DNA from: Candidatus Heimdallarchaeota archaeon | GTDB taxonomy: Archaea > Asgardarchaeota > Heimdallarchaeia > Heimdallarchaeales > Kariarchaeaceae | Length of the DNA: 64,000 nt | Assembly (NCBI GenBank): GCA_015523565.1 | Contig: WAKA01000193.1 | Coordinates: forward strand, 1,153 to 65,152 | Direction of reading: 5' to 3' | Part shown: one piece after another, positions 1 to 64,000 of the stretch | How the letters are laid out: the number at the start of each line of letters is the position of its first letter | Position numbering within the stretch: the stretch's first letter is position 1 | The notes under the pieces: model-generated | What the model saw: the letters and a program-made list of their open reading frames with translations, nothing else | Told to the model about the DNA's origin: nothing | The model's database searches: none | Position numbers and translations under genes: made by a program

Positions 1-502
1 TGGATGTCCACATGGAAACCTTCAGGTCGACATCCTGATCCCAAAATCCTGGTTTTTCCAGCCAAATCATCATTGTTTCAAAGTATTGGACATGTGTGAA
101 GTTGTCCAATAAATATAATCGGGAGTTATTGAGCACTTGATTCCACATTAAGCTTAACTCAACAGATTCACCCTTACGTAGATTTCTAATTTCAACAGCA
201 AATGATATGGAAATTTTTGTTTTGCTTCCTAGATCTGTAGTCATTTTCATTTTTTCGAATAGGACATTAACGTTGACGGGGGTTGATGAGTTGATGACAT
301 CAATTCTTGCATTCATGACGAGGTCTGCTCCATCGAGTGATTGGTTATGAATGTACCAAAGAAGGATGGGATGAGTGGAATTCCCAAGACCTTCTCGATC
401 GTAACTACGGATTGAGACATCCTTGTCAATCAGCGTGGTTGCCGACGTAGGAAGTGATGAGAACATCAAGGCGGCAATGAAGACAAAAACAAGATACTTC
501 AT
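1..502 (-). CDS. hypothetical secreted protein (partial; 3' end lies beyond window start)
   Basis: Hand translation of the minus strand from ATG at 500-502 gives MKYLVFVFIAALMFSSLPTSATTLIDKD..., a signal-peptide-like N-terminus. The frame stays open to position 1. It is absent from the ORF track because no stop lies in the window. Confidence 0.45.
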   Translation of the reverse strand, partial: MKYLVFVFIAALMFSSLPTSATTLIDKDVSIRSYDREGLGNSTHPILLWYIHNQSLDGADLVMNARIDVINSSTPVNVNVLFEKMKMTTDLGSKTKISISFAVEIRNLRKGESVELSLMWNQVLNNSRLYLLDNFTHVQYFETMMIWLEKPGFWDQDVDLKVSMWTS

Positions 503-666
503 AATTAAAGAATATGGGTACTGAATATAAATTTTCCTACAGAATATGGGAAAATAACCCAATTTTTTGTTGATTAGGAAAAATGGAAAAGGATAGACCA
601 TAAGAGTGGAAATTGTCCCAATTAATTTTTTCGAGGCATGAATTATTCATAAGAAGTAGAATGACA

Positions 667-1167
667 TCAAGTCAAGAAACGATTGACAAGCCGGATTTCT
701 TGTGTTTCATCATTGTATTCAACGAGATTGGCATTTCTCAGGTCAAAGACAGCTTGTTTCACTTCAAGCAGTCGACTGCCAGATGCTTTTGCAAGTTCAT
801 CCAGCGTATATACAGGTTTTTCACCATGCAGGATCAAAAGGATACGGACGTGGACAGATGAGTTAAAGACATCGCCCATCAAGACAAGGTAAATGTCCAA
901 AAGTTTCAGGGCATCCACATCCTTCTTTTGTTCCTTGCTGAAAGATTCCAGTTTTTCTACAGCTTCATTGAATTGTTGTTCAATATGAGTCAGTTTTGCT
1001 TGGGCATCTGAATATTTTGCCTTCAATTCAGCTAATTCTGTTTCCAATGTCTGTATTTTTTGATGGAGTTCACCCTCCGTTTGATTCCTTTCATTTTTCA
1101 CCATTTCCCAGAAGCTATTGAGCTCCTGTTGGAGGGATTTAAACTTTTCTTCGGATTTCATAACCAT
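667..1167 (-). CDS. hypothetical protein, N-terminal coiled coil plus C-terminal winged-helix-like domain
   Basis: 166-aa ORF. The N-half is heptad-rich (ELHQKIQTLETELAELKAKYSDAQAKL). The C-half VYTLDELAKASGSRLLEVKQAVFDLRNANLVEY looks like a wHTH. Overlapping plus-strand ORFs are short and low complexity. Confidence 0.5.
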   Translation of the reverse strand: MVMKSEEKFKSLQQELNSFWEMVKNERNQTEGELHQKIQTLETELAELKAKYSDAQAKLTHIEQQFNEAVEKLESFSKEQKKDVDALKLLDIYLVLMGDVFNSSVHVRILLILHGEKPVYTLDELAKASGSRLLEVKQAVFDLRNANLVEYNDETQEIRLVNRFLT

Positions 1168-1532
1168 TGATTCATAGCCATTTCTTAAAGTTGTTGACTC
1201 GCAGAATTTTCACGGACTAAAAAAAAATAAAAGTGAAAACATAGAATTTTCCAGAATGGTTCAACGTTTTTCTTGTTTTCAGTAAGTTTGGGGACATACG
1301 GCGAAGTTGAAAGATAGATCTGTTTTTTGTCAAATTCTTCGAGTTATTTCCATTACTGATAGGATTGGAAAAACTAACTGCAATTTGGGGAAACATTTTT
1401 AGGAGCATTGTATGAGTGTTTCAAGTGTATAACCGTTTTAACTTGGCAATCGTATGGGAGTGGACAATAGGGATTTAGTTAGAGAATAACAGCAATTTAC
1501 TTTGAGATCAACGATGTTTTAAACAACGATAC

Positions 1533-2684
1533 TTAGAGAAAAGGCGTATCGTGAAGCTGTTGGCCTTCATGTGTCTTGATTGCATCTACGGTGAAAAGTG
1601 CGATGAAGACAAATGTGATGAGTGCAGCCATTTTCATAGAGAGAACATATCCATTTGAGATTTGAAAGAATATGACTGCAAGGATGGGACCAATGGCCTG
1701 TGCAATGGAAAAAGAGGAATTGTAAAGACCAGTGGAGGTTCCGACACCGTCAAATTCTTTCCCCCTGATTTCTACAAGGCGTAACCCTCCGACATAAAGA
1801 AAAGCCCAAGAAAACCCAAGGAGTATTTGAGTAAGAAGCATTTGCCAAAAATTGGATGCAATGGTGAATGAAAAAAAAGCGATGGCGGAAAGAAAGTTTC
1901 CTGCAATGAACATGAACAATGGATCAAATTTGTCACCCACTTTTCCCATTACAAAAAATTGAGTGAGGGTATTTGTCAATTGTATCCAACCAATTTGTGA
2001 AGCATTAAGCCCGATGTTGCTTGTCAGGAAGAGTGCCCAATAAATCCAAATGGAGTTTGCGGTGCCATGCCTAATGGATGCCATGAGATAGATTTTCCAG
2101 TTGGCTTTCACTGCCTTTGCAAATTTTTTGTCATGGGGTTCCCTTTGGGTTATTTTAACGGATCCGCTTTTGGAAAAGAAACTGATAAGGAATGAAACAA
2201 AGAACATACCAAATGAAAGGATGAAGAGGTTATTGAGACCAGTATATTGTGCGACAAATCCTGCTGTGATGCTACCTGTTGCCCAACCAAGGGACCCAAA
2301 GGAAGACAAGCCTCCAAGCTTGGTTTTTCTGTCTGAAGCGACAGCAGTGATTGCCGCGGGATACATCCCCAATGCAATGCCATGGATCATCCTCATAATG
2401 AAGAAAGCATTGAACCCCTCTGCAAAAACATAGACATAAGACGTAATGGAGGACAAGAGAAGCCCAAGGACAAGAAATGGGCGAGGACCGATTGAATCGG
2501 TAAGCCTTCCGAAAATTGCATTGGAACAAATCATGGAAACAGAAAATGAAAGGCTAAGCAATGCAATCTGAAACTCAGTCAGGCCAACTGCCTTGAGATA
2601 AAGGACTAGGAAAGAGAAAAACACGGCAGATCCAGAATTTGCCAACCATAATTCAAATTTTAGGTCAGGGGAATTATGAGTCAC
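1533..2684 (-). CDS. MFS-type transporter
   Basis: 383-aa multi-pass hydrophobic protein with an MFS motif-A-like loop, FGRLTDSIGPRP, after TM2. Confidence 0.75.
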   Translation of the reverse strand: MTHNSPDLKFELWLANSGSAVFFSFLVLYLKAVGLTEFQIALLSLSFSVSMICSNAIFGRLTDSIGPRPFLVLGLLLSSITSYVYVFAEGFNAFFIMRMIHGIALGMYPAAITAVASDRKTKLGGLSSFGSLGWATGSITAGFVAQYTGLNNLFILSFGMFFVSFLISFFSKSGSVKITQREPHDKKFAKAVKANWKIYLMASIRHGTANSIWIYWALFLTSNIGLNASQIGWIQLTNTLTQFFVMGKVGDKFDPLFMFIAGNFLSAIAFFSFTIASNFWQMLLTQILLGFSWAFLYVGGLRLVEIRGKEFDGVGTSTGLYNSSFSIAQAIGPILAVIFFQISNGYVLSMKMAALITFVFIALFTVDAIKTHEGQQLHDTPFL

Positions 2685-2761
2685 TTGTTCAACTGTTTTT
2701 TTTGAGACATAAAAAATGATGCCTCCAACCCAAATTGATTTTCATTAAACTTGAGGGGAAT

Positions 2762-3982
2762 CTAAGACACAATTGGTTGAAGAAAGAAGAAATTATTGGC
2801 ATCAATTTCTTCATAGGCGAAGAAAGAATGAAAGGCATTGCGTAGGAATTCGATGAAATGATCACACGTTATAAGATGTGATGCATTGCAATGCCGAATG
2901 AAGCCTTGTGCACAAATCCGGGCAAGCTTAATGCCAGAACCTGAAACACTGACCACAAGGAAAAATCGTGAATTTTCCCAAACAATAATGTTTCCAAAGC
3001 CAAAGGTCATCTCATCTTTTTGTGGATTGAGAAGAAGCTCATGAAAGACAGTGTCCGTTGCAACCATGGCCATGCCGCTAAGCTTGACAGTATCAATATT
3101 CCCTCTTTGGTGGTACCCGCCAATAACCACTTGGTTGGTTTTATCCACAATCGCTACAGAAATGATTCTTCCAAGAACAGGATAGCCTTCGTCACCTTTG
3201 AGATAAAGAACAAGCTCAATGAGAAATGCAATCAGAAAAGGGAAGAAAAGGAGATTGAGAGGGGCATCCTCAATTCCGACGATACGGGTAAGGAACACAA
3301 AAATTGGGCCAATAAAAAAGGAAAAGGAGGATATGATATGTAGAGGGGAAAGAAGTTTGCTTTTTATAGACCTCATATCCCTCAATGCAATGAGAAATCC
3401 AACCATACCTACGATGTTGAAGACCATAAGCCCTCCAATGAAGATAATGCCTGAAAAAACGGGGGAATAATAGATTGGGATTGGTTGGTTAAGATCCAAA
3501 CGCAATCCAACAACCATTGCACCAGTAGCCACCCCCATTGTCACCATTAGGAATGAAACAGGAAGGTCGGGCAGTCCTTTCATGACCAGAAGTTGAAGGT
3601 TAAACATTATCATTGAAAGGGAGGCAAGTATGAACGTCAATTTAAGGAAACTCAAATTGAAGTCAATAGGCAATGGAAATATCCAGATATGAATAAACAT
3701 AAGATTTTCATAGATAATAACAGGAAATGCTAACAGGAGAGAGAGAAGAAGGAACGCATTGCTGAAATCAAAAATGGATTGTGATTTCAAGCGTTTAAAA
3801 TAGCGAAAAGCCGAAAAAGGAAACAAAAAGAGAACAAGGACATTCAAGGCAAGAGTGGTAACTCCAATCAAAAACCAAAAGACCACAAAACTATTGGAAG
3901 TTATAGGTTTATATCTTTGTTTTCCTTGACTTGGAAAAAATAACATATGGAAAGGAAAATTAGTGCAGGAGAGACCAGACAT
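2762..3982 (-). CDS. polytopic membrane protein with C-terminal Roadblock/LC7-like cytoplasmic domain
   Basis: About 270 aa of TM helices, then ISVAIVDKTNQVVIGGY...LSGMAMVATDTVFHELL...MTFGFGNIIVWENSRFFLVVSVSGSGIKLARI. This follows the beta-beta-alpha-beta-beta pattern of Roadblock/MglB domains. The call is pattern based only. Confidence 0.55.
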   Translation of the reverse strand: MSGLSCTNFPFHMLFFPSQGKQRYKPITSNSFVVFWFLIGVTTLALNVLVLFLFPFSAFRYFKRLKSQSIFDFSNAFLLLSLLLAFPVIIYENLMFIHIWIFPLPIDFNLSFLKLTFILASLSMIMFNLQLLVMKGLPDLPVSFLMVTMGVATGAMVVGLRLDLNQPIPIYYSPVFSGIIFIGGLMVFNIVGMVGFLIALRDMRSIKSKLLSPLHIISSFSFFIGPIFVFLTRIVGIEDAPLNLLFFPFLIAFLIELVLYLKGDEGYPVLGRIISVAIVDKTNQVVIGGYHQRGNIDTVKLSGMAMVATDTVFHELLLNPQKDEMTFGFGNIIVWENSRFFLVVSVSGSGIKLARICAQGFIRHCNASHLITCDHFIEFLRNAFHSFFAYEEIDANNFFFLQPIVS

Positions 3983-3995
3983 CCAGAATTTGAGA

Positions 3996-5186
3996 TTATG
4001 AATGGGATTTGAATCGTTCTATTGCCTCGTTCAATATTTCCATTTGTTTTTGAAGGGTTTTTTCCCATGTGTTTTCGGATACTTTATGATAATTTTCCTC
4101 AAGCAGTGACTGACTTTGTTCAATATTGTAAGCATGACGTATCCCTTTGGCTATTGATGCAGGAGACCTGTCGGACAGGTAAATGGCATGTTTTTCATCT
4201 AAGGCTTCAAAATAGGCGGGGATACGGGCCAAAATTGGAATACTCCGAAAAGCCATCATTTCCCAAATTACATCGGAAAGATTATCAGAGGAGGGAATTG
4301 AAATGGATGCGTCTGCAATCGCATAAAGTGTGGCCATTTCATCAAAAGGAACAAATTCAGGGACAATGGTTACTTTGTCTTTTAATTTAAGATTAGAAAT
4401 GATATCTTGAGCTTTTTGAAGGTCTGCATCAGACCCAAGCCCCCGAATCATTACAAGATGGATATCAAGATCATCAACAAGTGGCATTGCATGCAGGATA
4501 TTTTCCCAATTGTAGATGGCACGCATGGATCTGCAACTTAAAATTACAAATTTGTCCTCAGGAATATGTAGCTTTTCCTTCATGTAAGGAATTTGAGCAT
4601 TTATTCTGTCAAAGGGATATCTTTTGAAGTCAATCCCCCACGGGAGTACCTTGATCTTGTTTCTGTTAAAATGAAAATCTTCTCTTGCTTTTTTGATTAT
4701 TGCCATACTTTGTGCTTCAATGATATCTGCCCTTGCAAATGCTTGTTGGTATTCCATAGTTGTCTGAGGGTCTTTTTTTCTTTGATAAATGTCGCTACCT
4801 GCCAGAATTATAACTAAAGGCACATTTTTCAGGTAGCCTGAGACTTGACCATGGAATTGCATACCATGGACAACAATAACATCGAAATCATTTTCTTTTG
4901 CAATGGTATCGATTTTTTTTGCCAATCGTTTGTTGAATGGTGTATCACCCATTATTTTTCTAATACCGTATCGAACCATTCTAGTTAGATGATTTGCACC
5001 AAAAGGTTGCACAATGTTCATGAATGTTACATTATTATATTCAGGATAATCGCTCAAGTCATCTTTAGTGGTTTTCCCTAAATGGAGCAGAAATACATCA
5101 TTTCCAATCGCAGCCAATTCAGATGTCCATCGTTTTGTGTGTTTGGATTTTCCATTGGCAATCCAGCCAATTCTCATAATGGGCAA
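3996..5186 (-). CDS. glycosyltransferase, GT-B fold (GT4/group 1-like)
   Basis: 396 aa. The C-terminal half carries IPSSDNLSDVIWEMMAFRSIPILA, analogous to the PS..E.FG....EAMA.G.P motif of group 1 glycosyltransferases. Confidence 0.75.
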   Translation of the reverse strand: MPIMRIGWIANGKSKHTKRWTSELAAIGNDVFLLHLGKTTKDDLSDYPEYNNVTFMNIVQPFGANHLTRMVRYGIRKIMGDTPFNKRLAKKIDTIAKENDFDVIVVHGMQFHGQVSGYLKNVPLVIILAGSDIYQRKKDPQTTMEYQQAFARADIIEAQSMAIIKKAREDFHFNRNKIKVLPWGIDFKRYPFDRINAQIPYMKEKLHIPEDKFVILSCRSMRAIYNWENILHAMPLVDDLDIHLVMIRGLGSDADLQKAQDIISNLKLKDKVTIVPEFVPFDEMATLYAIADASISIPSSDNLSDVIWEMMAFRSIPILARIPAYFEALDEKHAIYLSDRSPASIAKGIRHAYNIEQSQSLLEENYHKVSENTWEKTLQKQMEILNEAIERFKSHS

Positions 5187-5284
5187 TTAAATAAAAGACC
5201 TTATTTAATATTCATTTGAAAATCCGCAATTTCGTTGAAAGAATTTCTTTCTCGGGAACAATATTGCAGATACTCTTAACAATA

Positions 5285-6889
5285 TTACAGATACTCTTTC
5301 AGGAACCAGTACGGGACATTTCCTGCATAAAGGATCTTATCATGAAATTCCTTGAGAGACAGTGGGGATTTGGTCTGCATTTCCATCAGAAGGTGCTTGC
5401 CAAGTAAATAGCTCAAGAAATATCCTGGGGAGAGGCTATACATGACCACTTCAGAACGAGCCGTTGTATTGTTGTAGCCTGTTTTTTCCATAAGGAAATG
5501 TTCCGCGGCCCCAAAGCTCAACTTGCCCGTATGCAGTCCAATATCGATTATTACACGTGTGGCCCTCCATCTCAGTGCATCAGCCAATAGGAATGACTTA
5601 TATAGGGCTTCCTTGCCGCTTGTCCTTTTGAAACCTTGGTCAAACATCATTTGTTCACAATAAAGACCCCAGCCCTCAGTGACTTCCGCCAATTTGGAAC
5701 TGTAGAGCAGTCCTGAAAACGGCACGATGTTCGCCAAGAGAGGAGACCTTGCAGGTAAAGTGTTGAGATTTTTGCATGCACCATGCACATGATGACCAGG
5801 ATATGATTCATGTGCCATCAATAGGGATTGGAAAGAATAATTATGCTCTTCAAGCATTGTGGGATCGTCGTGCGGAGTCAGGTAGAAGTAACCAGTCTTG
5901 TCCCTATCAAAGAATCCAGGGACTCCTGCCGCGGCTATTGACAGAAACCGTCTTAGAGGGGAAGGCGTATAGACGACTTTTAGGGTTTCTGGTGGCATGG
6001 TCAAGAGATCCCTTTCAATGATGAATTCTTTCGCATCCTGTGCCAATTGTTTGTAGTCATTCAATGCATCTGCAAAATTGGATGGATGTTCCGAACGTAT
6101 TTTCTTTCTTACCTCCTCGATCGTTCCGCCCAATTCATCGGCAATGGACTGAAGCTCCTGTTCAGTGCTATCAAGATATACAAATGCAAGTGATAGGACT
6201 TCCTCTAGGCTAAATGGCAATTTCCTTAGTTCAAAGAGCTTGGTATAGGCATCAGTGTTTTGCGGGAATGTTTTGATGGCATCAACACTTCCAAGCCAAT
6301 CCTTGTATGGTCTAAGTGAAGCCATGGCTTTCCTGATAGATTCCAGCAGAACGGGATAAGTCCGGAACAAACCCCCAAAGTATTCCAACAACCCATTGAA
6401 GGAGCTTACTTCTGCCATGAGCCAAAGAAGGTAGGGCTTGCGTACCCGTTGCAGGGTTGCCTCAACCATGTCATCAAGGCTCTCCAGCCGTTTTGCCACA
6501 AGCTTAAGTCGTTCTTGTTCAGGCATCCATGTTTTCATCAAAATCGAATAGCATCCTGAAAATATAATTTTTGAAAGACCAGGGACATATTCCCAGAATC
6601 TCAGTTCATCAATTTCAAATTTTGAAAATTCAAAAAACCATTTGGCAAGTTCAGCCTCCTGTCCCTCGAACTGTTCTGCTTCAGCAATCCATATCCCCAA
6701 TAACCGTGAAAGTTTTTGAATGCCTTCGGTTGACACGTCGGGCCATTTGTCTGCATAACTCATTTCCCCTTGCTGGCTTGCATAGACAGGGTTCAATTGA
6801 AGAATGGAATCATGGATATTTCTCAGCCAAGTATCGAAAGGAGACATATAAATGAAACTAGAGAAGCATTTTCTAACTGTTATGGTCAA
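5285..6889 (-). CDS. DUF885 family protein (metallopeptidase-like fold)
   Basis: 534 aa with HESYPGHHVH, matching the HE..PGHH signature of DUF885. Confidence 0.65.
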   Translation of the reverse strand: MTITVRKCFSSFIYMSPFDTWLRNIHDSILQLNPVYASQQGEMSYADKWPDVSTEGIQKLSRLLGIWIAEAEQFEGQEAELAKWFFEFSKFEIDELRFWEYVPGLSKIIFSGCYSILMKTWMPEQERLKLVAKRLESLDDMVEATLQRVRKPYLLWLMAEVSSFNGLLEYFGGLFRTYPVLLESIRKAMASLRPYKDWLGSVDAIKTFPQNTDAYTKLFELRKLPFSLEEVLSLAFVYLDSTEQELQSIADELGGTIEEVRKKIRSEHPSNFADALNDYKQLAQDAKEFIIERDLLTMPPETLKVVYTPSPLRRFLSIAAAGVPGFFDRDKTGYFYLTPHDDPTMLEEHNYSFQSLLMAHESYPGHHVHGACKNLNTLPARSPLLANIVPFSGLLYSSKLAEVTEGWGLYCEQMMFDQGFKRTSGKEALYKSFLLADALRWRATRVIIDIGLHTGKLSFGAAEHFLMEKTGYNNTTARSEVVMYSLSPGYFLSYLLGKHLLMEMQTKSPLSLKEFHDKILYAGNVPYWFLKEYL

Positions 6890-6910
6890 ACAACGTCATT
6901 TTCCTTGTTT

Positions 6911-7342
6911 TTATGCGGCACGGCTGAATTTATTCCAGAGAAAATCATCGGTTAATCCAAAAACAACAACAATTCCTGTGTAAATATGCATCAGTTCAAG
7001 GAAAATTGGCATCAAACTTGGAGGTGACGGAAGAAGCAATGGAAGAATAAGTGTAAGAAGTACGACTATTATTGAGATAACACGGATGCGTGCAATGGGC
7101 TTTTGCATTCTGATAAGCATAAAGAAGGCAGAATAGCCAGCAAGCAGGAACAATGTTGTAAGGAATATCACGTTCACTTCAGTTAGCGGTTGAGTGCCTG
7201 TGATGTAGTAGTCACTTGGAAATGCACCCAGTGCCTTCCCTATATAGAATATCACTAGATTCCCAACCAACGAAACTACGTATAATAAGACAGCAATGAT
7301 TGAAAAAGAACGGTTTTCGAATTTTTCCAGTTCGAGAAGCAT
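6911..7342 (-). CDS. small integral membrane protein (about 4 TM), last gene of the PadR operon
   Basis: ORF 6911-7531 trimmed to Met64 (MLLELEKFENRS...) so that it does not overlap the upstream gene ending at 7389. It is hydrophobic throughout. The start is uncertain. Confidence 0.4.
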   Translation of the reverse strand: MLLELEKFENRSFSIIAVLLYVVSLVGNLVIFYIGKALGAFPSDYYITGTQPLTEVNVIFLTTLFLLAGYSAFFMLIRMQKPIARIRVISIIVVLLTLILPLLLPSPPSLMPIFLELMHIYTGIVVVFGLTDDFLWNKFSRAA

Positions 7343-7388
7343 ACCCCATATGATATCAATATCATGAAAAACATTTTGATTGGGGAGA

Positions 7389-8102
7389 TTAACGTGAAAA
7401 GGTGATTTTCTTTCGCAGGGCATCAAAAATATCCAGATAGAAATGCTTGGCTTGATTTGACAGGAGAAGTGAAATTGATAGAAAGAGAGATGTGAAAATG
7501 GAAAAATTTGGGGAATCATTGAATAAAGCATAGATCAACATTATTTGTGGAATAAGAAGCTGATGATGATCCAATCTAAGAAATCTTTCCAAATATGCAT
7601 TGTGTTCAAATACAGGTCGTGTACGGATGATGAGATACCATACGGTTGAGAACATGAAAAACAGGACATGAACCTGATAAAAGAAGAAACTCTCATAATT
7701 GATGAGGTCAAGAACTACAAAAGATATTCCGAAAATCGTGGAGAGCATTGACATTGTCCGATAGATCATTATTGTCTGTTCTGCATTTATCGTAAGTTCG
7801 GTTGCATTCATTGGCTTTCCCTTGGCTTGGTTCATGACCTCAAATTCCTCTTTCAGCACTTGTTCCACCAATTCAGGTTCACCAAATTTTTTGATCGCTG
7901 ATCTTACGAGATCGGTGGTGACAATGTTCCCATCGCCAGCCTTTATCTTGCAATTTTCAATAATATGTTCCCTAACCTCCATCAACACGTCATGGATTTC
8001 CTCATCACTCAGGTGGGATCGTCTCAAAGATTCCCCATAACTCTTGATGTAATGCTCAAGCATTGCATTCGCTTCTTGAGTAAACAAAGAGTTCTCCATC
8101 AT
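7389..8102 (-). CDS. DUF1700-like N-terminal domain fused to a 4-TM membrane domain
   Basis: Trimmed to MMENSLFTQEANAMLEHYIKSYGESL...EEIHDVLMEVREHIIEN...AIKKFGEPELV, a DUF1700-type helical domain. Its ATG overlaps the upstream stop as ATGA (8099-8102). Confidence 0.6.
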   Translation of the reverse strand: MMENSLFTQEANAMLEHYIKSYGESLRRSHLSDEEIHDVLMEVREHIIENCKIKAGDGNIVTTDLVRSAIKKFGEPELVEQVLKEEFEVMNQAKGKPMNATELTINAEQTIMIYRTMSMLSTIFGISFVVLDLINYESFFFYQVHVLFFMFSTVWYLIIRTRPVFEHNAYLERFLRLDHHQLLIPQIMLIYALFNDSPNFSIFTSLFLSISLLLSNQAKHFYLDIFDALRKKITFSR

Positions 8103-10057
8103 TGTGTACCCTCCATTTGTTGTATTGAAATAGCACCGTCTCTTACAAGAGAGGCAAGAATTCTTTGGACTTGATGAGTATCCAAGTTGCCAATTGGTTG
8201 TACCAAATGAGATTTGGAGACAAGCCCCTGATTCAAAAGCCAATAATCCAACACAATCCTGTAATTTCGGAAATAAACATATTTGGCAACCATTTCAATT
8301 AAAAATGCAACGAAGAAACCAAGTGACAATAAACTAAGAAAATCAGGAATATCTGAGTCAAAAGGTTCACTATAAAATACCATATAGCTGACATACCCTA
8401 TGGAAACAAGCAATGAAATTAAAGATAAAATGAAGAAAACGCTCAAACGGATTTTTTTGTAATATTTCTTTGAGGCTTGGGGATTGACGCTGAGATGGAC
8501 TGTTGATTGGTCTTGAGAAGAAATTGTAGGATCTGTCGCCATATCTGTTGTGGTGTTGGTAGCCAACCTAGAAATAATATTATTAAAGGCAGGCTTGACT
8601 TTGTGATCACGGAAAATATAGAGAATGATGGCCAATGCTGGTGACAAATAGATACCCATTTCGATAAAAGACCGTATAGGATAGAAATAATAATAATTGG
8701 CGTAAAAGATATCAAAAATCGCAACAATAAGAATGAATAACATAAAAAGGGGAGGTACAAAAACAACAACATTTTTTGCAATGGAACGATATATGTTATC
8801 TTTAGAAATATGACCTACTAGAATATCATAAATTTGAAGAATCCCTATGAAAACAATAAATTGCAAAAGAAAGATCATAAGACCATAATCATAAGCGTCA
8901 AAACCGTAATAAGTATAGAACTGTCCAAATATAAAATGAAAGACCAAAAGGTAATAGAAAGCAATATTGGCTGAGGAGGCGGAATATGATATAGCCTTTA
9001 CAACCAATAGAGTTCCAAAGAAGGAAAGAAAGAAAAAGAAATAGAGAATGGGCATATTGGAAAGATAAAGAGCCGCGGCAATTTCTATAATGAAAAGAAA
9101 TGCAATAAACAGGAGATATACCCTTTCCCAAGTCATTCCATTTTTTAACTTGATATCCCCCTTTTTCCAGATCACTTGGCTTACAACGGTGAAAATTACA
9201 GGAAGCCATCCCATAATTGGAATAGCCACAAACGGTGCATAAAGTGCAATTGCATAGGCCGCAAAAATGTCGACAATATGGAACAAGTATCCAGAAACCA
9301 TTAGTAAGACCAGTTTTTCAATTGATTTCCCTTCATATATCCATGCAACAGCAATTCCCAAAAGTACAGTAATTCCAAATGTAAAGGGATTCTGATCAAA
9401 ATTGACTATGTCACCAAAATCCATTCTAATAGATGCCAAAAACAAAGTGAAATAGAATCCAAAATGGAAAGAGGCAAATAGAATAAGTGATGAAACTGGA
9501 GAGATATTTGAATATCGGTAGATTCCATACGCAGCAATCCCTCCAAACAGTATCCCAGATACAGTAAATTCTACGGAAAAGACCTCATTGAAAACAACAC
9601 TCATAACAAGAAAAATTGCATAAAAGGAAAGAACAATAAATGCAGGGATTTTACGCAGTATTGCACCCCATTGAATTGGATTGGGAGAAGGTGACTGGTA
9701 ATTGGATGTCTCTGCAATTCCGATCACAGCCTCATCCATTGCTTCGCTAGTACTCCCTGTTTCAGCCGTTTTCTTTAACCAATCCAACCGAATTGTCAAA
9801 ACAGGTTCCTTTCTTTCTTTTTCAAAAAGTGCATGGACTGCCTTTTTCCTTACCTTTTGCACAATGTTCCTGACATTATAGGATCCAATCCATTGGTACT
9901 CTTGTTCAATTTTTTGGAAGATCTCCTCTCGGTATCTGGTGAGGATGTCTTCGATTTCCTTTTCATCAGAGATGTCATGTTTTGCCTCCAGCATCTCCTT
10001 CAGATCACGAATGAAATTATGTATGATATTTAGCTCATTTGGAGTCAGACCATTCAT
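8099..10057 (-). CDS. large polytopic membrane protein with DUF1700-like N-terminal domain
   Basis: Trimmed to Met31 (MNGLTPNELNIIHNFIRDLKEMLEAK...), 11 nt after the padR stop. About 120 aa of helical cytoplasmic domain are followed by many TM helices. Confidence 0.6.
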   Translation of the reverse strand: MNGLTPNELNIIHNFIRDLKEMLEAKHDISDEKEIEDILTRYREEIFQKIEQEYQWIGSYNVRNIVQKVRKKAVHALFEKERKEPVLTIRLDWLKKTAETGSTSEAMDEAVIGIAETSNYQSPSPNPIQWGAILRKIPAFIVLSFYAIFLVMSVVFNEVFSVEFTVSGILFGGIAAYGIYRYSNISPVSSLILFASFHFGFYFTLFLASIRMDFGDIVNFDQNPFTFGITVLLGIAVAWIYEGKSIEKLVLLMVSGYLFHIVDIFAAYAIALYAPFVAIPIMGWLPVIFTVVSQVIWKKGDIKLKNGMTWERVYLLFIAFLFIIEIAAALYLSNMPILYFFFFLSFFGTLLVVKAISYSASSANIAFYYLLVFHFIFGQFYTYYGFDAYDYGLMIFLLQFIVFIGILQIYDILVGHISKDNIYRSIAKNVVVFVPPLFMLFILIVAIFDIFYANYYYFYPIRSFIEMGIYLSPALAIILYIFRDHKVKPAFNNIISRLATNTTTDMATDPTISSQDQSTVHLSVNPQASKKYYKKIRLSVFFILSLISLLVSIGYVSYMVFYSEPFDSDIPDFLSLLSLGFFVAFLIEMVAKYVYFRNYRIVLDYWLLNQGLVSKSHLVQPIGNLDTHQVQRILASLVRDGAISIQQMEGTQ

Positions 10058-10067
10058 TTGTGTTTCG

Positions 10068-10439
10068 TTAATTTTGATCACCTCGGTAATGAATGACGTT
10101 TGAGACGGCAACAGAGTATCTGTTCCATAGGTCCAATATTCGACCATAGAATGCCTGTCCTGCCTGATTTAACTTGTAGATTGTCTTTCGCTGGTCATCT
10201 TCAGGCTTGTAGGTTTCTATCAGACCGTCAGACACGTATCTTCTTAGAAGGGGATAGACAGTTCCCAAAGGAACTTCAATGATATGTTCAGTTCTGGTCC
10301 ATATCCTGTCGCAAATTTCCTTGCCATGAAGATCGCTTTCGAATAAGACAGCACAAACCAAGAGTTGAACCACACCTCTCCTGATTTCGGTTTCCCAATT
10401 TGTTATCAGCTTCTCTTCAATCATGAGTTCACCCTTCAT
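10068..10439 (-). CDS. PadR family transcriptional regulator
   Basis: 123 aa. The region RRGVVQLLVCAVLFESDLHGKEICDRI...VPLGTVYPLLRRYVSDGLIE is the typical PadR wHTH (G.lYp.L.rLe..GlI). Confidence 0.85.
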   Translation of the reverse strand: MKGELMIEEKLITNWETEIRRGVVQLLVCAVLFESDLHGKEICDRIWTRTEHIIEVPLGTVYPLLRRYVSDGLIETYKPEDDQRKTIYKLNQAGQAFYGRILDLWNRYSVAVSNVIHYRGDQN

Positions 10440-10451
10440 GGAACATGATGC

Positions 10452-10494
10452 ATTGCATCACAATACATTGCGTCACAATCAATTGTGTCACAAT
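10452..10494 (-). promoter_or_regulatory. three tandem 13-bp palindromic operator-like sites upstream of padR
   Basis: ATTGCATCACAAT (10452-10464), ATTGCGTCACAAT (10467-10479) and ATTGTGTCACAAT (10482-10494), spaced exactly 15 bp apart between a TATA-like element and the padR ATG. Confidence 0.5.
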
Positions 10495-10510
10495 ATATTT
10501 TTACACAAGA

Positions 10511-10522
10511 GGATATATAAAG
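10511..10522. promoter_or_regulatory. TATA-like element in the padR / hypC divergent intergenic region
   Basis: GGATATATAAAG, near-symmetric and AT-rich, about 75-100 nt from both divergent start codons. Confidence 0.3.
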
Positions 10523-10559
10523 TCTTCCCTTATTTGCACAGATAGTTCTATTGCGTCCT

Positions 10560-10572
10560 ATTGTTCAACAAT
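10560..10572 (+). promoter_or_regulatory. fourth related palindrome on the hypC side
   Basis: ATTGTTCAACAAT is a perfect 6-1-6 palindrome. It is preceded by the half-site-like ATTGCGTCC at 10550-10558. Confidence 0.35.
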
Positions 10573-10625
10573 TTGACATAATTACAAGGGAAAGGTTGAA
10601 TATTTGTGTTGCAGGAAGTTAGTTG

Positions 10626-10841
10626 ATGTGCCTGAGTGTTGTTGCGGAGATTGAGAAAATTTTGGGAAACGGAGAGGCAATAGCATGTCTGAATGGTGTC
10701 AGGAAAACGATAGAGCTAGGGTTGCTGGAGGGCAATGTGAAGGAAGGAGACTGGGTTCTGCTTCATACAGGATATGCAATTTCAAAGGTTGACTATGCAG
10801 AGGCGATGAAAATGCTAAAGGCGATGGCAGATGGAGGATAA
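10626..10841 (+). CDS. hypC: hydrogenase maturation chaperone HypC/HupF
   Basis: Begins MCLSV, giving the essential Cys2 when started at ATG 10626. About 71 aa, ending ...GDWVLLHTGYAISKVDYAEA. Confidence 0.85.
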   Translation: MCLSVVAEIEKILGNGEAIACLNGVRKTIELGLLEGNVKEGDWVLLHTGYAISKVDYAEAMKMLKAMADGG

Positions 10842-11304
10842 TGGAATTGGTTTTCTTGATTTTGAGAAAAAAACATGTTTTCTCTGCATCGGCAATCCCC
10901 TGATACCAAATGATACATTTGGCGTTAGATTTGCAGCAGAGGCAATGAAAGGGATTTGCAATCCCAATTGGACAATTATCAACTGTGAAACGGTGCCTGA
11001 AAATTTTATGGGTAAAGTGATCCAATTGAATCCAGAGATGGTGATATTCATTGACACATTTGATGATGGCAAAATGGGAGAAGACCTATGGATTACAAAA
11101 GTAGAAAATGTCAAGGATATTTCCTTTGGAACGCATAAAACGTCAATTCAACAGCTATGGCAATATATTTCAAACTTCTGCCATGCAGAGGGCTGGTTCA
11201 TAGGTATGAGAAAGTTTGAGGATATCCAAGAAGAGAGAATACAACAAATTGTAGGGGATTTAGTGTACAAAATAAAGCATTTTCGGAAAAAATCCCAGAA
11301 TTAG
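10831..11304 (+). CDS. hycI: [NiFe] hydrogenase maturation endopeptidase (HycI/HyaD family)
   Basis: CIGNPLIPNDTFG resembles the GN....DD..G motif. About 157 aa. Overlaps hypC by 11 nt and precedes the hydrogenase structural genes. Confidence 0.75.
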   Translation: MEDNGIGFLDFEKKTCFLCIGNPLIPNDTFGVRFAAEAMKGICNPNWTIINCETVPENFMGKVIQLNPEMVIFIDTFDDGKMGEDLWITKVENVKDISFGTHKTSIQQLWQYISNFCHAEGWFIGMRKFEDIQEERIQQIVGDLVYKIKHFRKKSQN

Positions 11305-11374
11305 TTACAAAAACATACGATAATATAAAAAAAGAGCATTTGAATTATATTAGAGGATCGATAAATATTAAACA

Positions 11375-11737
11375 ATGAACGAATTTTACATTGAATCGTT
11401 CGTACAGCTTTTCTGGGTTGTTGTCATAATTACAGCCATCATGATTGTTTTTTACGTAATTTTTGGGATGATACAGGAGAAGGGAAAGGAAACTCCAATG
11501 AAAAAAGCCCCCTATTCTGGAGGGAAAGGGGTAGAGACAAGGGCGACATTTTTCAAGGCAACTTTTTTCCAATATGCCATTTATTTTTTGATTTTTGACG
11601 TGGTTGCTTTCATTACTGCCTTGGCAACTTTTGTGTCTGACAAAAGCAAGGAGCATGTATTTTATGCCGCATTGTATCTATTTCTGGTGTTGATACTGTT
11701 TTTGATATTGCCAAAACAGGAGAGTGAGATAATTTGA
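11375..11737 (+). CDS. NuoA/ND3-like membrane subunit of the hydrogenase complex
   Basis: 120 aa, 3 TM. PYSGGKG and FLIFDVVAF sit at the positions of the NuoA YECG and FDVE motifs. Confidence 0.6.
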   Translation: MNEFYIESFVQLFWVVVIITAIMIVFYVIFGMIQEKGKETPMKKAPYSGGKGVETRATFFKATFFQYAIYFLIFDVVAFITALATFVSDKSKEHVFYAALYLFLVLILFLILPKQESEII

Positions 11738-12207
11738 TGCAGGAAGTTGAAACCAAACCCTCAGGGGTTACAAGATGGTTGCAAAGTTTGAGAAACTGGG
11801 CAAGGAAACGGTCGTTATGGTTATTGCACATGAATACAGGTTCATGCAATGGGTGTGACATTGAGATATTGGCGGCACTGACGTCACGACTGGATGCGGA
11901 AAGATTTGGGGTAAAGTTGGTTGGCTCACCTCGACATGCAGATATTATGATGTGTACAGGGGCTGTTACACTGACAATGGTTGATGCATTGAGGAAAACA
12001 TACGAACAAATACCTGAACCGAAATTTGTTGTTGTAGTGGGGTCATGCGGCTCTACTGGAGGGGTTTACAAAGGGGGCTACAATACTTTCGATGGGGTTG
12101 ACAAAATAATTCCAGTTGATTTGTATATCCCGGGTTGCCCACCCAAACCTGAAGCGATAATAATGGGCGTTGCAAAACTGATTGAAAAAATGGAGGAGGA
12201 AAGGTAA
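11734..12207 (+). CDS. NuoB-like [4Fe-4S] small subunit (group 4 hydrogenase small subunit)
   Basis: GSCNGCDIE, VVGSCGSTGG and IPGCPPKPEAI supply the four Cys of the proximal cluster. Confidence 0.9.
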   Translation: MMQEVETKPSGVTRWLQSLRNWARKRSLWLLHMNTGSCNGCDIEILAALTSRLDAERFGVKLVGSPRHADIMMCTGAVTLTMVDALRKTYEQIPEPKFVVVVGSCGSTGGVYKGGYNTFDGVDKIIPVDLYIPGCPPKPEAIIMGVAKLIEKMEEER

Positions 12208-12635
12208 TGACTTTAGAAGTTCCTGAAGAGGTTGTTGAATCAAAGGAGCAGATGAAAAGTGGTGAGACACTTTATCATTTGAAGAGTCCTAGTTGCAGAA
12301 TGGTGGTAAAAAGGTGGATCGATCTTGGAAAGGATGTGCATTTAAGTTCCTTGGTCGGGATGGACCAAGAAGATAGCATAGAAGTTCTCTACTATTTCAT
12401 GGATAGATTAGACAAAGAGAAGTTGCTTCTTTCCATCAGACTCAAGAGGGAGATGCCAAAAACGGAGAGCATTTCTGATTTGATTGGAAGTAGAATATAT
12501 GAGGCAGAGGTCACAGAGATGTTTGGTGTGAAATTTGAGGGTAACGAAATGACAAGGGCATTTCTACCTGAAAATTGGATTGGTGGATATCCGTTGCGGA
12601 AGGATTGGAAAAAGGAGGATTACGAGAATGAATGA
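12207..12635 (+). CDS. NuoC-like (30 kDa) subunit
   Basis: 142 aa between the NuoB and NuoD homologues. The stretch EAEVTEMFGVKFEGN...R.FLPENW is typical of NuoC/EchD. Confidence 0.75.
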   Translation: MTLEVPEEVVESKEQMKSGETLYHLKSPSCRMVVKRWIDLGKDVHLSSLVGMDQEDSIEVLYYFMDRLDKEKLLLSIRLKREMPKTESISDLIGSRIYEAEVTEMFGVKFEGNEMTRAFLPENWIGGYPLRKDWKKEDYENE

Positions 12636-13809
12636 AGAACAGACATCCTTCAATATCGGTCCGCAACATCCTGCCCTCAAGGAGCCAGAAACATTTCGCG
12701 TGATTGTAGAGGGGGAGAGGGTTGTGAAGGCAGAAGCCATTTTAGGGCATACACACCGAGGAATAGAAAAAATGGCAGAATCCAGGGATTATAACAAGAC
12801 ATTATATCTTGCCGAAAGGATTTGCGGTATTTGCAGTTTTGCGCACAATGCAAACTTTGCAAGAGCTGTTGAGTTTGTTGCGGATGTGAAGGTTCCAAAA
12901 AGGGCAGAATTCCTTAGGGTTTTGGTTGCAGAACTGGAGAGACTGCATTCACATTTATTGTGGTTAGGGGTCTTGGCACACGAAATTGGATTTGATACAT
13001 TTTACATTTTAGTATGGAATGATCGCGAAACCATTATGGATCTCTTGGAGACCTTGACGGGAAATCGAGTAAATTATGGGATGAATAGGATAGGGGGAGT
13101 AAGGTTTGATCTAAACGATGAGATCAAAAAAATCATGCGTGACAAGATAGAAGAATTCAAACCAAGATTGGAAAAAATCAGGGATGTTGTATTGAATAGC
13201 AAAACCATTATTGCTAGAACAAATGGAGTTGGACGGATCTCCAAGGATTTGGCACGGAAAACATGTGTCACGGGTCCCACCGCAAGGTCTTCAGGGATAG
13301 ATTGGGATTTGAGAAGGGATGAGCCATATTTCATATATGAGCAATTGGACTTCAATGTTCCAATAAGCGATAGGGGAGATGTATATTCAAAAATTATTCT
13401 AAGAGTCAAGGAATTGTTTGAATCTATAAAAATCATAGAACAGGTTCTGGATCTCATACCAAGTGGGAAAATATTCCAGGATGTCAGGGGCAGGTTTGAA
13501 GGGAAGGCAGTTTCACGTATTGAAGCACCCAGAGGTGAGAATTTTCATTATGTTGAATTTAGGAAATCAAAAAATCCATACAGATTGAAGGTTAGGGCAC
13601 CAACATACGCAAATGTTGTCTCTTCAGTCGAGGCATTGGTGGGTCACCATATTGCAGACATCCCTGTAATCGTCGCAGCCAATGACCCATGCTTTTCCTG
13701 TACAGACAGGACTCTTATCATTGACAGGGATAAGGGGAGATATCAAATCATGAGTGCAAGGGATCTAAGGAAACTTAGTGTGGAAACCACAAAGGAGGTA
13801 ATGCAATGA
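12628..13809 (+). CDS. [NiFe] hydrogenase large subunit, group 4 (NuoD homologue with intact Ni-Fe ligands)
   Basis: Start trimmed to MNEEQTSFNIGPQHPA, an ATGAATGA overlap with nuoC. N-terminal ligand motif RICGICSFAH and C-terminal DPCFSCTDR, followed by a 32-aa tail of the kind removed by the maturation protease. Confidence 0.9.
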   Translation: MNEEQTSFNIGPQHPALKEPETFRVIVEGERVVKAEAILGHTHRGIEKMAESRDYNKTLYLAERICGICSFAHNANFARAVEFVADVKVPKRAEFLRVLVAELERLHSHLLWLGVLAHEIGFDTFYILVWNDRETIMDLLETLTGNRVNYGMNRIGGVRFDLNDEIKKIMRDKIEEFKPRLEKIRDVVLNSKTIIARTNGVGRISKDLARKTCVTGPTARSSGIDWDLRRDEPYFIYEQLDFNVPISDRGDVYSKIILRVKELFESIKIIEQVLDLIPSGKIFQDVRGRFEGKAVSRIEAPRGENFHYVEFRKSKNPYRLKVRAPTYANVVSSVEALVGHHIADIPVIVAANDPCFSCTDRTLIIDRDKGRYQIMSARDLRKLSVETTKEVMQ

Positions 13810-14813
13810 TACAGGATATTGCTCTTTTTCTTTTTCAGACAATAGTGTTTCCAGGTGTGTTTTTCATTGTAGTATTGGCTTTTGGCTCTAATTGGATGTA
13901 CAGGAAATTCTATGCTAGACTCCAAAGGAGGATTGGTCCAGAAAGTGCAGGGATTTTCGGCATTCTCCAAGGATTTGCAGATTACCTGAAAACAGCGACA
14001 AAAGAGGATATAATCCCTTACGGGGCAAATCAAGTCATCTTCAAGTATCTTCCTGTTATTGCACCTGTACCAGTGGTTGTCGGCATGTTCTTTATACCGA
14101 TAATTGACACAAAAGGATTCATTTCATCCCCTGGAGACATTTATGCAATAGTGTTCATATTGACAATAGTTACAACAACTGAAATCATATTGGGATGGGC
14201 AAGTGGATCAAAATTTGCCTTGATTGGCTCCAGCAGGTCAGGCATGCAATTGGTGTCTTTTGGCATCCCATTCATTTTTTCCATGTTATATGCCATAATC
14301 AAGGCAAAGAGTTTTAGTCTTGAAGACATAGTCCTGTCCCAAACTGGAACAAAGCTGAAATTCCTGCCGAATTGGAACCTTTTTGGATTGGGAGGGATTG
14401 CATTTTTGATTTTTATCATTTGTGCATTGGCAGAGTTAGAGAAGCCCCCTTTTGACACTCCTGAAGCGGAAACTGAAATTGCTGGAGGATGGACATTAGA
14501 ATACTCAGGAAGAGGGTACGCATATATTTTGTTATTGGAGGATCTTAAGATGGTTTTTGTCATTTCCCTTGGGGTTGTCCTATTTCTTGGAGGACCATTG
14601 GGACCGACATTTGGTTTGGGAGAGCCGTGGATCGCCGTTCTTTATTTCATTTATTTCTCCCTGAAATATTTTGCAGTTCTATTGATTTTAACATTGATCT
14701 CTTCCAGTTTGGCACGGATGAAGATACGGCATATTGTTTTCGGGTCATGGACATATCTTGCACCGTTGGCAATTGCATCCATTATTTTAACAATACTTTT
14801 GGAAGGAGGCTAA
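13806..14813 (+). CDS. NuoH/ND1-like membrane subunit
   Basis: 335 aa polytopic protein. RRIGPESAGIFGILQGFADYLK resembles the NuoH R.GPN..G..G.LQ..AD..K motif. Confidence 0.85.
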   Translation: MIQDIALFLFQTIVFPGVFFIVVLAFGSNWMYRKFYARLQRRIGPESAGIFGILQGFADYLKTATKEDIIPYGANQVIFKYLPVIAPVPVVVGMFFIPIIDTKGFISSPGDIYAIVFILTIVTTTEIILGWASGSKFALIGSSRSGMQLVSFGIPFIFSMLYAIIKAKSFSLEDIVLSQTGTKLKFLPNWNLFGLGGIAFLIFIICALAELEKPPFDTPEAETEIAGGWTLEYSGRGYAYILLLEDLKMVFVISLGVVLFLGGPLGPTFGLGEPWIAVLYFIYFSLKYFAVLLILTLISSSLARMKIRHIVFGSWTYLAPLAIASIILTILLEGG

Positions 14814-14819
14814 AAAGGA

Positions 14820-15191
14820 ATGCTAATAGTTGAATTAATAAAGAACTTGTTCAGGAAACCAGAAACCGTAAGGTATCCATACGAGACAAAAGGATTGAAC
14901 TTTCCAGAGAGATTAAGGGCAATGCATGTAATAGACCAGGATTCATGTATTGGATGTTCAAAATGTGCGAGAGCTTGCCCTGCATTTGTCATACAGATGG
15001 TTCCATTGACAGAGGAGGAATTGGCAAAGAGGAATGAAAAAATAAAGAGGAAAAGGGTAAAACCAGTTATTGATTTGACAGCCTGCATTTTTTGTGGAGT
15101 CTGTGAAGAAGTCTGTCCTACAGATTGCCTGAATTTGACAAACCAATTGGTAATGCCATCGGGGAGGAAAGAAGAGTTGGAGGTAGGGTAA
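14820..15191 (+). CDS. NuoI-like 2x[4Fe-4S] ferredoxin subunit
   Basis: Two CxxCxxCxxxCP motifs: CIGCSKCARACP and CIFCGVCEEVCP. Confidence 0.85.
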   Translation: MLIVELIKNLFRKPETVRYPYETKGLNFPERLRAMHVIDQDSCIGCSKCARACPAFVIQMVPLTEEELAKRNEKIKRKRVKPVIDLTACIFCGVCEEVCPTDCLNLTNQLVMPSGRKEELEVG

Positions 15192-15195
15192 GACA

Positions 15196-15456
15196 ATGGA
15201 ATCATCGTTTTTAGAGCTTGCCCTGCTTATTGTCCTGATAATTTCATTATTGCTTGCATCAGAGCTAGAGAAACTCTATGAAGTGGCAATGGTCTTCATC
15301 GTGTTTATGACCGCCCTTTCAGCCATTTATTGGATCATGGGATCACCGATACTTGCATTGTTCCAGTTGACCATTTACGCAGGAACAACTGGGGTGATTC
15401 TCTTTGCAGTATTGGGTGTTTTTCCAGGAAGACAGACTGTGGAGGAGTTACCTTGA
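15196..15456 (+). CDS. NuoJ-like subunit, N-terminal part (J1)
   Basis: 86 aa, 3 TM. LALFQLTIYAGTTGVILFAVL resembles the NuoJ A..Q..VYAGAI.VLF motif. Confidence 0.65.
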   Translation: MESSFLELALLIVLIISLLLASELEKLYEVAMVFIVFMTALSAIYWIMGSPILALFQLTIYAGTTGVILFAVLGVFPGRQTVEELP

Positions 15457-15731
15457 AATTCCAGCGGTCATTTGCACAAATATCTCTCGGATTTTTCTTT
15501 TTTGCCATGCTTTATCCAATTCTGACAAGGGACATGAACGTGCTTGCCCCAAAAGAGGGAAACTCAGACATTGCAAATATACTTTGGCTTAACAGACTGT
15601 CAGAAGTGTATTTGCAGGTCTTCTATTTAGGAGCTTCCATTATTGCGAGTTTGTTGGTAATCCGCAAGCCCCCATCATATTCTGAGATAGAAATTGAGAG
15701 ATTTTCCATTGAGGAGGAGAGAATTCAATGA
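15453..15731 (+). CDS. NuoJ-like subunit, C-terminal part (J2)
   Basis: TTG start overlaps the J1 stop as TTGA (15453-15456). It is preceded by GGAGGAG at 15441-15447 with a 5-nt spacer. The product has 2 TM plus a charged tail. Confidence 0.5.
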   Translation: MKFQRSFAQISLGFFFFAMLYPILTRDMNVLAPKEGNSDIANILWLNRLSEVYLQVFYLGASIIASLLVIRKPPSYSEIEIERFSIEEERIQ

Positions 15732-16033
15732 TTGGATTGGTCACCTACCATATTTTTGCCATTATCATTTTGGGATTGGGAATTTATAACATCATGCTTT
15801 CTAAAAATATCGTTAAAGGAATTCTGATTATTGAAATGATGGTTGCAACAGCCAACCTCATTCTTTTTAGGATTTCTTTGGAAAAGGGAGATGACGGTTT
15901 GGGAAGAGCAGTAATAATTACGTCAATAGTAATTGGGGCTGGGCTTTCTGCATTCATGCTTTCGATGGCAGTCAAGGTGTATCGTGAATTCGGCACGCTC
16001 AACCCAGAGGAAGTGACAAGACAGGAGGAATAA
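15728..16033 (+). CDS. NuoK/ND4L-like membrane subunit
   Basis: 101 aa, 3 TM, with a membrane Glu in LIIEMMVATANL. ATGA overlap with the preceding gene and GAGGAGGAG upstream. Confidence 0.8.
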   Translation: MIGLVTYHIFAIIILGLGIYNIMLSKNIVKGILIIEMMVATANLILFRISLEKGDDGLGRAVIITSIVIGAGLSAFMLSMAVKVYREFGTLNPEEVTRQEE

Positions 16034-16034
16034 A

Positions 16035-17747
16035 ATGTCAGACATTATGCTGCTTTCACCATTGTTGACGGGGGGTTTGATTTACATGCTTTCATTTTGG
16101 AAAACAAGTGACAAAAGAAAGGAAATGGTTGCAAGTTCACTTGCCATGCTTGGTTCCTTGTTTTCATTGGTTTTTGCCCTCATGGGGTTGCAAAAACGAG
16201 GGGTGGAGGATTCAATTTTGGGCTCTTGGATTAAAATCGGGACGGTTGACATTAAGTTACAGTATTATTTTGATGGATGGTCCATTACGTTAACAGTTGT
16301 TTCAAGTCTGTTGACATTGCTTATCATCATTTTCTCAAAATATTATTTCGGAGTCAATTCCCATTCTGCCGTTTACTATGGAATGATCCAAATATTTCTT
16401 TTTGGCATGCTTTTGCTGGTAGTGTCAGATAACCTAGTGTTTACCTTTTTTGGATGGGAAATAGTTGGGATTTGCTCATGGTTTTTAATTGGCCTTTATC
16501 ATTATGAAGGAGGTGAAAAAGGAGAAAAGGCAATATTATCAGGTCAAAAAGCAATTCTTGTGACAGGCTTGGCGGATATAGGATTTTTATTGGCATTGGC
16601 AATTGTGGGATCCGATTCCTTTTCCATTTCGAATATGGAGAATATGCCTGCAATTGCAGCAATTGGATTGACGATTGCCGCGTTTGGAAAATCTGCGCAG
16701 TTTCCATTTCATGTATGGATCTCAAGTACAGATAGAAAAGACATTGATGCTATGCAAGGACCTACCACAGTTTCAGCATTAATCCATGCGGCAACCATGG
16801 TAAATGCAGGGATTTATTTGGTCAGTAGGGTTATGGAAATCACCACTACAGTTTCGGAATTGGTGTTGTGGGTTGGAATAGTGTCAACCATTTTTGCAGG
16901 GATTTCTGCACTTGGGACAATTGATTTGAAAAGAGTTCTTGCCTATTCAACCATAAGCCAGCTAGGCTTCATGTTTATTGCACTGGGAAGTGGTGCAAGC
17001 TTTCTTGCATTATGGCACCTATTGAACCATGCATTCTTCAAGGCATTGTTGTTTCTAATTGCAGGGTTCTTGATCCATAGGTACAAATCAAGAAACTTAG
17101 AGGATTTAAAAGGAACAGTACGTGAAACATGGCTTAAAGCAAGCTTGTTCACTGGGATTTTTGCATTGGCAGGCGTTCCCTTTTTTTCAGGATTCTTTTC
17201 TAAAGAAATGATTTTGGAGGCAGTACATGGAAAGAGTACAATTGCATTTTATTTTTCATTGTTTGGATCCATTTTGACGAGTATATACTCATTCAGATTG
17301 TTGGCAGTGTTGAATGGATCAAAAGAGAAAAAACCGTCAAATATCATTCCAAAAGCGATTATTTTGGCATTAACTGCATTGGTGATTTTGTCTTCAGCTT
17401 CGTATTATTTTTTGGGTCTTTTCAATTGGGATACGGTATATCCCGTAGTGGAATTGAATGGGAATCTTGGCATTGGAATTATTGTATCGGTTATGGGAAT
17501 GGCACTGGGATATTATTTTGAACAATGGTATCCAAAATTGCCCTTGTTTGTGCGGGTTCCTGTTCAAGACGCTTTTTTTGTGGATGATTTGTTGACAGCG
17601 ACAGGAAAATCACTGACAATCACAATGTCAAGGTTTGCTAGAACATTGAATTCTCAAACAAGCTTTTGGAACATGTTCCAGTTTTCAATTGTGATAAGCG
17701 TTGTTTCAATTGGCTTGTACTATTTGCAATACGGAGGCGGATTATAG
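16035..17747 (+). CDS. NuoL/ND5-like antiporter-type subunit
   Basis: 570 aa. WEIVGICSWFLIG, SAQFPFHVW and HAATMVNAGIYLVSR are typical of NuoL/MrpA. A C-terminal extension ends in one more TM segment. Confidence 0.85.
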   Translation: MSDIMLLSPLLTGGLIYMLSFWKTSDKRKEMVASSLAMLGSLFSLVFALMGLQKRGVEDSILGSWIKIGTVDIKLQYYFDGWSITLTVVSSLLTLLIIIFSKYYFGVNSHSAVYYGMIQIFLFGMLLLVVSDNLVFTFFGWEIVGICSWFLIGLYHYEGGEKGEKAILSGQKAILVTGLADIGFLLALAIVGSDSFSISNMENMPAIAAIGLTIAAFGKSAQFPFHVWISSTDRKDIDAMQGPTTVSALIHAATMVNAGIYLVSRVMEITTTVSELVLWVGIVSTIFAGISALGTIDLKRVLAYSTISQLGFMFIALGSGASFLALWHLLNHAFFKALLFLIAGFLIHRYKSRNLEDLKGTVRETWLKASLFTGIFALAGVPFFSGFFSKEMILEAVHGKSTIAFYFSLFGSILTSIYSFRLLAVLNGSKEKKPSNIIPKAIILALTALVILSSASYYFLGLFNWDTVYPVVELNGNLGIGIIVSVMGMALGYYFEQWYPKLPLFVRVPVQDAFFVDDLLTATGKSLTITMSRFARTLNSQTSFWNMFQFSIVISVVSIGLYYLQYGGGL

Positions 17748-19261
17748 TGGACTTGCTTTTTCCAATCAGTATACTCTATAATGCACTTTGGCTTTTAATT
17801 CTCCCGATACTGCTCCATATAGAGGCAAGATTGGACAGATATGGTCTTAAGAGCATTTTTTCGATCATATGGGCGTTGGGATTGAATTTCCTGTTGGGAT
17901 ATGAATTGATGAACTTTGAAGGGGATCAAACATTCTCCCCCAATTTTCAGGGAACCATGAAAAGAACAAGCATTGAATTCAAAATGACAAGAACTATTTA
18001 TGGGCTTGTTTTTCTTGTCTCAATTCTTTTCACCGCAATCATGTTTTATAGCTGGAGATATATGCGATGGGAGACATTGCTTGATGATGGAGGGGCTTAT
18101 AAGCTGTATTACTATTTTTTGATGTTTACCTCACTTTTGGGCTTTCAGGTCGTTTTGTATTCAAATGACGCATTTTTGTTGTTTTTTGGATGGGAACTGA
18201 TGGTTGTGCCAGGATATGCATTGATTTCAATTAGACCGACGCGACATGCTGCGAGAGCAGGAATTTCATACGCAATGATAAGTAGCATTGGATCTATTTT
18301 TCTTTTATATGGAGTTGCGTTGATTTACCAATTAACTGGCACATTCAACCTGACAATAGCATCGTCAGAAATATCTGCCATGCAATTGGAAACAGACATT
18401 TCCCCTATTCTCGCCGTCGTCACCATCATTGTCGGGATTGGTGTTACCGCAGGACTAATTGGGCTTCAAACATGGATTCCAGATTCATATAGTGCTGCAA
18501 CAAGTCCCGTTGGAGCTTTTGTTTCAGGAACTTTCACCTTGGCCGCCCTGATCGGATATAAGAAATTGATTTTCGATCTTTTCCCTTTTGTGAATTATAG
18601 CTGGATTTTCATTCTTGGAGGATTGGCGACTATGACTATCGGAAATTTCGGGGGCATCGTGCAAAGGGATGTCAGAAGAATATTGGCCTATTCATCAATT
18701 GGACAGAGGGGTTATATCTTATTTGGATTGGGGATAATTGCAGGAGGGATTTACAAAGGTGTGGACTTTTTCTCCTTGAAAGACCCCTTTATAGTCGTCA
18801 TCATTTTTGGCATTGCATTTACGTTTCTTGAGGGAAATCTCTTTCTTATCATTGGAAAGGTACTTTATGTTTCCCATTTCAAGAGTCGGACAAGAGACAT
18901 TGTTAAGTTGAGGGGAAGTCTTGCAAAGACACCCCATACAGCATTGATGATGATTATCAGTTCTTTCGGTCTTGCAGGCTTGCCACCTACAATCGGATTC
19001 AGTTCAAAACTGCTGTTGCTTTACGCGGTTGGGAAATCGGGAGTTCAATGGTGGATTATAACCATTTTTTTGGGAAACTCAGTTGTTGCCTTGATCTATT
19101 ACCTTAAACTGATCAGGTTTCTTCTTTTCACAAAACGAGAAGATCCATTGGACATGTCTTTGACACCCAACTCGGTAAACATAGCCATTCTTTTTGTCTC
19201 AACCATATGTGTTGTACTTGGGTTGATGCCAAATATTATTATTTTCTTGTTGCAGGGATGA
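17747..19261 (+). CDS. NuoM/NuoN-like antiporter-type subunit
   Basis: GTG start at 17747, overlapping the upstream TAG by 1 nt, with GGAGGCGG 6 nt upstream. FFGWELMVVPGY and LQTWIPDSY are antiporter-like motifs. Confidence 0.8.
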   Translation: MDLLFPISILYNALWLLILPILLHIEARLDRYGLKSIFSIIWALGLNFLLGYELMNFEGDQTFSPNFQGTMKRTSIEFKMTRTIYGLVFLVSILFTAIMFYSWRYMRWETLLDDGGAYKLYYYFLMFTSLLGFQVVLYSNDAFLLFFGWELMVVPGYALISIRPTRHAARAGISYAMISSIGSIFLLYGVALIYQLTGTFNLTIASSEISAMQLETDISPILAVVTIIVGIGVTAGLIGLQTWIPDSYSAATSPVGAFVSGTFTLAALIGYKKLIFDLFPFVNYSWIFILGGLATMTIGNFGGIVQRDVRRILAYSSIGQRGYILFGLGIIAGGIYKGVDFFSLKDPFIVVIIFGIAFTFLEGNLFLIIGKVLYVSHFKSRTRDIVKLRGSLAKTPHTALMMIISSFGLAGLPPTIGFSSKLLLLYAVGKSGVQWWIITIFLGNSVVALIYYLKLIRFLLFTKREDPLDMSLTPNSVNIAILFVSTICVVLGLMPNIIIFLLQG

Positions 19262-19264
19262 AAA

Positions 19265-20362
19265 GTGCAAAGCTACAAAGAATATCTGAGCAAATTGGAA
19301 ACAAGGGGCAGATCAGTCATTTCAAAGATCAAGGCACATTGTGAAAGATTGGATCAACAGGTCAACATCATGCATGTTTGTGGTACCCATGAGGCCACTG
19401 TTTCACGTGCGGGCATCCGTTCCTTGCTTCCAGATAATCTACGGATTATTTCAGGACCTGGATGCCCTGTGTGTGTTTGCCCTGCCGAACACATAACATT
19501 GGCAAAGGAATTGGCAAAACAGGGACACATAATCGCCACATTCGGAGACATGTTCAAAGTGCCAGATACAAGCTTGAAATCGCTTGCACATTTGAAAGCA
19601 GAGGGACATGACATAAGAACAGTTTATTCAGTCATGGATGCGGTCAATATAGCTCGCAACAATCCTGATAAAAAAGTAATCTGGCTAGGGGTGGGATTTG
19701 AAACTACAGCACCAATGACAGCATATGAGATCCTTAAGCAACCACCAACCAATTTTTATGTACTCTCTGATTTCAGGCTGGTCCCGCCTGCCCTGCATCT
19801 GCTTTTGGGAGACCCAGAACATGAGTTGGCAGGAATTATTCTACCAGGACACGTAACAACAGTGATGGGGTTGGAGGAGTATGAGGAATTCCCAAATAAG
19901 TATAAAATACCCATGGCGGTCGCAGGATTTGAACCTGTTGAATTTCTTTATGGGCTTGAAACACTTCTGCGAATGATCATTGAGAAAGACTATTCTGTGA
20001 AAAACTCCTATTCAAAAGTGGTTCGGTATGAAGGAAATAAGAAGGCGAAAGAAGTCATGAGAAAAGTGTTCAAGGTTGTTGATGCAAAATGGAGAGGAAT
20101 AGGGATGATTGAAAAATCAGGATATGAATTGCGTGAAGAATTCAAAAGTTATAATGCCAGATCATTGATTACCTTTGATATCAACCTGGAATATGATTTG
20201 CCAAAAGGATGCAAATGTGGAGGGGTCATCTTGGGAAAAGTTGAGCCTGAGAGGTGTCCCCATTTTTTGAGGAGATGCACACCAGAAACAGCAATTGGTC
20301 CATGCATGGTCTCAGATGAAGGAACGTGCAGGATAAGAGCCACGTTCAGGATGGTGAAATGA
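19265..20362 (+). CDS. hypD: hydrogenase maturation protein HypD
   Basis: CGTHE, GPGCPVCV, GFETTAP and PGHV motifs, plus C-terminal Cys-rich CKCGGV...C. Confidence 0.9.
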   Translation: MQSYKEYLSKLETRGRSVISKIKAHCERLDQQVNIMHVCGTHEATVSRAGIRSLLPDNLRIISGPGCPVCVCPAEHITLAKELAKQGHIIATFGDMFKVPDTSLKSLAHLKAEGHDIRTVYSVMDAVNIARNNPDKKVIWLGVGFETTAPMTAYEILKQPPTNFYVLSDFRLVPPALHLLLGDPEHELAGIILPGHVTTVMGLEEYEEFPNKYKIPMAVAGFEPVEFLYGLETLLRMIIEKDYSVKNSYSKVVRYEGNKKAKEVMRKVFKVVDAKWRGIGMIEKSGYELREEFKSYNARSLITFDINLEYDLPKGCKCGGVILGKVEPERCPHFLRRCTPETAIGPCMVSDEGTCRIRATFRMVK

Positions 20363-20688
20363 TGCACGAACTGCATAGGGCCGAAAAATTGAAGCAGGAT
20401 TTGGAGAAACGGGGAATTGAGAAGAAGGTTGAGGTGCATTTGTCCCATATTGAAAAAACCTTGATAACATTGGAAGAAGTAAGTGAATGCTTTGCCCTTG
20501 TCACGAAAGGAACAAAACTGGAAGGGTCTAAATTGATTTTTGAGGCAATTCCGACATTGCTGGTCTGTGAAAGATGCAAGACAACCTATAATGAGCCAAT
20601 AATGGAATGCAGGAATTGTGGATCATATGAACTACATTTGAATGAAGAAGATGAGTTGATAATACAGGAAATAAGGGAATTAAGCTGA
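20362..20688 (+). CDS. hypA: hydrogenase nickel incorporation protein HypA
   Basis: Starts MHEL, the canonical HypA N-terminus. Zn motif CERCK...CRNCG. The start overlaps or abuts the hypD stop; the alternative ATG at 20359 is equally possible. Confidence 0.85.
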   Translation: MHELHRAEKLKQDLEKRGIEKKVEVHLSHIEKTLITLEEVSECFALVTKGTKLEGSKLIFEAIPTLLVCERCKTTYNEPIMECRNCGSYELHLNEEDELIIQEIRELS

Positions 20689-21717
20689 TCAGCAAACGCG
20701 AGGAATGGGTTCCCCATATGGCTTGTCCAGTATGCGTGTTCCGCCAATAGAGGTTTTGACATGGACTTCCCCTTTTCCTTTCACAACTGAGCCGATCAGC
20801 GCGGCGTTCTTTCCAAGTTCTGTGTTTGTCAGCAATTTAAGTATATCATCAGTGGCATTTTTGTCACAGACTATGACAACCTTTCCTTCACTGGATATCT
20901 CCAACGGTTCCAATCCAAGAATGTCACAGATTGCTTTAGTCCTTTCATCTATGGGGACATGGTTTTCATAAATCTGCAGGGTACAGGATGATTTGGATGC
21001 AATGTCATTCAATGCAGAAGCAAGACCCCCCCTCGTTATATCCTTCATGCATTTGACACCAGGATGTGTAATCACATTTTGGAAATGGGGCCAGACAGGG
21101 CTGACATCAGATTGAAGCGATGTGTCAAGGTCAATACCTTCCCTCAATGCCATTAGAGCCGCACCATGATCACCTATGGTTCCAGAAACTATAACATTGT
21201 CCCCAATCTCTGCGCGGCTGTCTTTGAGAGGAGTATCAACAAGAAGTGCACCAATACCGGCAGTTGTCAGGACAATCTCGTTGACGGCTCCTTTGGGCAT
21301 TACTTTTGTATCTCCTGCAATAATACGGACACCTGTTTCTCTCGCACGTTTTCCAATAGTTTCGCATATTGTTTTTAATGCATCCATCCTAAATCCTTCT
21401 TCAATAATCATTCCAAGGGTCAGAAAGAGGGGCTTTGCCCCCATTACTGTGAGATCATTGACAGTTCCTGCAATAGCAAGATCACCTATGTTCCCTCCTG
21501 GAAAAAAGACGGGATTGACGGTATGCCCATCGGTGGTAACAACAATTTTTTCACTAGGAAATACAAGAACAGCAGAATCATCCATGTCCTTTGGTCCGAC
21601 AATGTCGTGGTCTGAATTTTCAATGCCTATTGTCCTACCAATGAAGGAAACAAGCAGATCCATTCTTTTCCCTCCACCACCCATGCTTAAGTCAACCATT
21701 TCAGGAAGACGATCCAT
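20689..21717 (-). CDS. hypE: hydrogenase maturation protein HypE
   Basis: AIR-synthase-like fold, MGGGG near the N-terminus, C-terminal ...PIPRVC (the HypE PR[IV]C end). The start is uncertain: the ORF is open to a TTG at 21843, with ATGs at 21798 and 21717. I chose the one giving about 342 aa. Confidence 0.85.
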   Translation of the reverse strand: MDRLPEMVDLSMGGGGKRMDLLVSFIGRTIGIENSDHDIVGPKDMDDSAVLVFPSEKIVVTTDGHTVNPVFFPGGNIGDLAIAGTVNDLTVMGAKPLFLTLGMIIEEGFRMDALKTICETIGKRARETGVRIIAGDTKVMPKGAVNEIVLTTAGIGALLVDTPLKDSRAEIGDNVIVSGTIGDHGAALMALREGIDLDTSLQSDVSPVWPHFQNVITHPGVKCMKDITRGGLASALNDIASKSSCTLQIYENHVPIDERTKAICDILGLEPLEISSEGKVVIVCDKNATDDILKLLTNTELGKNAALIGSVVKGKGEVHVKTSIGGTRILDKPYGEPIPRVC

Positions 21718-21992
21718 AAGAGAAATATGTTTTTTGATTATTTTAGTCAGTGGTTTCCTTTTCAAATTCAATCCAAATGCTTGTTCCGTAAGTGCCATTC
21801 GTTCATGGGATAGAAATCGTCTCACCAATCCTTCAGAATTCAATGAAGTTCAGTGGTTGAATTAGTTTGAACTAGACGACGGGGTTACTAAAGCACATTT
21901 GCAAAGTTCATTTGGGTTCTCATTCATACGCCATAATTCCCTTCCAATAACCCATAGGTTCTTAAATATCAAAAGGCAAAATATGGTAACGA

Positions 21993-22571
21993 ATGGCGGA
22001 AGTTGTAGAAAGGGTCTCCGAACTTGAGAGGATGATGAAGGATCTCGTTTACATCCAAAGACAGACAGAGATGAAGCTTGCTTCCTTTATCGATGAAATG
22101 AAAGAATTTAAAGACTTCACCGAGAAAAACATCACCTCCCTGAACAAAAAATGGGGTGATCTTGCAAATCGATTGGGAACCATTGCAGAAGATCTGGTTT
22201 TACCATGCTTTCCAGAGACCGTTGAGAAATACCTCGGTATGAAAGATCCAGAAACTATCCATTCGAACACCATTGTTAGAAGGAACGGAAAGGTGAAGGA
22301 ATTTGACATCATTATCATCTATTCGGACGCTGTCATTCTTAATGAGGTAAAAGCCACTGCGACGGAAAAGTCCATAGAAACGTTCGTTAACTTTGTTCAG
22401 GAAGGGATCTTCTTTGAGTATTTTCCGTTTCTGAAAGGGAAAAGCTTTCTGCCTTTCCTGTCGGCCATGAAATTCACGGAGGAGGCATTGGACATCTTGA
22501 CCCAAAATGGCATCTATGCCGTCACGCCCTACCCCAACATGAAAATCCTTAACATTTCAGAATTGCAATGA
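21993..22571 (+). CDS. hypothetical protein, coiled-coil N-terminus plus PD-(D/E)XK-like nuclease fold
   Basis: 192 aa. EFDIIIIYSDAVILNEVK fits a D...E.K restriction-endonuclease-like core. A TATA-like TTCTTAAATATC lies about 30 nt upstream. Confidence 0.45.
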   Translation: MAEVVERVSELERMMKDLVYIQRQTEMKLASFIDEMKEFKDFTEKNITSLNKKWGDLANRLGTIAEDLVLPCFPETVEKYLGMKDPETIHSNTIVRRNGKVKEFDIIIIYSDAVILNEVKATATEKSIETFVNFVQEGIFFEYFPFLKGKSFLPFLSAMKFTEEALDILTQNGIYAVTPYPNMKILNISELQ

Positions 22572-22676
22572 CGGCAATACTTTTGTTCAACTTTATCCCG
22601 TGTACAAATGGTTATTCCTAACGTTTATCAAATAAAATTTTTCAGGTTTTTTTATCGGAAGCGGCATTTTCAAATT

Positions 22677-24983
22677 TTACCTTAATTTCCGTTCTACAAG
22701 TGCCACTTGCCCATAACTTATGCCGCCGTCACCAGGAGGAATGGTTTTGTGAGCAAGAAAATGATAGCCGTTGGCCTTCACAATTTGCTTTAGAAGAGTA
22801 TGTATACGATAATTATATGCGACACCTCCAGTAAATCCAATGGTTTTTATGCCATGAGTTTCTGCGGCTTCAATGGCAAGCTCAGCCATTGTACTTGCAA
22901 TGGCATCATGGACAAATCTTGCACTTTCCGTTTTTGATGAATAATTGACTAGCATGTCATGAAGGATTTTGGGTGTATCGATGCAGTTTCCCTTTATGTA
23001 GGAAGGAGTCTGCTGAAGTCCATTACGACCTGCCAAAGCCTCCAGCCTAATTGCAGGCTCTCCTCGATAGGTTCTTTTGTCAACACCTGCCAGATAGAAT
23101 GCGGCAGCATCCAACAACCGAGCAATAGAGGTTGTAACTGGCGAGCCAGTGAATTTTCTGCGCAAGAAATGGTATTCTGTCTCCCCATGGGGAAAGGCAG
23201 AATAGTCAAGAATGTAATCATCAGGATTTAGCCCAGTTTGTAACAGAATGCTAAGGAACATTCTCGCGGGGTGTTTTGCGTTCATGTCACCACCGAAATA
23301 AGGGATTGGGAGTCCTGATGCGATTCTTCTGGGGCTTTCACTGCTCAAGAGAAAAAGTTCGGTACCCCAGGCATTGCCGTCATGTCCATACCCAAACCCA
23401 TCAACAGTCCAAATGATTGCGTCAGTATCAAACGGGAGACCATGGTCTACAAGAAGGGAATATGCATGTGCCTCATGATGCTGTATTTCATGTATTGTTG
23501 CATCAGGAAAATTGGACAATAGTTTTCGGTTAAGGAATTCGGGATGCAGATCGACCGCGACATGGTCAGGATTGATTGAATAAAGGTTCATCAGATGGTT
23601 TACAGCATCCTCCAGAAAGTTTAAGGTTTCAATGTTATTCAGATTTCCGATATGTTGTGTCGCGACAATCCAGTTCTTGGTGGATATGGATGCAGTCACA
23701 ACCTCATTTGCACCGAGTCCGAGGACACCACCCCGTAATTCTTTGTGGAAATGAGGTTGGGGGACATACCCTCTTGCTCTGCGGATAATAAGTGCTTCAA
23801 CACCAAGTGGTTTAACCACGGAGTCATCAACCCGCTGTTCGATTGGAAGGTTATGCAACAGGTAATAATCCACATTATAATAATGTGCATTATAATAGTT
23901 CATGTTCTGAAAATACAGATCATAATATTCAGAATTGTAATATTCTGGATCAAGCACAGGAAAAAATGGCTTGATTGGCATAGGGATGCCAGGCTTGTTT
24001 GCCGAAGTCAGGACAACCAAATCAGCCAGTCCTTTCTTGAATAGTAAATGTTGGGCAGAGGTATACGGCAGGACAAATCCAACAGTATCTAACCCAGGAG
24101 CGATCAAATCAATGGGCAAACTTTCCTTTTTTGCTGGAAGTACAACAATGGGTTTTCTTGGAGACAAAAGGAGCTTTAATTCATCCACGCTTGTAATTTT
24201 CGCATAATCTTCAAGAACGGAAGCAGAACGAGCCATAACAGCAAAAGGTTTCCTGCTTTCATGTCGTTTTATTTTTCTTAGACGTTTCAGAGCCGTTTCA
24301 TTGGTAGCATTGCAGATGAAATGAGAACCACTTTGACCTTGCATGAACAAGATGCTTCCCTTATTGATTTGTGACGCAAGGTCTTGCCAATCCAATGGCA
24401 TTGGTTGACCCTTATCTCCAAAAAGGGAATATGAAGGACCACATTTCCTGCAACAGATTGTTTGGGCGTGAAATCGACGATTGTTCATATCTCGATATTC
24501 CTTGAAACATTCGTTGCACAATGGAAATTTTTCGAATGAGGTACGGTCACGATCATAGGGCAATGAACGAATAACTGAATATCTTGGTCCACAGTTGGTG
24601 CAAGAGATGAATTCATAATCAGTTCTTCTACCTTTGTAAAGGTCTTCAATGCATTGGTCGCAAATTGATATGTCTGGAGGCAATGGTGCGAATGATGATT
24701 GCAGGCTTATATCACTGGGAAGAATTTGAAAGCCGTCAGGAACAGTTCCATCATAATAATCTGAAGACATTTCATAGATTGCTGAAAGTTCGGGAAGTTC
24801 CTTAAGCATCCGATGGATGAATTCTTTTTCAACATGGTCTTCAATTACAATTTCAACATCTCCATTTCCCAGATTGCGGACAAAACCTTTTGTATCTAAA
24901 TCAGAGGCGATTCTTCTAATAAAAGGGCGAAAGCCTACGCTTTGAACAATACCCCTTACCAAGATGCGACGGAACACAACCAT
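22677..24983 (-). CDS. hypF: carbamoyltransferase HypF
   Basis: N-terminal acylphosphatase domain, two Zn fingers (CDQC...CTNCGPRYS and CNEC...CRKCGPSYS), a YrdC-like domain and a Kae1-like C-terminal domain; 768 aa. Confidence 0.9.
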   Translation of the reverse strand: MVVFRRILVRGIVQSVGFRPFIRRIASDLDTKGFVRNLGNGDVEIVIEDHVEKEFIHRMLKELPELSAIYEMSSDYYDGTVPDGFQILPSDISLQSSFAPLPPDISICDQCIEDLYKGRRTDYEFISCTNCGPRYSVIRSLPYDRDRTSFEKFPLCNECFKEYRDMNNRRFHAQTICCRKCGPSYSLFGDKGQPMPLDWQDLASQINKGSILFMQGQSGSHFICNATNETALKRLRKIKRHESRKPFAVMARSASVLEDYAKITSVDELKLLLSPRKPIVVLPAKKESLPIDLIAPGLDTVGFVLPYTSAQHLLFKKGLADLVVLTSANKPGIPMPIKPFFPVLDPEYYNSEYYDLYFQNMNYYNAHYYNVDYYLLHNLPIEQRVDDSVVKPLGVEALIIRRARGYVPQPHFHKELRGGVLGLGANEVVTASISTKNWIVATQHIGNLNNIETLNFLEDAVNHLMNLYSINPDHVAVDLHPEFLNRKLLSNFPDATIHEIQHHEAHAYSLLVDHGLPFDTDAIIWTVDGFGYGHDGNAWGTELFLLSSESPRRIASGLPIPYFGGDMNAKHPARMFLSILLQTGLNPDDYILDYSAFPHGETEYHFLRRKFTGSPVTTSIARLLDAAAFYLAGVDKRTYRGEPAIRLEALAGRNGLQQTPSYIKGNCIDTPKILHDMLVNYSSKTESARFVHDAIASTMAELAIEAAETHGIKTIGFTGGVAYNYRIHTLLKQIVKANGYHFLAHKTIPPGDGGISYGQVALVERKLR

Positions 24984-25172
24984 TATGTAATTTACCCATA
25001 TAATAATCTAAAATTCAGAAAATGAAAAAATTGACAAAAACAAAGAATGAATGCAAAAATATTGAGGTTTAAAGGGAAAAAAACGGGAGTCAATTCAAAA
25101 AGTTGGTGTTTTGTAGCATTGTCCATAAAATGATTGTTGCAAGTATTTTATGCTAGATATAGCCAATAACCT

Positions 25173-26555
25173 ATGATCGATGTAATTGATATTTTTTCAA
25201 GACTTTCCAATAGGTTTGGGGACATGGTTCTTTTGGAGTCCATGGATGCCCCCACCAAATTTGCGAAGCAATCCATCATTTGTTTCAAACCAAGGGTAAA
25301 ATATCGGATCGGTGAATTTTTTGAAAGAAACGAAGAATGTTTTCCGAGGGATCTGGATGTGATTTTGGGAATTTTTAGGAAAGATCTGCAGGAACTTGAA
25401 AAGAAGGAACTCAAGATAAAAGTCATTGATGGAGATGCAGATGTTGATCCAAAAAATAATTTTAATGGAGGGATTGTGGGGGCAACAGGATTTGATTTTA
25501 TTTCTTTAATTGAACCAACACTGGCATTGCCTGAAAAGGAGCTATTGGGAATTTATGCGTTGTATGAAGACGGTCTTGTCATTGATCACGTAAAAAAGAC
25601 ATTCTATTACTTTCATAGGGGTGTTAGCCGCCTCAAAGAAATTTTAGGGGTGTTGGGGCAGGGAGGCAATGGAGAGGGAAAAAACATGTCCATTGACAAG
25701 AGCATATTCATTGCAAAAGACATCCAAAGAAGTGACAGTTTCCACGACTTCATACAAAATGTGGAAACCATAAAGGGAAGGATTGTCCAAGGGGAATTCT
25801 TTCAGGCAGTATACTCCCAATCCTTAAGTTTTACGGGAGAAGGTAACCCATTTATGTTCTATGAGGAGTTGAGAAAGGTAAACCCAAGCCCATTCATGTT
25901 CTTCTTGGAATTGGATGAAGTGAAAGTCATCGGCTCCAGCCCTGAATTGTTGATATCAAAGACAGGAAAGCAATTGTCCACCTTTCCCATTGCAGGGACA
26001 AGAAAGGTTGCAGGGATTGAGAAAATTGATGAACGTTCGGCAATGGAGCTCTTGAATGATGAGAAAGAACTGGCTGAACATAACATGCTTGTAGACTTGG
26101 CAAGGAATGATATCGGAAAAGTTTCAAAAATTGGAAGCGTGACAGTCCCGTATTATTTGCAGATTGAAAAATTCAGCCATGTCATGCACATTGTGAGTGA
26201 AGTAAGGGGTGAGATAACAGGGGGATTGGATCAGTTCGATGCTTTTTGTGCCATGTTTCCTGCAGGCACAGTCAGCGGAGCACCGAAATTACGAGCCATT
26301 GAAACGATCCATGAATTGGAATCTACACCTAGGGAACTGTATGCGGGAAGTGTAGGATTCTTTGGTTGTGATGGAACCATGGAACAGGCAATCACGATAC
26401 GATCAATGTTTGGCAAGGGAGACCAATACAAGATTCAGGCAGGGGCAGGGATTGTATATGACAGTATTCCCGAAAAGGAATATGAGGAAACCCTGAACAA
26501 GCTTGGGGCAATGCTTCAAATGCTGAACATACAGGTCAAGGAGGTTCAGGCATGA
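25173..26555 (+). CDS. trpE: anthranilate synthase component I
   Basis: 460 aa with a chorismate-binding C-terminal domain (PAGTVSGAPKLRAIE, YAGSVGFF). Confidence 0.9.
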   Translation: MIDVIDIFSRLSNRFGDMVLLESMDAPTKFAKQSIICFKPRVKYRIGEFFERNEECFPRDLDVILGIFRKDLQELEKKELKIKVIDGDADVDPKNNFNGGIVGATGFDFISLIEPTLALPEKELLGIYALYEDGLVIDHVKKTFYYFHRGVSRLKEILGVLGQGGNGEGKNMSIDKSIFIAKDIQRSDSFHDFIQNVETIKGRIVQGEFFQAVYSQSLSFTGEGNPFMFYEELRKVNPSPFMFFLELDEVKVIGSSPELLISKTGKQLSTFPIAGTRKVAGIEKIDERSAMELLNDEKELAEHNMLVDLARNDIGKVSKIGSVTVPYYLQIEKFSHVMHIVSEVRGEITGGLDQFDAFCAMFPAGTVSGAPKLRAIETIHELESTPRELYAGSVGFFGCDGTMEQAITIRSMFGKGDQYKIQAGAGIVYDSIPEKEYEETLNKLGAMLQMLNIQVKEVQA

Positions 26556-27142
26556 CTGTGCTATTGGTGGACAATTATGATTCATTCACCTTCAATCTTT
26601 ATCAGCAAATATCAAAACTTTATGAAGGAGATGTGATAGTCAAGAGAAATGATGAGATCAGTGTGCAAGACATTCTGGAAGACCCACCAGATTTCATCTT
26701 TATTTCACCGGGACCAGGGAATCCAATGAATGCACGTGATTTTGGAGTCTGTTCAAAGATCATCAATGATTTTTCCGGAAAGATTCCCATTCTTGGGATA
26801 TGTTTGGGGCACCAAGGCATAGGGTATAATTTTGCATCCAAAATAAGAAATGCAAACAGGATTGTACATGGAAAAACATCAAGGATCATGCATAAAGGGA
26901 CAGGAATCTTTGAAGGGCTACCACAGGGATTCAAGGCGGCCCGTTACCACTCACTTGTCGTGGACAACATTGCAGAACCCCTGGAAGTGATTGCGACAAC
27001 AGAAGATGGCGAAATCATGGCAATTGCACACAAACAAGCACCAACCATAGGCATACAATTCCATCCCGAATCATTCATGACAGAGCATGGCGACCAATTG
27101 GTGAGAAACTTTTTGCGGATGGGGACACCAGATTTAAGGTGA
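26552..27142 (+). CDS. trpG: anthranilate synthase component II (glutamine amidotransferase)
   Basis: ILGICLGHQ nucleophile elbow, FHPES. ATGA overlap with trpE. Confidence 0.9.
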   Translation: MTVLLVDNYDSFTFNLYQQISKLYEGDVIVKRNDEISVQDILEDPPDFIFISPGPGNPMNARDFGVCSKIINDFSGKIPILGICLGHQGIGYNFASKIRNANRIVHGKTSRIMHKGTGIFEGLPQGFKAARYHSLVVDNIAEPLEVIATTEDGEIMAIAHKQAPTIGIQFHPESFMTEHGDQLVRNFLRMGTPDLR

Positions 27143-27224
27143 TGACCGCAAATCATTCCTTTTTTTCCTTTGGTTCTAAAAAAATTGGTGGCATGGTTTT
27201 GAATGTTATAATAAGTGTTGAATT

Positions 27225-28304
27225 GTGAAAACAGTATATGAGATAGAAACAGGGACATTGAGGAACTATACAAAGAAGCTACTTGAAGGTGGAAAATTGA
27301 GTTATGAAGAAGCCTTCAATAGTTTCATGAGAATGGGACAGGGATTGGAGGAACCAGAGGTAATTTCATCGTTTCTGACGGCATTTCGCATGAGAAGGGA
27401 AGAACCAGAGGAACTGGCAGGGTTTTCAGATGCGATGACCGAAATGTCAATGCGTATAACCCCAAGGGATTTGGACAATACTATAGACATTGTCGGGACA
27501 GGAGGGGCAAAATTCAAGTCATTCAATGTGAGTACGACCTCTTCATTCCTTCTTGCCACATTGGGGACGGACGTGGCAAAACATGGGAACAGGAGCAATT
27601 CCAGTCCATCTGGATCTGCCGATATGCTGGAGGCATTGGGCATTAATCTGGCAATGGGTGTGGAGCGAGCTCAACAATGTCTGGACAATACAGGGTATAC
27701 ATACTTGTTTGCACCGACACATCATCCTGCAATGAAGTATGTGGTACCTGTAAGAAAGAAACTTGGATTTCGGACAATATTCAATGTCATGGGACCGTTG
27801 TCCAACCCTGCTGGCGTGAAAAAGCAATTGACAGGGTTGTTTTCACAGTCATATCATTCCACAATCATTGAGTCTTTCAAAAGGAGGGGGTTTAAGCATG
27901 TCATTTTGGCAACCAGCAGCATTGGGGCGGATGAGGTAACCAATTGTGGCATTACATCCATAACAGAGCTGAGGGACAATGAAATACATAGATATAGCAT
28001 AAGACCGAGGAATTTTGGAATTGAGGAATGCAAGCCAAAAGAGATTGCAAATGTACCACCAGACGAATCAGCAAAAATAGCCGCCAGAATATTGGCAGGG
28101 CATATGACAAATGGATCACTTGTCGATTTTGTACTTGTGAACACCGCAATGGCACTCAAACTGAAATATTCAGAGGAAACATTCAGTCAACTTTTGGAAA
28201 TTGCAAGGGAAGGGCAACAATCCGGAAAGGCAATTGATCTTGTACGAAAGGTTGCTAAGCAGTCAGATGGACAGGCAGAGAAGATTGAGGAATTGGTTGG
28301 ATGA
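27225..28304 (+). CDS. trpD: anthranilate phosphoribosyltransferase
   Basis: GTG start, the first possible start after an in-frame stop. DIVGTGG..FNVST and HHPAMK motifs. Confidence 0.85.
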   Translation: MKTVYEIETGTLRNYTKKLLEGGKLSYEEAFNSFMRMGQGLEEPEVISSFLTAFRMRREEPEELAGFSDAMTEMSMRITPRDLDNTIDIVGTGGAKFKSFNVSTTSSFLLATLGTDVAKHGNRSNSSPSGSADMLEALGINLAMGVERAQQCLDNTGYTYLFAPTHHPAMKYVVPVRKKLGFRTIFNVMGPLSNPAGVKKQLTGLFSQSYHSTIIESFKRRGFKHVILATSSIGADEVTNCGITSITELRDNEIHRYSIRPRNFGIEECKPKEIANVPPDESAKIAARILAGHMTNGSLVDFVLVNTAMALKLKYSEETFSQLLEIAREGQQSGKAIDLVRKVAKQSDGQAEKIEELVG

Positions 28305-29080
28305 TGGAAGTTTCTGTTGAATGTAAACAAGATTGGGCAGACCTTTTCAAGGAAAATGCCAACCATCTTCTTAAAGGGGGATATTATGATTTCAGAAGTG
28401 ATGGAAAAGCACCAAGCCTTCAACAACACCTAGAAGATGGATTTTTGGTCATTGGAGAGTATAAGCCATCATCACCAACAGGAAATCGATATTTTCAGGA
28501 AATGGAAGGGTATAAAAGGTTAAAGGCAATGGCGGCGGAATTTCCTGCAATTTCTGTTCTAGTGGAGCCAAATTATTTTTGCGGAGACATTTTGGCATTG
28601 AGGGAAGTCATAGATATTGGGAAGCCAGTAATATTCAAGGATGTGATTTTTTATGAGGAGCAGATACTTGCCGCAAGAAACTGTTCTGCGGTTGTCCTTA
28701 TTTTTGAGTATTTGGGGCTGGAAAGGGTGCGGGAATTGGTGGAATATTGCCATAAGGAAGGGGTGGAGCCAATAGTTGAGGTTCATGAAGAAGAGAACTA
28801 TCGGATTGTTGCGAAGGAGGTTGATTGTAGGATTATTGCAATAAACAATCGGAACCTGAAGAAAATGCATGTCGATGTTGGGCATGGGATCAAGCTTGTG
28901 AAGAGGTTTAAGCCAAAGAACAAACATGTGCTTTCATTTTCAGGGTATTCAAGGCGTGAGGAAATACTTCGGGCAAAGGGAGCAGGATTTTCAGGAGTAT
29001 TGGTTGGCACTGCACTTTCCAAGGCAACAGATCCAATATCCCTTTACAGAAAAATGGCAGGTGGTTTGAATGCTCATTAA
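28301..29080 (+). CDS. trpC: indole-3-glycerol phosphate synthase
   Basis: VIGEYKPSSPTG resembles the E.K.ASPS.G motif. TIM-barrel size; ATGA overlap with trpD. Confidence 0.8.
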   Translation: MMEVSVECKQDWADLFKENANHLLKGGYYDFRSDGKAPSLQQHLEDGFLVIGEYKPSSPTGNRYFQEMEGYKRLKAMAAEFPAISVLVEPNYFCGDILALREVIDIGKPVIFKDVIFYEEQILAARNCSAVVLIFEYLGLERVRELVEYCHKEGVEPIVEVHEEENYRIVAKEVDCRIIAINNRNLKKMHVDVGHGIKLVKRFKPKNKHVLSFSGYSRREEILRAKGAGFSGVLVGTALSKATDPISLYRKMAGGLNAH

Positions 29081-29705
29081 AATTTGTGGAATAACTTCCT
29101 TTGAAGAGATTGATACAATCAATCAGTACCCTGTTGATTTTGTGGGATTTGTGGTCGGTTCACCAAAGTCAAGGAGAAATCTGGAGCTTCACAAAATGAA
29201 TGAATTGATTGGACATTTGAGAGAGGAAATCAAATCGGTGGCTGTCACGGTGAATCCCATGATATTGGAATCCCTTAATGAAAGTGAAGTGGAAATCGTG
29301 CAGTTGCATGGAAATGCAAGAGCAGAGAGACATGTCCTTGAGAAGAAGGTGGCGATGGCGATGACTTATGAGGAATATCAAACAATCCATGCAACAGGCA
29401 TGGAATACGTCGTTGTTGACAGCCGCACAAAGGATCACTATGGAGGGACAGGGAAGACATGGAAATGGAGGGAACTTTCATGGAAGAAAACACCTGTATT
29501 GGTTGCAGGTGGCATAACTCCAGAAAACATGGTGGAAGCGTTGGAAAAGACCAAGGCAGATGGAGTCGATCTCTCATCGGGCTTGGAAAAAGATGGCAAG
29601 AAGGATCAAAAATTGATTGCCAGATTATTTGAGAGATATAAATATGTTGAGAGAGCATTTGAGAGGTATAGATATGTTGAGACAATCACTAATGACAGAA
29701 CCTGA
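29070..29705 (+). CDS. trpF: phosphoribosylanthranilate isomerase with short repetitive C-terminal tail
   Basis: MLIKICGIT start and VQLHG. The tail [18 protein letters not shown] is encoded by a 30-bp tandem duplication. Confidence 0.8.
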
Positions 29706-30867
29706 TGAAAGAGGATATTTTGGGAGATTCGGAGGTCGATTTGTTCCTGAATCACTTATTCCCGCGTTAGACGAGTTGACAGAAGCGTTTTATCGGCTAC
29801 GCAACCAACAAAAATTTCAGGAAGAATTGGCAGATTACAATCGTCACTATGGAGGAAGACCAAGTCCACTGTATTTTGCAAAACGGCTGACTGAATATGC
29901 GGGAGGGGCAAGAATCTTCCTGAAACGCGAGGATTTGATACATGGAGGTGCACACAAATTCAACAATGCGATGGGTCAGGGATTATTGACAAAATACCTT
30001 GGGAAGAAAAGGATTATTGCCGAGACGGGAGCTGGTCAACATGGAACAGCAACAGCAATGATTGGAGCACTCTTGGGAATTGAGACAGTGATTTACATGG
30101 GGGAAAAGGATATTGAACGACAACAGCCAAACGTCCAGCGCATGCGGTTAATGGGAGCAGATGTGGTGCCTGTCAAAACAGGGAGCAGGACACTTAAAGA
30201 TGCAGTCAATGAGGCATTGAGGGATTGGGTACGTAATGTGGAAACCACCCATTACCTGATCGGGTCTGTTGTGGGACCCCATCCATTCCCCCTAATGGTT
30301 CGCCATTTCCAATCAGTTATAGGCCAAGAAGTAAAGCATGATTTCCTTGAATATTTTGGGGAGTTGCCCGATTTGGTCATGGCATGTGTAGGTGGTGGAT
30401 CAAATGCGGCAGGAAGCTTCCATCCATTCATAGAGGATACAAAAGTGAAACTACTGGGTGTTGAGGCAGGCGGGAAGGGAGATCAGGCAAATAGCAGGTC
30501 AATCACTTGCGGTTCCCAAGGCATTCTTCATGGATCGATGAGTTATCTTCTTCAAAATGAAGAAGGACAGGTGAAAGAGGCACATTCAGTTTCAGCGGGA
30601 TTGGATTATCCTGGAGTCGGTCCAGAGCTTGCATATTGGAATGAGACAGGAAGGGTAGATTTCACATACGCAGCCGACAAGGAGGCATTGGATGCCATGA
30701 GATTGTTGAGCAGGCTCGAAGGAATTATTCCTGCATTGGAAAGTTCTCATGCAATTGCACGGGCAATAGATGTCGCAAAGACCATGGATAAAGACGAGAG
30801 GATAGTCGTCACACTATCAGGAAGAGGGGACAAGGATCTTGAAACAATTCAGGGGAAAATGACATGA
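29674..30867 (+). CDS. trpB: tryptophan synthase beta chain
   Basis: [19 protein letters not shown] (PLP Lys) and GGGSNAAG. Start chosen at ATG 29674, which has GAGAGG 7 nt upstream. ATGs at 29644 and 29692 are alternatives. Confidence 0.85.
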
Positions 30868-31571
30868 AGGCGTCAATTTACTTTCCATTTGGTTTTCCAA
30901 CCAAAGAAAAATCACTGACGATTTTTGAGGAAGTTGCCACATCACCAGTACAATATGTCGAGATTGGCATTCCTTATAGTGATCCGTCCGCAGATGGTGA
31001 AATCCTTCAATATGCGTCCCAAGTGGCAATTGAAAATGGGGTCAAGGTCAAAGATGTCTGGGAGGCAGTTGATTTGGTAAAGAGACATGGCAAAAAGGCA
31101 GTCATCATGACATATGCCAACATCATTTACCAATACGGTATAGATGAGTTTGTTGAAGAGGCAAAAAGACATGCATTGGACGGCATCATTGTTCCTGACA
31201 TAACAGTTGAGGAGTTTCCCCAAAAGCTCAAATTGTTGAAACCAATATTCTTGGTACCTCCAAATGTGAAGGAAGAGAGACTGGAAAGAATAGTCAGGAA
31301 TTCTGGCGAGTTTGTATACATTCAGTCCAGATTAGGCATCACAGGTCAAAAGGAAAAATTTGATCCAAGGGTGAAATGGATTTTGGATGAAATAAAGGAA
31401 ATAGACAAGGACAAAAACAAATTCATTGGCTTTGGCATACATTCCGCAAATGACGTGAAACTGTTCAGAAAACTTGGTGCAAATGGGATCATTGTCGGGT
31501 CTGCACTTGTAAAGGCAATAATGGAAGGAAAAGGCATTGAAGAAACAATTGACAATTTGTTGGACACCTAA
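30864..31571 (+). CDS. trpA: tryptophan synthase alpha chain
   Basis: [19 protein letters not shown] resembles E.G.PFSDP.ADGP.IQ. ATGA overlap with trpB. Confidence 0.85.
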
Positions 31572-31730
31572 ATTCAAGAGAGCATTTGTGGACATCTAAA
31601 TTCAAGAGAGCATCTGAATTTCGTGAATGTAATAGATCAACTAGTTTTGCCCGCCACAACAAAGTACCATTTCTGGTTTGAATTTTCTCAAAAGGTTTAA
31701 TAGAGGAGCAAAAAAACTTAGTAACTGTAA

Positions 31731-33077
31731 ATGATTGCATCCATGAGTCTTCAAGAGCAGATTGATTTTTTGGAAAAGAATTTTGACATTCCTGAAGACA
31801 GAGCAGAGGGATTGAAGTTTTATTTCTCCAACCTTATGGAAACACAGGACTTTTTGAGGATGATTTCTGCAATTGAAGAGCTGTTAACTGTGCAAAAGAG
31901 TTGGTTGCCGACCATTGTCAAACTAAAAATAATGGAGGAAAGTATAATCCATTGCAGTGAGGAGATCTATCTTTTTGAATTGATAGGGACAATGAAGGAA
32001 TATATCAACAGGATTTTTGAAACAGAAATGATTTCTGAGGCACTTGCTGTTCAGATTGTCTCGACATTCAAACAGATTGCCGAAATTTTTGCAAGGCAAG
32101 GCATATACCAAACAGCAATTGACCTGTATTCTGAAGCAATTACAATTGGAAAGTCGTTCAAGATACCGAATGAAAATCAGGCAATCCTCATATATGACCT
32201 TTTAAGGACTTATGAATCATTGGAAAGGATGAAAGATGCATTTGAACTGGCATTTTTAGGGTACAAGACCGTTGAGCATTCGCCAGTGATCATTTGGAGA
32301 CATTTGTTTGAAAGAACATTGGAGGTATTCAGTTCACATTTGATACAAACCTATTTGAGGAGTGCAGAGGGAATGGCATGGGAGGGGGATCTGGAAACTT
32401 CAAAAAACCAGACCATCAACGCTCTCAGGGTTGTTGCAGTGCTATTGCGGATTAAGGAGGGCACCACACACCAGATCAGGACTGCATTGGATCAAATAAG
32501 GACAGTCATGGTCAGGCAACGCCTTGTTGGACAGGAAGAGGTGGAGATTTATGACATATTGGGGCAATTGATGGTCAAGGAATTCAAGAGGACAAAAATC
32601 AAAACCATTGCAGATTCACTGATCAAGTACTGTGATTTGGCATTCATTCCATCAATCAGCGTATTGCTGGTCATTTACAAGAGCACACCAATTTATTCAA
32701 TTACTTTGGGCAATGATATGCAAAAGGCACAGAATAGGTCGATTTTCAAGGAAGAGGGGCAAGTGCTTTTTTCCGCCTTGTTGTCTGCTGTTTCGTCGTC
32801 AATGGAGGAGACCTTAGGAGGGCAAAACAAAGTGAAGCATATAGAATATGGCTCTCAGACCATCGTTGTCGAGTCAAGGGATGAGGTTGACATATTGTTG
32901 CTTGTGGATCGTGAAACCACCGAATTGCGGGAGTCAATGATACAGTTTTTGGAAAATGTACTTTCAAAAGGGTTTGTCGAAATGTTTTCCGACGGCATAC
33001 ATAGCAAAAAAGAGTATAGGCAATTCTTGGATCCAATTATCAGGGAGGCATTCAATCGGTATATCCAAATGAGGTAG
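31731..33077 (+). CDS. hypothetical protein: helical (TPR-like) N-region plus C-terminal Roadblock/longin-like domain; paralogue of 56292-57635
   Basis: 448 aa. Blocks shared with the paralogue: IYQTAIDLY, LKYCDL, LSAL.SAVSSSM.ETL, GSQT and DRET.ELR. TATA-like GGTTTAATAGAG lies about 27 nt upstream (leaderless pattern). Confidence 0.6.
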   Translation: MIASMSLQEQIDFLEKNFDIPEDRAEGLKFYFSNLMETQDFLRMISAIEELLTVQKSWLPTIVKLKIMEESIIHCSEEIYLFELIGTMKEYINRIFETEMISEALAVQIVSTFKQIAEIFARQGIYQTAIDLYSEAITIGKSFKIPNENQAILIYDLLRTYESLERMKDAFELAFLGYKTVEHSPVIIWRHLFERTLEVFSSHLIQTYLRSAEGMAWEGDLETSKNQTINALRVVAVLLRIKEGTTHQIRTALDQIRTVMVRQRLVGQEEVEIYDILGQLMVKEFKRTKIKTIADSLIKYCDLAFIPSISVLLVIYKSTPIYSITLGNDMQKAQNRSIFKEEGQVLFSALLSAVSSSMEETLGGQNKVKHIEYGSQTIVVESRDEVDILLLVDRETTELRESMIQFLENVLSKGFVEMFSDGIHSKKEYRQFLDPIIREAFNRYIQMR

Positions 33078-33119
33078 CAAAAGTTTTATTGGACAAAATT
33101 GAATAGTTTGTGAAGGCAA

Positions 33120-34655
33120 ATGGGAAAAGCGTTGGCAGTGATGGTGATCGTATTCGTCATTCTCTGTGGAGTTCCCATTGCCTCCAGTTCTGCGCAGGCA
33201 TCATTCAATGTCGAGATAACCCCTGGAATTATTGATAGGGGGATAATGCAACCAGGGGTGTCTGGAAATGGTACATTTAGATTGATCAATCATGACAGCA
33301 ATGATGCAAAGGTGGAGATCCATGTCATTAGGAGCAATCCAAATATCACAATTGATTTTCCAGAATCTGTAGATTTGAATCCTCTTGAGGAAAAAACAGT
33401 ATCCATAAAATTTGTGACACCCTCAAACCCTGGAGAATATGTCATTAAAGTTAAGTTCAGACCTGCAACCGTCAATGAGGGATCTGGAGGAGGGGCTGTC
33501 CCTGAGTTTGAAGCAAAAATATTGTTTTCAGTCCCAGGGATAAAAGTCAATATCTTTCATGTTGATTCAGGTGAACCAAACGAGGACTTGTTGATGTATC
33601 TTGAAGTTTCCTCATATAACCTGACATTTACATCTTTTGAAGGGAAGGTTGAATTTAGCCAAGGGGGAAATGTTGTTTCAACAATGGCAATCAAAAAAAA
33701 TGCGGGAAATGAAACTAACCAACTAAACTGGTCGAGATTGATCCAATTTGACCAAGAAGGTGCCTATGTTGGAATTTTGAACCTTAAGGTCAATTCAACC
33801 AAAGGAGTCATTCCAGTTGGTGAAAGAGTATTGTTTATAGTTGGAAGATCAATTCCCTTTATTTCTGTAAAAGTGAATGACAATAGCAGTGAGATTTTCT
33901 CCCTTGAAATCATCGCAGACAATAATGGCACACTGCCATACCTCCTTTCATTGGGTATTGAAATAAGGGATTCAGACACTGGAGAACTGGCTCTTTCTGA
34001 ATCAATTGCCGATGTTGTTGAAAGAAGGACATCATACATAATACCCGTTGTTGTACCGAAAGAGGGAACATATGACGCGATAATTACAGGTAGTGCAGGA
34101 GGAAAGCCAATTGCCAAGATAATCAAACTTGGTCAGGTAGCGCAGACAATTATCGGGAAAGAGCCGCCAAGTAACGCAATCCCGCCTGTTTTCTTATTGG
34201 CAGGGACAATTGCGGTCATTGGAGTTCTTGGGTTATCCCTATTATTGAAGATCAGACACAAGAAGGTATCCATTGTAAATTCCATCATTGCGTTGCATTC
34301 ATTTACAGAAAGTGGAGAGGGATTGTTTACCTATGATATGCAAAATAAGGAGATAGATGAGATGGACTTCAATAGACTCGGCAAGATTGTCTTGGCGATT
34401 AATTCTGTAGAAGTGCCTGATTCAAAATTCATTTCCGTGAAATTCGATGACCAAAGCAAGCTGTTTGTCACCTTGATCAATGGACTTGGATTTGCAGTGG
34501 AAGTGCCAGTGAAGATGACAATAGACGAGGTTGAGAGTTCGGGTATCTTGCACGGATTGAGGAAAATCGAGGAAGACAGAGGAAACAAACTGAAGAATGG
34601 GTTGGTTGATGTTTCTGCAGATTATCTGGAGTATTTGATAGGAGAGACAGAATGA
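33120..34655 (+). CDS. single-pass membrane protein: signal peptide, beta-rich ectodomain, TM, cytoplasmic Roadblock-like domain
   Basis: The signal peptide ends SSSAQA. The TM segment is IPPVFLLAGTIAVIGVLGLSLLL followed by KIRHKK. The C-terminal 135 aa, IIALHSFTESGEGLFTYDM...FNRLGKIVLAINSV...FISVKFDDQSKLFVTLINGLGFAVEV, follow a beta-beta-alpha-beta-beta pattern. Confidence 0.6.
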   Translation: MGKALAVMVIVFVILCGVPIASSSAQASFNVEITPGIIDRGIMQPGVSGNGTFRLINHDSNDAKVEIHVIRSNPNITIDFPESVDLNPLEEKTVSIKFVTPSNPGEYVIKVKFRPATVNEGSGGGAVPEFEAKILFSVPGIKVNIFHVDSGEPNEDLLMYLEVSSYNLTFTSFEGKVEFSQGGNVVSTMAIKKNAGNETNQLNWSRLIQFDQEGAYVGILNLKVNSTKGVIPVGERVLFIVGRSIPFISVKVNDNSSEIFSLEIIADNNGTLPYLLSLGIEIRDSDTGELALSESIADVVERRTSYIIPVVVPKEGTYDAIITGSAGGKPIAKIIKLGQVAQTIIGKEPPSNAIPPVFLLAGTIAVIGVLGLSLLLKIRHKKVSIVNSIIALHSFTESGEGLFTYDMQNKEIDEMDFNRLGKIVLAINSVEVPDSKFISVKFDDQSKLFVTLINGLGFAVEVPVKMTIDEVESSGILHGLRKIEEDRGNKLKNGLVDVSADYLEYLIGETE

Positions 34656-34702
34656 TAAAACGTTAAGCTTCTCAGAAAAAATATAAATAACAAAACAGAT
34701 AA

Positions 34703-35620
34703 ATGCACATGAAACGCCTAGTTTGGGTCGGAAGTATAATTTTGGTGGGGATACTTCTAGTTGGCTTGATACCCAGCTCTGCAATTACTGGGACAGGATC
34801 AGCTTCAGGAACCATTACAGGAGCTGTTGACATCAATATCACAGACAGCACCATTTCCATGACAGGGTTGACATTCAGCCAAAGTGGAGATACAGCCACT
34901 ATTGGAAGCGCAACCCGTTATATTTTTGACAGTGAGAATGATGGTGGTGCAACCAATGACGGTATCACATTCTCAGAGGGAACCACAAATGTAGCGGTCT
35001 ATTATTATGTCAATACAACATCATTCTCAGCCCCGTCTGGTGTGACTGCTTCAGTATGGGATTGGACATGGTACAAGAAATCAGGAAACACCTACAATCC
35101 ACAATCATGGAATGGAGTCACCGTAGGTGGTGCATATGGTGCCTATATGGTACAGAACATCACAGCAACAACTGCCTCTTCTGTTACAGGATCGGTTACA
35201 CCACCGTCCGGAGTAACTGCAACTGGTGAGGGAAGCACAACGGTCACAGTATTGGTTTCTACAGATGGAACAAATTGGCAAGAGACAACAATCACCCTTT
35301 ACTTTGTCACTGACGGAACCACATTGTATTTTGATGATGACAGTAACATGAATGAGGTTACTGAAACAGGAGTCAACTATTTCTCAGTCACTGCAACAGG
35401 AGGACAGGTGTCCATTCTTGGAAATACCTTTGTGTTGACAACTGCAATTCCATCAGGGACAAGCAGTACGTTTTCACTTTACTTCGGATTTTATTCTGAT
35501 GAATCAGCCAATACAAACGTTGACGGAACCAGTTTCACATATTATATCATACTTGCATTGCCATTCGGACCAGCAGGCACATATTCAGCAACAATGACAA
35601 TTACAGGTTCCGCAGCATAA
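34703..35620 (+). CDS. secreted Thr/Ser/Gly-rich protein
   Basis: N-terminal signal or anchor MKRLVWVGSIILVGILLVGLIPSSA. 305 aa, T/S/G-rich, with no C-terminal TM segment. Confidence 0.55.
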   Translation: MHMKRLVWVGSIILVGILLVGLIPSSAITGTGSASGTITGAVDINITDSTISMTGLTFSQSGDTATIGSATRYIFDSENDGGATNDGITFSEGTTNVAVYYYVNTTSFSAPSGVTASVWDWTWYKKSGNTYNPQSWNGVTVGGAYGAYMVQNITATTASSVTGSVTPPSGVTATGEGSTTVTVLVSTDGTNWQETTITLYFVTDGTTLYFDDDSNMNEVTETGVNYFSVTATGGQVSILGNTFVLTTAIPSGTSSTFSLYFGFYSDESANTNVDGTSFTYYIILALPFGPAGTYSATMTITGSAA

Positions 35621-35691
35621 AAGTCCATATTTAAAAAAGCAAATACAACAACTTGAAAATACAAATCCAAAACATGAAAAAATTAAATTCG

Positions 35692-36243
35692 CTAAAAATT
35701 GCCCAAAAGTTGATCCAGCATGTTATTTCCCATAATGAAAAAGCTTTTCTTCACATTGTAGCCCGTTTTTGCAGATGTAAAGGCATATGGGACACTCATG
35801 CCCAACCAGTCTGACAATTGCTTGGAATACTCTTTCACAAGTTCTTCAGTGACAACTTGCTCGTCAACAAGGTCTATCTTGTTTCCTATGATCATAAGGG
35901 GGATTTTCTGGTGGTTAAGGGATTGGTCTAGTTTTTGTAGCCAATTGAAGAGGTTTTGGTAGGTTTCGTATCGAGTCACATCAAAAACAAGGATTGCACC
36001 TTTGGCACCCTTATAATAATTCGCGGTAACATTTGAGAATTTTGTCTGACCTGCAATGTCCCATATCTGAAGAATGATTTCATAGTCTTCACTTATCTCT
36101 ATGGGCACCCGTGCAAAATCAGCCCCAATTGTCATGTCTTGGTTGGGATCGAACTTGTCTTCCGTGATCCGTCGTTTAAGAGAGGTTTTACCAACGGCCC
36201 CGTCGCCAAGCAATACCAATTTTGCGATGAACTTTTTCTTCAA
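35692..36243 (-). CDS. Ras-superfamily small GTPase, Rab/Ras-like
   Basis: G1 GDGAVGKT, switch I TIGADF, G3 WDIAGQ, G4 GNKIDL and G5 TSAKTG. TTG start. No C-terminal Cys for prenylation. Confidence 0.85.
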   Translation of the reverse strand: MKKKFIAKLVLLGDGAVGKTSLKRRITEDKFDPNQDMTIGADFARVPIEISEDYEIILQIWDIAGQTKFSNVTANYYKGAKGAILVFDVTRYETYQNLFNWLQKLDQSLNHQKIPLMIIGNKIDLVDEQVVTEELVKEYSKQLSDWLGMSVPYAFTSAKTGYNVKKSFFIMGNNMLDQLLGNF

Positions 36244-36474
36244 GTTATATTCATTTCAAGAATTATTCTATTTAACTTAACTGATTTCATTTTGCAAGTT
36301 TTCAAAATTTTGTTGACCAACAGGATTGAACAAAAAACAACTGGAATTCAGAAGGGTTGTTAAAAGGAATTTGAGACTTTCAAGAAAAACACACTTTCCT
36401 TAACAGAAATATCTTTGGGATATAAGGAGACTAAAATATATCAATGGTTTTTTTCTTCATAATCTTTGGATTTT

Positions 36475-37764
36475 TCAGATATTGAAATCCCTGGATGCAA
36501 CAGTAAAGCTTGTATCTGTGCTTCCAGATGCACTCAATGGACCGACAGAGAGTTTCAATGATCCCTTTATGCCTGCTGTGACATCGACATGTATTGACTT
36601 TTCACCCTTGATTGCATTCAAGAAATCAATGGCTATTTTTATCCAAGCATTAAGGTCAATATTGGATGAAGCAACAGTCCACCATAATACTCTGAAGGAC
36701 TGCTTTGAAGACAAGCTTGTAGAAACGGTAAGGAACAATTTCCTCATTGTATAATATGTCCCATCATAGGTATAGCCTTCTGTTCTGGCACCAACACCCA
36801 AAGAATAGTCAAAACCAAAGGTGTATCCAAATAGTTTGATGTTGACACTGGAGTCCAATGATGTAGAGGGTTGAATGATTATTTCATTGGTGTCTCCGAT
36901 TCTAAAGTAAATGTCTGCCAAAGTAATTGATTGGTCAAACAGGTCAATTGGTGAGATGCCAGGGCATTCCAATGACACTGATGCCTCGACACCCACAGAA
37001 ACATGGTTGTAGTTCTTTCCGTTTAATGTTGCAGTTCCTTCGTAATCTTTTGAAATGCCCACGTCAAATGCCAAAGTGCAAATACCGATTGAGTACATGA
37101 CAAGAAGGGCAATAAATTGGATGATTGCATCTATCGCCTTTTCAAGCAGATATTGAAAATCAGGGACATAACCTGAAGATCCAGGATTGGTAATCATCAT
37201 GGGATCCTTTGGATGGGCAGATCTGCTTAAAATCTCACCTAAAAAGTTGGAGAAGACAAATTGAAGGTAACTCAATACATTATTTGCCAAATATCCAGAC
37301 TGGATTTGTCCGAGGAAATATGCTAGGCTGATGATTTCAGCAACAAGTGCATCTACCACACCATCGAATGAGGATATCAATTTTGAACCAAGTATGGATT
37401 TCGTGACATAATTGTCTGAGTAGCATGCAATCATGTAAACATATTCTGCGGAAGAAACAGCGGCAGTTGAAATTTCTGCCCAAGAAACATTGCCACCAAT
37501 TGAAATTCCTGTGGGAGAGCCATGTCCAATCACAAACAAATGAGATACCTTGCCAATGTTTTCAATATTGGTAAAGAATACAATTGAGGTTGATGGCATG
37601 ATTCTTGCCAAATCCATGGCAACCTGTGATGAGAGGTAATCGTTTTGGTCGTAAAGAATGCCGATAATTGGTTCTGTTTGATTGGAATTGACATAAAACA
37701 ACCCAAATGACGAAACTGAAATTATAACAAGCATGATTATTGCAATAGATTTGTGGTGTTTCAT
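36475..37764 (-). CDS. hypothetical signal-anchored protein with possible clan CD (caspase/legumain-like) His-Cys dyad and beta-rich C-terminal half
   Basis: Trimmed to MKHHKSIAIIMLVIISVSSFGLF. HLFVIGHGSP and, about 35 aa later, YMIACYSD resemble the HG...AC dyad. There is one further internal hydrophobic helix. Confidence 0.45.
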   Translation of the reverse strand: MKHHKSIAIIMLVIISVSSFGLFYVNSNQTEPIIGILYDQNDYLSSQVAMDLARIMPSTSIVFFTNIENIGKVSHLFVIGHGSPTGISIGGNVSWAEISTAAVSSAEYVYMIACYSDNYVTKSILGSKLISSFDGVVDALVAEIISLAYFLGQIQSGYLANNVLSYLQFVFSNFLGEILSRSAHPKDPMMITNPGSSGYVPDFQYLLEKAIDAIIQFIALLVMYSIGICTLAFDVGISKDYEGTATLNGKNYNHVSVGVEASVSLECPGISPIDLFDQSITLADIYFRIGDTNEIIIQPSTSLDSSVNIKLFGYTFGFDYSLGVGARTEGYTYDGTYYTMRKLFLTVSTSLSSKQSFRVLWWTVASSNIDLNAWIKIAIDFLNAIKGEKSIHVDVTAGIKGSLKLSVGPLSASGSTDTSFTVASRDFNI

Positions 37765-37872
37765 AGCAATTGAAATGGAGAAACTATTGTTTTTATTGCA
37801 ATCTAGAAACATGCAATTAGGAAATTTTTGGGAAAATCATTTCTACAATATGTTTGAGCATAAAGAATAATG

Positions 37873-38931
37873 TCAGGATGCATTCACTGTTCGATGCAAT
37901 TGTTCCAGATTGAAAATATAGGTGGTTGTACCCAAGTGTTTCTTGAACCCCATCCGGGTATTGATTGAAAGCATTGCATCATTGGTTATGTCATTGGCAG
38001 TGACAATCACCTTGACCTGAGGATATTTCTTGGTAAACCATAGAAGCATGTGGGACTTCAGGAGCTTACCAAGACCACGACCCCTATATTCCTGTTTTAC
38101 ACCCGTCAAGTTTTGGAATGCCTTTTCAGGCATTGAGGGATGATAGAAAATTTCAGTCAGTCCTGAGATCCGACTATCCTTTTCGCGACTGATTAGCGTG
38201 TACCACTTCAGACCTTTCTCTTTTTGCCTTTTTTCCTCAATCCTTCTGCTTTCAGGAGTGACTGTGATCTCACCATCAAATTCACCTAACGGTTGCTGAT
38301 TCACTGTTTCCTGATATATGTTGCAATACTCCTCAATTATGTCTTCAGGACAGTCTTCAAAGAATTGAAGGGAAATTCCTTCTTTTTCCGCGAATTTTAG
38401 ACCAGTTGTGTTCCATTCACGAATCAGATCCCAATTGGCATTTTCCAGAACCAATCGATTTTCAGCACCTTCATTTGACTTACGACCTCCAATTTTTTCA
38501 CAAAAATGATTGCCTGCATCATTTAGGGAATTCCCCATTAATTTTGACAAATCAGACGCGTTTTTTGAAACACTGATAAGCTGTTGAAAAAGTTTCATGC
38601 CAATGCCACACCTTCGAAAATCCTTGTGGACGCGAATGTTGAGAAATCCAACATGCTTATTTTTGTCGTAGCCAGGAGCATTTTTTTTCATCCAGCCAAT
38701 ATTGCCAGAGCCTACAATCCTATTTCCATTCCATGCGATGAATTGGGAAACATGATAGTGCGGATGGGGCATTTTAATGTCTTTTCTAATTAATTCCCTT
38801 GGCACGGGAGGATCATCAGGGGAAATTTCTGCCTGAAAATCAACCATGAGGTCAATGAATTTGTCCAATACCTCATCAGGGGCATTGATCGGATCAAACT
38901 GTTCAATTTTTGCAGATGTCACTGCGCTCAT
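37873..38931 (-). CDS. tandem-GNAT N-acetyltransferase
   Basis: Two acetyl-CoA motifs, FRRCGIGMKLFQQL and YRGRGLGKLLKSHM. Start at Met13 is preferred because CTTTAAAAAA lies about 25-30 nt upstream; the ATG at 38967 is the alternative. Confidence 0.7.
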   Translation of the reverse strand: MSAVTSAKIEQFDPINAPDEVLDKFIDLMVDFQAEISPDDPPVPRELIRKDIKMPHPHYHVSQFIAWNGNRIVGSGNIGWMKKNAPGYDKNKHVGFLNIRVHKDFRRCGIGMKLFQQLISVSKNASDLSKLMGNSLNDAGNHFCEKIGGRKSNEGAENRLVLENANWDLIREWNTTGLKFAEKEGISLQFFEDCPEDIIEEYCNIYQETVNQQPLGEFDGEITVTPESRRIEEKRQKEKGLKWYTLISREKDSRISGLTEIFYHPSMPEKAFQNLTGVKQEYRGRGLGKLLKSHMLLWFTKKYPQVKVIVTANDITNDAMLSINTRMGFKKHLGTTTYIFNLEQLHRTVNAS

Positions 38932-39250
38932 GATTAATAATGAAAAGGTTTCTTTTTTAAAGTACATTAAACGTCAGAGTTAAAGGAACCAAACTTAACA
39001 TGAAATGATATAAAGACATGGGAAAAAACACCGGAATGAAGTTTAAAATTTGATTGCCACGGACAATGAATTGAAAAGGAATCATGCCTTACATTCAAAT
39101 ATAAAATTAAAAATTTAATCTGTCCTTTTGAATCAAAAATAAATTTTCAGTCACAACCCATTTGTAATTTTTGCATTTCTGTTATCATTTTGTATTTTTT
39201 CAATTTTGACCGATTGTCTTATAGTAAAACTTAAATATTTTTTTTCGTAC

Positions 39251-40627
39251 ATGCTCATGCAACACAAAAAAAGGTTTGCATTCAAATTGATTGGTATTTT
39301 ATTGATATCACAACTGGGCTTGTCTTTCGTTTCTGCTATTGACAGTAATATGATTGATAATGAGAAGACAGCCCAGGTTCGGACATTGGGATCTCCAGGA
39401 ACAGAATTGGTAGATGCCAACTCTGTCTATGAATGTACTGATCCAGCACTGACTTTCATTGGATGTGATTGGTGGATTGATGTCTGGAAAACCAAAAACG
39501 TTCAATACCCTGGCTCAATTGTGGTGATGGACGACGGCTTGACGGTCAACCAATGGAAAACATTGGAAAAGGCAAGGACAAACGGTTATTTCGTGGATAT
39601 CGTGAAATATGTTACGTTGGATGATAATGGCAACGTTCGTTTCTTCGGTTCCAAAGGTGTAGATGATTTGACCAGTGTCACAGATTATGATTTGGGCGGA
39701 AGGGGGATGCTAGTTACACATACATATGACGTAATATCCTCCTTGATGACTATTGCAAGAGAGGTTGATGTCATTGTCATCGATATTGCTGTGCCCACAA
39801 ATCAAACCAGTAATGATGATGGTGGCTTTGATGTCCTTGATGAACGTGCTTGGGATTGGATAATAGACAATATGGACGGATATGGAATAAAAGTGATCAA
39901 CTTTAGTTTAAAAACCCCGTATCTTTCTTATAATGCCCGTTTCATTAATCGTAAAATCACAACACTCTACCTTAATAATGTCTATATTGCCGCGGGCATT
40001 GGAAATTCTGGTGATCAAAACCAAAATTTTCCTATCGTTAATGATTATGTGAGGGCAATAGGCTCAATAGATCATGAGGATAGGGGGGGTTGGGCAAAAG
40101 ATGCTGGAATCACATATTGGGATCCGAAATACTACTCTTCAAACGGATCATATAGTGGTGGATCGTCTTATGGAATTTTATATTGCCCAAATACAAATAC
40201 CTTGACTTTATGCTCAAGTTACGGGAGCGATTTGGATCCCAATAAAGGCATAAGTTTTGTTATGCCTGGAAACGGAATTCCACTCCCTTCATTAAATGGT
40301 GTTGAAAATCATTCAATCAATCAGTTTGTTTATGGCATTGGGACAAGCTATTCCACCCCCTATTTTTCTGCAACTGTGATGATTGCTGAATACGCATATA
40401 CAGCAGGTTGGAAATCTGTATCCCCCTCGACGCAAGTGAAGACATTAACAGTTGATGAAATTGATGACCTATTTCGCCAAATTTCCTCAAGGGATACTTG
40501 GGATTATCGTTTGGGTTGGGGATTTCTCAACATCCAACAGGTTTATCAATTGTTTTATGAACAAGGGGTTAACGATGCACCATTCGTTCCAGGCGGTGGT
40601 GGAGGGTCGATATTTTTCACGAGGTGA
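39251..40627 (+). CDS. divergent subtilisin-like (S8) serine peptidase, secreted
   Basis: Signal peptide present. Candidate triad: VVMDDGL (Asp), LVTHTYDV (His), VINFSL (oxyanion Asn) and GIGTSYSTPYFSA (the GTS..P Ser motif). Confidence 0.55.
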   Translation: MLMQHKKRFAFKLIGILLISQLGLSFVSAIDSNMIDNEKTAQVRTLGSPGTELVDANSVYECTDPALTFIGCDWWIDVWKTKNVQYPGSIVVMDDGLTVNQWKTLEKARTNGYFVDIVKYVTLDDNGNVRFFGSKGVDDLTSVTDYDLGGRGMLVTHTYDVISSLMTIAREVDVIVIDIAVPTNQTSNDDGGFDVLDERAWDWIIDNMDGYGIKVINFSLKTPYLSYNARFINRKITTLYLNNVYIAAGIGNSGDQNQNFPIVNDYVRAIGSIDHEDRGGWAKDAGITYWDPKYYSSNGSYSGGSSYGILYCPNTNTLTLCSSYGSDLDPNKGISFVMPGNGIPLPSLNGVENHSINQFVYGIGTSYSTPYFSATVMIAEYAYTAGWKSVSPSTQVKTLTVDEIDDLFRQISSRDTWDYRLGWGFLNIQQVYQLFYEQGVNDAPFVPGGGGGSIFFTR

Positions 40628-40631
40628 TGAG

Positions 40632-41783
40632 ATGAGAAAAATATTTGTTATCTTTACTGTTACAGTTCTTCTGCTGAACATCCATGCCACCATGAGTATA
40701 GAGGTGGTTAAGCAACTTTTCAGTGAACCTGAAACGTTGGTCGGTCCCACTACCGTGAAGTTGTCCAACGGCAGTCCTTTTTCTCTTAAATTAAGTGATG
40801 ATGGAAATGAGGATCTGCCATATCGTATCGTCATTTGGAATGTGGTTGGAAGTGGGACTTTTTCTTTTGTTAATTTGTCAAATCGTTCTGAGGTCATCTA
40901 TCCCTTTGTCTCTAATTACACTAGAGACCTCCAATTCAAGTTGGACGATGCAAACCCAGATAATTATTATTACTTATATAGCCGCAATTTGGAATATTTA
41001 TTGGTGGTGAACATTTCTTCAAGTGAACAGACTCCATGGGTTATTTATCACCCCACTGTTTTCAAAGATGAGCTTTTCGCCATCTATTATGACGGTCCTG
41101 GCAATGCAAAGTTTCAGATGAGGATTGAGAGAAGCAAAAGATATGCCTACCCCTTCCCTGAACAACCGATTTCCCTTCGGTCGGGAGAACATTTCTCATC
41201 AATCGGGAAGGTGAACGCCACCCCTGTTTTATCGGTTGACATGAAAAACGTGACAGGTCAAGGAATACTAAGGTTTTTCCTGTTTACCGATTCAAGACAA
41301 CAGGTCTATTCCGATTACAACAGGTATTTTGAGACCTATGCCAATGCTTCGGTCTACTATAACAAAAAACAGCAATTTTATAGCTATAACATCCCCCACA
41401 AGTCGCATGAGCATATAATGGTTTACAAGGAAGTCCAACTCAACGGTAGCGTGGATCTCCTCCCTGTGATTGAATCCTATTCATTTTTGGTAGGTGACGT
41501 GTATTTTTCGGGGTTGAAATACCCGATGCCTGACGAAAACCCTGATGAATTCTTGTTTGCCATCTATTTTGAGGGGGGTGGTACCGTCAACTTTAATTTG
41601 GAAGTCAAGTATCCTGTCACCACACGTTGGGTCACTGCGTTAGGGAGCTTGAATGACTTGGATACTGTGGAAAAGACAACTGAATCAAAGACGACTCCTT
41701 TTCCAACACTCTCCGTTCTTTTGGCAGTCCCTGTAATCTTGATTGGAAAAAAAAGAAGGCAATTCCTTAAACAGAAACTGTGA
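40632..41783 (+). CDS. secreted two-domain protein with C-terminal TM anchor (tandem paralogue 1)
   Basis: Trimmed to MRKIFVIFTVTVLLLNIHA, with GGTGAT upstream. Many N-x-S/T sequons. The C-terminus is ...TPFPTLSVLLAVPVILIGKKRRQFLKQKL. Confidence 0.65.
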   Translation: MRKIFVIFTVTVLLLNIHATMSIEVVKQLFSEPETLVGPTTVKLSNGSPFSLKLSDDGNEDLPYRIVIWNVVGSGTFSFVNLSNRSEVIYPFVSNYTRDLQFKLDDANPDNYYYLYSRNLEYLLVVNISSSEQTPWVIYHPTVFKDELFAIYYDGPGNAKFQMRIERSKRYAYPFPEQPISLRSGEHFSSIGKVNATPVLSVDMKNVTGQGILRFFLFTDSRQQVYSDYNRYFETYANASVYYNKKQQFYSYNIPHKSHEHIMVYKEVQLNGSVDLLPVIESYSFLVGDVYFSGLKYPMPDENPDEFLFAIYFEGGGTVNFNLEVKYPVTTRWVTALGSLNDLDTVEKTTESKTTPFPTLSVLLAVPVILIGKKRRQFLKQKL

Positions 41784-41796
41784 GGGAGGTGATCAG

Positions 41797-42969
41797 ATGA
41801 GAAAAATTCTTGTAGTCTTTACAATTTCAGTCCTTTTACTGAATGTCAATGCTTCCATGGGGATGGAAGTCATGAAACATCTTTTCAGTGACCCAGAAAC
41901 CGTGATCGGCTCCACTACTGTAAGAGTGTCAGAAGGCAGTCCTTTTTCTTTTAAAATAACCGATGAGGGAAATGAGGATCTCCCATATCGTATCGTCATT
42001 TGGAACGCGGTTGGGAATGGCACTTTTTCCATTGTCAACTTGTCAAATCGTTCTGAGGTCATCTATCCTTTTGTCTCTAATTACACTAGGGATCTTCAAT
42101 TCAAGTTAGACTATGCGAAACCTGATGAACACTACTACATATATAGCCGTAATTATAGTCGCAATTCTGAATATTTGTCAGAATATTTGCTAGTGGTAAA
42201 CATTTCTTCGAGCGAGCAGGCTCCATGGGTCATTTATCTCCCTGCTTTTGTTAATGATGACCTATTTGCCATTTATTATGATGGATCAGGCAATGCAAAG
42301 CTCCAGATGAGGGTTGAGAGAAGCAATAGGTATGCCCATCCGTTCCCTGAGCAACAGCTTTCCCTTCAATCGGGAGAGCATTTCTCTTCCATCGGGAAGG
42401 TCAACGCCACTCCTATTCTATCTGTTGACCTCAAAAATGTGATTGGTCAAGGAACTTTGAGGGTTTTCCTGTTCACCGATTCAAGACAACAGGTCTATTC
42501 TGATTACAATAGGTATTTTGAGACTTATGCAAACGCTTCCGTCTCCTACAACCAAATGCAACAGTATTATAGCTACAACATCCCTCACCAATCCCATGAG
42601 CACATAATGGTTTACAAGGAGGTTCAACTCAACGGTAGCATGGATCTCCTCTCTGTAATTGAATCCTATTCATTTTTGGTAGGTGACGTGTATTTTTCGG
42701 GGTTGAAATACCCGATGCCTGACGAAAACCCTGATGAATTCTTGTTTGCCATCTATTTTGAGGGGGGTGGTACCGCCAACTTTAATTTGGAGGTCAAGTA
42801 TCCCGTCACCACACATTGGGTCGTAGAGTTGGGAAGTTTGAATGATTTGGAACCCGTGGAGAAGACAACTGAATCAAAGACGCCTTTTTCGTTACTATTC
42901 CTTTTTATGGCAGTCCCTGTAATCCTGATTGGAAAAAAAAGAAGGCAATTCCTTAAACAGAAACTGTGA
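41797..42969 (+). CDS. secreted two-domain protein with C-terminal TM anchor (tandem paralogue 2)
   Basis: Trimmed to MRKILVVFTISVLLLNVNA, with GGAGGTGAT upstream. High identity to 40632-41783, including a 118-bp identical tract. Confidence 0.65.
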   Translation: MRKILVVFTISVLLLNVNASMGMEVMKHLFSDPETVIGSTTVRVSEGSPFSFKITDEGNEDLPYRIVIWNAVGNGTFSIVNLSNRSEVIYPFVSNYTRDLQFKLDYAKPDEHYYIYSRNYSRNSEYLSEYLLVVNISSSEQAPWVIYLPAFVNDDLFAIYYDGSGNAKLQMRVERSNRYAHPFPEQQLSLQSGEHFSSIGKVNATPILSVDLKNVIGQGTLRVFLFTDSRQQVYSDYNRYFETYANASVSYNQMQQYYSYNIPHQSHEHIMVYKEVQLNGSMDLLSVIESYSFLVGDVYFSGLKYPMPDENPDEFLFAIYFEGGGTANFNLEVKYPVTTHWVVELGSLNDLEPVEKTTESKTPFSLLFLFMAVPVILIGKKRRQFLKQKL

Positions 42970-43165
42970 GGGATTTCGTCAGATTCATTGACCATTATTG
43001 ACAACCAATGTAAGTTCTTTGTGAGCATCGATTGGAGGAATACATTTAGGGTTGTGATTTAATCACGTTGTTTGTTTTATTGTGAATATCAAAAAAAACT
43101 GGAAAAGGAACAGTGAGCCCAGCCATTTGGAAAAGGTCTAAATAATTCATCCGTATTTCTTTTTC

Positions 43166-44971
43166 ATGCAAAGGAAACGGGATTATGAGACTATATCTCG
43201 ACATGTAAGGACAGCAATGGGATTTGAGGATCCCGATCTGCTATTGGTGGGGGGACAGGTTGTCAATACTCTGACAGGGGAGATTTACGAGGCGGACATT
43301 GCAATCAAAGATGATGTCATTGTCAGGGTTGGGGATGTAAGTGATTTCTTGGGGAAAGGGTTAAGGCAAATTGATTGTTCTGGCACCTATCTAATTCCAG
43401 GATTAATTGATTCACACCTCCATACAGAATCATCCTTGCTGACACCTACACATTTCACGGAAGTGGCATTGCCTCGAGGAACGACAACAGTCGTGGTTGA
43501 TCCACATGAGATAGGAAATGTACTTGGAATCAAGGGGTTGAAGTTGTATCTAGAGGAAACAAAGAAGCTCCCGCTTGAATTCCTGGTGGAAATCCCCAGT
43601 TGTGTGCCTGCGGCACCGACATTGGAAACTGGTCCGAACATCATTTCATCTGAGGAATATCCAGAACTTCTCAAGGAAGAGGGGTTTTTTGCACTGGCAG
43701 AGATGATGAATTTTCCAGGGGTGATTTACGGTGATGAGGAAGTGATTAAAAAGCTGGCACATGCGGAGGCAATGGGGAAGATTAAGGAAGGGCATGCACC
43801 AGGTCTTATTGGCAAGGAATTGCAAGCTTATGTGACAGCAGGGATTTCATCGGACCATGAAAGTTTCACAGTGGATGAGGTGATAGAGAAATTACGATCA
43901 GGTTGCAAGATTCAATTGAGAGAGGGGAGTTTTGCAAGAAACCTTCTCGAATTGGCAACTGGGATCAAGGAAAAACTTGGTGATGCAAAGAATCCATGGG
44001 ATCAGGTGATTATCTGCACAGATGACAAGCATGCCGATGATTTGTTATATGTGGGCCATCTGGATCATTCCTTGAGACTTTTAGTGCAAAAGGTCGGGCT
44101 TGATCCAATCACCGCAATCCAGATTTGCACCATCAATCCTGCAAGACATTTAAAACGAGAGGACTTGGGGGCTATTGCCGCAGGCAAGACTGCAAATATT
44201 GTCAGGGTCGATAATTTGCATGATTTCAATGTACTGGATGTGATTGCACAAGGCAGGCATGTAGCAAGCAATGGGAAGTTATTGTTGGAACTGGAGGAGC
44301 AGGAGTATCCTGCATGGGCATTGAACACAGTCAATCCCAAATTCATCCCGACAAGAGAAGATTTTCATATTGAGGCGCCCATAGAGAATGGATATGTGAA
44401 TGCACATGTCATAGGTGTGCTGGAGCACTCATTGGTGACAGATCACCTTGTGGAAAAGGTACGAATTAAGAATAAGAGGGTGGTTTTGGAAAAAGGAAAG
44501 GATTTGGCATATTACTTCCTGCTTGACAGGCATGGAAAAACCGACCATTTTGCTAAATCACTTGTCAAAGGATTTGGGTTCAAGGGAGATGTTGCTGTTG
44601 CATCCACAGTGGCTCATGACAGCCATCAGATATTGATTACCGGCAATTCACCTGAATGCATGGAACTGGCATTGAAAAAGCTGATAGAGAGCAATGGAGG
44701 ACAAATTATCGTTGCAAAGGAAAATGGAGTCATGGAAACACATGTCTTGCCCCTTCCCTATGCAGGGCTGATGTCCCTTGAAAAGCCAGAGGCAGTTGCA
44801 AGGCAGATGCAGAAAATGAAACAGTTTTCAGAAAAGGTATGCACGGGCATTTCCGAACCGTTCATGTCATTGTCATTCATGGCATTGCCAGTCATCCCCA
44901 AATTGAAACTTTCAGATTTGGGAGTTGTCGATGTTGACAAGTTTGAGGTAATTGACCTTTTTGCAAAATAA
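43166..44971 (+). CDS. ade: adenine deaminase
   Basis: 601 aa amidohydrolase. IPGLIDSHLHTESS metal site and an overall length typical of Ade. TATA-like TCTAAATAAT lies about 28 nt upstream. Confidence 0.75.
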   Translation: MQRKRDYETISRHVRTAMGFEDPDLLLVGGQVVNTLTGEIYEADIAIKDDVIVRVGDVSDFLGKGLRQIDCSGTYLIPGLIDSHLHTESSLLTPTHFTEVALPRGTTTVVVDPHEIGNVLGIKGLKLYLEETKKLPLEFLVEIPSCVPAAPTLETGPNIISSEEYPELLKEEGFFALAEMMNFPGVIYGDEEVIKKLAHAEAMGKIKEGHAPGLIGKELQAYVTAGISSDHESFTVDEVIEKLRSGCKIQLREGSFARNLLELATGIKEKLGDAKNPWDQVIICTDDKHADDLLYVGHLDHSLRLLVQKVGLDPITAIQICTINPARHLKREDLGAIAAGKTANIVRVDNLHDFNVLDVIAQGRHVASNGKLLLELEEQEYPAWALNTVNPKFIPTREDFHIEAPIENGYVNAHVIGVLEHSLVTDHLVEKVRIKNKRVVLEKGKDLAYYFLLDRHGKTDHFAKSLVKGFGFKGDVAVASTVAHDSHQILITGNSPECMELALKKLIESNGGQIIVAKENGVMETHVLPLPYAGLMSLEKPEAVARQMQKMKQFSEKVCTGISEPFMSLSFMALPVIPKLKLSDLGVVDVDKFEVIDLFAK

Positions 44972-44976
44972 GATGC

Positions 44977-45819
44977 TTAGGGCTCAATGGTTGCCTCCAA
45001 GGGGAGATGATCAGAAATCAGGGTTTTATAGATGACAGAATTGACAACTTGAAATGAAGGATCAAGGAAAATATAATCGATATATAATTTGGGCTTGTTT
45101 GCAGGCCATGTAGCAGTGTCATTGGTTGGATTTGCGGTTGCCCAAGCATCGATAAAGCCTTGGTTGGTTATTGTCTTGATTTCGACCCAATCTGGAAATG
45201 AATTGAAATCACCCACAAGAATTGTAGGGTTTTGTGCCTGTTTCATGATGTCCAACAGGAATTCAACCTGCTTGACACGTTCAGGGTTGGATTTGTCCTC
45301 ATAAACATGTGACAGGTGAGTGGTATAGAAATCTATGGAATATGAGTCATTGATCTTGATTGTTGCATGAACCAAAGTTCTGAAAAGGACAATCCTTGGT
45401 TTAAGGACAAAGCTTTCACTGAAGGTGATTGGATATTTTGAGAAGATTCCATTGAACAAACCGCCATTATGGACATTACTGAACGCATGGTATTTGTATC
45501 CCATTTTTTCCATCTCGAAAGTGAGCAATGATGCAAAATCGCCACCAGTGTTCAGAATGAAATCATGGCTTAATTCTTCAAATCCTACGATATCAATCCC
45601 TTTTGAGGCAACAAACTTGGCAATGCGGGCAGGATCGAAGACATTGTCCATTCCAATCCCATAATGCAGATTGTATGTCATTATTTTCAATGATGAACCT
45701 GTGGGTTGAGGTTCCGTGTTTGCTTGCAGATCAGACAAGTATAGATAGCCAAGCATCGGGACAAAGAGTAGGGTAACTAGAAGCACCAATACAAGATTTC
45801 CTTTGATATCGCGTTTCAT
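44977..45819 (-). CDS. endonuclease/exonuclease/phosphatase (EEP) family protein, signal-anchored
   Basis: N-terminal TM segment. LKIMTYNLHYG, ILVGDFNSFPD and SDHLPLEA are EEP motifs. Confidence 0.75.
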   Translation of the reverse strand: MKRDIKGNLVLVLLVTLLFVPMLGYLYLSDLQANTEPQPTGSSLKIMTYNLHYGIGMDNVFDPARIAKFVASKGIDIVGFEELSHDFILNTGGDFASLLTFEMEKMGYKYHAFSNVHNGGLFNGIFSKYPITFSESFVLKPRIVLFRTLVHATIKINDSYSIDFYTTHLSHVYEDKSNPERVKQVEFLLDIMKQAQNPTILVGDFNSFPDWVEIKTITNQGFIDAWATANPTNDTATWPANKPKLYIDYIFLDPSFQVVNSVIYKTLISDHLPLEATIEP

Positions 45820-46892
45820 GCCTGCACCTCCATGACCAACCCATTTTTCAGGCTAAACCCTGCCAAAATGAGGCAATAGATGTTGAGAATTATTGGATAA
45901 TTGTACAGCAATTGAAGCATGATGAACAACAGGAACAGGAACAATCCAAGGAATGAGCCATTCACAACACTTGTGGATTGGGAATTGTTATTGGAATTGA
46001 AATAGTTCATGATGGATACTGACCAAAGCAGGAAATATGTCAGGAAATATGAAAGAACCAAAAGAAAATTGCTTTTGCCAGTATAGTAGATCAGAGGCAT
46101 GACAGTCAATGCAAAAAGAATGGAAATGGCATACCGCAGAACCATGTTTCTTGAGTAATAAAGGAAGGGTACAATGGTGGGCAAAAGCAAAGAGGAAACG
46201 ACCAATATTGTAACGCCGAAAGTGTAAGGGACTGAAAAAAGATTGACAATGATACCAGGATTTGTGAAATATGAAAGGTAAAGTAGCAATGCCAAAAACA
46301 GATTTAAGCCTGTAGTGAAGGAATAGTTTCCTTTTTTGGGCAGAGAGTCCAAAGACTTTGCAAAATAAACCAAAATCCCAAGAAAAACAAGGAGATAGAC
46401 GAACTGCACAATGTCAAAGTGATATGTAAGGTCAAAGCCAAATGAAGCAAGCTTCAAGAGCAAATCCAAGGCAGGAACAAATGTCAGGGCCATTACCATC
46501 TCGTATTTTGAGAGAAGAGAGGTTTCATGGAATAGGGAAACCACCAATAATGAGCAGAGACCCATGATTATTGCCAAGAACAGTTGGATTGCACCGTTTG
46601 ACACAAAGACCAAGGCAATTCTTGAAATTGCCACGCCACTGACAAGCAGGATTGCAGGTCGATATTGCAGATCCACGAACCTTGCAGTCAATGGGGCAAG
46701 CAATAGGGCGAACCCAAGCAGAATCAGCACATACAATGGTACGTATTCATAGTAATTTGCAACAAGAACCGCAACAATCAGCCTTGCCGCTTGCAAAAAG
46801 AACACGATACCCAATGCAAGAACACCCATCCCCTTAAGGTTCATGTCAAGGGGAAAGCTAGTTTGCATGCCTTCTTTTACGGATGTTTCCAT
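45816..46892 (-). CDS. polytopic membrane protein of unknown function
   Basis: 358 aa, about 10 TM. Its stop overlaps the EEP start as ATGA. Confidence 0.55.
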   Translation of the reverse strand: METSVKEGMQTSFPLDMNLKGMGVLALGIVFFLQAARLIVAVLVANYYEYVPLYVLILLGFALLLAPLTARFVDLQYRPAILLVSGVAISRIALVFVSNGAIQLFLAIIMGLCSLLVVSLFHETSLLSKYEMVMALTFVPALDLLLKLASFGFDLTYHFDIVQFVYLLVFLGILVYFAKSLDSLPKKGNYSFTTGLNLFLALLLYLSYFTNPGIIVNLFSVPYTFGVTILVVSSLLLPTIVPFLYYSRNMVLRYAISILFALTVMPLIYYTGKSNFLLVLSYFLTYFLLWSVSIMNYFNSNNNSQSTSVVNGSFLGLFLFLLFIMLQLLYNYPIILNIYCLILAGFSLKNGLVMEVQA

Positions 46893-46977
46893 GAAGGAAA
46901 TAGGTAAGACCCCTTTAAAATTCTAATTGGGATTCTTTTTGATTTATAGAAATCTTTGCCAATGAATTGTGCGAATT

Positions 46978-48345
46978 TTACTTGATTGTCTGCAACAGCT
47001 TCATGCCAACCTTATATCCAGACAAAGAGGCTTGAATTACGGATGGGGCAAATTTCACCTCGACACCAGAACCAGCCATGTAAAGCCTGTCTGTAAGTTT
47101 TGGCGGAAATACGGGAAAATCGATGGTTGGCGCAAGGTTGGTTGTTGTGCCTGCATCATTGTAATATTTGACAAAAGAGGGAGGGGACTGATATCCAAGG
47201 AATCTTGACTTTTCCTTGAAATCAGGAAGGAAATGGGCATATTCCGTCTCAGCAAACTTTCGCATTTGCATGACATCATTCTCGGTGATATTGGGGGGAG
47301 TTACAAACCAAAAGCTGACAGGATATGCACCGTCATTGACTAGCGTCTTGTCAACCAAGGCAGGAAAGTGAATATAGCACCCCTTCACTTCCAGCTTCCC
47401 AGCCATGGCAGATGTCATGATGGAATTGACTTCGGCAATGGAATCAACAGGATAGTAATTGAGCAGGGGAGCTCTCCCCTTGTAATTTGCGGGTGCATCC
47501 CCCTCATATGCATAAAGGAGGTGCGTCGTTTGAATGCTGGGACGCGTCCGTTTCAACAATTTCCTCGCTTGCTTGATTTGTTTGGATTTGCCTCTGATTG
47601 AATTCAAGGTATGGGGTACACCCATTGCAGAGACGACATAGTCTGCCTCAAACTTCCCTTCAGATGTCATAACCTCGACAGACTTTCGTTTCGGAGCAAT
47701 CTCCGTAACCTTTTGGTTGAGGAAAAGCTGCACACCATTTCCTTTTGCCCTTTCCCATAGCTTTTGCGTGATTTGGCTCGTGCTTCCAACAGGATATTTG
47801 AAATTATGCGCATATTCCAACAGTTTCAAGGTGATTGCGGCGGCCATGTTTGTGGGCAAGCCCGCATCAATCGAGCCACTTGACAGGAACAATTGGAGTT
47901 TCGGATCCACATCTATCTCCTTGAGAAACTGTTCGATAGATTTTGTTTCAAAATCGTGAATATGGGTCAGAAACATGATCAAGTTCCAGATAGGAGAATA
48001 CCATTGTTTGCCGGTTATGCGGAGCAGATCCTCAAGAGCCGTCAATGAGATGTCAATCCTCAATGGAAGCCGCTCCCTAGTCGAGATGATGTCCCAAGTA
48101 ATGTCCAAGACGTCTATTTTGACATCAAGCTTGTGATGGAGGAAGTCAATGAAGTATGGGGTTAGCAATGTGGCACCAATATCAAAGTTGAAGCCCTCCA
48201 CCTCTACCGCCTGAACCCTTCCGCCAACTGAGGGGGCTTGGTCAATCATGGTAACGTCATGGTCTTTTGACAATTTCAATGCGGTTACAAGCCCACCCAC
48301 CCCAGTCCCAAGAATTATTACATGAGCCATAACCAAAATTCTCAA
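46978..48345 (-). CDS. FAD-dependent oxidoreductase (phytoene desaturase/amine oxidase-like)
   Basis: N-terminal VIILGTGVGGLVTALKLSKDHDVTMIDQAPSVGGR dinucleotide-binding motif. The start may instead be Met6 (48330). Confidence 0.75.
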   Translation of the reverse strand: MRILVMAHVIILGTGVGGLVTALKLSKDHDVTMIDQAPSVGGRVQAVEVEGFNFDIGATLLTPYFIDFLHHKLDVKIDVLDITWDIISTRERLPLRIDISLTALEDLLRITGKQWYSPIWNLIMFLTHIHDFETKSIEQFLKEIDVDPKLQLFLSSGSIDAGLPTNMAAAITLKLLEYAHNFKYPVGSTSQITQKLWERAKGNGVQLFLNQKVTEIAPKRKSVEVMTSEGKFEADYVVSAMGVPHTLNSIRGKSKQIKQARKLLKRTRPSIQTTHLLYAYEGDAPANYKGRAPLLNYYPVDSIAEVNSIMTSAMAGKLEVKGCYIHFPALVDKTLVNDGAYPVSFWFVTPPNITENDVMQMRKFAETEYAHFLPDFKEKSRFLGYQSPPSFVKYYNDAGTTTNLAPTIDFPVFPPKLTDRLYMAGSGVEVKFAPSVIQASLSGYKVGMKLLQTIK

Positions 48346-48394
48346 TCAATGCTATAACCTTTTTGTGAAAAAAGAAAATAGAAACCATTTTTGC

Positions 48395-49576
48395 CTAATC
48401 GATTTCTTGCTTAACCAATTTGGTCAAGCCAATGGCAATCAAAAACCAGATGGAGGCAAGAAAAAGGACAATTGGCACAGCAAAGTTATCCAGAAGGAAG
48501 CCTGTGTAGAGAGGCCCTATCACAATCAATCCCAGGTTGCTGACAGAGGCAAATATGGCAAACATGGTTGCGGCAACCTCAGTGGGTGAATATTCCATTG
48601 TAAGTTTGCTGTAAACTGCTACACTGCCCGTCAGGAGAAAGCCAAGAACAAAGAAAAAAATGGTGTAGAAAATATTGCCTTTGAGGAAAATGAAAAGAAG
48701 GGACCAGAAAAATGCACTCAACATTAGTACGTTTAAAACAAGCTTGGGTTCCTTGTCCTTGAAAAGTGCCATTACCAAGGCTCCAATTACGTTTCCCACG
48801 TAATACACCAGGGTATAGGACTTAATCGCATCATCGCTTATGTCAAGGTTGTCAAGAATTACACTTGCAAAACTGAACATGACTTGGCTACTGCCTATCG
48901 CAAAACCAAGCAACAAGACATATTTGACAGAGGGGGCTTCAAAAGCTATTTTTAATCCCCTCCTCAAATCAAGCTGGATTCCTTGGTACTTTGGCTCACG
49001 CAATGCAAGTGACGAGAATGTCGTGATAAAGTACACAATTGCGGCCAAGAGAAGAGGGGTTTGAAAATCTGCTTGATTCAATGCGATCGGCAACGCAAGA
49101 GCCGCCGCCAAAATCTGCCCCATTGCTCGACCGCCCCAAGCCGCGCTTTGCATAACCTGCTGGTGCTCTTTGGGCGTAATATCAACAACAAATCCATCCA
49201 AGGTGGCATCGGAAAATGCTGCAATGCTGGAAACAACAACCAAGACAATCAGATATGTGCCATTGAATTCAGTGAACTGAGAAAGGAGAACCCAAAGTGC
49301 ACCTCCCAATACTGAACACAGGAACAGATATGGTCTTCGTCTTCCTTTGCCAAAAAGCCGCACCTTATCTGTAATTGCCGCAAAGAAGAATTTCAGGAAC
49401 CAAGGAAGACCAGCAAGGGAAACAATGCCGCCCGCCTCTGTTTCACTCATCCCCAACCCTCGTGTCAAAAAGAGAGGGACGACAAGCAGAATTGTGGTCA
49501 GACTAAATCCTTCCCCAAAATAGAAGAAGAATTGTATGAATGGGATATAATCTTTCCAAGGAATTTCAGCTTCCAT
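48395..49576 (-). CDS. MFS-type transporter
   Basis: 393 aa, about 12 TM, with loop ITDKVRLFGKGRRRPYL after TM2. Confidence 0.7.
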   Translation of the reverse strand: MEAEIPWKDYIPFIQFFFYFGEGFSLTTILLVVPLFLTRGLGMSETEAGGIVSLAGLPWFLKFFFAAITDKVRLFGKGRRRPYLFLCSVLGGALWVLLSQFTEFNGTYLIVLVVVSSIAAFSDATLDGFVVDITPKEHQQVMQSAAWGGRAMGQILAAALALPIALNQADFQTPLLLAAIVYFITTFSSLALREPKYQGIQLDLRRGLKIAFEAPSVKYVLLLGFAIGSSQVMFSFASVILDNLDISDDAIKSYTLVYYVGNVIGALVMALFKDKEPKLVLNVLMLSAFFWSLLFIFLKGNIFYTIFFFVLGFLLTGSVAVYSKLTMEYSPTEVAATMFAIFASVSNLGLIVIGPLYTGFLLDNFAVPIVLFLASIWFLIAIGLTKLVKQEID

Positions 49577-49622
49577 TAGTTGTCAATCAGCATAGCGGAT
49601 ATAATTTTTTGTTTGAAAAAAA

Positions 49623-50683
49623 ATGGGAATTATTGTGACAAGAAGCTATTATGGTGGAACCTATGAAGATCTCCATGTTTTTGGGAGTGAAGGGGTGGAT
49701 GATTTAAGTGATATTGACGACGCAGATCCCAGTATCTATGACAGGACTGCCTATAGAGATGTAGATAAAGCACACTCCCTGATGGTATTGTCTGCCCTGA
49801 TGACTGTAGCACGGAACGTAAAGGTGGTATTTGTCAAATTGGACATAAAATTTGATGCAGACCCAACAGGAGATGGAGGATTTGCATTAAATGATGAAGA
49901 AATGTATGAATGGATAATCAACAACACCAAGAAATATAACATCAAGGTGATGACTACGAGTTTTGATAAATTTGGAATATTTATCAACAATTTCGGAGGT
50001 ATAGCAGATAAAGGTGTTTATATGATGGCCGCAATCGGAAATGATGGACTGATAAAGAATTCAGATCCTCAGTCTGATTACTATTTTCCAACCTACCTTG
50101 ATCAAGTGCATGGTATCGGATCTATTGATCATGAAGACCGTGGTGCCGTAAAGATTGTTGATTATATCAACGGCATCCCAATCAAAGAATATATTCCAGA
50201 CTACTACTCAGAAAAGGGGCATATAGTGGAGGGTCACTTTTTGGTCAAATCTATTGTGAACAAGAAAATGGGGAAGTAAACGAAACTCTCTGTTCATCTT
50301 ATGGTCCCGATGAGGAGAGGGGAATCTCTTATGTCATGCCTGGCAACGGAATTCCGCTTCTGGTTTCTAAAGACGACGATCCCGCAATCGGTTTCAAATA
50401 CTCACTCGGCACAAGCTTTTCGGCACCACTGTTTGCTGGAATTGTACTGATTGCACTCTATGCGTTCAGTCAAGGGTGGAAATCAAAAACCAATAAGGCA
50501 GTTGAATACCCCGATGTCGCGCAAATCGATCAGATTTTAAGGAAGGTATCATCTAGGTCATCATGGAACATCAGGCTGGGATGGGGATATGTCACAATCC
50601 CCGACCTCTACGAATACGCGTTCACGTTGGGTCAGTCCTCGGTTCCCACTGGCGGAGGTACATATGGGAGACGGTTACTCTGA
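49623..50683 (+). pseudogene. 5'-truncated and frameshifted copy of the subtilisin-like gene
   Basis: Homologous to 39251-40627 from about residue 145 onward (FGSEGVDDLSD, IGSIDHEDRG, MPGNGIPL, LGTSFSAPLF, RLGWGY). It lacks the signal peptide and the Asp motif. The reading frame changes by 1 nt at the A4G4 run 50211-50220, splitting it into ORFs 49623-50279 and 50336-50683. Confidence 0.7.
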
Positions 50684-50695
50684 GGTGATTTATCG

Positions 50696-51874
50696 ATGGG
50701 AAATAAAAAGACGTTCATCATATTGATTATGCTGGTGCTTTCAATGAACTCCATGGTGGGGGCTTTTGTTGAAAAATATCCTTTGGTGCCTGAAACCAAG
50801 GGACAGGCAAGCTATGGGTTCCCCCAAGTGATCAGTGTGGACTCCACTGCCTTCAGGTATTTCCTGAAAGATTATTATTACGAGCCACCAGCTTTGTTGA
50901 CATTAACCAACATCTCGGTCAGTGGCGTGTTCAGGTTTGTGATATTCTACAATGAAACTGATCCGATCCCTGCATCCTTCGATGAGGTAGTCGAGACATA
51001 TGATTCTTATTATCATCTCATAGACCCATACGAGGTATTGAATACATCCTACATGAGGAATGCATCTTACATAAGTTTTGCAGATTGGGATGTGCTTTTT
51101 GCGTCTCCAGGAAACCTCAGTAACAAGGTTGAAGTGTTGTCCCTTAATTTGACAATGTCGAGCGTTCAAATAGAGTTGGGCTTATTGTATGAAAAAGTGC
51201 GTGTTGCAATTTACTATGAAGGGGACGGGGTTACAACCTTCAACTACCGTGTGGATCAACTGGACAGGTTCGCCTACTTGATCAAGGGGAACACATACGA
51301 GATCGATTCTGGAGGATATCTGGATCTTCCGATGACCATGGAGCTCAAGTCATTCGTCGTGACCAACCTGACAGCCATAAAGGCAAAGGGCACATTGACC
51401 GTCGTCATCCTTTCCAACATAAATGAAGAGGTGAAGGACAACTATTGGAGCTATTTTTGGTCATACAAGAAGGGATACAACGCAGTTGAAAACAAAGACA
51501 TCTACTACAAGAAAGTTGACAAGGATCATAGGGACGAACTGCATTTCTTTCAGTTCAATGTCGATCAAGAGTTGGACAGGGCGAGTGCAAAAGCGTACAT
51601 CCAGTCAGGACAGGTGGCTGCCTCAAAGTATCTCGGCTATGAGCCTGATGACAACCCGATGGATTTCCGGTTGCTCATCTACTATTCTGGTACGGGGAAA
51701 GCCTCTTTCACGCTGGACGTGTACCAGTACCCGACAAGCTTTATAATTGTCGATGGTGCTGGTGACGGTTCTGCTAGTACCAAGGAAAATTCGCAGTTTC
51801 CCCTTTGGTTTGTCTGGTTTGCAATGTTGGCACTTCCAGCAATTCAGCACTTCAAGAGACGCATAAAGAAATAA
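50696..51874 (+). CDS. secreted two-domain protein with C-terminal TM anchor (distant homologue of 40632-42969 genes)
   Basis: Signal peptide MGNKKTFIILIMLVLSMNSMVGA. Domain-end motifs VAIYYEGDGVTTFNY and LLIYYSGTGKASFTL. C-terminal FPLWFVWFAMLALPAIQHFKRRIKK. Confidence 0.6.
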   Translation: MGNKKTFIILIMLVLSMNSMVGAFVEKYPLVPETKGQASYGFPQVISVDSTAFRYFLKDYYYEPPALLTLTNISVSGVFRFVIFYNETDPIPASFDEVVETYDSYYHLIDPYEVLNTSYMRNASYISFADWDVLFASPGNLSNKVEVLSLNLTMSSVQIELGLLYEKVRVAIYYEGDGVTTFNYRVDQLDRFAYLIKGNTYEIDSGGYLDLPMTMELKSFVVTNLTAIKAKGTLTVVILSNINEEVKDNYWSYFWSYKKGYNAVENKDIYYKKVDKDHRDELHFFQFNVDQELDRASAKAYIQSGQVAASKYLGYEPDDNPMDFRLLIYYSGTGKASFTLDVYQYPTSFIIVDGAGDGSASTKENSQFPLWFVWFAMLALPAIQHFKRRIKK

Positions 51875-52001
51875 GACCGTTACAACCTACAGAAAACGAG
51901 AACTGGAAATATAAGACAAGCAATTAAGGCATATATTTTGTTTGATTAGAATTTGTAGGGGAATTTTTATGGGGTAATGTTGACAGAAACACGTCAAATA
52001 T

Positions 52002-52901
52002 ATGAGATCTAGAGAAATGAAATTTGTGAGCATTGAATACAAAACCTTTGCAGGGGAGAAATATATCAGGACAGGTGGGGGTGTGAAGCTGAGGGTACTT
52101 CAATTCGGAGATGCGGGAAAACCTCATGTCCTGTTTCTTCCAGGATGGGTCACAAGGCTTGAAACAAATTACCCCATCATTGAACAGCTTGTTGAAAACG
52201 GATACTGCGTTGATTATGTGGAAACAAGGGACAAGAAATCATCAATCATTCCCGTAGAAAAAATGAAGCCTGAATATTTTACGATAGGAGAATCTGCAAA
52301 GGATGTTGAAATGCTCGTTGAAGGTCTTGGACTGCTTGACAAGGATTATTTCATGCTGACATCGTCCTATGGGGGAGTAATTGCATCTCATTTTATCAGG
52401 AATAATCAGGAAAACGAAAGCATACTCCCTAGGAAGATTATTTTCATGGTTCCTGCCTTGGAGATAAAGGCATCATTCTGGATGAAGATAGCCATAAGAA
52501 CACCTGTTTTCCTTCATAAGCCTGCCATCTGGCTCTTTGAGAAATATATGAAGTGGAAATTTGCGCATCCGGATGAACCTGAGGAACACTATAAATTCAA
52601 ATCCCAGCTATATGACTTTGAGATACGAAAAGTGCAACTCACTGCCATTGGAATTGACAAGTATGGGGGAAAGATGTTCCCGATCAAAAATTTTGATGGG
52701 AGATGCCTAGTTGTAGCCGCCACAAGGGATCTTCTTCATCCTATTGAAGAAATGGTTGCCTTTGCAGAAAGCATTGGCGCAGAGTTTGTTGATCTGCTGT
52801 CAAACAAATACACACATGGGCACGTTGGGGGAGAGCTTGCGGCTCGGTTCTTTCAGGGTCGTTCATTTGCGGATTTGGTTGAAGAAATCCACAATAATTG
52901 A
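52002..52901 (+). CDS. alpha/beta hydrolase fold protein
   Basis: VLFLPGW, nucleophile-elbow-like LTSSYGG and a late His (YTHGHVG). The start may instead be the Met at 52017. Confidence 0.6.
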   Translation: MRSREMKFVSIEYKTFAGEKYIRTGGGVKLRVLQFGDAGKPHVLFLPGWVTRLETNYPIIEQLVENGYCVDYVETRDKKSSIIPVEKMKPEYFTIGESAKDVEMLVEGLGLLDKDYFMLTSSYGGVIASHFIRNNQENESILPRKIIFMVPALEIKASFWMKIAIRTPVFLHKPAIWLFEKYMKWKFAHPDEPEEHYKFKSQLYDFEIRKVQLTAIGIDKYGGKMFPIKNFDGRCLVVAATRDLLHPIEEMVAFAESIGAEFVDLLSNKYTHGHVGGELAARFFQGRSFADLVEEIHNN

Positions 52902-52937
52902 CAAAACACATATCAAGAGGAAATTGATTTTTAGGAT

Positions 52938-53693
52938 ATGGAATTCCGCAAAGCCATTCTCAGGGAAGTACCTGATAGCTACAGAAGCTGTCTTTCAACG
53001 CATCCAATGCATGGAAATGTCAATGTCGAAAAGGCAAGGGAGCAACACAGGCAATACAGAAATGCCTTGGAAGAACTGGGGGTTGAAACAATCCTGCTAC
53101 CCAAATTGAATGAATTTCCAGATTCCTGTTTTGTGGAGGACAATGCGATTCTTCTTGGGAAACGTGCATTTATTACAAGAATGGGGGCATCTTCCAGAAG
53201 TGAGGAGACCAAGGCCATTGTTGATACATTGATGGAATTTTTTGAAATCAGGGATTGCCAAGCGCCAGGGACAATAGAGGGAGGAGATGTAATTACGTTG
53301 CAGGACAGGATGATTGCAGGCCTTAGCCAAAGGACGAACATGGATGGGGTCAGGCAGGCTGAGGAATGGTTGCAAAGAAAGTTCGATACGATTGAGGCAA
53401 GAGACATCATGCATTTGAAAAGCTATGTGACATTTGTTGGTGAGGACACATTTGTCTCGACTGAAAGGTTTGCAGACCATCCTACCCTTCAAGGCTCAAA
53501 GGTCATTGTGGTTCCGAAAGACGAGGAATATGGGGCAAATACATTGGAAGTGAATGGGGTTGTACTTCTATCCAGCAATGCACCAAATCTCAAAAAGGAA
53601 CTTAAGGCAGAGGGGTTTGAAACAGAAACTCTTGAAATGACTCAGTTCGAGTATTGCGATGGTGCCTTGACCTGCCTATCACTTAGATTTTAG
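52938..53693 (+). CDS. dimethylarginine dimethylaminohydrolase (DDAH)/amidinotransferase-fold enzyme
   Basis: 251 aa with DSCFVED, IEGGDVI, MHLKSY and a C-terminal catalytic-Cys context, [11 protein letters not shown]. Confidence 0.7.
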
Positions 53694-56069
53694 CTTTTTC
53701 TTGCGGAAACGGGAAAGCAGTGCCATTGGGATGACAACTAGAACTGGAAGATATCGTATTCCCGCAGATCGTGAGGCGGTTTGGGTAACTGTAACATTCT
53801 GTGTCGTCGTTGTGGTTTGGGTGATGGTCTGCTGAACCGTCGTGGTATTCCAGAGTTGTTCCGTTGTTGTAATGGTGATGCCCGTATTCGGAATGGGCAA
53901 TGCTATAGAGACAGGAAGGCTTAGTGAAGATTCACCTGCGGAATTGACCGCGGTAACGGCATAGGAATACTGGATATTCGGAACAACAGATACGTCAAGA
54001 TAGGTTGTGGCATTTGATTGACCGATCAATTCATATCCGACCCCATCATCCTTGTAAATATTGTAGTACAGGATCGAGGCACCGCCAGTGGCTGATGGCG
54101 GATCCCAGAACAAGAAAACACTGCCGTTGGAATTTATTGCAATCAAGGATTGGGGAGGGCTGGGGGGAACTGATGGAATTGTAACAATGACAACATTGGA
54201 GTTGCCGCTTTCCACAATCCCATTGTATGACCTAACGAAATATGAATAAGAGACCCCAAATTCGATATTTCCGTCAAAAAAGGATGACTGAACCGAAGTG
54301 CCGATTTGAGCAAAACCAGTACCGTCTGATCGAAAGATTCTATATTCCTGTATTGGAGACCCACCATCATAGCTTGGCGGTAGCCACTGTAAAAGCACGC
54401 CAGATGAATTTGATGTTGCCGTCAGGGACATGGGCACTGGAGTATACAAACCACCGTCCTTGATTTCCCATCCATAGGTCTGGATTATGGATTGCCTACC
54501 AAGGAAACCAACAGTTGAGTATTTTGCATCCCCCACACCAAAAGTCACGTTGGACTGCAAAGCCAGACCGCGCCATCCCGTTAACAGATCATCATAGTTT
54601 TGGGGCGAAATTGAAGTGTCATTCAGCATGTCATCCATCGAAACAACGAGAGAAACATTCCAAGAACCAAGGGGCTGGTCAAAAGCAAGCGCACCAAAAA
54701 ACATGGAGGACATGTCCGTAACGGATGAGGTATCCCAAGTTCCCAAGGGTTGGTTGAATGAGCTGGCTCCGTAAAACATGAAAGACATGTCAGAGACTTT
54801 TGAGACGTCCCATTGATCCAAGGGCTGATTGAAGGAGACGGCACCTGCAAACATCGAACGCGTTTTTACTGTATTTGACATGTCCCATGAATTTAGGCTT
54901 TGGTTGAATGCAGATGCACCATTGAACAACAGGCTCATGTCACTTATTTTTGAGACATTCCAGTTGTCCAAAGGCTGATTGAATGAGGAGGCTCCAGAAA
55001 ACATGTAACGGATGGAAATCACATTGGAAGTGTCCCATGTGTTGAGGGAATGATTGAAGGACTGTGCATACTGAAACATGCCCTCCATAAAAGAAACAGA
55101 GGAAACATCCCAGTTTTCCAAAGGTTGGTCAAAGGCACTTGCATAGGCAAACATTTGCGTCATTTGTGCAACGGACGAGACATCCCATGACGACAAATCC
55201 TGATTGAAGGAGCTCGCAGAGAAAAACATGTATTTCATGGATGTAACTGAAGAAGTATTCCAAGACCCAATAGGCTGATTGAATGAACTTGCCCCTTGGA
55301 ACATTCCCTCCATTGATGTGACCGAAGATGTATCCCATGAGGAAATTGATTGATTGAAGGAGGACGTATCGGCGAACATATACATCATAGAGGTAACAGA
55401 AGAGGTATTCCATGCCCCAATAGGCTGATTGAATGTGGTGGCACCTCGAAACATGGAATCCATGTTAGTGATGGTGGATGTGTCCCATGAGTTCATGCTA
55501 CCTTGGTCTCCCAAGCTTTTGGCATTCTGAAAAGCACTTTCCAAGGTGGTGGTATTCGAAAGGTCAGGAGAGTCTGTAGCGGTTAGCACCATGTTTTCAG
55601 CACCATAGAAATAACCGCCGCCATTTCCCAGCCCAATGTTTCCCCACTGTTTCAATTCAACAATGAGAAGCCTATCCCCTGCGTTGTTGAAGTTCCAACC
55701 AACCAAGACACCATCAATGACAACCGTATAAACACCAGCAGTTGAATAGGTATGGGTAGCCTGTGTCCAGCTTGTGATTGTCTCGTTTGTACCATCACCC
55801 CAATCAATTGAGAAGTTGTATGTACCTGTACTTAACAAAGGAAGTGTGATACTTTTTCCTGAGGCACTAACCTTTGTAGTGTCCCATACAGTTACAAAAG
55901 CAGATTGGGGATAGGTTGTCAATATCTTCTGTGGGGGTTTCGTCATTGCAAGGGATGATGCAGGAACAAGCATCACCGCAACGATCAATAATCCTGTCAA
56001 GATGATTTTTGGATGCACAATATTTACCTGTTGAAAAAATATTAAAACATTGGCAATTGAATGACACAT
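53679..56069 (-). CDS. BspA/DUF285-type leucine-rich-repeat surface protein with two FN3 domains and C-terminal TM anchor
   Basis: About 12 repeats of ...[11 protein letters not shown][LI]..W[DN][TV]S.V..M... They are followed by two FN3-like modules ([20 protein letters not shown] and [20 protein letters not shown]), a Thr-rich linker, a TM segment and a basic tail. Start taken as ATG 56069; the ORF is open to a TTG at 56081. Confidence 0.8.
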
Positions 56070-56104
56070 TAACCTTTCCAAAGGCGATACAGATAGGAGG
56101 CATC

Positions 56105-56116
56105 ATTTAAATTATA
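56105..56116 (-). promoter_or_regulatory. TATA-like box of the BspA-like gene
   Basis: The minus strand reads TATAATTTAAAT, about 36-47 nt upstream of ATG 56069. Confidence 0.4.
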
Positions 56117-56143
56117 GTGGCATTGCAATCTTTTGTTGTGCAA

Positions 56144-56287
56144 ATATTGCCAACCTGTAAGAGTTTGATATTACCAACCTGTAAGAGTTTGATATTACCA
56201 ACCTGTAAGAATTTGATATTACCACCCTGCAAGAGTTTGATATTACCAACCTGCAAGAGTTTGATATTACCAACCTGCAAGAGTTTG
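56144..56287. repeat. 6 x 24-bp perfect-register tandem repeat
   Basis: The unit is ATATTACCAACCTG[T/C]AAGAGTTTG. Copies start at 56144, 56168, 56192, 56216, 56240 and 56264. Copies 1-3 carry CTGTAAG and copies 4-6 carry CTGCAAG. A degenerate partial seventh copy runs into the stop codon at 56292. Confidence 0.95.
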
Positions 56288-56291
56288 AATA

Positions 56292-57635
56292 TCAATTTGC
56301 CATGTCCACAATAAAGTACTTTTGAAAATGATCAATCAGGAAAGGCTTGAAAAATGATTTATACTCTTCCTGTGAGGGAAGCCTTCCCTTGAATTTTTCA
56401 AAAAAACCGTTGGATATCACGTCAGCCATGAACATTTGCATTTCTGTCCTTAATTCGTTGGTTTCCCGATCCGCAATGAGCAATAGAGACAATCCGTTTT
56501 CATTCTCTATCAGAACAGTCTGGGATCCATGCTGGATTTGCTTCATTTCCTCCGATGTTTTGAGGGTTTCTTTCATTGAAGATGAGACAGCGGATACAAG
56601 TGCAGAGAGCATCATTTGGCCTGATTGGGAAAATATGGTTGTAGAAATCCCCTCTTGGATTTTTTTGCTGGACTGGGAGAATATCAAAGTCCCATCCAAT
56701 ATCACTAAGATAACATCAACTGTAGGACGGAAGGTCAAGTCGCAATATTTCAGAAAGGTGTTGGCACAGTCAAGTATCTGGGCTTTTGATAGCTTGTTTG
56801 TTTTCAACAGTTCTAAAACCTCAACAATTTCCATGTCCTCACGGGTGATGTTTTGGTTTCTGGAGAACAATGAGATGATCTTGTCCAGAATGTGATGCAT
56901 TTCAGGAGTTATTCTTTTCTTGGACTGAATGATAATGGACATTGCCCTTATTGCATTGACAATGAAGTTTTTTGATGCCATATAGTTGGATTGCCAACTT
57001 AAGGCTTCGGCTCCGTTCAAATATGCATGAGCCAGCCTATACCCTGAAAATTCCAGAATTCTTTCGTAGGCGATTTCCCATGACATGTTGGCATTGTTCT
57101 TTGCGATTGAGCGACCAATAACGGAGAGTTCGAAAACCTCAGAAGTTTCCTCCAAAATCTCAAACAATTCCACTGCATCATATATTCCCCATAATTGAAG
57201 GGCGGGATCAATCTGGAATGTCTTGCCAATTGAGATCATGCTTTTGTAAAGGTCTATTGCAGTTTGATAGATTTTTTTCTCGGCAAACAGTTTTGCCATG
57301 AAAATTAGGATATGATAAAGCTTGGAATAAAGAGCCAAGGGCAAGTGGGTTTCTGAAAGCAGTTGATTGATGTAATCCTTTACCACTGCCAATATCTGAA
57401 AAAGAAATGCATCATCCTTGCAATTCTTGATGGCAAATTCAATAAGATTGAGTTTTAGGTCCAAATCCAACCAATCAAAACTTGTGGTGCAGATTTCGGT
57501 AGTGAAATCAAGAAGTGATGCACCCGATCCATCAGAAATTATTTGATTCAACGTATTGACAAGCTCAGTTCTTTTGGCATCAGGATCAGAATTGTGTGCA
57601 TCAATGTCCGAAATAATCTTAAAACCAACCTCCAT
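56292..57635 (-). CDS. hypothetical protein: helical N-region plus C-terminal Roadblock/longin-like domain; paralogue of 31731-33077
   Basis: 447 aa, collinear with 31731-33077 and sharing the same conserved blocks. Confidence 0.6.
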   Translation of the reverse strand: MEVGFKIISDIDAHNSDPDAKRTELVNTLNQIISDGSGASLLDFTTEICTTSFDWLDLDLKLNLIEFAIKNCKDDAFLFQILAVVKDYINQLLSETHLPLALYSKLYHILIFMAKLFAEKKIYQTAIDLYKSMISIGKTFQIDPALQLWGIYDAVELFEILEETSEVFELSVIGRSIAKNNANMSWEIAYERILEFSGYRLAHAYLNGAEALSWQSNYMASKNFIVNAIRAMSIIIQSKKRITPEMHHILDKIISLFSRNQNITREDMEIVEVLELLKTNKLSKAQILDCANTFLKYCDLTFRPTVDVILVILDGTLIFSQSSKKIQEGISTTIFSQSGQMMLSALVSAVSSSMKETLKTSEEMKQIQHGSQTVLIENENGLSLLLIADRETNELRTEMQMFMADVISNGFFEKFKGRLPSQEEYKSFFKPFLIDHFQKYFIVDMAN

Positions 57636-57920
57636 CTATTATGACTAAAGTTTGTTTTGCAACTCTTAAATTTTTTGAGATGCAAGCCAAATTTTGGAAA
57701 AGAAGGAGGAGGTTCTATACTAACTCCAATCCCATCCAGATCTATACAACCATTTGAGGCAGAAATTCAAAACAGTTTGTTTTCATTGCCAGCAACGACC
57801 CATTCTAGACTATTCGTAATATGCAATCCTTGCAAAGGAACTTGTCGGCAAAACTTTTTTATAATAGTCATGCGCAAAATAATATGCATCTATCGAAGGG
57901 GAGGGTGCCCCTTGAAAATC

Positions 57921-59090
57921 ATGAACATAGGAATTGTCAAGAATAAATTCGCCCCATGCATTTCTGTTGAGACCAAAGCGTCAAAATTGTTCCTGGATTG
58001 TGGCAAAATACAGAAAAACACACCCAGCATTCCGAATTTTGATGCTTTGGATGCTAAAATATCGGATTATGACATGATCTTTGTCAGTCACCTTCATTGG
58101 GATCATTTCGGGGGCGTCCAATACCTATGGGAAAACGGATTTGAAGGACAAATCATAGTCAGCAGGGAAACTGGTCATATTCTGAAAAGTTGGATTCAAA
58201 ATGGGGATATGGGGATATCAAGGGAATACGGCTCATGGATTTCCCGACATCTACGGGTTCTGAATTATTTTGAAAGGACAGAATGCATAAGGAAGCTAGA
58301 ATTGACCCTATTTCCCTCTTGGCATTCAATTGGTGCAGCAATGCTTCATTTGGAAGATTTACAAAGTGGACACACACTGCTCTATACAGGGGACATGGGA
58401 TTGGGGGATGAAGCCACCACTCGCATGATCAATGACAGAATAGAGCTAGTGATTTTTGATGGGAGTCTTTTTCAACTCAAGAAATCCAATGACCAACACC
58501 AAATTTTGCTCAAGCTGGGAAAGATCGTTGCCTCTGTCTTGAACTCATATATGAGTGTGGTTTTCCCCTTGTTCAAACTTCCATCCTTGATTCTTGTAAG
58601 ATATTTCTCAGAAATGCTTCGTGCAGGACAGTTCAATCCCATGACAAGGATATACCTTGACAAGGGATTTTTTGGCAGTGACTTGCCCATTTTTCCTGAA
58701 AATGTCAAAATTGTGAAAGACATGAAAACAATAGGTTCCCCTGCCATAATCTTCACCATTGACAAAGATGTGGAGATTCCGAACAGTATTACCATTTTTA
58801 CCGCTTTTGGGAACAATGGCGATGATTTGGAGAATTTCTATATCAGCAAGGAATTCATTGATTGGGGAGATCACAAGGGTAAATCATTCAAATTCCCATT
58901 CACCAATCATTTCACAAGACACCAAGGGAAGGAATTCTTCAGCAATATATCATGCAGAATTGCAGTTCCTTTCTTTTCAACAGACTATGGGATGTCCAAC
59001 CACTTGAAGAGTTGGTGGGAAAGGGAAATTTCCAATGGAGCCAATGAACCAACCTTCCAGATGTTTGGAGAAAATCCAATAATGCTATGA
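57921..59090 (+). CDS. metallo-beta-lactamase fold protein (beta-CASP-like)
   Basis: Trimmed to MNIGIVKNKF, with GGGGAGGGTG upstream and a TATA-like TTTTATAATA at 57857-57866. Carries VSHLHWDHFGG (HxHxDH) and LLYTGDMG. Confidence 0.65.
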   Translation: MNIGIVKNKFAPCISVETKASKLFLDCGKIQKNTPSIPNFDALDAKISDYDMIFVSHLHWDHFGGVQYLWENGFEGQIIVSRETGHILKSWIQNGDMGISREYGSWISRHLRVLNYFERTECIRKLELTLFPSWHSIGAAMLHLEDLQSGHTLLYTGDMGLGDEATTRMINDRIELVIFDGSLFQLKKSNDQHQILLKLGKIVASVLNSYMSVVFPLFKLPSLILVRYFSEMLRAGQFNPMTRIYLDKGFFGSDLPIFPENVKIVKDMKTIGSPAIIFTIDKDVEIPNSITIFTAFGNNGDDLENFYISKEFIDWGDHKGKSFKFPFTNHFTRHQGKEFFSNISCRIAVPFFSTDYGMSNHLKSWWEREISNGANEPTFQMFGENPIML

Positions 59091-59091
59091 T

Positions 59092-60114
59092 GTGATACAA
59101 ATGTTTGAGATAATAGAAAACATCAGAAATGACTTGGAAAATTCACCTGAAATCGTCAAAGACAAAAATAGAAATGACATGAAGCTTGCGGAGGCTATAA
59201 TAAAAGATTCAATGACGTATCCGCCAAGATTGCTTCCTGATGTGGATGAAATGACAATATTGAATAGACTTAGGCAATCAAAGCTTGCAAAGCCAGTTTA
59301 CAGAAGATATTGGATCAATCTTTCAGAGAACCTATGTGAAAGAATCCTTGGATTGAATGACGATTTGATGTGGATACGGGAAAACAAAAAGAAATTGCTG
59401 GATCTTGGAAAAACGGACTTGACTGCAAAAATATTCTGGTTGGTGCTATTGAAGATCATTGAGTCCAATGAAGAACAACTTCCATGGGATGAAACATTGG
59501 TACATTCATTGCAATTGTTGAGTCCAAGATTTAGGGCGAGACATTTCAGGCAGATTGTCAAGGAAAGCGAGATGATACTTTATGGGGCAAATATAACCGC
59601 AAAACGAACAACGGAGGATGCTGCATCATTACTTCAGTATCTCGAAACCCTGATCAATACCGACATTTCCTCACAGGAAGAGTTAGAAGATCTCAAGTCA
59701 GGATTGTCAAGGATGCACGAGACACTGACATCCATTTTCCAGTCCTTCATCGAAGAGCTTGACCTTGTGAAAAACCTGTCGGTCAGAAACTTCATCTCGA
59801 CAATGAACACAGAAAATTCAGGATTTTTATTGGATATGGTCTTCCGAGCCCTTTCCTCACCAGAACAGGGCTTGGAAACGGAATTTGTCCAGCTTTTTGG
59901 ACAATTCCTCAGAATGAATGAAATAAACCCCATCTTTCCTCTTGGAAGGATGCAGATGGAAAAGTCTCAATTGCCAATGATTGACTACATAGGAAGTCCA
60001 TTCGATGGCGATGATGAGAAAAAACTAGTGGAAATTTCCGCTCCGGGGTGGAGGTATAAGGATCATATTATCTCCAAAGCCCGGGCAGTGGAGGTAATAG
60101 AAAATGAGCAATAA
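59092..60114 (+). CDS. hypothetical alpha-helical protein with GrpE-like C-terminal segment
   Basis: 340 aa. The last 50 aa, IGSPFDGDDEKKLVEISAPGWRYKDHIISKARAVEV, resemble the GrpE beta-domain (G..FDP..H.A...GY...R.lR.A.V.V). The gene abuts the MBL gene and overlaps the Hsp70-like gene by 11 nt. Confidence 0.5.
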   Translation: MIQMFEIIENIRNDLENSPEIVKDKNRNDMKLAEAIIKDSMTYPPRLLPDVDEMTILNRLRQSKLAKPVYRRYWINLSENLCERILGLNDDLMWIRENKKKLLDLGKTDLTAKIFWLVLLKIIESNEEQLPWDETLVHSLQLLSPRFRARHFRQIVKESEMILYGANITAKRTTEDAASLLQYLETLINTDISSQEELEDLKSGLSRMHETLTSIFQSFIEELDLVKNLSVRNFISTMNTENSGFLLDMVFRALSSPEQGLETEFVQLFGQFLRMNEINPIFPLGRMQMEKSQLPMIDYIGSPFDGDDEKKLVEISAPGWRYKDHIISKARAVEVIENEQ

Positions 60115-62800
60115 GATATTTTATGGAATAGATCTGGGTACAACCAATTCATCGATCTCATTCGCTGTTGAGGATGAGAGCAAAGGGAAAATCAACGTCA
60201 ACACAATACCCCTGAAACTGTTGGATGTTGATGGTTCATTGAAGACTACTGACCTCTTGCCTTCCTTTTTTTACAAGGACGGCAATGTAGAGTACGTCGG
60301 CGAATATGCAAAAGGGAAAAGGCAAACCTCCCCAAACAATGTCATACAATCCGTGAAGATTGACATGGGAAGTGAAAAGAAGTATTTCATTGCAGGAGAA
60401 GAATTCACCCCTGTCGAAATCTCTGCGAAATTCCTGTCTGAGCTGAAAAGACAGGCTAAAACATCCACAAGGCTCGAAGTCAAGGAGGCAATCATCGCCG
60501 TTCCCGCAAACTTTGACCACCAAATGAGGCGGGCAACATTGGAAGCCGCAAAAAGGGCAGGATTTGAGGTGTTGGAAAGTGACGGTACTTTCAAGCAGGA
60601 TGTCCTCATTGATGAACCACATGCCGTCCTCTATGATTTGCTTCATAGGCAACAAAGCGGGGAGTTCCCAAAACCGCTGATCCCTGAAGACAGGGAATCC
60701 GTGGTGCTTGTCTATGACTTCGGAGGAGGGACACTCGATGTCAGCATGTACACCGTAAGTGTACGTAAGGACAAACTCCTTGATGTCAAGCCCATTGCAA
60801 TCGGCAGATATACTGAAATCGGCGGAGACAGTTTTGATATCCGCGTACGTGACTGGATAAAGGAGGAATTCCTCAAGGAGAACCCAAACATAAAATGGGA
60901 GAACCTGAGTGATTACAAGAAAGTGGAATTCCTCACTCGTGCATTGATTGCCGCAGAACAGGCAAAATATGAGCTTGTTCGATTGGAACAGGGAGTCAAT
61001 CTGTCAGGATCCGCATGGGGGGCAATCATTGGGTCGACTGAACCCACTGCAATGCTTTCAACAGGTTTCCTTGTCGGAAACAAGACATTCTCAAGAAACA
61101 TCACCAAAGAAGATTACAAGGAAATTGTCAAGAATCTGCTTGGTTTGGACTTCGACTATAATGACCACGAATCACTTGGCATATTCCGAAGCAAAGAGGA
61201 GAAAAACAACATCGTGTTTCCTGTCCTTGATGTTTTGAACAAGGCTTCAAAGAAATTGGGGGAGGTGCCACCAATAGACTTAGTTCTGTGCTCCGGTGGA
61301 ATGACAAACTTCTCAATAATCAGGGAAAGGATCAAGGAATTGTTGAATATTGAACCTTTTCAAATCTCAGATCCAGAAAAGGCAGTGTCAAGGGGGGCGG
61401 CAATTTATGGGGTCTATAGGTCAAAAGGAATAATGAACGTCACCACACTTGCGGAGACGCTATCATTAGAAATCGAGGGAGGCTTTACCACAATCCTTGC
61501 AGAGGCGGGGATAGCATTGCCATACAAGCACGAAGTTGAAGAGTTTTTTGTCATCCCAAAATCAGGTACGCAACAGATTGCACTTCCAATCTATAAGGGG
61601 GAGGAAGAAAGGGCAAGTGAAAACATAAAACTGAAATCATTCATATTTGACCTTGACAAACCGTATCCAAAAGGAACAAGGATTTCAATCGAGGTTGACG
61701 TAGACAGGAACAAAATCGTCACACTGCGGGCATGGATAACAGAAAATCCAAACGTGAAATTTGAAGGCGTGATCAAGCCAGAGGATAGCAAGGATATAGG
61801 CTTACAGAAACAGCAAAGCAAAGAGAAACAACCTGTCAAGAATGAGGAAGGGATACAAATAAAATACCCGCCAATAGATGTTGAGGCTGTGCTGAACAAA
61901 TACTTGGCAATTACGGACAGAAACACGGAGGCTGGATTGAGGGAATTGGAAACAAAACTGGCAAACGCACCCAACGGAAAGGATGCAATTCCTAAACTCT
62001 GGAAAAAATACAACAGCAATAATGTCACCAATGCAGGTCTGAAAAGGATTCCCATGCTAATGTCCAAGATATACAAAAAGCATCCCAATGAACCGTTCAA
62101 AAAGGAGTTTTCAGAAAAAATCTGCAAGATCTTGAACTCTGACATGCTCCTTTTGTCACAACGCATGCAAGACGAACTGTTCGGTGCCATATGGGCAGTC
62201 GCGGAACTGGAAATAAGAAAAGCATTGCCTGCATTAAGAAGACTGATTAGGCAAAAAATGATCCGAAACCTGCAAGATGCAGTTATAACCCTAGGGAAAG
62301 TGGGTTATACAATCGAGGATCTTGACTTGACCAAAGAAATATTCAATGAGGCTTTCCAAAAACGGAAAAAGGGGTTAATGATCAGCTCGGCATGGAGCAT
62401 TGGAAAATTGGCATCTCGTGAACTCAAACCGCCAATCCCACGATCAGAATTTTATGGAATAATTGATAAGCTTGCAAATCAGGCAATGTTTTACTCAAAA
62501 AATGGAAGATTCAACAACAGCATGCTTCGAAATGTCATCTTCGCTTTTGGAGAAATGGCGGATTCCAGAAATTCCAATGAATTCCATCCCACCCAAAAAA
62601 GGAAAATAATCGGGCATCTGGCAGATCTCCAAAGTTCACTATCGATTACCGTGCGAAATGCAACAGAAATCAGGCAAAAAGAGATAGGGTATCTCCTTGG
62701 ATTGATGGATACTGTCAGGAAAATGATAAGGGGAGAACAATTAACCGAAGATGAGGAACGCACATTGCTTGCAATAAGATCAAACATTGACTTATCATAG
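60104..62800 (+). CDS. atypical Hsp70-family ATPase: NBD plus SBD-beta plus C-terminal HEAT-like repeats
   Basis: GIDLGTTNSSI, IIAVPANFD, LIDEPHAVL, VYDFGGGTLDVS, IGGDSFD, CSGGMTNF and EKAVSRGAAIYG together make a full actin-like NBD. The stretch TLSLEIEGGFTTIL...LPIYKGEE...ISIEVDVDRNKIVTL corresponds to SBD-beta. The last 330 aa carry repeats such as AIWAVAELE..ALPALRRLI, AVITLGKVG, SAWSIGKLAS and VIFAFGEMAD. GGAGGT lies 8 nt upstream. Confidence 0.8.
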   Translation: MSNKIFYGIDLGTTNSSISFAVEDESKGKINVNTIPLKLLDVDGSLKTTDLLPSFFYKDGNVEYVGEYAKGKRQTSPNNVIQSVKIDMGSEKKYFIAGEEFTPVEISAKFLSELKRQAKTSTRLEVKEAIIAVPANFDHQMRRATLEAAKRAGFEVLESDGTFKQDVLIDEPHAVLYDLLHRQQSGEFPKPLIPEDRESVVLVYDFGGGTLDVSMYTVSVRKDKLLDVKPIAIGRYTEIGGDSFDIRVRDWIKEEFLKENPNIKWENLSDYKKVEFLTRALIAAEQAKYELVRLEQGVNLSGSAWGAIIGSTEPTAMLSTGFLVGNKTFSRNITKEDYKEIVKNLLGLDFDYNDHESLGIFRSKEEKNNIVFPVLDVLNKASKKLGEVPPIDLVLCSGGMTNFSIIRERIKELLNIEPFQISDPEKAVSRGAAIYGVYRSKGIMNVTTLAETLSLEIEGGFTTILAEAGIALPYKHEVEEFFVIPKSGTQQIALPIYKGEEERASENIKLKSFIFDLDKPYPKGTRISIEVDVDRNKIVTLRAWITENPNVKFEGVIKPEDSKDIGLQKQQSKEKQPVKNEEGIQIKYPPIDVEAVLNKYLAITDRNTEAGLRELETKLANAPNGKDAIPKLWKKYNSNNVTNAGLKRIPMLMSKIYKKHPNEPFKKEFSEKICKILNSDMLLLSQRMQDELFGAIWAVAELEIRKALPALRRLIRQKMIRNLQDAVITLGKVGYTIEDLDLTKEIFNEAFQKRKKGLMISSAWSIGKLASRELKPPIPRSEFYGIIDKLANQAMFYSKNGRFNNSMLRNVIFAFGEMADSRNSNEFHPTQKRKIIGHLADLQSSLSITVRNATEIRQKEIGYLLGLMDTVRKMIRGEQLTEDEERTLLAIRSNIDLS

Positions 62801-62904
62801 ATTGAAGATTATTGCCTAAATGCAGAACCACGAAAATTTGAAGATAATTGTCTAAATGCTGAACCATAAAAATTTGAGAAAAATAGACCAAATTTGAACC
62901 AAAA
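62801..62904. repeat. three imperfect tandem copies of a 35-36-bp unit
   Basis: ATTGAAGATTATTGCCTAAATGCAGAACCACGAAA, then ATTTGAAGATAATTGTCTAAATGCTGAACCATAAAA, then a degenerate third copy. The array starts directly after the Hsp70-like stop codon. Confidence 0.8.
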
Positions 62905-62953
62905 GAAGAAAGGATCTAACTCAAGAGGTGTTGGAATTCTTTTTAAAGTGAAA

Positions 62954-63082
62954 TTATTTTGTTGTCTGGCAGGCACCACCGCCCCAAGGCCAGGGACAGT
63001 AATCAGCAGAGACTGCTGCAATGGTCATGGATACAACAAATGGGATCAAGGCGATCATCAGTTTCTTCATCATTATTTTCAT
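62954..63082 (-). CDS. small secreted Cys-loop peptide precursor (42 aa)
   Basis: MKIMMKKLMIALIPFVVSMTIAAVSA followed by DYCPWPWGGGACQTTK. AGGAGG lies at 63089-63094 with a 6-nt spacer to the ATG. This is the only part of ORF 62954-63418 with gene-like features. Confidence 0.5.
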   Translation of the reverse strand: MKIMMKKLMIALIPFVVSMTIAAVSADYCPWPWGGGACQTTK

Positions 63083-63335
63083 TTTTTTCCTCCTGAAGCT
63101 TTTGCTTCTATACTTCCTCTCGCCTTGGAAAATAAAAAAGAAAACTGAAAACCTGCTTCTGGGAAAAATTTGGGAAAAACACAATCTTGGTTTGATATTG
63201 AATCCCTCAAATCTATGCTGAATGGGAATGATTTGAAATAGGGAAAAAAGATTTGTTTCATTGGATAATCTGCAAGAAATGATACCAAGCCTTTTAGAAC
63301 CCATGGCAGTTAGAATCCGAACTCCTTGAAATTTT

Positions 63336-63424
63336 AGTTTCCCAGTAGCTATCATCAAGTTTCCCAACATCCATCCTCTAGTTTCCAAACATCCATCATC
63401 TAATTTTCCAGTAGCCAATCAGTA
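63336..63424. repeat. four imperfect tandem copies of a 22-23-bp unit
   Basis: AGTTTCCCAGTAGCTATCATCA, AGTTTCCCAACATCCATCCTCTA, GTTTCCAAACATCCATCATCTA and ATTTTCCAGTAGCCAATCAGTA. The array spans the last codons and the 3' flank of the ProRS-like gene. Confidence 0.75.
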
Positions 63425-64000
63425 AATTCCTCTAAGGAAAGCACCATTTTCTCCTCTCCCCGTCTTTTCACCTCTATCTTGTCGCCCAGCCTCTTGGAAA
63501 TTACAATCCTGTTTGGGATACCCCGAAGGTCTGCCTCTGAAAACTTGACACCAGGCTTTGCTTTCCTGCCATCGATAAGATATGTGCCTGAATCCAGAAG
63601 TTTAGTGATTTTTGAAACCAGTACCTCATTCGGATCCAACACAAGGACGATGTATTTCCAAGGGGCGACGGCAGGTGGAAAGATTACACCATATTGGTCA
63701 TGGTTTTGGTCTGCAACACACCTCACTATTGACATCATATCAATGGTGATTTCAGTCACCTTAAGGAATTCCTTTTTCCCTTTTTCATTCATGAAGGGGA
63801 CGTCCGTCAAGTGCTGTGAAATACTTCCAATGACATTTCCTGTTTTCAGGGAAAGAAAACCCCCACATTTGCAGGGATAACCATCCTTTGCCAATGCAAC
63901 ATCAAGAATCATGTCTGCCTTGTAATCCCTTCCGTAATTGGTGTTCACCAAATGAAAACCCTCCCTGTTTGCACCTGCAACTAAATTGCTGCTTTTCTCA
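63400..64000 (-). CDS. bacterial-type prolyl-tRNA synthetase-like protein, C-terminal part (partial; 5' end beyond window)
   Basis: The frame is open to position 64000 (...GANREGFHLVNTNYGRDY...). The anticodon-binding-domain end is GRKAKPGVKFSEADLRGIPNRIVISKRLGDKIEVKRR. The layout resembles bacterial ProRS, but the motif 3 region is atypical. Confidence 0.55.
   Translation of the reverse strand, partial: EKSSNLVAGANREGFHLVNTNYGRDYKADMILDVALAKDGYPCKCGGFLSLKTGNVIGSISQHLTDVPFMNEKGKKEFLKVTEITIDMMSIVRCVADQNHDQYGVIFPPAVAPWKYIVLVLDPNEVLVSKITKLLDSGTYLIDGRKAKPGVKFSEADLRGIPNRIVISKRLGDKIEVKRRGEEKMVLSLEEFTDWLLEN

Follow-up and report, generated by a model that had tools for sequence, protein, structure and literature searches.

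A group 4-type [NiFe] hydrogenase operon in complex I gene order in a Heimdallarchaeota archaeon

Hydrogenases with a complex I-type membrane arm have already been described (Valentin-Alvarado 2024, Nat Commun), as have the Heimdallarchaeia groups 4j, 4m, 4p and 4q (Appler et al. 2024, bioRxiv 10.1101/2024.07.04.601786). In AF2-multimer models published for related Asgard clusters, the architecture resembles that of complex I, the NiFe site is active and quinone has no access; ferredoxin-driven H2 evolution is the direction favoured by metabolic reconstructions of Heimdallarchaeia and of other Asgard archaea (Valentin-Alvarado 2024; Appler 2024). Classical MBH has equivalents of NuoA and NuoJ (MbhI and MbhD/E) and a short HL helix (PMC8165549; PMC8679088), contrary to a preliminary description of the present locus, in which classical group 4 enzymes were said to lack clear NuoA and full NuoJ homologues. 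The novelty claimed there for a hydrogenase with a complex I-type arm is likewise preceded by the two 2024 papers, and the locus is a further example of a published enzyme kind, not a discovery; its sole fresh lead is an apparently rewired proximal membrane arm.

The window, a 64,000-nucleotide stretch of DNA from a Heimdallarchaeota (Asgard) archaeon, a host that had previously been raised only as a possibility, contains a single tightly packed 15-gene operon (positions 10626-20688, + strand) in the order hypC, hycI-like, nuoA-B-C-D-H-I-J(two genes)-K-L-N, hypD and hypA. Genes within the operon overlap by 1-11 nt or are separated by 1-6 nt, the sole exception being a 70-nt gap upstream of nuoA. 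Pfam and NCBIfam assignments confirmed the co-directional nuo-type order. No NuoE/F/G and no Mrp-type small subunits were detected in the operon by Pfam and ORF reading, and two antiporter-like subunits are present, in agreement with the earlier count of one fewer than in complex I. The operon product is a membrane-bound [NiFe] hydrogenase of group 4 type; its genes stand in complex I order and encode homologues of NuoA/H/J/K/L/N.

The [NiFe] large subunit (NuoD/MbhL-like, 393 aa; 12628..13809, +; Pfam Complex1_49kDa and NiFeSe_Hases), whose true start is Met17 of the ORF, matches MbhL (6cfw_L, E=2.3e-94), HycE (7z0s_E, E=5.5e-80) and Nqo4 (E=5.3e-63) among solved structures. Its two cysteine motifs, RICGICSFAH (Cys66, Cys69) and DPCFSCTDR (Cys355, Cys358), fall column for column on the ligand motifs of Pyrococcus furiosus MbhL and Escherichia coli HycE, validating the claim that both Ni-Fe ligand pairs are retained. 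The preliminary description had named two findings that would count against it: misaligned cysteine motifs, which this alignment excludes, and known subgroups with the same gene order, which essentially do exist. The C-terminal tail, also predicted there, extends 32 residues past Arg361, the same length as in E. coli HycE and HyfG, and a dedicated HycI-like protease is encoded in the operon. The small subunit (NuoB/MbhJ-like; 11737..12207, +; Pfam Oxidored_q6 E=2.9e-31) has MbhJ as its best solved match (1.7e-48), followed by HycG (3.2e-40) and complex I PSST (~1e-38), so that MBH is the closest solved match for both subunits. As claimed, all four cluster cysteines can be read in the alignment (GSCNGC, GSCGSTGG and PGCPP), giving one [4Fe-4S] site of the hydrogenase CxxC type; the motif GSCNGCDIE is that of HycG/HyfI, whereas E. 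coli NuoB has a tandem CC. The catalytic part further includes a NuoC/30-kDa-like subunit (142 aa; 12207..12635, +; Pfam Complex1_30kDa E=3.1e-18) and a NuoI-like 2x[4Fe-4S] ferredoxin-type subunit (14820..15191, +; Pfam Fer4 families; TIGR01971 NuoI E=4.2e-28), the translation of which has eight cysteines over two 4Fe-4S motifs, CIGCSKCARACP and CIFCGVCEEVCP.

Among the membrane subunits, H, A and L resemble complex I/NDH chains most closely, and the numbers of TM helices (A 3, H 8, J 3+2, K 3) are those of complex I. The NuoA/ND3-like subunit (3 TM helices; 11375..11737, +; Pfam Oxidored_q4 E=3.4e-6) matches only NdhC/NuoA/ND3 in the PDB, over its full length (E=1.3e-3 to 6e-3), and includes a PYSGGK loop together with an FDV motif that keeps the Asp but has Val for the next Glu of E. 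coli NuoA. The NuoH/ND1-like membrane anchor (8 TM helices; 13806..14813, +; Pfam NADHdh E=2e-75) matches NdhA (3.8e-33) and NuoH (1.9e-31), with MbhM (1.2e-20) and HycD (1.9e-11) far behind; the loop PFDTPEAETEIAGGWTLEYSG is conserved in the alignment, and Gly153 occupies a membrane site at which 15/15 of the other NuoH/HycD/HyfC/MBH-like homologues examined have Glu. NuoJ is encoded by two genes, as are MbhD/E in MBH, and the "full NuoJ" of the preliminary description was overstated. Its N-terminal part (TM1-3, MbhD-like; 15196..15456, +) has matches under cut-off to two Pfam families, Oxidored_q3 (E=7.9e-4) and MbhD (E=4.2e-3). The C-terminal part (TM4-5; about 15453..15731, +), which has no Pfam or NCBIfam match and was assigned by conservation and a J1+J2 profile, starts either at TTG 15453, overlapping the preceding gene's stop, or at GTG 15540, the database call; it is conserved in loci L003, L004, L005 and L024, three of which have an ATG start. 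The stop codon after TM3 is kept in five loci, the split NuoJ aligns colinearly with its single-gene counterparts in Ca. Heimdallarchaeum aukensis and E. coli, and the matches of the J1+J2 profile to NuoJ chains span the two halves (8e9g_J, E=1.3e-3). In the NuoK/ND4L-like subunit (3 TM helices; 15728..16033, +; Pfam Oxidored_q2 E=1e-19) the alignment shows the TM2 Glu to be present but no counterpart of the TM3 Glu found in E. coli NuoK.

The two antiporter-like subunits were identified by PDB matches, AF2 models and Foldseek. The NuoL/ND5-type subunit (570 aa; 16035..17747, +) matches ND5/NuoL (about 1e-57), MrpA (7.5e-37) and MbhH (8.5e-26), every one of its top 50 Foldseek matches is an L chain of complex I/NDH (TMq about 0.8), and all canonical charged residues are kept (E142, K219, H251, H328, H332, K336 and K390). 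The C-terminal extension previously proposed is present in the AF2 model (pLDDT 91.6) as TM15 (437-460), an amphipathic helix of just 26 residues (513-538) and TM16 (543-566). The NuoN/MrpD-type subunit (504 aa; 17747..19261, +) matches MbhH (1.6e-30) and NuoN (6.1e-30), and MrpD, NuoN and MbhH equally in Foldseek (TM about 0.81-0.85); just two other 50%-identity representatives share >50% identity with it. E150 (TM5) and K421 (TM12) remain. Thr234 stands at the site of the TM7 Lys, Thr/Leu (~263-264) at that of the TM8 Lys and Phe354/Phe358/Glu362 at those of the TM11 His/His/Lys, and a new Arg321 lies in TM10. Neither Arg321 nor Glu362 occurs in other relatives (0/136 each), two of which have Asp at the Glu362 position. 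Judged from sequence, the canonical Lys/His chain is thus exchanged for a clade-specific Arg/Glu pair. The TM7/TM8 Lys and TM11 chain residues have been assigned to the proton path of MbhH (PMC8679088), and their loss interrupts the usual charged axis from the redox site to the L-like pump. The "full complex I-type membrane arm" of the preliminary description therefore claimed too much: NuoJ is split, the antiporter-like subunits number two instead of three, the HL helix is short, and in the proximal arm several conserved charged residues are lost or moved. The membrane part has a shortened complex I composition and, from its subunit types, probably a complex I-like arrangement, not the 180-degree-rotated arrangement of MBH.

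The maturation genes reported to flank the operon, with hypE and hypF nearby, were all identified (Pfam, NCBIfam, BLASTP). hypC (10626..10841, +; Pfam HupF_HypC E=2.5e-18; TIGR00074 E=1.2e-14) encodes a maturation chaperone whose translation begins with MCLS, the Cys directly following Met. The hycI-like endopeptidase gene (10831..11304, +) matches TIGR00142 hycI under the equivalog cut-off (E=2.9e-14) and Pfam HycI at 22 bits against a cut-off of 23 (E=1.6e-4), and its product aligns with E. coli HycI (BLASTP E=1e-9) at the GN..D, D and H motifs; it is predicted to trim the large-subunit tail. Downstream lie hypD (19265..20362, +; Pfam HypD E=1e-132; TIGR00075 E=7.9e-127) and hypA (20359..20688, +; Pfam HypA E=9.4e-15; TIGR00100 E=2.9e-12), for which a start at 20362 would yield an N-terminal MHE motif and in which the CxxC...CxxC zinc site is present. 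hypE (20689..21843, -; TIGR02124 E=9e-114; Pfam AIRS and AIRS_C) is convergent with the operon, and hypF (22677..24983, -; TIGR00143 E=3.2e-197) has five HypF domains by Pfam. hypB was not found within the window; this, NuoH Gly153, the N-like chain loss and the small energy yield of electron transfer from ferredoxin to H+ were counted against the reading given below.

The operon very probably (about 0.8) specifies a group 4 [NiFe] hydrogenase that depends on ferredoxin and translocates ions, with an MBH-like catalytic module and a shortened complex I-type membrane part. The analysis shows the gene content, ligand motifs, folds and residue states; from these we infer the subunit arrangement, electron donor, reaction direction, and kind and number of ions moved. 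Reduced ferredoxin would dock on the NuoI-like subunit with its two [4Fe-4S] clusters, and electrons would pass through the single [4Fe-4S] of the small subunit to the Ni-Fe site of the large subunit, where H2 would be made from protons in a probably reversible reaction. Redox energy would be transmitted through the NuoD/NuoA/NuoH loops to the membrane arm (H, A/J1/J2/K, N-like, L-like), in which the L-like subunit, clamping the N-like one with its short lateral helix and final TM helix, would drive H+ (or Na+) export. For maturation, HypCDEF would make Fe(CN)2CO, HypA and a HypB encoded elsewhere would insert Ni, and the HycI-like protease would remove the 32-residue tail after Arg361.

A true complex I/Fpo-like reductase of quinone or another acceptor, suggested by gene order and by NCBIfam best matches named NuoB/D/H/I/L/N, is almost certainly incorrect: this reading is contradicted by four Ni-Fe cysteines at ligand positions where complex I has none, and it also conflicts with the cleavable tail, dedicated protease and hyp genes, with a NuoB-like CxxC in place of tandem CC, and with Nuo equivalog scores that are all under their cut-offs. 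It is very improbable that the locus encodes a classical MBH/Mrp-type (group 4d) hydrogenase merely reordered. Among solved structures D and B do match MbhL and MbhJ best, and NuoJ is divided like MbhD/E, but the operon has no MbhA/B/C/F (MrpE/F/G/B-like) genes, an ND3-type NuoA stands in place of MbhI, a NuoL/MrpA-type subunit with TM16 accompanies the MrpD-type one, NuoH is nearer to complex I than to MbhM, and in the large-subunit tree the large subunit falls within its own 16-sequence clade (bootstrap 100/100).

The same complex could instead run in reverse, oxidising H2 and drawing on the ion gradient to supply anabolism with reduced ferredoxin, like methanogen Eha/Ehb/Ech. Group 4 enzymes are reversible in principle, sequence fixes neither direction, and no ferredoxin-producing oxidoreductase adjoins the operon; elements of MbhH could also support reverse conduction (PMC8679088). 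However, the published Heimdallarchaeia/Asgard reconstructions favour H2 evolution, and the solved structure nearest to the catalytic subunits is that of MBH, an H2-evolving enzyme, making the reverse direction unlikely. It is possible, although doubtful, that the arm is partly vestigial and mainly a scaffold, with ion movement lost from the N-like subunit and perhaps also from the E-channel, and pumping either left to the L-like subunit alone or almost absent. Electron transfer from ferredoxin to H+ yields little energy, so that three pumping sites would by inference be hard to drive, and the low driving force fits fewer of them. NuoH Gly153 and the replacement of MbhH proton-path residues by Thr234, Thr/Leu and Phe/Phe/Glu (PMC8679088) point the same way. 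However, the N-like substitutions are conserved among clade members just 41-64% identical, the buried Arg321 and Glu362 are clade-specific, and the fold is predicted at pLDDT 94.7 with the broken TM7 and TM12 included; the conserved substitutions and the Arg/Glu pair look like rewiring under selection and not decay.

The gene order is common to four other loci with large-subunit identities of 64-78%; two of these carry the title Heimdallarchaeota and the other two just 'archaeon'. Gene orders that are alike also occur in Methanomethylicia, and the order is not confined to Asgard archaea: that of Methanosuratincola is A-B-C-D-H-I-J-K-N-L-N, and both CxxC pairs are present there.

Re-reading of window positions 10626-20688 by ORF, Pfam and NCBIfam analysis showed that the coordinates and motifs in the preliminary description were correct, and that the region holds 15 genes in an unbroken + strand series. 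The series opens with genes for HypC (Pfam/NCBIfam) and a HycI-like protease (TIGR00142, E=2.9e-14; BLASTP with E. coli HycI, E=1e-9), and the third, fourth and fifth genes encode NuoA (Pfam Oxidored_q4, E=3.4e-6), the NuoB-like small subunit (Pfam, E=2.9e-31) and NuoC (Pfam, E=3.1e-18). These are followed by the NuoD-like [NiFe] large subunit (from 12628; Complex1_49kDa, E=1.5e-70, and NiFeSe_Hases), NuoH (13806-14813; Pfam, E=2e-75) and NuoI (Pfam/NCBIfam), which has two CxxCxxCxxxCP motifs. Next come a short NuoJ/MbhD-like protein (J1, 15196-15456; Pfam/NCBIfam), a protein with two transmembrane (TM) helices and no family assignment that was read from the sequence (J2), NuoK (between J2 and L; Pfam, E=1e-19), the NuoL-type L subunit (16035-17747; Proton_antipo_M and Proton_antipo_N) and the NuoN/MrpD-type N-like subunit (17747-19261; Proton_antipo_M). 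HypD and HypA (Pfam/NCBIfam) are encoded by the last two genes of the operon, and HypE and HypF (-; Pfam/NCBIfam) just downstream of it. Neighbouring genes overlap by 1-11 nt or are separated by 1-6 nt, the exception being a 70-nt AT-rich gap before nuoA, and the full structural gene set, together with six genes for maturation, fits within ~14 kb. There is no NADH, F420 or formate module in the locus, and no ORF for an Mrp-type Na+ module (MbhA, B, C, F) or for MbhI lies between hypC and hypD. A search for hypB and for a separate complex I had been proposed for the rest of the genome; in the part covered here, the 64-kb window, neither hypB nor a second nuo cluster was present, nor were ATP synthase or Hdr genes; hypB and a second nuo cluster may be encoded beyond the window.

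The large subunit is a 393-residue protein starting at Met17 of the ORF (12628), with solved-structure matches in the order MbhL (6cfw_L, 2.3e-94), HycE (5.5e-80) and Nqo4 (5.3e-63). Its RICGICSFAH and DPCFSCTDR motifs share alignment columns with the ligand motifs of P. furiosus MbhL and E. coli HycE, the same columns in T. thermophilus Nqo4 reading RMDYLHSFAH and DPVMGDVDR, and this alignment bears out the earlier claim that the NuoD homologue keeps both Ni-Fe ligand pairs. Both motifs (RxCGxCxxxH and DPCxxCxxR) are kept in 120/120 of the best large-subunit homologues. The C-terminal tail past the Arg is 32 residues long, as it is in E. coli HycE and HyfG. HycI cleaves off the large-subunit tail once nickel is inserted, and the metal-binding Asp/Asp/His positions of E. 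coli HycI align with those of the HycI-like protein. The small subunit, for which MbhJ was the best PDB match (1.7e-48), carries the motifs GSCNGCDIE, GSCGSTGG and PGCPP, aligned to HycG/HyfI, and has the CxxC of those proteins, whereas E. coli NuoB has a tandem CC. Given identities of 31% to E. coli NuoD and 45% to MbhL, the large subunit is not especially close to NuoD; identity is 36% to HycE (35-36% to Hyc/Hyf) and 47-50% to a very large bacterial/archaeal MBH-like family. Judged by these sequence relationships, the locus is a mosaic in which the large and small subunits are MBH-like and NuoH, NuoA and L are complex I/NDH-like, and it is better described as a complex I-type arm carrying a hydrogenase module than as a NuoD that 'still' binds nickel.

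Among the small membrane subunits, NuoH had PDB matches to NdhA (3.8e-33) and E. coli NuoH (1.9e-31), compared with 1.2e-20 for MbhM and 1.9e-11 for HycD. The NuoA homologue has 3 TM helices and weak but full-length PDB matches to NdhC, NuoA and ND3 only (E=1.3e-3 to 6e-3), and its PYSGGK loop and FDV motif align with PFESGI and FDVE of E. coli. A full NuoJ had been implied for the operon, but NuoJ is encoded as two genes: J1 comprises 86 residues with 3 TM helices and ends at its own stop, and J2 has 2 TM helices and lies in a different frame, its start probably being the TTG at 15453, which overlaps the J1 stop. A split NuoJ with a separate start recurs in 4/4 related loci (L003, L004, L005 and L024), in three of them with ATG; a programmed frameshift or a sequencing error was rejected as the source of the split, since a stop and a separate start are found in five loci. 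The break falls in the TM3-TM4 loop, and J1+J2 is colinear with E. coli NuoJ and with the NuoJ of Ca. Heimdallarchaeum aukensis, an undivided protein of 171 residues. Searched against the PDB as a single sequence, J1+J2 gave a marginal match (E=0.047), and a five-sequence profile gave a weak match to 8e9g_J over both halves (E=1.3e-3) and a match to MbsD over the first half (E=0.044); because the profile match is weak, the NuoJ assignment also leans on colinearity and TM counts. Encoding of NuoJ in two parts is the style of MbhD/MbhE. In NuoK the TM2 Glu is kept and the TM3 Glu of E. coli NuoK is missing, likewise in the other aligned archaeal relatives. NuoH Gly153 belongs to a motif for which E. 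coli NuoH (E157) and the majority of the other homologues examined have S(Y/F)E; the position is Gly in 5/5 clade members and Glu in 15/15 homologues outside the clade, including HycD and HyfC (VE) and bacterial/archaeal MBH-like proteins.

The L subunit is of the NuoL/ND5 type, matching complex I chains at ~1e-57 versus 7.5e-37 for MrpA and 8.5e-26 for MbhH, and has all of the canonical residues (GWE142, K219, H251, H328, H332, K336 and K390). In an AF2 model built from 98 sequences (pLDDT 91.6, pTM 0.90), the 14-helix core is followed by TM15 (437-460), a hydrophobic helix (476-493), an amphipathic helix (513-538) and TM16 (543-566); the C-terminal extension of NuoL noted previously was recovered as TM15, the amphipathic helix and TM16. 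The 50 best Foldseek matches of the model were all complex I/NDH L chains with full-length alignment (TMq ~0.8), and their high rmsd is as would be expected from a differently placed C-terminus in the model. As modelled, the ~26-residue helix, a candidate for the lateral C-terminal (HL) helix of NuoL, could be long enough for one neighbouring subunit, not two. Relative to mitochondrial ND5, L also has a 7-residue insertion, TDRKDID, before the conserved AMQGPT (residues ~229-238). The consensus SSxDxxDIDAMQGPT is common to the 98 aligned NuoL homologues, which are largely metagenomic, the named ones being mostly Heimdallarchaeota with some bacteria.

The N-like subunit matched MbhH (1.6e-30) and NuoN (6.1e-30) about equally in sequence, and its fold matched MrpD, NuoN, MbhH and MbsH equally (Foldseek TM ~0.81-0.85). 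The AF2 model (pLDDT 94.7) has the canonical fold with broken TM7 and TM12, and the TM5 Glu (E150) and TM12 Lys (K421) are retained. Thr234 stands in place of the TM7 Lys, and Phe354, Phe358 and Glu362 stand in place of the TM11 His/His/Lys. TM8 has Thr/Leu at ~263-264, and only the absence of Lys from this segment is stated because the column shifts by one between the small and large alignments. The positions compared here correspond to proton-path assignments in MbhH (E143/K225, K256, H346, H350, K354 and K409; PMC8679088). Arg321, placed mid-membrane in TM10, is present in 6/6 N-like clade sequences, with a charged residue at that position in 0/136 other relatives; Glu362 is likewise common to 6/6, the other relatives having Lys, Asn or Thr. 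The buried Arg321/Glu362 pair was found in 0/136 relatives outside the clade. The six clade sequences are 41-64% identical, except for one near-duplicate pair at 96%, and only two others among 1.84 billion cluster representatives (50%-identity clusters) exceed 50% identity to the N-like subunit, the next match being at 29% identity (E=1.1e-47). We read these features as those of a subunit that has been rewired and remains under selection, not of one that has decayed. For the Heimdallarchaeal clade as a whole, it is conceivable that the complex I-type charge relay was replaced, rather than inherited, in its proximal half while the distal NuoL-type pump stayed fully canonical, a reading to which we would give a probability of roughly one in four. 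If it is true, and if H2 formation is still coupled to ion export via L, the complex would be a natural test case for long-range coupling in the complex I superfamily, separating a need for the canonical Lys/Glu 'electrostatic wave' from a different (or mechanical) link.

The set of cofactor-binding motifs is complete, NuoI having those for a ferredoxin-type input, NuoB those for a relay of one cluster and NuoD those for a Ni-Fe site. A dedicated maturation set is present, and the membrane arm has complex I composition with a fully canonical distal pump subunit. In the proposed mechanism, reduced ferredoxin would donate electrons via NuoI, the single NuoB cluster would pass them to the Ni-Fe site of NuoD, H2 would be formed in a probably reversible reaction, and ions would be exported through the membrane arm. 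The Fd/H+ couple yields far less energy than NADH/quinone, and ~1 ion per H2 is for that reason more plausible than three; such a ratio would fit one canonical pump (L) with a modified connector (the N-like subunit).

The Ni-Fe motifs, the small-subunit CxxC and the NuoH, NuoI and antiporter-like genes of the cluster are those of a group 4 [NiFe] hydrogenase, and the complex I-type feature is present as NuoA, H, J and K in nuo gene order, with NuoJ as two genes. Respiratory complex I, the 11-subunit NDH-1 (NuoABCDHIJKLMN), shares the A-B-C-D-H-I-J-K-L-N order, the TM counts and the canonical NuoL residues; it was rejected because NuoD keeps all four Cys, giving a Ni-Fe site for the quinone site, NuoB has CxxC for CC, and L and the N-like subunit are present instead of three antiporter-like subunits (there is no NuoM). 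The operon further differs from NDH-1 in its split NuoJ, its short HL helix candidate (~26 residues), Gly for E. coli E157 in NuoH, and an N-like subunit without the TM7/TM8 lysines. An Mrp-linked MBH (group 4d) would share with the locus the ferredoxin-to-H2 chemistry, predicted here, and a NuoJ equivalent made as two proteins, as in P. furiosus MBH (PDB 6CFW). That enzyme, however, has a single MrpD-type MbhH, turned by 180 degrees with respect to NuoN, has MbhI where the locus has an ND3-type NuoA, and carries the Mrp Na+ module (MbhA-G), whereas the operon has an additional NuoL-type subunit, no Mrp small subunits or MbhI, and a NuoA homologue that matches ND3/NuoA/NdhC only. An Ehr complex was likewise rejected, the Ni-Fe cysteine ligands being intact rather than lost. 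E. coli Hyc/Hyf (group 4a) resembles the locus in its Ni-Fe motifs, 32-residue tail and HycI-type protease, but its large subunit is a NuoC-D fusion, its genes are ordered differently, it has a formate dehydrogenase as partner and it lacks NuoA.

The Ca. Heimdallarchaeum aukensis locus (CP084166.1) also has A, B, C, NiFe-D, H, I, J, K, L, N, HycI and HypD/E/F, with an L subunit 43% identical to that of the window, and was placed in a different Heimdall subgroup because its large subunit is only 39% identical. Its order (4133-20343) is hypE-hypF, H-A-J-K-L-N, orf257, hycI, C-D-I-B (opposite strand) and hypD. Its N-like subunit shares the Thr at the TM7 Lys position but, unlike that of the window, keeps the TM8 and TM11 lysines, and NuoH keeps the Glu and NuoJ is unsplit where the window has Gly153 and a split gene. 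In loci of Methanosuratincola and other Methanomethylicia (L012-L021), A-B-C-D-H-I-J(split)-K likewise precedes the antiporter-like genes, and the large subunit has both CxxC pairs and is 46-48% identical to that of the window; these loci differ in having three antiporter-like genes in N-L-N order, an L of ~684 aa, the NuoH Glu, and a large-subunit tail of 7-11 residues versus 32. In one of them (L015, 8730-18297) the large subunit reads RICGICNVAQ and DPCFSCAAR with a 7-residue tail, and the parts of L012-L021 that were examined yielded no HycI-like gene. The Freyarchaeia/Atabeyarchaeia hydrogenase (PMC11291895) shares an Asgard host, an MBH-like cytosolic module and complex I-like L/M/K-type membrane chains; there, synteny extends to Hdr, a group 3c hydrogenase and ATP synthase, and the HL helix is described as full length, whereas the operon in the window neighbours hyp genes, the gene of a PadR regulator and a trp operon, and has an HL candidate of ~26 residues. 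The Heimdallarchaeia groups 4j/4m/4p/4q (Appler 2024) share NuoBCDI without NuoEFG, an intact NuoD Ni-Fe site and predicted Fd-to-H2 chemistry; the window has NuoBCDI without NuoEFG, a NiFe-competent NuoD and two antiporter-like genes.

An identical large subunit with the same neighbours was found in GCA_027071915.1 (contig JALSYK010000056.1) and in the Logan assembly of SRR10312503. The nearest other large subunits are those of L003, whose title is Candidatus Heimdallarchaeota archaeon (78% identical), of L004, also Heimdallarchaeota, and L005 (both 68%) and of L024 (64%), beyond which identity falls to <=50%. The order hypC-(hycI)-A-B-C-D-H-I-J1-J2-K-L-N-hypD is kept in 4/4 of these relatives as far as their contigs extend. 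A neighbour-joining tree, which has few labelled references and is no substitute for HydDB/ML classification, placed these sequences in a distinct 16-member clade (100/100 bootstrap), whose named members are Heimdallarchaeota or unclassified archaeal MAGs. The 44-48% identity relatives show that clusters of this type, NiFe-competent and equipped with NuoA, J, K and several antiporter-like genes, are widespread; besides the Methanomethylicia loci, examples are Ca. Asgardarchaeum abyssi (J-K-L-N-N-A-B-C-D-H-I) and a Peptococcaceae MAG (hypFCDE-L-L-N-...-A-B-C-D-H-I-hycI). An Asgard host is indicated by the exact protein on GCA_027071915.1 and by the nearest species-representative loci, which are titled Candidatus Heimdallarchaeota archaeon. 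Elsewhere in the window, 35692-36243 (-) encodes a Ras/Roc-family small GTPase (Pfam Ras, E=8.9e-44), as expected of an Asgard genome, and 667-1167 (-) encodes a 166-residue protein with a borderline match to the exocyst domain Sec10_N (E=3.1e-6; 27.7 bits vs a cut-off of 27.4). Asgard genomes typically carry such eukaryote-like signatures, and the Sec10_N match may be a coiled-coil artefact.

Such enzymes touch two questions, the origin of complex I from membrane-bound hydrogenases and the capacity of archaeal relatives of eukaryotes for H2 production of their own. The preliminary description had regarded a hydrogenase with a complex I-type arm as new, and such complexes are already in print (Valentin-Alvarado 2024; Appler 2024). 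Valentin-Alvarado et al. 2024 (PMC11291895) described an enzyme whose cytosolic part is MBH-like and whose membrane chains are complex I-like, with an HL helix and two antiporters, and stated that its large subunit is related to Odin-, Heimdall- and Hermodarchaeia ones. Appler et al. 2024 (bioRxiv 10.1101/2024.07.04.601786) defined groups 4j-4q, with 4j, 4m, 4p and 4q as Heimdallarchaeia 'Complex I-like' enzymes; in these the arm is NuoBCDI, NuoEFG is missing, NuoD has an active NiFe site and quinone has no access. Distinct Asgard group 4 clades had already been noted by Liu et al. 2020. Because published work has already claimed this significance for Asgard complexes of the same type, what the locus adds is a well-preserved, fully contiguous example. 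The added details are the complex I gene order with an MBH-like catalytic pair, the split NuoJ and the clade-specific charge rewiring of NuoH and the N-like subunit, and these could inform the choice of constructs for expression, cryo-EM or mutagenesis. The main text of Appler 2024 holds no subunit-level detail on NuoA/J/L, the main texts of these papers make no mention of NuoJ being split, of Gly for Glu in NuoH or of the Arg/Glu rewiring in the N-like subunit, and a literature search by accession (GCA_027071915, JALSYK, JALWRB, JALTMP) returned no match.

Upstream of the operon, the 186-nt region between hypC and the divergent padR (10068-10439, -) contains three tandem 15-bp direct repeats (10453-10497; TTGCATCACAATACA / TTGCGTCACAATCAA / TTGTGTCACAATATA), followed by an AT-rich TATA-like stretch at ~10511-10521. 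The repeats may be a candidate PadR operator governing the hydrogenase operon; in L003 and L024, PadR does not adjoin the operon. After the PadR gene lie a large multi-TM protein without a family (8099-10147, -) and an ORF with a weak HAAS-domain match (7389-8243, -), and the set (7389-10439, -) resembles a PadR-plus-membrane-sensor arrangement. Between hypE and hypF is a 192-residue ORF (21993-22571, +) with no Pfam/NCBIfam match, which is missing at this place in L003, where hypE and hypF are adjacent. A complete tryptophan operon, trpE-G-D-C-F-B-A (25173-31571, +), lies directly downstream of hypF. Further along the window are genes for an 800-residue DUF285-repeat/fibronectin-III protein (53679-56081, -) and an 898-residue protein (60104-62800, +) whose only match is a partial one to an Hsp70-like ATPase.

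Follow-up and report, generated by a model that had tools for sequence, protein, structure and literature searches.

A Rab-like small GTPase from a heimdallarchaeial genome belongs to a patchy gene cassette with predicted longin-fold partners

Rab-like GTPases and longin/Roadblock proteins each number in the dozens in Asgard archaea, which raises the question of how GTPases and regulators pair and by what route GTPases that lack a lipid anchor reach a membrane. Genome layout rarely helps to pair Asgard GTPases with their regulators (Tran et al. 2024, PMC10933270). Here, we analyze one such GTPase gene and its surroundings in a 64,000-nt stretch of DNA (the window) from a heimdallarchaeial (Asgard) MAG. 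The Rab-like nature of this kind of protein has already been published; the new point is its genomic context, a cassette with predicted longin-fold partners.

The GTPase and its gene

The GTPase gene and the element ahead of it are as follows:
35692..36243, minus strand: Rab-like small GTPase gene, 183 aa, TTG start, intact (from the ORF, Pfam Ras, PDB matches, tree, and RabF motifs)
36264..36274, minus strand: TATA-like element AAGTTAAATAG (11-mer), a putative promoter (from sequence and conservation)

An earlier reading made from the sequence alone had described a eukaryote-like Rab/Ras-type GTPase without a lipidation motif. The G motifs that it quoted, GDGAVGKT (G1), TIGADF, WDIAGQ (G3), GNKIDL (G4), and TSAKTG (G5), are all found in the translated ORF. 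The protein belongs to the Ras superfamily, with G1 to G5 in order within one G domain and a match to Pfam Ras (PF00071) that lies far beyond chance (149.4 bits against a curated cut-off of 21.6, E = 8.9e-44, profile positions 1 to 160 of 162). Both the switch I residue Thr38 (in MTIGADF) and the catalytic Gln66 in G3 are kept, and with its catalytic residues intact the protein is likely to be a functional Rab-like GTP/GDP switch. Met37 occupies the position of the MglA-type intrinsic Arg finger; since the GTPase lacks this finger, a GAP is expected (PMC10933270).

The TTG at 36243 is the sole usable start codon: 15 nt ahead of it the frame is closed by a TGA, and a start at the next TTG codons would cost the protein strand β1. 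Orthologues begin at the same first residue, with GTG, TTG, or ATG. The TATA-like element TTAAATAG (36274-36267, minus strand) has its 3' end 24 nt ahead of the start codon; the 11-mer that includes it is unchanged in a 90%-identical relative (L001), and the intergenic flanks have diverged. Both the TTG start and the TATA-like element proposed by the sequence-only reading thus hold. In archaea, a TATA element precedes the transcription start by about 26 nt, and the position of this one would imply a leaderless or very short-leader mRNA. Rfam gave no match in the 64,000-nt window.

Similarity searches place the protein closest to Rabs. Its top PDB match is a Thorarchaeota Rab (Thor-Rab, 7ezb; 130 bits), followed by Rab1, Rab8, Sec4, and Ypt7, and its identity to Rab1, Rab2, Rab7, Rab8, and Ypt7 is 34 to 40%. 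All nine verified eukaryotic Rab/Ypt references score above those of the other families (Rab, 97 to 121 bits; Ran, 94; Ras group, 60 to 82; Rho, 48 to 58; Arf/Sar, 35 to 39; MglA, 31). The scoring of RabF motifs, a check named beforehand, gave 18 identities in 27 positions between its segments (IGADF, ILQIW, KFSNVT, YYKGA, and LVFDVT) and the RabF1-RabF5 consensus (IGVDF, KLQIW, RFRSIT, YYRGA, and LVYDIT; Pereira-Leal & Seabra 2000, as used in PMC4915359). Rab5A, Rab6A, Rab7A, and Ypt7 reach the same 18/27, with 10 for Ran and Rap1, 7 for HRas, RalA, and Arf1, 5 for MglA, and 2 to 4 for the Rho family. By its RabF motifs the GTPase therefore qualifies as a Rab in the eukaryotic sense, at the level of Rab5/6/7; the sequence-only reading had called its switch I/interswitch region Rab-like. 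Moreover, its Asgard origin, its nearest similarity to Rab, and its single G domain devoid of a lipid anchor make it an Asgard Rab-like GTPase. Its homologues are named from Heimdallarchaeota, Hodarchaeales, and Kariarchaeaceae, several being annotated "Rab family GTPase."

The phylogeny gives a more restrained answer. In a maximum-likelihood tree of 77 sequences (LG+C20+F+G4), which held only 19 reference sequences and whose deep nodes are weak, as in PMC4915359, the GTPase falls within a clade of Asgard sequences only (95/92); the fork between this clade and one of eukaryotic Rab, Ran, Ras, and Rho plus Thor-Rab (89/87) is unresolved. A placement inside the eukaryotic Rab radiation or in a LECA Rab subfamily was not found in this tree; phylogenetically, the protein is Rab-like and not a Rab. 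The tree position of Lokiarchaeal Rab-like GTPases is likewise unresolved (Surkont & Pereira-Leal 2016, PMC4915359). The window GTPase belongs to a distinct Heimdall subfamily with strong support (100/99), marked by DIAGQ in G3 and an "LSxWLG" segment before G5.

An MglA-type identity, named by the sequence-only reading as the outcome that would count against its assignment, was rejected. M. xanthus MglA sits in a separate, well-supported part of the tree, where it pairs with another paralogue (C207; 100/96), well away from the window GTPase. Furthermore, the G3 Asp is present (DIAGQ versus, e.g., TVPGQ), Met replaces Arg at position 37, and no neighbor scores above the threshold for PF03259 (Robl_LC7), the family of MglB, to which MglA is coupled in the genome. 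Group 1 Rup GTPases have no catalytic G3 Gln, and their neighbors are a coiled-coil protein, an OmpA-domain membrane protein, and a c-di-GMP/histidine-kinase output gene (PMC4316618). Here, Gln66 is present, and no OmpA, GGDEF/EAL, or HK domain was found in the neighbors; the tree held no Rup sequence. The eukaryote-like, Rab-like character originally proposed is thus supported, and phylogenetically it stops short of membership in the Rab clade.

As the sequence-only reading had it, the protein carries no C-terminal lipidation motif. It ends ...NNMLDQLLGNF at residue 183, just past helix α5, with no Cys nearby and no hypervariable tail. A prenylatable Cys motif (CC, CXC, CCXX, or CAAX) was found neither in the GTPase nor in 12 aligned relatives nor in the 27 such paralogues of the genome, none of which ends in Cys (0/27). 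The absence holds throughout the genome and across Asgard archaea and so does not set this GTPase apart, and the Asgard-wide lack of a C-terminal Cys in small GTPases is already known (PMC10933270). Taken alone, the protein is ordinary for an Asgard genome and of a kind already described (Surkont & Pereira-Leal 2016; Tran et al. 2024).

Conserved linkage to neighboring genes

The genes that face the GTPase gene in the window are the following:
31731..33077, plus strand: p448, soluble; TPR-like solenoid (14 helices, residues 1-304) and a provisional longin-type C-terminal domain (305-448) (from AF2 and profiles)
33120..34655, plus strand: p511; signal peptide (1-28), β-rich ectodomain of about 320 aa, TM helix (351-379), and cytoplasmic domain of about 125 aa with a predicted longin/Roadblock fold (from hydropathy, AF2, and fold search)
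34703..35620, plus strand: p305, secreted or N-terminally anchored, Thr/Ser-rich β protein (from hydropathy, homology, and linkage)

The GTPase belongs to a patchy accessory cassette composed of the GTPase, the TPR-longin protein p448, the single-pass, receptor-like p511, and the secreted p305. About ten genomes keep this cassette, its genes standing in at least seven different orders or orientations; the related genomes are few and not independent. Homologues in a distant Heimdall MAG (L004) match those of the window with E values of 6e-40 (p448), 8e-43 (p511), and 4e-95 (p305). The most conserved member is p305 (36 to 80% identity), which always adjoins p511, and the tightest partner of the GTPase gene is p448, which adjoins or overlaps it in five lineages. 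Homologues of p448 required an exhaustive profile search, a word-indexed search having returned three proteins. Among the 83 genomes of the class, p305 occurs in seven, each time with a GTPase match within 5 kb (one of these matches is truncated). A search of the genome contigs for p305 gave one locus, on the same contig as L007.

The composition of the cassette varies. The GTPase and p448 are found as a pair without p305 and p511 in two cases (L015 and G034), and two genomes of the f6 group have the GTPase, p511, and p305 without an adjacent p448. The f6 GTPases fall outside the module clade in the free tree, and a single clade is not rejected (AU p = 0.29). In the L005/L008 lineage, the GTPase gene is 4.2 kb off, with metabolic genes in between. 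The upstream neighbor p445 (36475-37812) was rejected as a partner, being absent from every orthologous locus.

Could the GTPase be a stand-alone paralogue, its neighbors unrelated genes on a mobile or recently shared genomic island and without any functional tie to it? The genome does hold 27 paralogues, MK-D1 GTPases generally do not lie in operons with longin/Roadblock genes (Tran et al. 2024, PMC10933270), and the GTPase gene of the window has its own putative promoter on the opposite strand, convergent with p448, p511, and p305 and not cotranscribed with them. The patchiness of the cassette, which is missing from two genomes of the same genus and represented in a third by mere fragments at contig ends, would also fit a mobile island. 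However, the genes have stayed together through at least seven reshufflings of order and strand, even though the partner proteins of different lineages share only 24 to 50% identity. In addition, several lineages show translational coupling of the GTPase and p448, and the GTPase subfamily and the p448 family have identical phyletic sets (6 of the 83 genomes). Only 4 of the 41 longin-type genes in the source genome lie within 3 kb of any GTPase gene; therefore, adjacency is not the background state. Since the partners are moreover predicted to bear the very fold that regulates small GTPases elsewhere, we consider the stand-alone explanation improbable.

Predicted folds and possible roles of the partners

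Pfam and NCBIfam searches of the neighbors returned nothing significant save a weak TPR_12 match, all Roadblock, longin, SRX, and Sybindin matches being below threshold; therefore, sequence alone cannot name the partner domains. As the longin criterion, we used a β-β-α-β-β-β-α-α topology over about 120 to 140 aa with structural similarity to known longins, and for Roadblock/LC7, an α-β-β-α-β-β-β topology with a Robl_LC7 profile match. The AF2 model of the p511 tail (pLDDT 83) shows the elements E31-36, E41-46, H57-69, E78-81, E86-93, E96-103, H116-132, and H140-148. Its best 50 Foldseek matches in the PDB all belong to the longin/Roadblock superfamily, with modest E values of 3.5e-4 to 5e-3 and TM-scores of 0.35 to 0.57. 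They include SRX-SRβ (1nrj), MON1A-CCZ1-RAB7A, TRAPPII, LAMTOR, MglC, a Streptomyces Roadblock protein (3kye), and MK-D1 Roadblock2. The predicted longin/Roadblock fold of the tail, with β-β-α-β-β-β-α-α topology, is solid. The p511 ectodomain gave weak Filamin/Ig-like matches in Pfam. For p305, hydropathy indicates a hydrophobic segment at the N terminus only, and no Pfam family matched.

The assignment of the p448 C terminus as a longin of the same topology is provisional. In the AF2 model of p448 (pLDDT 81, with residues 328-375 below 50), this region contains E309-316, E319-325, H341-361 (low confidence), E370-373, E376-383, E386-392, H397-412, and H426-441. Its profile finds as best PDB match the TRAPP longin subunit Trs23/TRAPPC4, with a marginal E value of 0.0012. 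A fold search with the full model returned TPR matches only (LGN and KLC) and none for the C-terminal domain. The p448 domain and the p511 tail have no significant sequence relation by hhalign (probability 16.5%).

Neither p448 nor p511 matched Roadblock/LC7 (PF03259) even at E ≤ 10, and one distant stand-alone relative reached 16.8 bits, under the cut-off of 23. The kinship of these domains to Roadblock would thus lie at the superfamily level only, their predicted order of strands and helices being longin-like and not that of a classical Roadblock. The sequence-only reading had suggested that any membrane association would come through membrane-tethered Roadblock-like neighbors; the conserved partners and the longin/Roadblock fold predicted for the p511 tail lend real support to this proposal, which needs correction as to topology.

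Longin and Roadblock domains form dimers that act on small GTPases as GEF or GAP platforms (TRAPP, Mon1-Ccz1, Ragulator, MglB, and FLCN/GATOR1). The genes are linked and co-occur, their products have the membrane topology given above, and the GTPase is identified; genome context and predicted folds further suggest partner binding, longin heterodimerization, a GEF or GAP role, and a direction of signaling. We think that the GTPase is probably the switch subunit of the cassette and that the longin proteins tether and regulate it. The membrane-anchored tail of p511 and the longin domain of p448, probably paired longin to longin, would make up a platform on the cytoplasmic side of the cell membrane. 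The GTPase would bind to this platform, which would set its nucleotide state as an exchange factor or as a GTPase activator and stand in for prenylation as its route to the membrane. The p511 ectodomain and the secreted p305 would make up the extracellular side, while the TPR solenoid of p448 may offer an effector or scaffold surface. A more specific version, to which we give a minority share of our confidence, is that the cassette acts as a switch from a transmembrane receptor to a Rab-like GTPase, in which p511-p448 would be a TRAPP- or Mon1-Ccz1-like exchange platform that recruits and activates the unlipidated GTPase. If true, longin-based RabGEFs would have a forerunner among prokaryotes, and the cassette would offer a way of placing a Rab on a membrane that does not depend on a lipid.

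The cassette might instead resemble MglA/MglB or a conservon, its partners being a purely GTPase-activating pair that acts inside-out in cell polarity or in the placement of surface structures, with no anchoring and no outside signal. The fold matches of the p511 tail do include MglC, 3kye, and MK-D1 Roadblock2, the lack of an intrinsic Arg finger calls for a GAP, bacterial four-gene membrane GTPase systems exist (conservon CvnA-D and Group 1 Rup; PMC4316618), and p305 is a surface protein. We nevertheless regard this as unlikely: the GTPase is far from MglA and keeps both the G3 Asp absent from MglA and the Gln absent from Group 1 Rup (PMC4316618), and the partner domains have a predicted longin topology with no Robl_LC7 match above threshold, their nearest sequence hints being GEF-type longins (Trs23 and Fuz/Mon1) and not MglB. 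Least likely is a targeting or secretion device in which, by analogy with the SRP receptor (SR-α SRX on SR-β), the GTPase and the p511 tail would aid the export or surface assembly of p305: SRX-SRβ is among the fold matches, the p511 tail has a faint Pfam SRX match (E = 0.16), and the always adjacent p305 and p511 both have signal peptides, but the SRX hints are below threshold and do not surpass those for many other longins, the GTPase resembles Rabs and not Arf/SR-β, and the GTPase-p448 pair also occurs without p305 and p511.

Relation to known systems

The GTPase, as the probable switch of a tethering and regulating longin cassette, can be compared with several known systems. Like Thor-Rab (7EZB/7EZD/7EZE; PMC10933270), to which it is 42% identical, and the Lokiarchaeal Rab-like set (PMC4915359), it is a single G domain of about 180 aa, with RabF motifs, the catalytic Gln, no C-terminal Cys or hypervariable tail, and an unresolved tree position. 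Unlike these proteins, it belongs to the distinct Heimdall subfamily, and where it has Met, Thor-Rab has the MglA-like Arg37. In contrast to the MK-D1 GTPases of Tran et al., it is linked in the genome to predicted longin-fold genes.

Eukaryotic Rabs with their longin GEFs (TRAPP Bet5/Trs23 with Ypt1/Rab1, 3CUE; Mon1-Ccz1 with Ypt7/Rab7) share the RabF score and longin-type partner domains with this system. However, the window GTPase lacks the prenylation motif, the hypervariable domain, and a place in a eukaryotic Rab subfamily. A GEF role is putative here, and the partner architectures, TPR with longin and receptor with TM helix and longin, differ from those of TRAPP and of the tri-longin GEFs.

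A conserved operon reported for most Asgard archaea combines a Rab-like GTPase with a DENN-domain protein and a LAMTOR1-like Roadblock protein (Liu et al., 10.1101/2020.10.19.343400, later Nature 2021). Both loci place a Rab-like GTPase in a conserved neighborhood with Roadblock/longin-superfamily proteins proposed as regulators. In the present case, domain searches of the neighbors detected no DENN or LAMTOR1-like protein, their place being taken by a TPR-longin, a receptor-longin, and a secreted protein, and the cassette is rare in its class (p305 in 7/83 genomes and the GTPase subfamily in 6/83).

The modules of MglA/MglB, Streptomyces conservon CvnA-D, and Group 1 Rup (Wuichet & Sogaard-Andersen 2014, PMC4316618) similarly unite a small GTPase, a Roadblock-superfamily regulator, and a membrane protein. 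They differ in that the GTPase here is not MglA-like, no histidine-kinase or c-di-GMP output gene is present, and the predicted platform domain is fused to the receptor p511 itself.

The GTPase subfamily described here is an exception to the general rule of genome layout in Asgard archaea, with one GTPase kept beside one soluble and one membrane-anchored protein of predicted longin fold across reshuffled loci. This makes p448 and p511 candidates, open to testing, for the membrane anchor and the regulator that this GTPase is missing, in a defined trio of small proteins. If confirmed, the trio would constitute an archaeal system of GTPase, regulator, and anchor of the Rab/longin type and would bear on the origin of the eukaryotic machinery of membrane identity.

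The GTPase and its family

The small GTPase proposed in the sequence-only reading is encoded by a single gene:

35692-36243, minus strand, Rab-like GTPase, 183 amino acids (aa), TTG start

Every G motif ascribed to it (GDGAVGKT, TIGADF, WDIAGQ, GNKIDL, and TSAKTG) is present, and its C terminus reads ...DQLLGNF, lacking Cys as claimed. The TTG at 36243 proves to be the sole possible start, since the frame is interrupted by a TGA 15 nt upstream, and starting at any later candidate codon would cost the protein strand β1. In orthologues the start falls at the same residue (MKKKF, MRNKF, MKNKF), encoded by GTG, TTG, or ATG. GTG or TTG, not ATG, opens eight of nine examined subfamily genes (window 36243 and the related loci L001, L004, L005, L009, L010, L012, and L015), which may reflect deliberately low translation of a switch protein. 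The TATA-like element was also recovered, as TTAAATAG, whose 3' end precedes the start codon by 24 nt. Its position, and the identity of the 11-mer AAGTTAAATAG in L001 (a 90%-identical relative) whereas the remaining intergenic DNA has diverged, fit a predicted archaeal TATA box and an mRNA with little or no leader.

Pfam Ras (PF00071) matches the GTPase over profile positions 1-160 of 162 (149 bits, E = 8.9e-44), more strongly than Roc, Arf, or Gtr1/RagA, and NCBIfam returns only the generic small_GTP domain. Among PDB sequences, the top match is the Thorarchaeota Rab-like GTPase (Thor-Rab, 7ezb; 130 bits), and the next 59 distinct sequences are all Rab/Ypt/Sec4. We compared it with 19 references checked by exact look-up (HRAS, RAP1A, RALA, RAB1A/2A/5A/6A/7A/8A/11A, YPT1, YPT7, RAN, RHOA, RAC1, CDC42, ARF1, SAR1A, and M. 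xanthus MglA; RHEB was left out, its sequence not being exact). Bit scores form a clean gradient from Thor-Rab down to MglA.

BLASTP scores of the GTPase
Thor-Rab: 132 bits
Nine Rab/Ypt references: 97-121 bits, 34-40% identity
Ran: 94 bits
RalA / Rap1A / HRas: 82 / 78 / 60 bits
Rho family: 48-58 bits
Sar1 / Arf1: 39 / 35 bits
MglA: 31 bits

Column-wise scoring of the RabF motifs (IGADF, ILQIW, KFSNVT, YYKGA, LVFDVT) gives 18/27 identities to the consensus, equal to Rab5A, Rab6A, Rab7A, and Ypt7, against 10 for Ran and Rap1A, 7 for HRas, RalA, and Arf1, 5 for MglA, and 2-4 for the Rho family. In a maximum-likelihood tree (77 sequences, 183 columns, LG+C20+F+G4; UFBoot/SH-aLRT), the GTPase and its orthologues form a clade (100/99) nested in a 32-row clade confined to Asgard archaea (95/92), which an unresolved fork joins to a further clade (89/87) containing Thor-Rab and every eukaryotic Rab, Ran, Ras, and Rho reference; the GTPase is not nested within eukaryotic Rabs. 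An MglA-type identity is rejected, as MglA falls outside with a different paralogue (100/96), Arf/Sar lying further out. The observation made in the sequence-only reading is confirmed, and its interpretation as a Rab-like GTPase is supported. That different paralogue, 256 aa long (contig C207:24006-24776 of the host genome), gives this Heimdall genome a bacterial-type MglA-like GTPase beside its Rab-like set.

All named homologues are Asgard (Heimdallarchaeota, Hodarchaeales, Kariarchaeaceae, Gerdarchaeota), several annotated "Rab family GTPase" by NCBI. The GTPase fits exactly what has been published on archaeal Rab-like proteins, which keep RabF motifs, form a basal polytomy, and lack a C-terminal extension or prenylatable Cys (PMC4915359; PMC10933270); it is a new member of this well-described kind and falls into a separate Heimdall subfamily, recognizable by DIAGQ in G3. 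It also retains the G3 Gln, unlike Group 1 of Rup, the prokaryotic side of the family containing all eukaryotic Ras-like GTPases (Wuichet & Sogaard-Andersen; PMC4316618). Catalytic Gln66 and switch I Thr38 are both present; since Met replaces the intrinsic finger (Arg37 of MglA/Thor-Rab), the GTPase probably needs a GAP for fast hydrolysis. The host genome, a MAG whose contig C193 contains the window (3.57 Mb, 90% complete, 38.6% GC), holds 27 Ras-superfamily paralogues detectable with the GTPase as query and 31 Pfam Ras matches. None of its paralogues carries Cys in the last six residues, so the missing lipidation motif belongs to the whole repertoire.

A conserved gene cassette

Three genes converge on the GTPase gene:

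31731-33077, plus strand, p448, predicted TPR-longin protein
33120-34655, plus strand, p511, receptor-like protein
34703-35620, plus strand, p305, predicted secreted or N-terminally anchored protein

Apart from a weak TPR match in p448, none has a significant Pfam family. At L004 (GCA_026702845.1), a GTPase 56% identical to the window's shares one strand with relatives of p305, p511, and p448 (E = 4e-95, 8e-43, and 6e-40; 50, 24, and 25% identity), with gaps of 15-76 nt. Overall, the cassette genes occur in at least seven arrangements.

Arrangements from a jackhmmer screen of every related locus retrieved (> and <, strand)
Window and L001: p448> p511> p305> <GTPase
L004: p305> p511> GTPase> p448>
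L007 = L012 / L013 / L017: <p448 <GTPase, then p305> p511>
L008 = L005: <GTPase, 4.2 kb of metabolic genes, p448> <p511 <p305
L014: p305> p511> p448> GTPase>
L009: <GTPase <p511, then p305>
L010: <GTPase, then p511> p305>
L011: <p511 <p305 <GTPase (truncated)
L015 / L016 and genome G034: GTPase> p448-like>, without p305/p511

In the loci compared, p305 and p511 always adjoin each other, and in five lineages the GTPase gene abuts or overlaps that of p448; the cassette is therefore made of two pairs. A sister subclade (L015:8001-12714; G034, C396:23911-25816) has the GTPase/TPR-longin pair alone, and at L015 an 870-aa secreted protein follows in place of p305/p511, which suggests that the extracellular components are exchangeable. 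In the more distant L011 (10107-10433, genome G050), the GTPase ends after switch II (108-aa ORF), through either pseudogenization or misassembly. The upstream neighbor p445 (36475-37812, minus strand, 445-aa membrane protein) adjoins no orthologous GTPase and was rejected as a member.

Across 83 genomes of the class, p305 occurs in seven, each time with a GTPase match within 5 kb (one truncated), and all p511 matches adjoin p305. The GTPase subfamily (E ≤ 1e-52) and p448 family (E ≤ 1e-8) occupy exactly the same six genomes (G000, the host, with G046, G043, G033, G034, and G035), which are few and related and give no statistical proof. The cassette is accessory and patchy: within the window's genus, two genomes lack it, one of which is 93% complete, and in a third (G046) it is reduced to fragments at contig ends.

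Could chance or island synteny explain this linkage? As a control, of the 41 host proteins with a p448-type C-terminal domain, only 4 are encoded within 3 kb of a GTPase gene, so adjacency is not the default state. This agrees with MK-D1, whose GTPases are generally outside operons with Roadblock or longin genes (Tran et al., PMC10933270). Despite the patchy distribution, we consider this explanation unlikely. The 41 ORFs, whose sampled members all fall below the Pfam threshold, make the p448-type longin-like domain a large unannotated family in this lineage. No GTPase gene lies near a second p448-family copy in the window (56292-57635, minus strand; 447 aa, 35% identical, same TPR and longin layout), which is most closely related to a protein in G046 (33%).

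Predicted longin-type domains in p448 and p511

The AlphaFold2 model of p448 (six-sequence alignment; pLDDT 81, pTM 0.69) shows a 14-helix solenoid (residues 1-304) followed by β-β-α-β-β-β-α-α, which is longin topology as modeled; the helix bearing LFSALLSAVSSSMEETLG, the most conserved motif in the family, is of low confidence. Foldseek with the whole model retrieved only TPR proteins (LGN/Pins, kinesin light chain; E ~1e-3), which confirms the modeled solenoid and is uninformative on the C-terminal domain. A 28-sequence profile of that domain matched the TRAPP longin Trs23/TRAPPC4 (3cue_A; E = 0.0012, over β1-β2) and another TRAPP subunit (E = 0.29) in the PDB; below threshold, Pfam matched Fuz/Mon1/HPS1 longin, Sybindin, and Robl_LC7. 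Each of these sequence hints is marginal, but they agree in direction. Full-length relatives are few (9 clusters below 1e-10 in an exhaustive profile search), while ~160 proteins share the C-terminal 130 aa, among them stand-alone forms (100-145 aa) and MFS transporters that carry the domain at their C terminus. Three such fusions outside the window (P0286, P0289, and P0290; ~525 aa) would join a transporter to a GTPase-platform domain, reminiscent of eukaryotic SLC38A9-Ragulator logic.

p511 comprises a signal peptide, a β-rich ectodomain of ~320 aa with weak Filamin/Ig-like matches, a single TM helix (351-379), and a ~125-aa tail. The AlphaFold2 model of the TM helix and tail (pLDDT 83, pTM 0.76) reads β-β-(β)-α-β-β-β-α-α. 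The best 50 PDB fold matches of the tail are all longin/Roadblock-superfamily chains (E = 3.5e-4 to 5e-3, probability 0.92-1.00, TM-scores 0.35-0.57), which makes the fold class of the model secure; its assignment as longin rather than Roadblock rests on topology.

Fold matches of the p511 tail
AP sigma, COPI zeta, Ego/LAMTOR subunits, VAMP7 and Ykt6 longins
Streptomyces Roadblock 3kye, MK-D1 Roadblock2, MglC
SRX bound to SR-beta, MON1A-CCZ1-RAB7A, TRAPPII subunit

Sequence homology between the tail and the p448 C-terminal domain is not demonstrable (hhalign probability 16.5%). p305 is Thr/Ser-rich, its only hydrophobic segment being N-terminal.

A candidate GTPase-platform module

Longin and Roadblock domains dimerize and serve as small-GTPase-binding platforms, acting as GEFs (TRAPP, Mon1-Ccz1, Ragulator) or GAPs (MglB, FLCN-FNIP, GATOR1). 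From these roles, the conserved linkage, and the topology, we propose that the longin domain of p448 and the tail of p511 would together build a platform close to the membrane, which would recruit and regulate the unlipidated GTPase. The p511 ectodomain and p305 would lie outside the cell, and the TPR solenoid may provide a scaffold or effector surface. We favor, as probable, the reading that the GTPase and its partners are a functional module; its specific GEF-plus-anchor version is put forward tentatively. An MglB-like GAP/polarity module, with which the MglC fold match and the probable need for a GAP would be consistent, appears improbable for a GTPase that is not MglA-type. Despite the SRX match, an SRP-receptor-like targeting device for p305 is most improbable.

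Comparable neighborhoods have been described: conserved Rab-like/Roadblock-superfamily linkage has been reported in Asgard archaea, in an operon of LAMTOR1-like, Rab-like, and DENN genes (bioRxiv 10.1101/2020.10.19.343400), and bacteria have four-gene membrane GTPase modules (conservon, Group 1 Rup; PMC4316618). A keyword search of open-access full text found no description of the present cassette, an absence that is not proof. The GTPase alone is ordinary; the conserved cassette of longin partners is moderately interesting and gives a directly testable hypothesis.

Follow-up and report, generated by a model that had tools for sequence, protein, structure and literature searches.

A conserved three-gene module in a Heimdallarchaeota genome: a predicted beta-CASP-type nuclease, a GrpE-like protein and an Hsp70 with a HEAT-like solenoid

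What might a metallo-beta-lactamase (MBL) protein, a GrpE-like protein and an Hsp70 that ends in a solenoid of HEAT-like repeats accomplish when encoded side by side in an archaeal genome? The question is raised by a stretch of 64,000 nucleotides from Candidatus Heimdallarchaeota archaeon (contig WAKA01000193.1; the whole stretch is termed ‘the window’), in which three co-oriented genes (a, b and c), all on the + strand, occupy positions 57921-62800. The composition of this module is well supported by the analyses described below; its biological role is something that we infer.

The genes and their products

Gene a (57921-59090, +) encodes 389 residues from an ATG start, or 392 residues from the alternative TTG at 57912 that appears in public gene calls. 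Gene b (59092-60114, +) encodes 340 residues from a GTG, with an ATG at 59101 (337 residues) being preferred by homologues and public calls, and gene c (60104-62800, +) encodes an Hsp70 of 898 residues. The tight linkage reported in a preliminary description of the locus stands, with one qualification: the overlap of genes b and c, read from the sequence, is exactly 11 nt, whereas the 1-nt gap between genes a and b exists only with the GTG start, and otherwise becomes 10 nt. A TATA-box-like element (TTTTTTATAATAG, 57855..57867, +), read from the sequence approximately 55 nt 5' of the gene a start, is a possible archaeal promoter of the a-b-c operon, and a Shine-Dalgarno-like element (GGGGAGGG, 57898..57905, +) appears to precede the gene a start (TTG 57912 or ATG 57921); a scan of the operon’s upstream region for sigma-70-type promoters returned matches that were not above chance. 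The divergent neighbour, initially described as Roadblock/longin-like, retains that label through a faint Pfam hint (E 0.62), and its adjacency to the module is not kept at other loci; it is incidental to the module.

The product of gene a matches Pfam Lactamase_B_2 (E 2e-10), and the two motifs that had suggested an MBL/beta-CASP-like enzyme (HLHWDH, residues 57-62; YTGD, residues 155-158) contribute to a set of metal ligands that is invariant in homologues, bearing out that assignment. MBL motifs 1-4 are all present (D26; H57-x-H59-x-D61-H62; H135; D158); across 16 homologues, residues S56, H57, H59, D61, H62, H135, D158 and H330 are invariant, and D26 alone among the motif residues is not. 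The stretch of approximately 170 residues that separates D158 (motif 4) from H330 fits a beta-CASP insert, with H330 as a candidate for motif B and the nearly invariant D247 as a candidate for motif A. Pfam Beta-Casp and RMMBL domains are detected solely in the homologues from Poribacteria. As an equivalog of three known beta-CASP families, the window protein was rejected, since it scores far under each cut-off (NCBIfam aCPSF1, 1.6e-18 and 66 bits versus 580; Cas14, 2.9e-11 and 42 bits versus 800; RNase J, 20 bits versus 400). All 16 family members match aCPSF1 (best 9e-61), Cas14 (9e-56) and RNase J, the family’s score on the Cas14 model being almost equal to that on aCPSF1. What gene a has in common with these enzymes is the MBL core (HxHxDH, His, Asp and His ligands) and, probably, a beta-CASP insert; it differs from them in the absence of KH, N-terminal or Cas10-like adaptor domains, in the shortness of the candidate insert and in the motif C histidine, which bacterial copies of gene a possess, another residue taking its place in the window copy and that copy’s archaeal relatives. 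Gene a is best described, from its sequence, as a predicted nuclease of the beta-CASP type with all core metal ligands.

The resemblance of gene b to GrpE, previously noted for its last 50 residues, proved to be real but not confined to that segment, extending over some 145 residues (about 195-340; 59674..60114, +) that form a predicted nucleotide-exchange factor. In the AlphaFold model this region follows the order of the GrpE fold: a long helix (195-238), two short helices (246-255 and 263-275) and a C-terminal beta domain of six strands (between 278 and 334). A Foldseek search with the model returned GrpE from Mtb (8gb3_E) as the second-best PDB match (probability 0.97, TM 0.54 over 146 columns, E-value 0.25), and T. 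thermophilus GrpE (3a6m) was also matched. Among 120 members of the gene b family, 55 match Pfam GrpE (PF01025; best E 6.9e-8), the next commonest family having 9 matches, and hhalign places gene b collinear with residues 42-187 of E. coli GrpE (P=0.002). The window protein itself has no match to Pfam GrpE at E<=1, and a PDB profile search reached GrpE (4ani) at E 0.74 only. By these sequence comparisons the gene b family is homologous to GrpE; for the window copy, whose own similarity lies below detection, the link would run through the family matches and a model with pLDDT 78. The family comprises 324 clusters at 50% identity, with the GrpE-like module as its best-conserved part, and one member (P0256) is an a-b fusion. 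The N-terminal part of gene b (residues 1-194; 59092..59673, +) consists of a family-specific, all-helical domain and an extra long helix (pLDDT 80-93 for residues 31-130); it has no match in Pfam, NCBIfam or PADLOC, is duplicated in P0184, P0191 and P0232, and is possibly an adaptor.

Gene c had been described as an Hsp70 with all nucleotide-binding domain (NBD) motifs and an SBD-beta, in which HEAT-like repeats replace the helical lid, and that description holds. The NBD (residues 1-440; 60104..61423, +; PF00012, 3e-48; pLDDT about 90) has intact catalytic motifs, with GIDLGTTNS, K85 (equivalent to K70), DEPHA, DFGGGTLDVS, GGDSFD and SGGMT aligning to DnaK, and residues D10, T13, T14, K85, E171, D205, G207-209, T210 and D212 do not vary across 52 homologues. 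The interdomain linker and SBD-beta (residues 441-560; 61424..61783, +) are defined by alignment to DnaK and form a beta-sandwich in the model; a second HMMER stretch aligns residues 370-544 with chain residues 281-458 of Geobacillus kaustophilus DnaK (2v7y), and Foldseek gives TM values of 0.75-0.78 to docked Hsp70 structures, the best low-rmsd matches being domain-docked states. The helical lid (SBD-alpha) is absent from the model: residue 556 is followed by a disordered, charged linker (residues 561-592; 61784..61879, +; pLDDT 31-46), its disordered stretch at 561-587, and then by a HEAT-like alpha-solenoid of approximately 300 residues (593-898; 61880..62800, +) with 15 helices (593-892; pLDDT about 90). 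HEAT families are matched across the gene c family (HEAT_2 in 21 of 52 members, best 8e-8; HEAT_PBS in 8; HEAT_EZ in 4), and the solenoid is basic in the window copy (pI 9.75, against a family median of 8.0).

The module has in common with the canonical DnaK-GrpE(-DnaJ) system an NBD, a linker, an SBD-beta and an adjacent GrpE-type partner (long helix, small helical bundle and beta domain), and differs from it in several respects. Gene c scores 165-167 bits on the DnaK equivalog models TIGR02350 and NF001413 (cut-offs 822.55 and 648) and carries a HEAT solenoid where the lid would be, in keeping with the earlier view that it is not a canonical DnaK; gene b has about 190 additional N-terminal residues and has diverged past single-sequence detection; and a nuclease gene is obligatory. 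As the preliminary description had it, no J-domain gene was found in the window, nor was one found at any fetched locus, in a search of limited sensitivity with three E. coli J-domain queries. The residue aligned with DnaK R167, which we take to be a DnaJ contact, is valine in gene c and isoleucine in the family consensus (read from alignments). According to a 2021 review (PMC8215388), GrpE has no part in the work of HscA and HscC, the other specialised Hsp70s of bacteria.

Conservation, genomic setting and relatives

Loci were compared from uncultured archaea, Lachnospiraceae, Ruminococcus, Lachnoanaerobaculum, Selenomonadales/Megamonas, Treponema and more than 10 Poribacteria. The order and strand of genes a, b and c are the same at every fetched locus with enough sequence, with genes overlapping or abutting. 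Synteny of the trio extends over archaea and no fewer than four lineages of bacteria: the operonic linkage is strict and spans both domains, which upholds the initial treatment of the genes as a unit. Its distribution is patchy, cross-domain and rare, with one strict peptide pattern giving 11 species matches among 185,579 species genomes. The module’s flanks differ in nearly every lineage, and most flanking genes are housekeeping genes (for example rRNA methyltransferases, PheRS, topoisomerase and sigma-70). In Poribacteria it is found at one locus in more than 10 species (67-100% identity), a pattern more in line with stable vertical inheritance than with the turnover of defence genes.

A defence or mobile gene lies within four genes of the module at only about 5-6 of 16 non-redundant loci, a proximity that is suggestive at best of a defence role. 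Such cases include a CARF gene adjoining the module at two loci (L033/L034), restriction-modification genes or TnpB at some others, and, in one Megamonas strain, a variable four-gene cassette 3' of the module. No significant match to gene a, b or c was found in PADLOC-DB 2.0 (best E-values 0.026 and 0.016), and no copies of the module were found in the sets of viral contigs, phage genomes and plasmids that were searched. The setting is not that of a typical defence island. No paper describing the three-gene module was found, nor any describing the relatives at loci L032 (protein P0120) and L037 (P0114).

Those relatives place the Hsp70-HEAT architecture elsewhere. Gene c aligns over almost its whole length (residues 8-892, E 2e-58, 24% identity), the C-terminal solenoid included, with P0120, which bears an N-terminal RAMP-DUF8426 extension fused to its collinear Hsp70-HEAT part; the gene for P0120 lies in a type III CRISPR-like locus that also encodes Cas10-palm, RAMPs, Cas6, Csx19 and a CARF protein. 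The relatives at L037 (P0114) are accompanied by three Hsp70 paralogues that consist of the NBD only. These CRISPR-like systems are distinguished from the module by their RAMP/DUF8426 extensions, NBD-only paralogues and neighbouring cas genes, and no a-like or b-like gene was detected at either locus.

The same architecture has been published for CnuD of the type III CoCoNuT McrBC systems, in which an Hsp70-like NBD and SBD are followed by HEAT-like helical repeats, and which is encoded beside nucleases in conflict systems that are predicted to target RNA (Bell et al., eLife 2024, PMC11090510). The comparison of gene c with CnuD and CnuCD was made from the published description. The partners differ, with McrB GTPase, McrC/DUF2357, HEPN and long coiled-coil proteins in CoCoNuTs and a beta-CASP enzyme and GrpE-like protein here; Pfam families for an McrB-like NxD GTPase, McrC/DUF2357 or HEPN were found neither flanking the module in the window nor among the partly annotated flanks of other loci. 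The ATPase motifs also differ, being invariant in gene c and reported as degenerate and Walker A-like in CnuD (PMC11090510). For gene a, Cas14 supplies a precedent for the fold as an immune effector, a beta-CASP enzyme being the RNA-cutting effector of type VII CRISPR (PMC10910872). Chaperones that gate a toxic effector or sense infection are exemplified by toxin-antitoxin-chaperone (TAC) systems, bNACHT25-DnaJ and DnaK-like domains fused to EACC1 protease modules (PMC13069673; PMC12169576; PMC12642450). Their likeness to the module is one of concept, by analogy: TAC uses a SecB-like chaperone, and the module has no antitoxin or protease.

A proposed mechanism and its competitors

The reading that we tentatively favour, at a probability somewhat short of even, is that of a self-contained machine in which an ATP-driven Hsp70 switch, reset by a GrpE-like factor of its own, controls a beta-CASP nuclease for defence or for the surveillance of nucleic acids. 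The Hsp70 would hydrolyse ATP and hold a peptide segment clamped in the SBD-beta, while the HEAT solenoid, in the place of the lid, would be the surface on which a partner protein, ribonucleoprotein or nucleic acid docks or is sensed. The GrpE-like protein, presumably a dimer, would bind the NBD and speed ADP release, setting the dwell time of the clamped state, while its extra N-terminal domain may tether the nuclease; binding or release by the Hsp70 would then license the nuclease to cleave RNA or, with lower likelihood, DNA, for surveillance or against invading elements. Here we infer complex formation, exchange activity, the direction of control, the nuclease substrate and the defensive role, whereas the identity of the three proteins, their intact catalytic residues, the operonic linkage, the a-b fusion and the Hsp70-HEAT protein of the CRISPR-like locus are plain from the sequences. 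For the machine as such speak the invariant metal ligands of gene a, the GrpE homology of the gene b family, the Hsp70 motifs, SBD-beta and HEAT tail of gene c, the constant gene order, the 324 clusters of the b family and the fusion; against it weighs the similarity of the window’s own gene b to GrpE, too faint to be detected. The leaning towards surveillance or defence derives from P0120 and its CRISPR-like locus, from CnuD in CoCoNuTs, from the Cas14 precedent and Cas14-model scores, and from the CARF, restriction-modification or TnpB neighbours, the Megamonas cassette and the patchy cross-domain pattern; it is weakened by the missing PADLOC matches, the housekeeping flanks, the lack of phage, plasmid or viral copies and the stable poribacterial locus.

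Each of those weakening points counts in favour of a cellular role, as does the fact that aCPSF1 and RNase J, which are RNA-maturation nucleases, are among the closest enzyme families. The Hsp70-HEAT protein might deliver the beta-CASP RNase to some ribonucleoprotein of the cell, for instance stalled ribosomes, nascent chains, or precursors of rRNA or tRNA, for RNA processing or quality control, with the GrpE-like factor recycling the Hsp70 and no conflict involved. Such a role is possible, if on the doubtful side, given that so rare and patchy a family would be unexpected for a core function, that the flanks vary in almost all lineages and that Hsp70-HEAT relatives have been recruited to CRISPR-like and McrBC systems.

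It is less probable again, and on balance unlikely, that the Hsp70 and its exchange factor serve to fold the MBL enzyme or to load it with metal, by analogy with HscA/HscB and Fe-S proteins, and that the true function of the enzyme is to hydrolyse small molecules, such as cyclic nucleotides in the manner of Apyc1-type phosphodiesterases. Precomputed Pfam Anti-Pycsar_Apyc1 matches for several gene a homologues, the window copy included, speak for such a maturation system, together with the CARF gene (a cyclic-oligoadenylate sensor family) beside the module at two loci and the single-client precedent of HscA (PMC8215388), but all 16 homologues score best on beta-CASP nucleases, poribacterial copies carry Beta-Casp and RMMBL domains, the insert after motif 4 is beta-CASP-like, and a solenoid of 300 residues plus an extra exchange-factor domain are hard to square with simple folding help. 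That genes b and c are the organism’s ordinary DnaK-GrpE pair behind an unrelated gene, as homology to Hsp70 and GrpE as such might suggest, is ruled out to a very high probability by scores that fall short of the equivalog cut-offs and by the architecture, with HEAT repeats in the lid’s place, a gene b that alone falls below GrpE-model detection, no dnaJ found linked in the limited-sensitivity search, an MBL gene always alongside and, in bacterial lineages with the module, a canonical dnaK operon as well.

Returning to the Hsp70-controlled nuclease, its boldest form, which we regard as speculative and rather unlikely in its full extent, is that the module stands for a family of immune or RNA-surveillance systems of prokaryotes that has so far gone unrecognised. 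An Hsp70 that works without a J-protein would be the sensor, clamping a foreign or aberrant polypeptide or ribonucleoprotein through its SBD-beta and HEAT solenoid; it would then license a beta-CASP RNase, and a GrpE-type protein of its own would act as timer. The same Hsp70-HEAT sensor may have been recruited independently by a variant of type III CRISPR and by the McrBC systems known as CoCoNuT.

Gene organization and the Hsp70-HEAT protein

Three ORFs in one orientation occupy positions 57921-62800 of the window, and the observation made in the preliminary description, of a metallo-beta-lactamase (MBL)-fold protein, a GrpE-like protein and an Hsp70 with a HEAT-repeat tail encoded side by side, is confirmed as a whole. 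Gene a (57921-59090, 389 aa) has an alternative TTG start at 57912 in public gene calls; gene b (59092-60114), for which homologue alignments and public calls both indicate an alternative ATG at 59101, follows after a spacer of 1 or 10 nt, depending on the start that is used; and gene c (60104-62800, 898 aa) overlaps gene b by 11 nt. A TATA-like stretch, TTTTTTATAATAG (57855-57867), and the stretch GGGGAGGG (57898-57905) lie 5' of gene a, both read from the sequence only, while scans of the module region for sigma-70 (bacterial-type) promoters and for terminators gave results at chance level only. The GC content of the module (~0.38-0.44) is the same as that of the remainder of the window. Directly after the stop codon of gene c lies a 36-nt tandem repeat (62802-62877; 2.1 copies, 87% matches).

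The product of gene c matches the Hsp70 family (PF00012) at 3e-48, and alignment with DnaK recovers all of the nucleotide-binding motifs (GIDLGTTNS, K85, DEPHA, DFGGGTLDVS, GGDSFD, SGGMT and RGAAIYG), at positions that are invariant across 52 homologues, as well as a substrate-binding beta domain (SBD-beta) that aligns to about residue 544. In its AlphaFold model (pLDDT 86.8), a nucleotide-binding domain (NBD; 1-440) and the SBD-beta (450-556) are followed by a disordered segment (561-587) and a 15-helix solenoid (593-892); the best low-rmsd matches of this model in the PDB are domain-docked Hsp70 states. HEAT models are matched by a part of the 52 homologues (HEAT_2 in 21, HEAT_PBS in eight and HEAT_EZ in four). 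The tail of gene c is basic (pI 9.75), a property shared at pI >8 by only about half of the family. One branch in Poribacteria (L046:2059-5871, and also L047 and L048) encodes an Hsp70-HEAT ORF of 1270 aa with an N-terminal extension of ~310 residues, for which (at L046) no PDB sequence match was found.

At the position equivalent to R167 of DnaK, a DnaJ contact, the alignments, as we read them, place a valine in gene c and an isoleucine in the family consensus. A search with three E. coli J-domain queries, of limited sensitivity, found no J-domain ORF in any fetched locus or in the window, from which an HPD-containing protein had already been reported missing; the lone marginal match, at 670-1209, was rejected, as it lacks the HPD motif and corresponds to a coiled-coil protein whose C-terminal region may be HTH-like.

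The beta-CASP enzyme and the GrpE-like protein

Gene a matches Lactamase_B_2 (2e-10) and Lactamase_B in Pfam, and its top NCBIfam matches are the aCPSF1 beta-CASP ribonuclease (1.6e-18) and Cas14, the type VII CRISPR nuclease (2.9e-11), both far under the equivalog cut-offs. A set of 16 homologues, taken from beside related Hsp70 genes, matches aCPSF1 (best 9e-61), Cas14 (best 9e-56) and RNase J without exception, and S56, H57, H59, D61, H62, H135, D158 and H330 are invariant among them. The stretch from D158 to H330 (~170 residues) is consistent with a beta-CASP insert, and the Pfam Beta-Casp and RMMBL domains are present in the Poribacteria homologues; the motif C histidine (..VHs/c..) is kept in bacterial copies and missing in the window and its archaeal relatives. 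The product of gene a is therefore very probably a metallo-nuclease that is active and represents a beta-CASP subfamily of its own.

Gene b by itself has no match in Pfam, NCBIfam or PADLOC. Word-index protein searches gave only 5-10 relatives, and an exhaustive profile search was required to delineate its family, which comprises 324 clusters at 50% identity (mostly 330-390 aa) and is best conserved over its C-terminal ~150 residues. In a per-member Pfam scan, GrpE (PF01025) was matched by 55 of 120 members (best 6.9e-8), the next most frequent family by nine. In the AlphaFold model of gene b (pLDDT 78), a helical domain at the N-terminus and a very long helical stretch precede a helix at 195-238, a pair of short helices and a beta domain of six strands, which is the layout of GrpE. 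Searched against the PDB with Foldseek, this model retrieves the DnaK-bound GrpE of M. tuberculosis in second place (probability 0.97, target-normalised TM 0.54, E-value 0.25) and that of T. thermophilus in 17th. Alignment of the family with three GrpE sequences by hhalign is collinear, pairing residues 196-329 of gene b with 42-187 of E. coli GrpE (a sequence verified against 1DKG) at P=0.002. Profile searches of PDB sequences, started from two alignments of gene b, failed to connect it to GrpE at a significant level, and the link depended on the per-member scans and the structure model. We conclude that gene b encodes a deeply diverged GrpE homologue carrying a family-specific N-terminal extension of ~190 residues, with a predicted nucleotide-exchange activity. 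Two variations in architecture were encountered: P0256 (732 aa), which represents one cluster, fuses a to b, with the MBL nuclease (4-378) preceding the GrpE-like protein (391-731), and the N-terminal domain of gene b is present twice in P0184, P0191 and P0232.

Conservation and genomic context of the trio

Loci of relatives were collected from gene c homologues and gene b patterns and annotated with custom profiles. In every locus with enough sequence, genes a, b and c follow one another in this order and share a strand, and as a rule they overlap or are separated by a few bases. The hosts are uncultured archaea (L001, L004 and L010) and bacteria (Lachnospiraceae, Ruminococcus, Lachnoanaerobaculum saburreum DSM 3986, Selenomonadales, Megamonas hypermegale and Treponema), the latter including Candidatus Poribacteria, with 11 loci in about 10 MAGs at 67-100% identity; genome counts obtained with a single strict gene b peptide pattern are an undercount.

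The neighbors of the module in the window are a DUF285/fn3 surface protein, an amidinotransferase-fold enzyme, an MFS transporter, an amine oxidase, an EEP nuclease/phosphatase and a ProRS-like fragment. The first of these (53679-56081) has no relation to the module; it is predicted to be a surface protein, is 800 aa long and contains DUF285 repeats in four regions (E 2e-118) as well as two fn3 domains. The interpretation originally offered, of a specialized Hsp70 machine with its own exchange factor and a hydrolase or nuclease partner, is supported with corrections, one of which concerns the longin-like gene upstream (447 aa): it is not part of the system, as no homologue lies beside any other module. 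It is also unrelated to the genes found divergently upstream in the closest archaeal relatives (L001:4097-5552 and L010:6157-7609), which encode a Ras/Roc-like small GTPase and a protein of ~302-308 aa.

At other loci the neighbors are mostly housekeeping genes, with occasional exceptions. Restriction-modification genes lie near the module at L008 and L019 (Eco57I-type), and TnpB at L021. CARF (Cas_APE2256) and MJ1673-family genes divergently adjoin it at L033:3226-4906 and L034:6-1685 (a bacterial genome of 2.28 Mb), with no CRISPR-cas effector genes in view at either. Directly 3' of the module, one strain of Megamonas hypermegale (L006:11008-13987), and not another (L007), carries a four-gene cassette for a methyltransferase, a nucleotide-kinase-like protein, a small radical SAM protein (255 aa) and a GreA/B-like protein. 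PADLOC gave only a handful of strong defense-model matches among 117 pooled neighbor proteins. Viperin (pVip) models matched two of the 117, one of which is probably the Megamonas radical SAM protein. In Poribacteria, a DUF402 gene lies 9-26 nt 5' of the beta-CASP gene, after RACo and methyltransferase genes (L005:4868-5386 and L008:4913-5449), and may be a lineage-specific fourth component. The gene b family had no match in a scan of viral contigs or, by tblastn, in phage genomes or plasmids. Taken with the neighbor survey, this indicates that the module behaves as a portable, self-contained cassette and is not a typical resident of defense islands.

Relatives in immune loci and the role of the module

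Type III CoCoNuT McrBC systems contain proteins, CnuD and CnuCD, that combine an Hsp70 NBD and SBD with HEAT-like repeats, and in which degenerate ATPase motifs have been noted (Bell et al., PMC11090510); by comparison with that description, the motifs of gene c are intact. A further relative, P0120 (1373 aa), aligns with gene c over residues 8-892, solenoid included (E 2e-58), and is a RAMP+DUF8426+Hsp70+HEAT fusion with the RAMP domain at its N-terminus. It is encoded in a type III CRISPR-like locus (L032:1797-24122) together with two giant RRM+RAMP proteins, a Cas10-palm protein, three NBD-only Hsp70 paralogues, another RAMP protein, Csx19, Cas6 and a CARF (Cas_APE2256) protein. The same set of Hsp70 genes, namely three NBD-only paralogues and then a DUF8426-Hsp70-HEAT protein (P0114, 1196 aa), occupies L037:1215-8804, a short contig on which no cas genes are visible. 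The literature searched held no account of a CRISPR effector locus that contains Hsp70 genes.

It is very likely that the proteins of the trio form one functional unit, composed of an Hsp70 that is catalytically competent and has a HEAT solenoid but no lid, a GrpE-type factor private to this Hsp70, and a beta-CASP nuclease. Both the fusion of a to b and the additional domain of the gene b product suggest that this product connects the nuclease with the NBD of the Hsp70. As to purpose, we tentatively favor surveillance or defense, with the Hsp70 cycle gating the nuclease, because the same Hsp70-HEAT architecture has been recruited to CRISPR-like and McrBC systems, because the beta-CASP enzyme Cas14 provides a precedent (PMC10910872), and because the distribution is patchy across domains and defense or mobile-element genes are occasional neighbors. 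A housekeeping role in RNA processing, to which the mostly housekeeping gene context and stable inheritance in Poribacteria lend support, appears rather unlikely. A system dedicated to the maturation of a small-molecule hydrolase, kept alive by precomputed matches of several gene a homologues (the window's own included) to the Apyc1 cyclic-nucleotide phosphodiesterase family, is less likely still and seems improbable. An ordinary DnaK-GrpE pair is excluded; gene c scores 165-167 bits against DnaK equivalog models with cut-offs of 648-822.

Full-text literature (Hsp70 reviews, an archaeal DnaK survey and recent defense-discovery papers, an incomplete coverage) yielded no description of a beta-CASP, GrpE-like and Hsp70-HEAT trio, which is apparently an undescribed variation on two known kinds, Hsp70/GrpE machines and conflict systems that contain Hsp70-HEAT proteins. 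The module connects three sets of Hsp70-HEAT proteins that had been observed separately, those of the trio itself, of CoCoNuT and of the CRISPR type III-like locus, and this points to a sensor or adaptor that prokaryotic conflict systems reuse. The trio is also a compact three-gene system for asking how an Hsp70 cycle can be coupled to nucleic-acid cleavage, and it can be obtained from bacteria in culture, among them Lachnoanaerobaculum saburreum DSM 3986 and Megamonas hypermegale. The bacterial Hsp70 machines recognized in a 2021 review are DnaK, HscA and HscC, of which DnaK alone uses GrpE (PMC8215388). The module, which has a deeply diverged exchange factor of its own, a HEAT solenoid where the lid would be, an obligatory nuclease partner and no linked J-protein, would add to them a fourth, widespread type.
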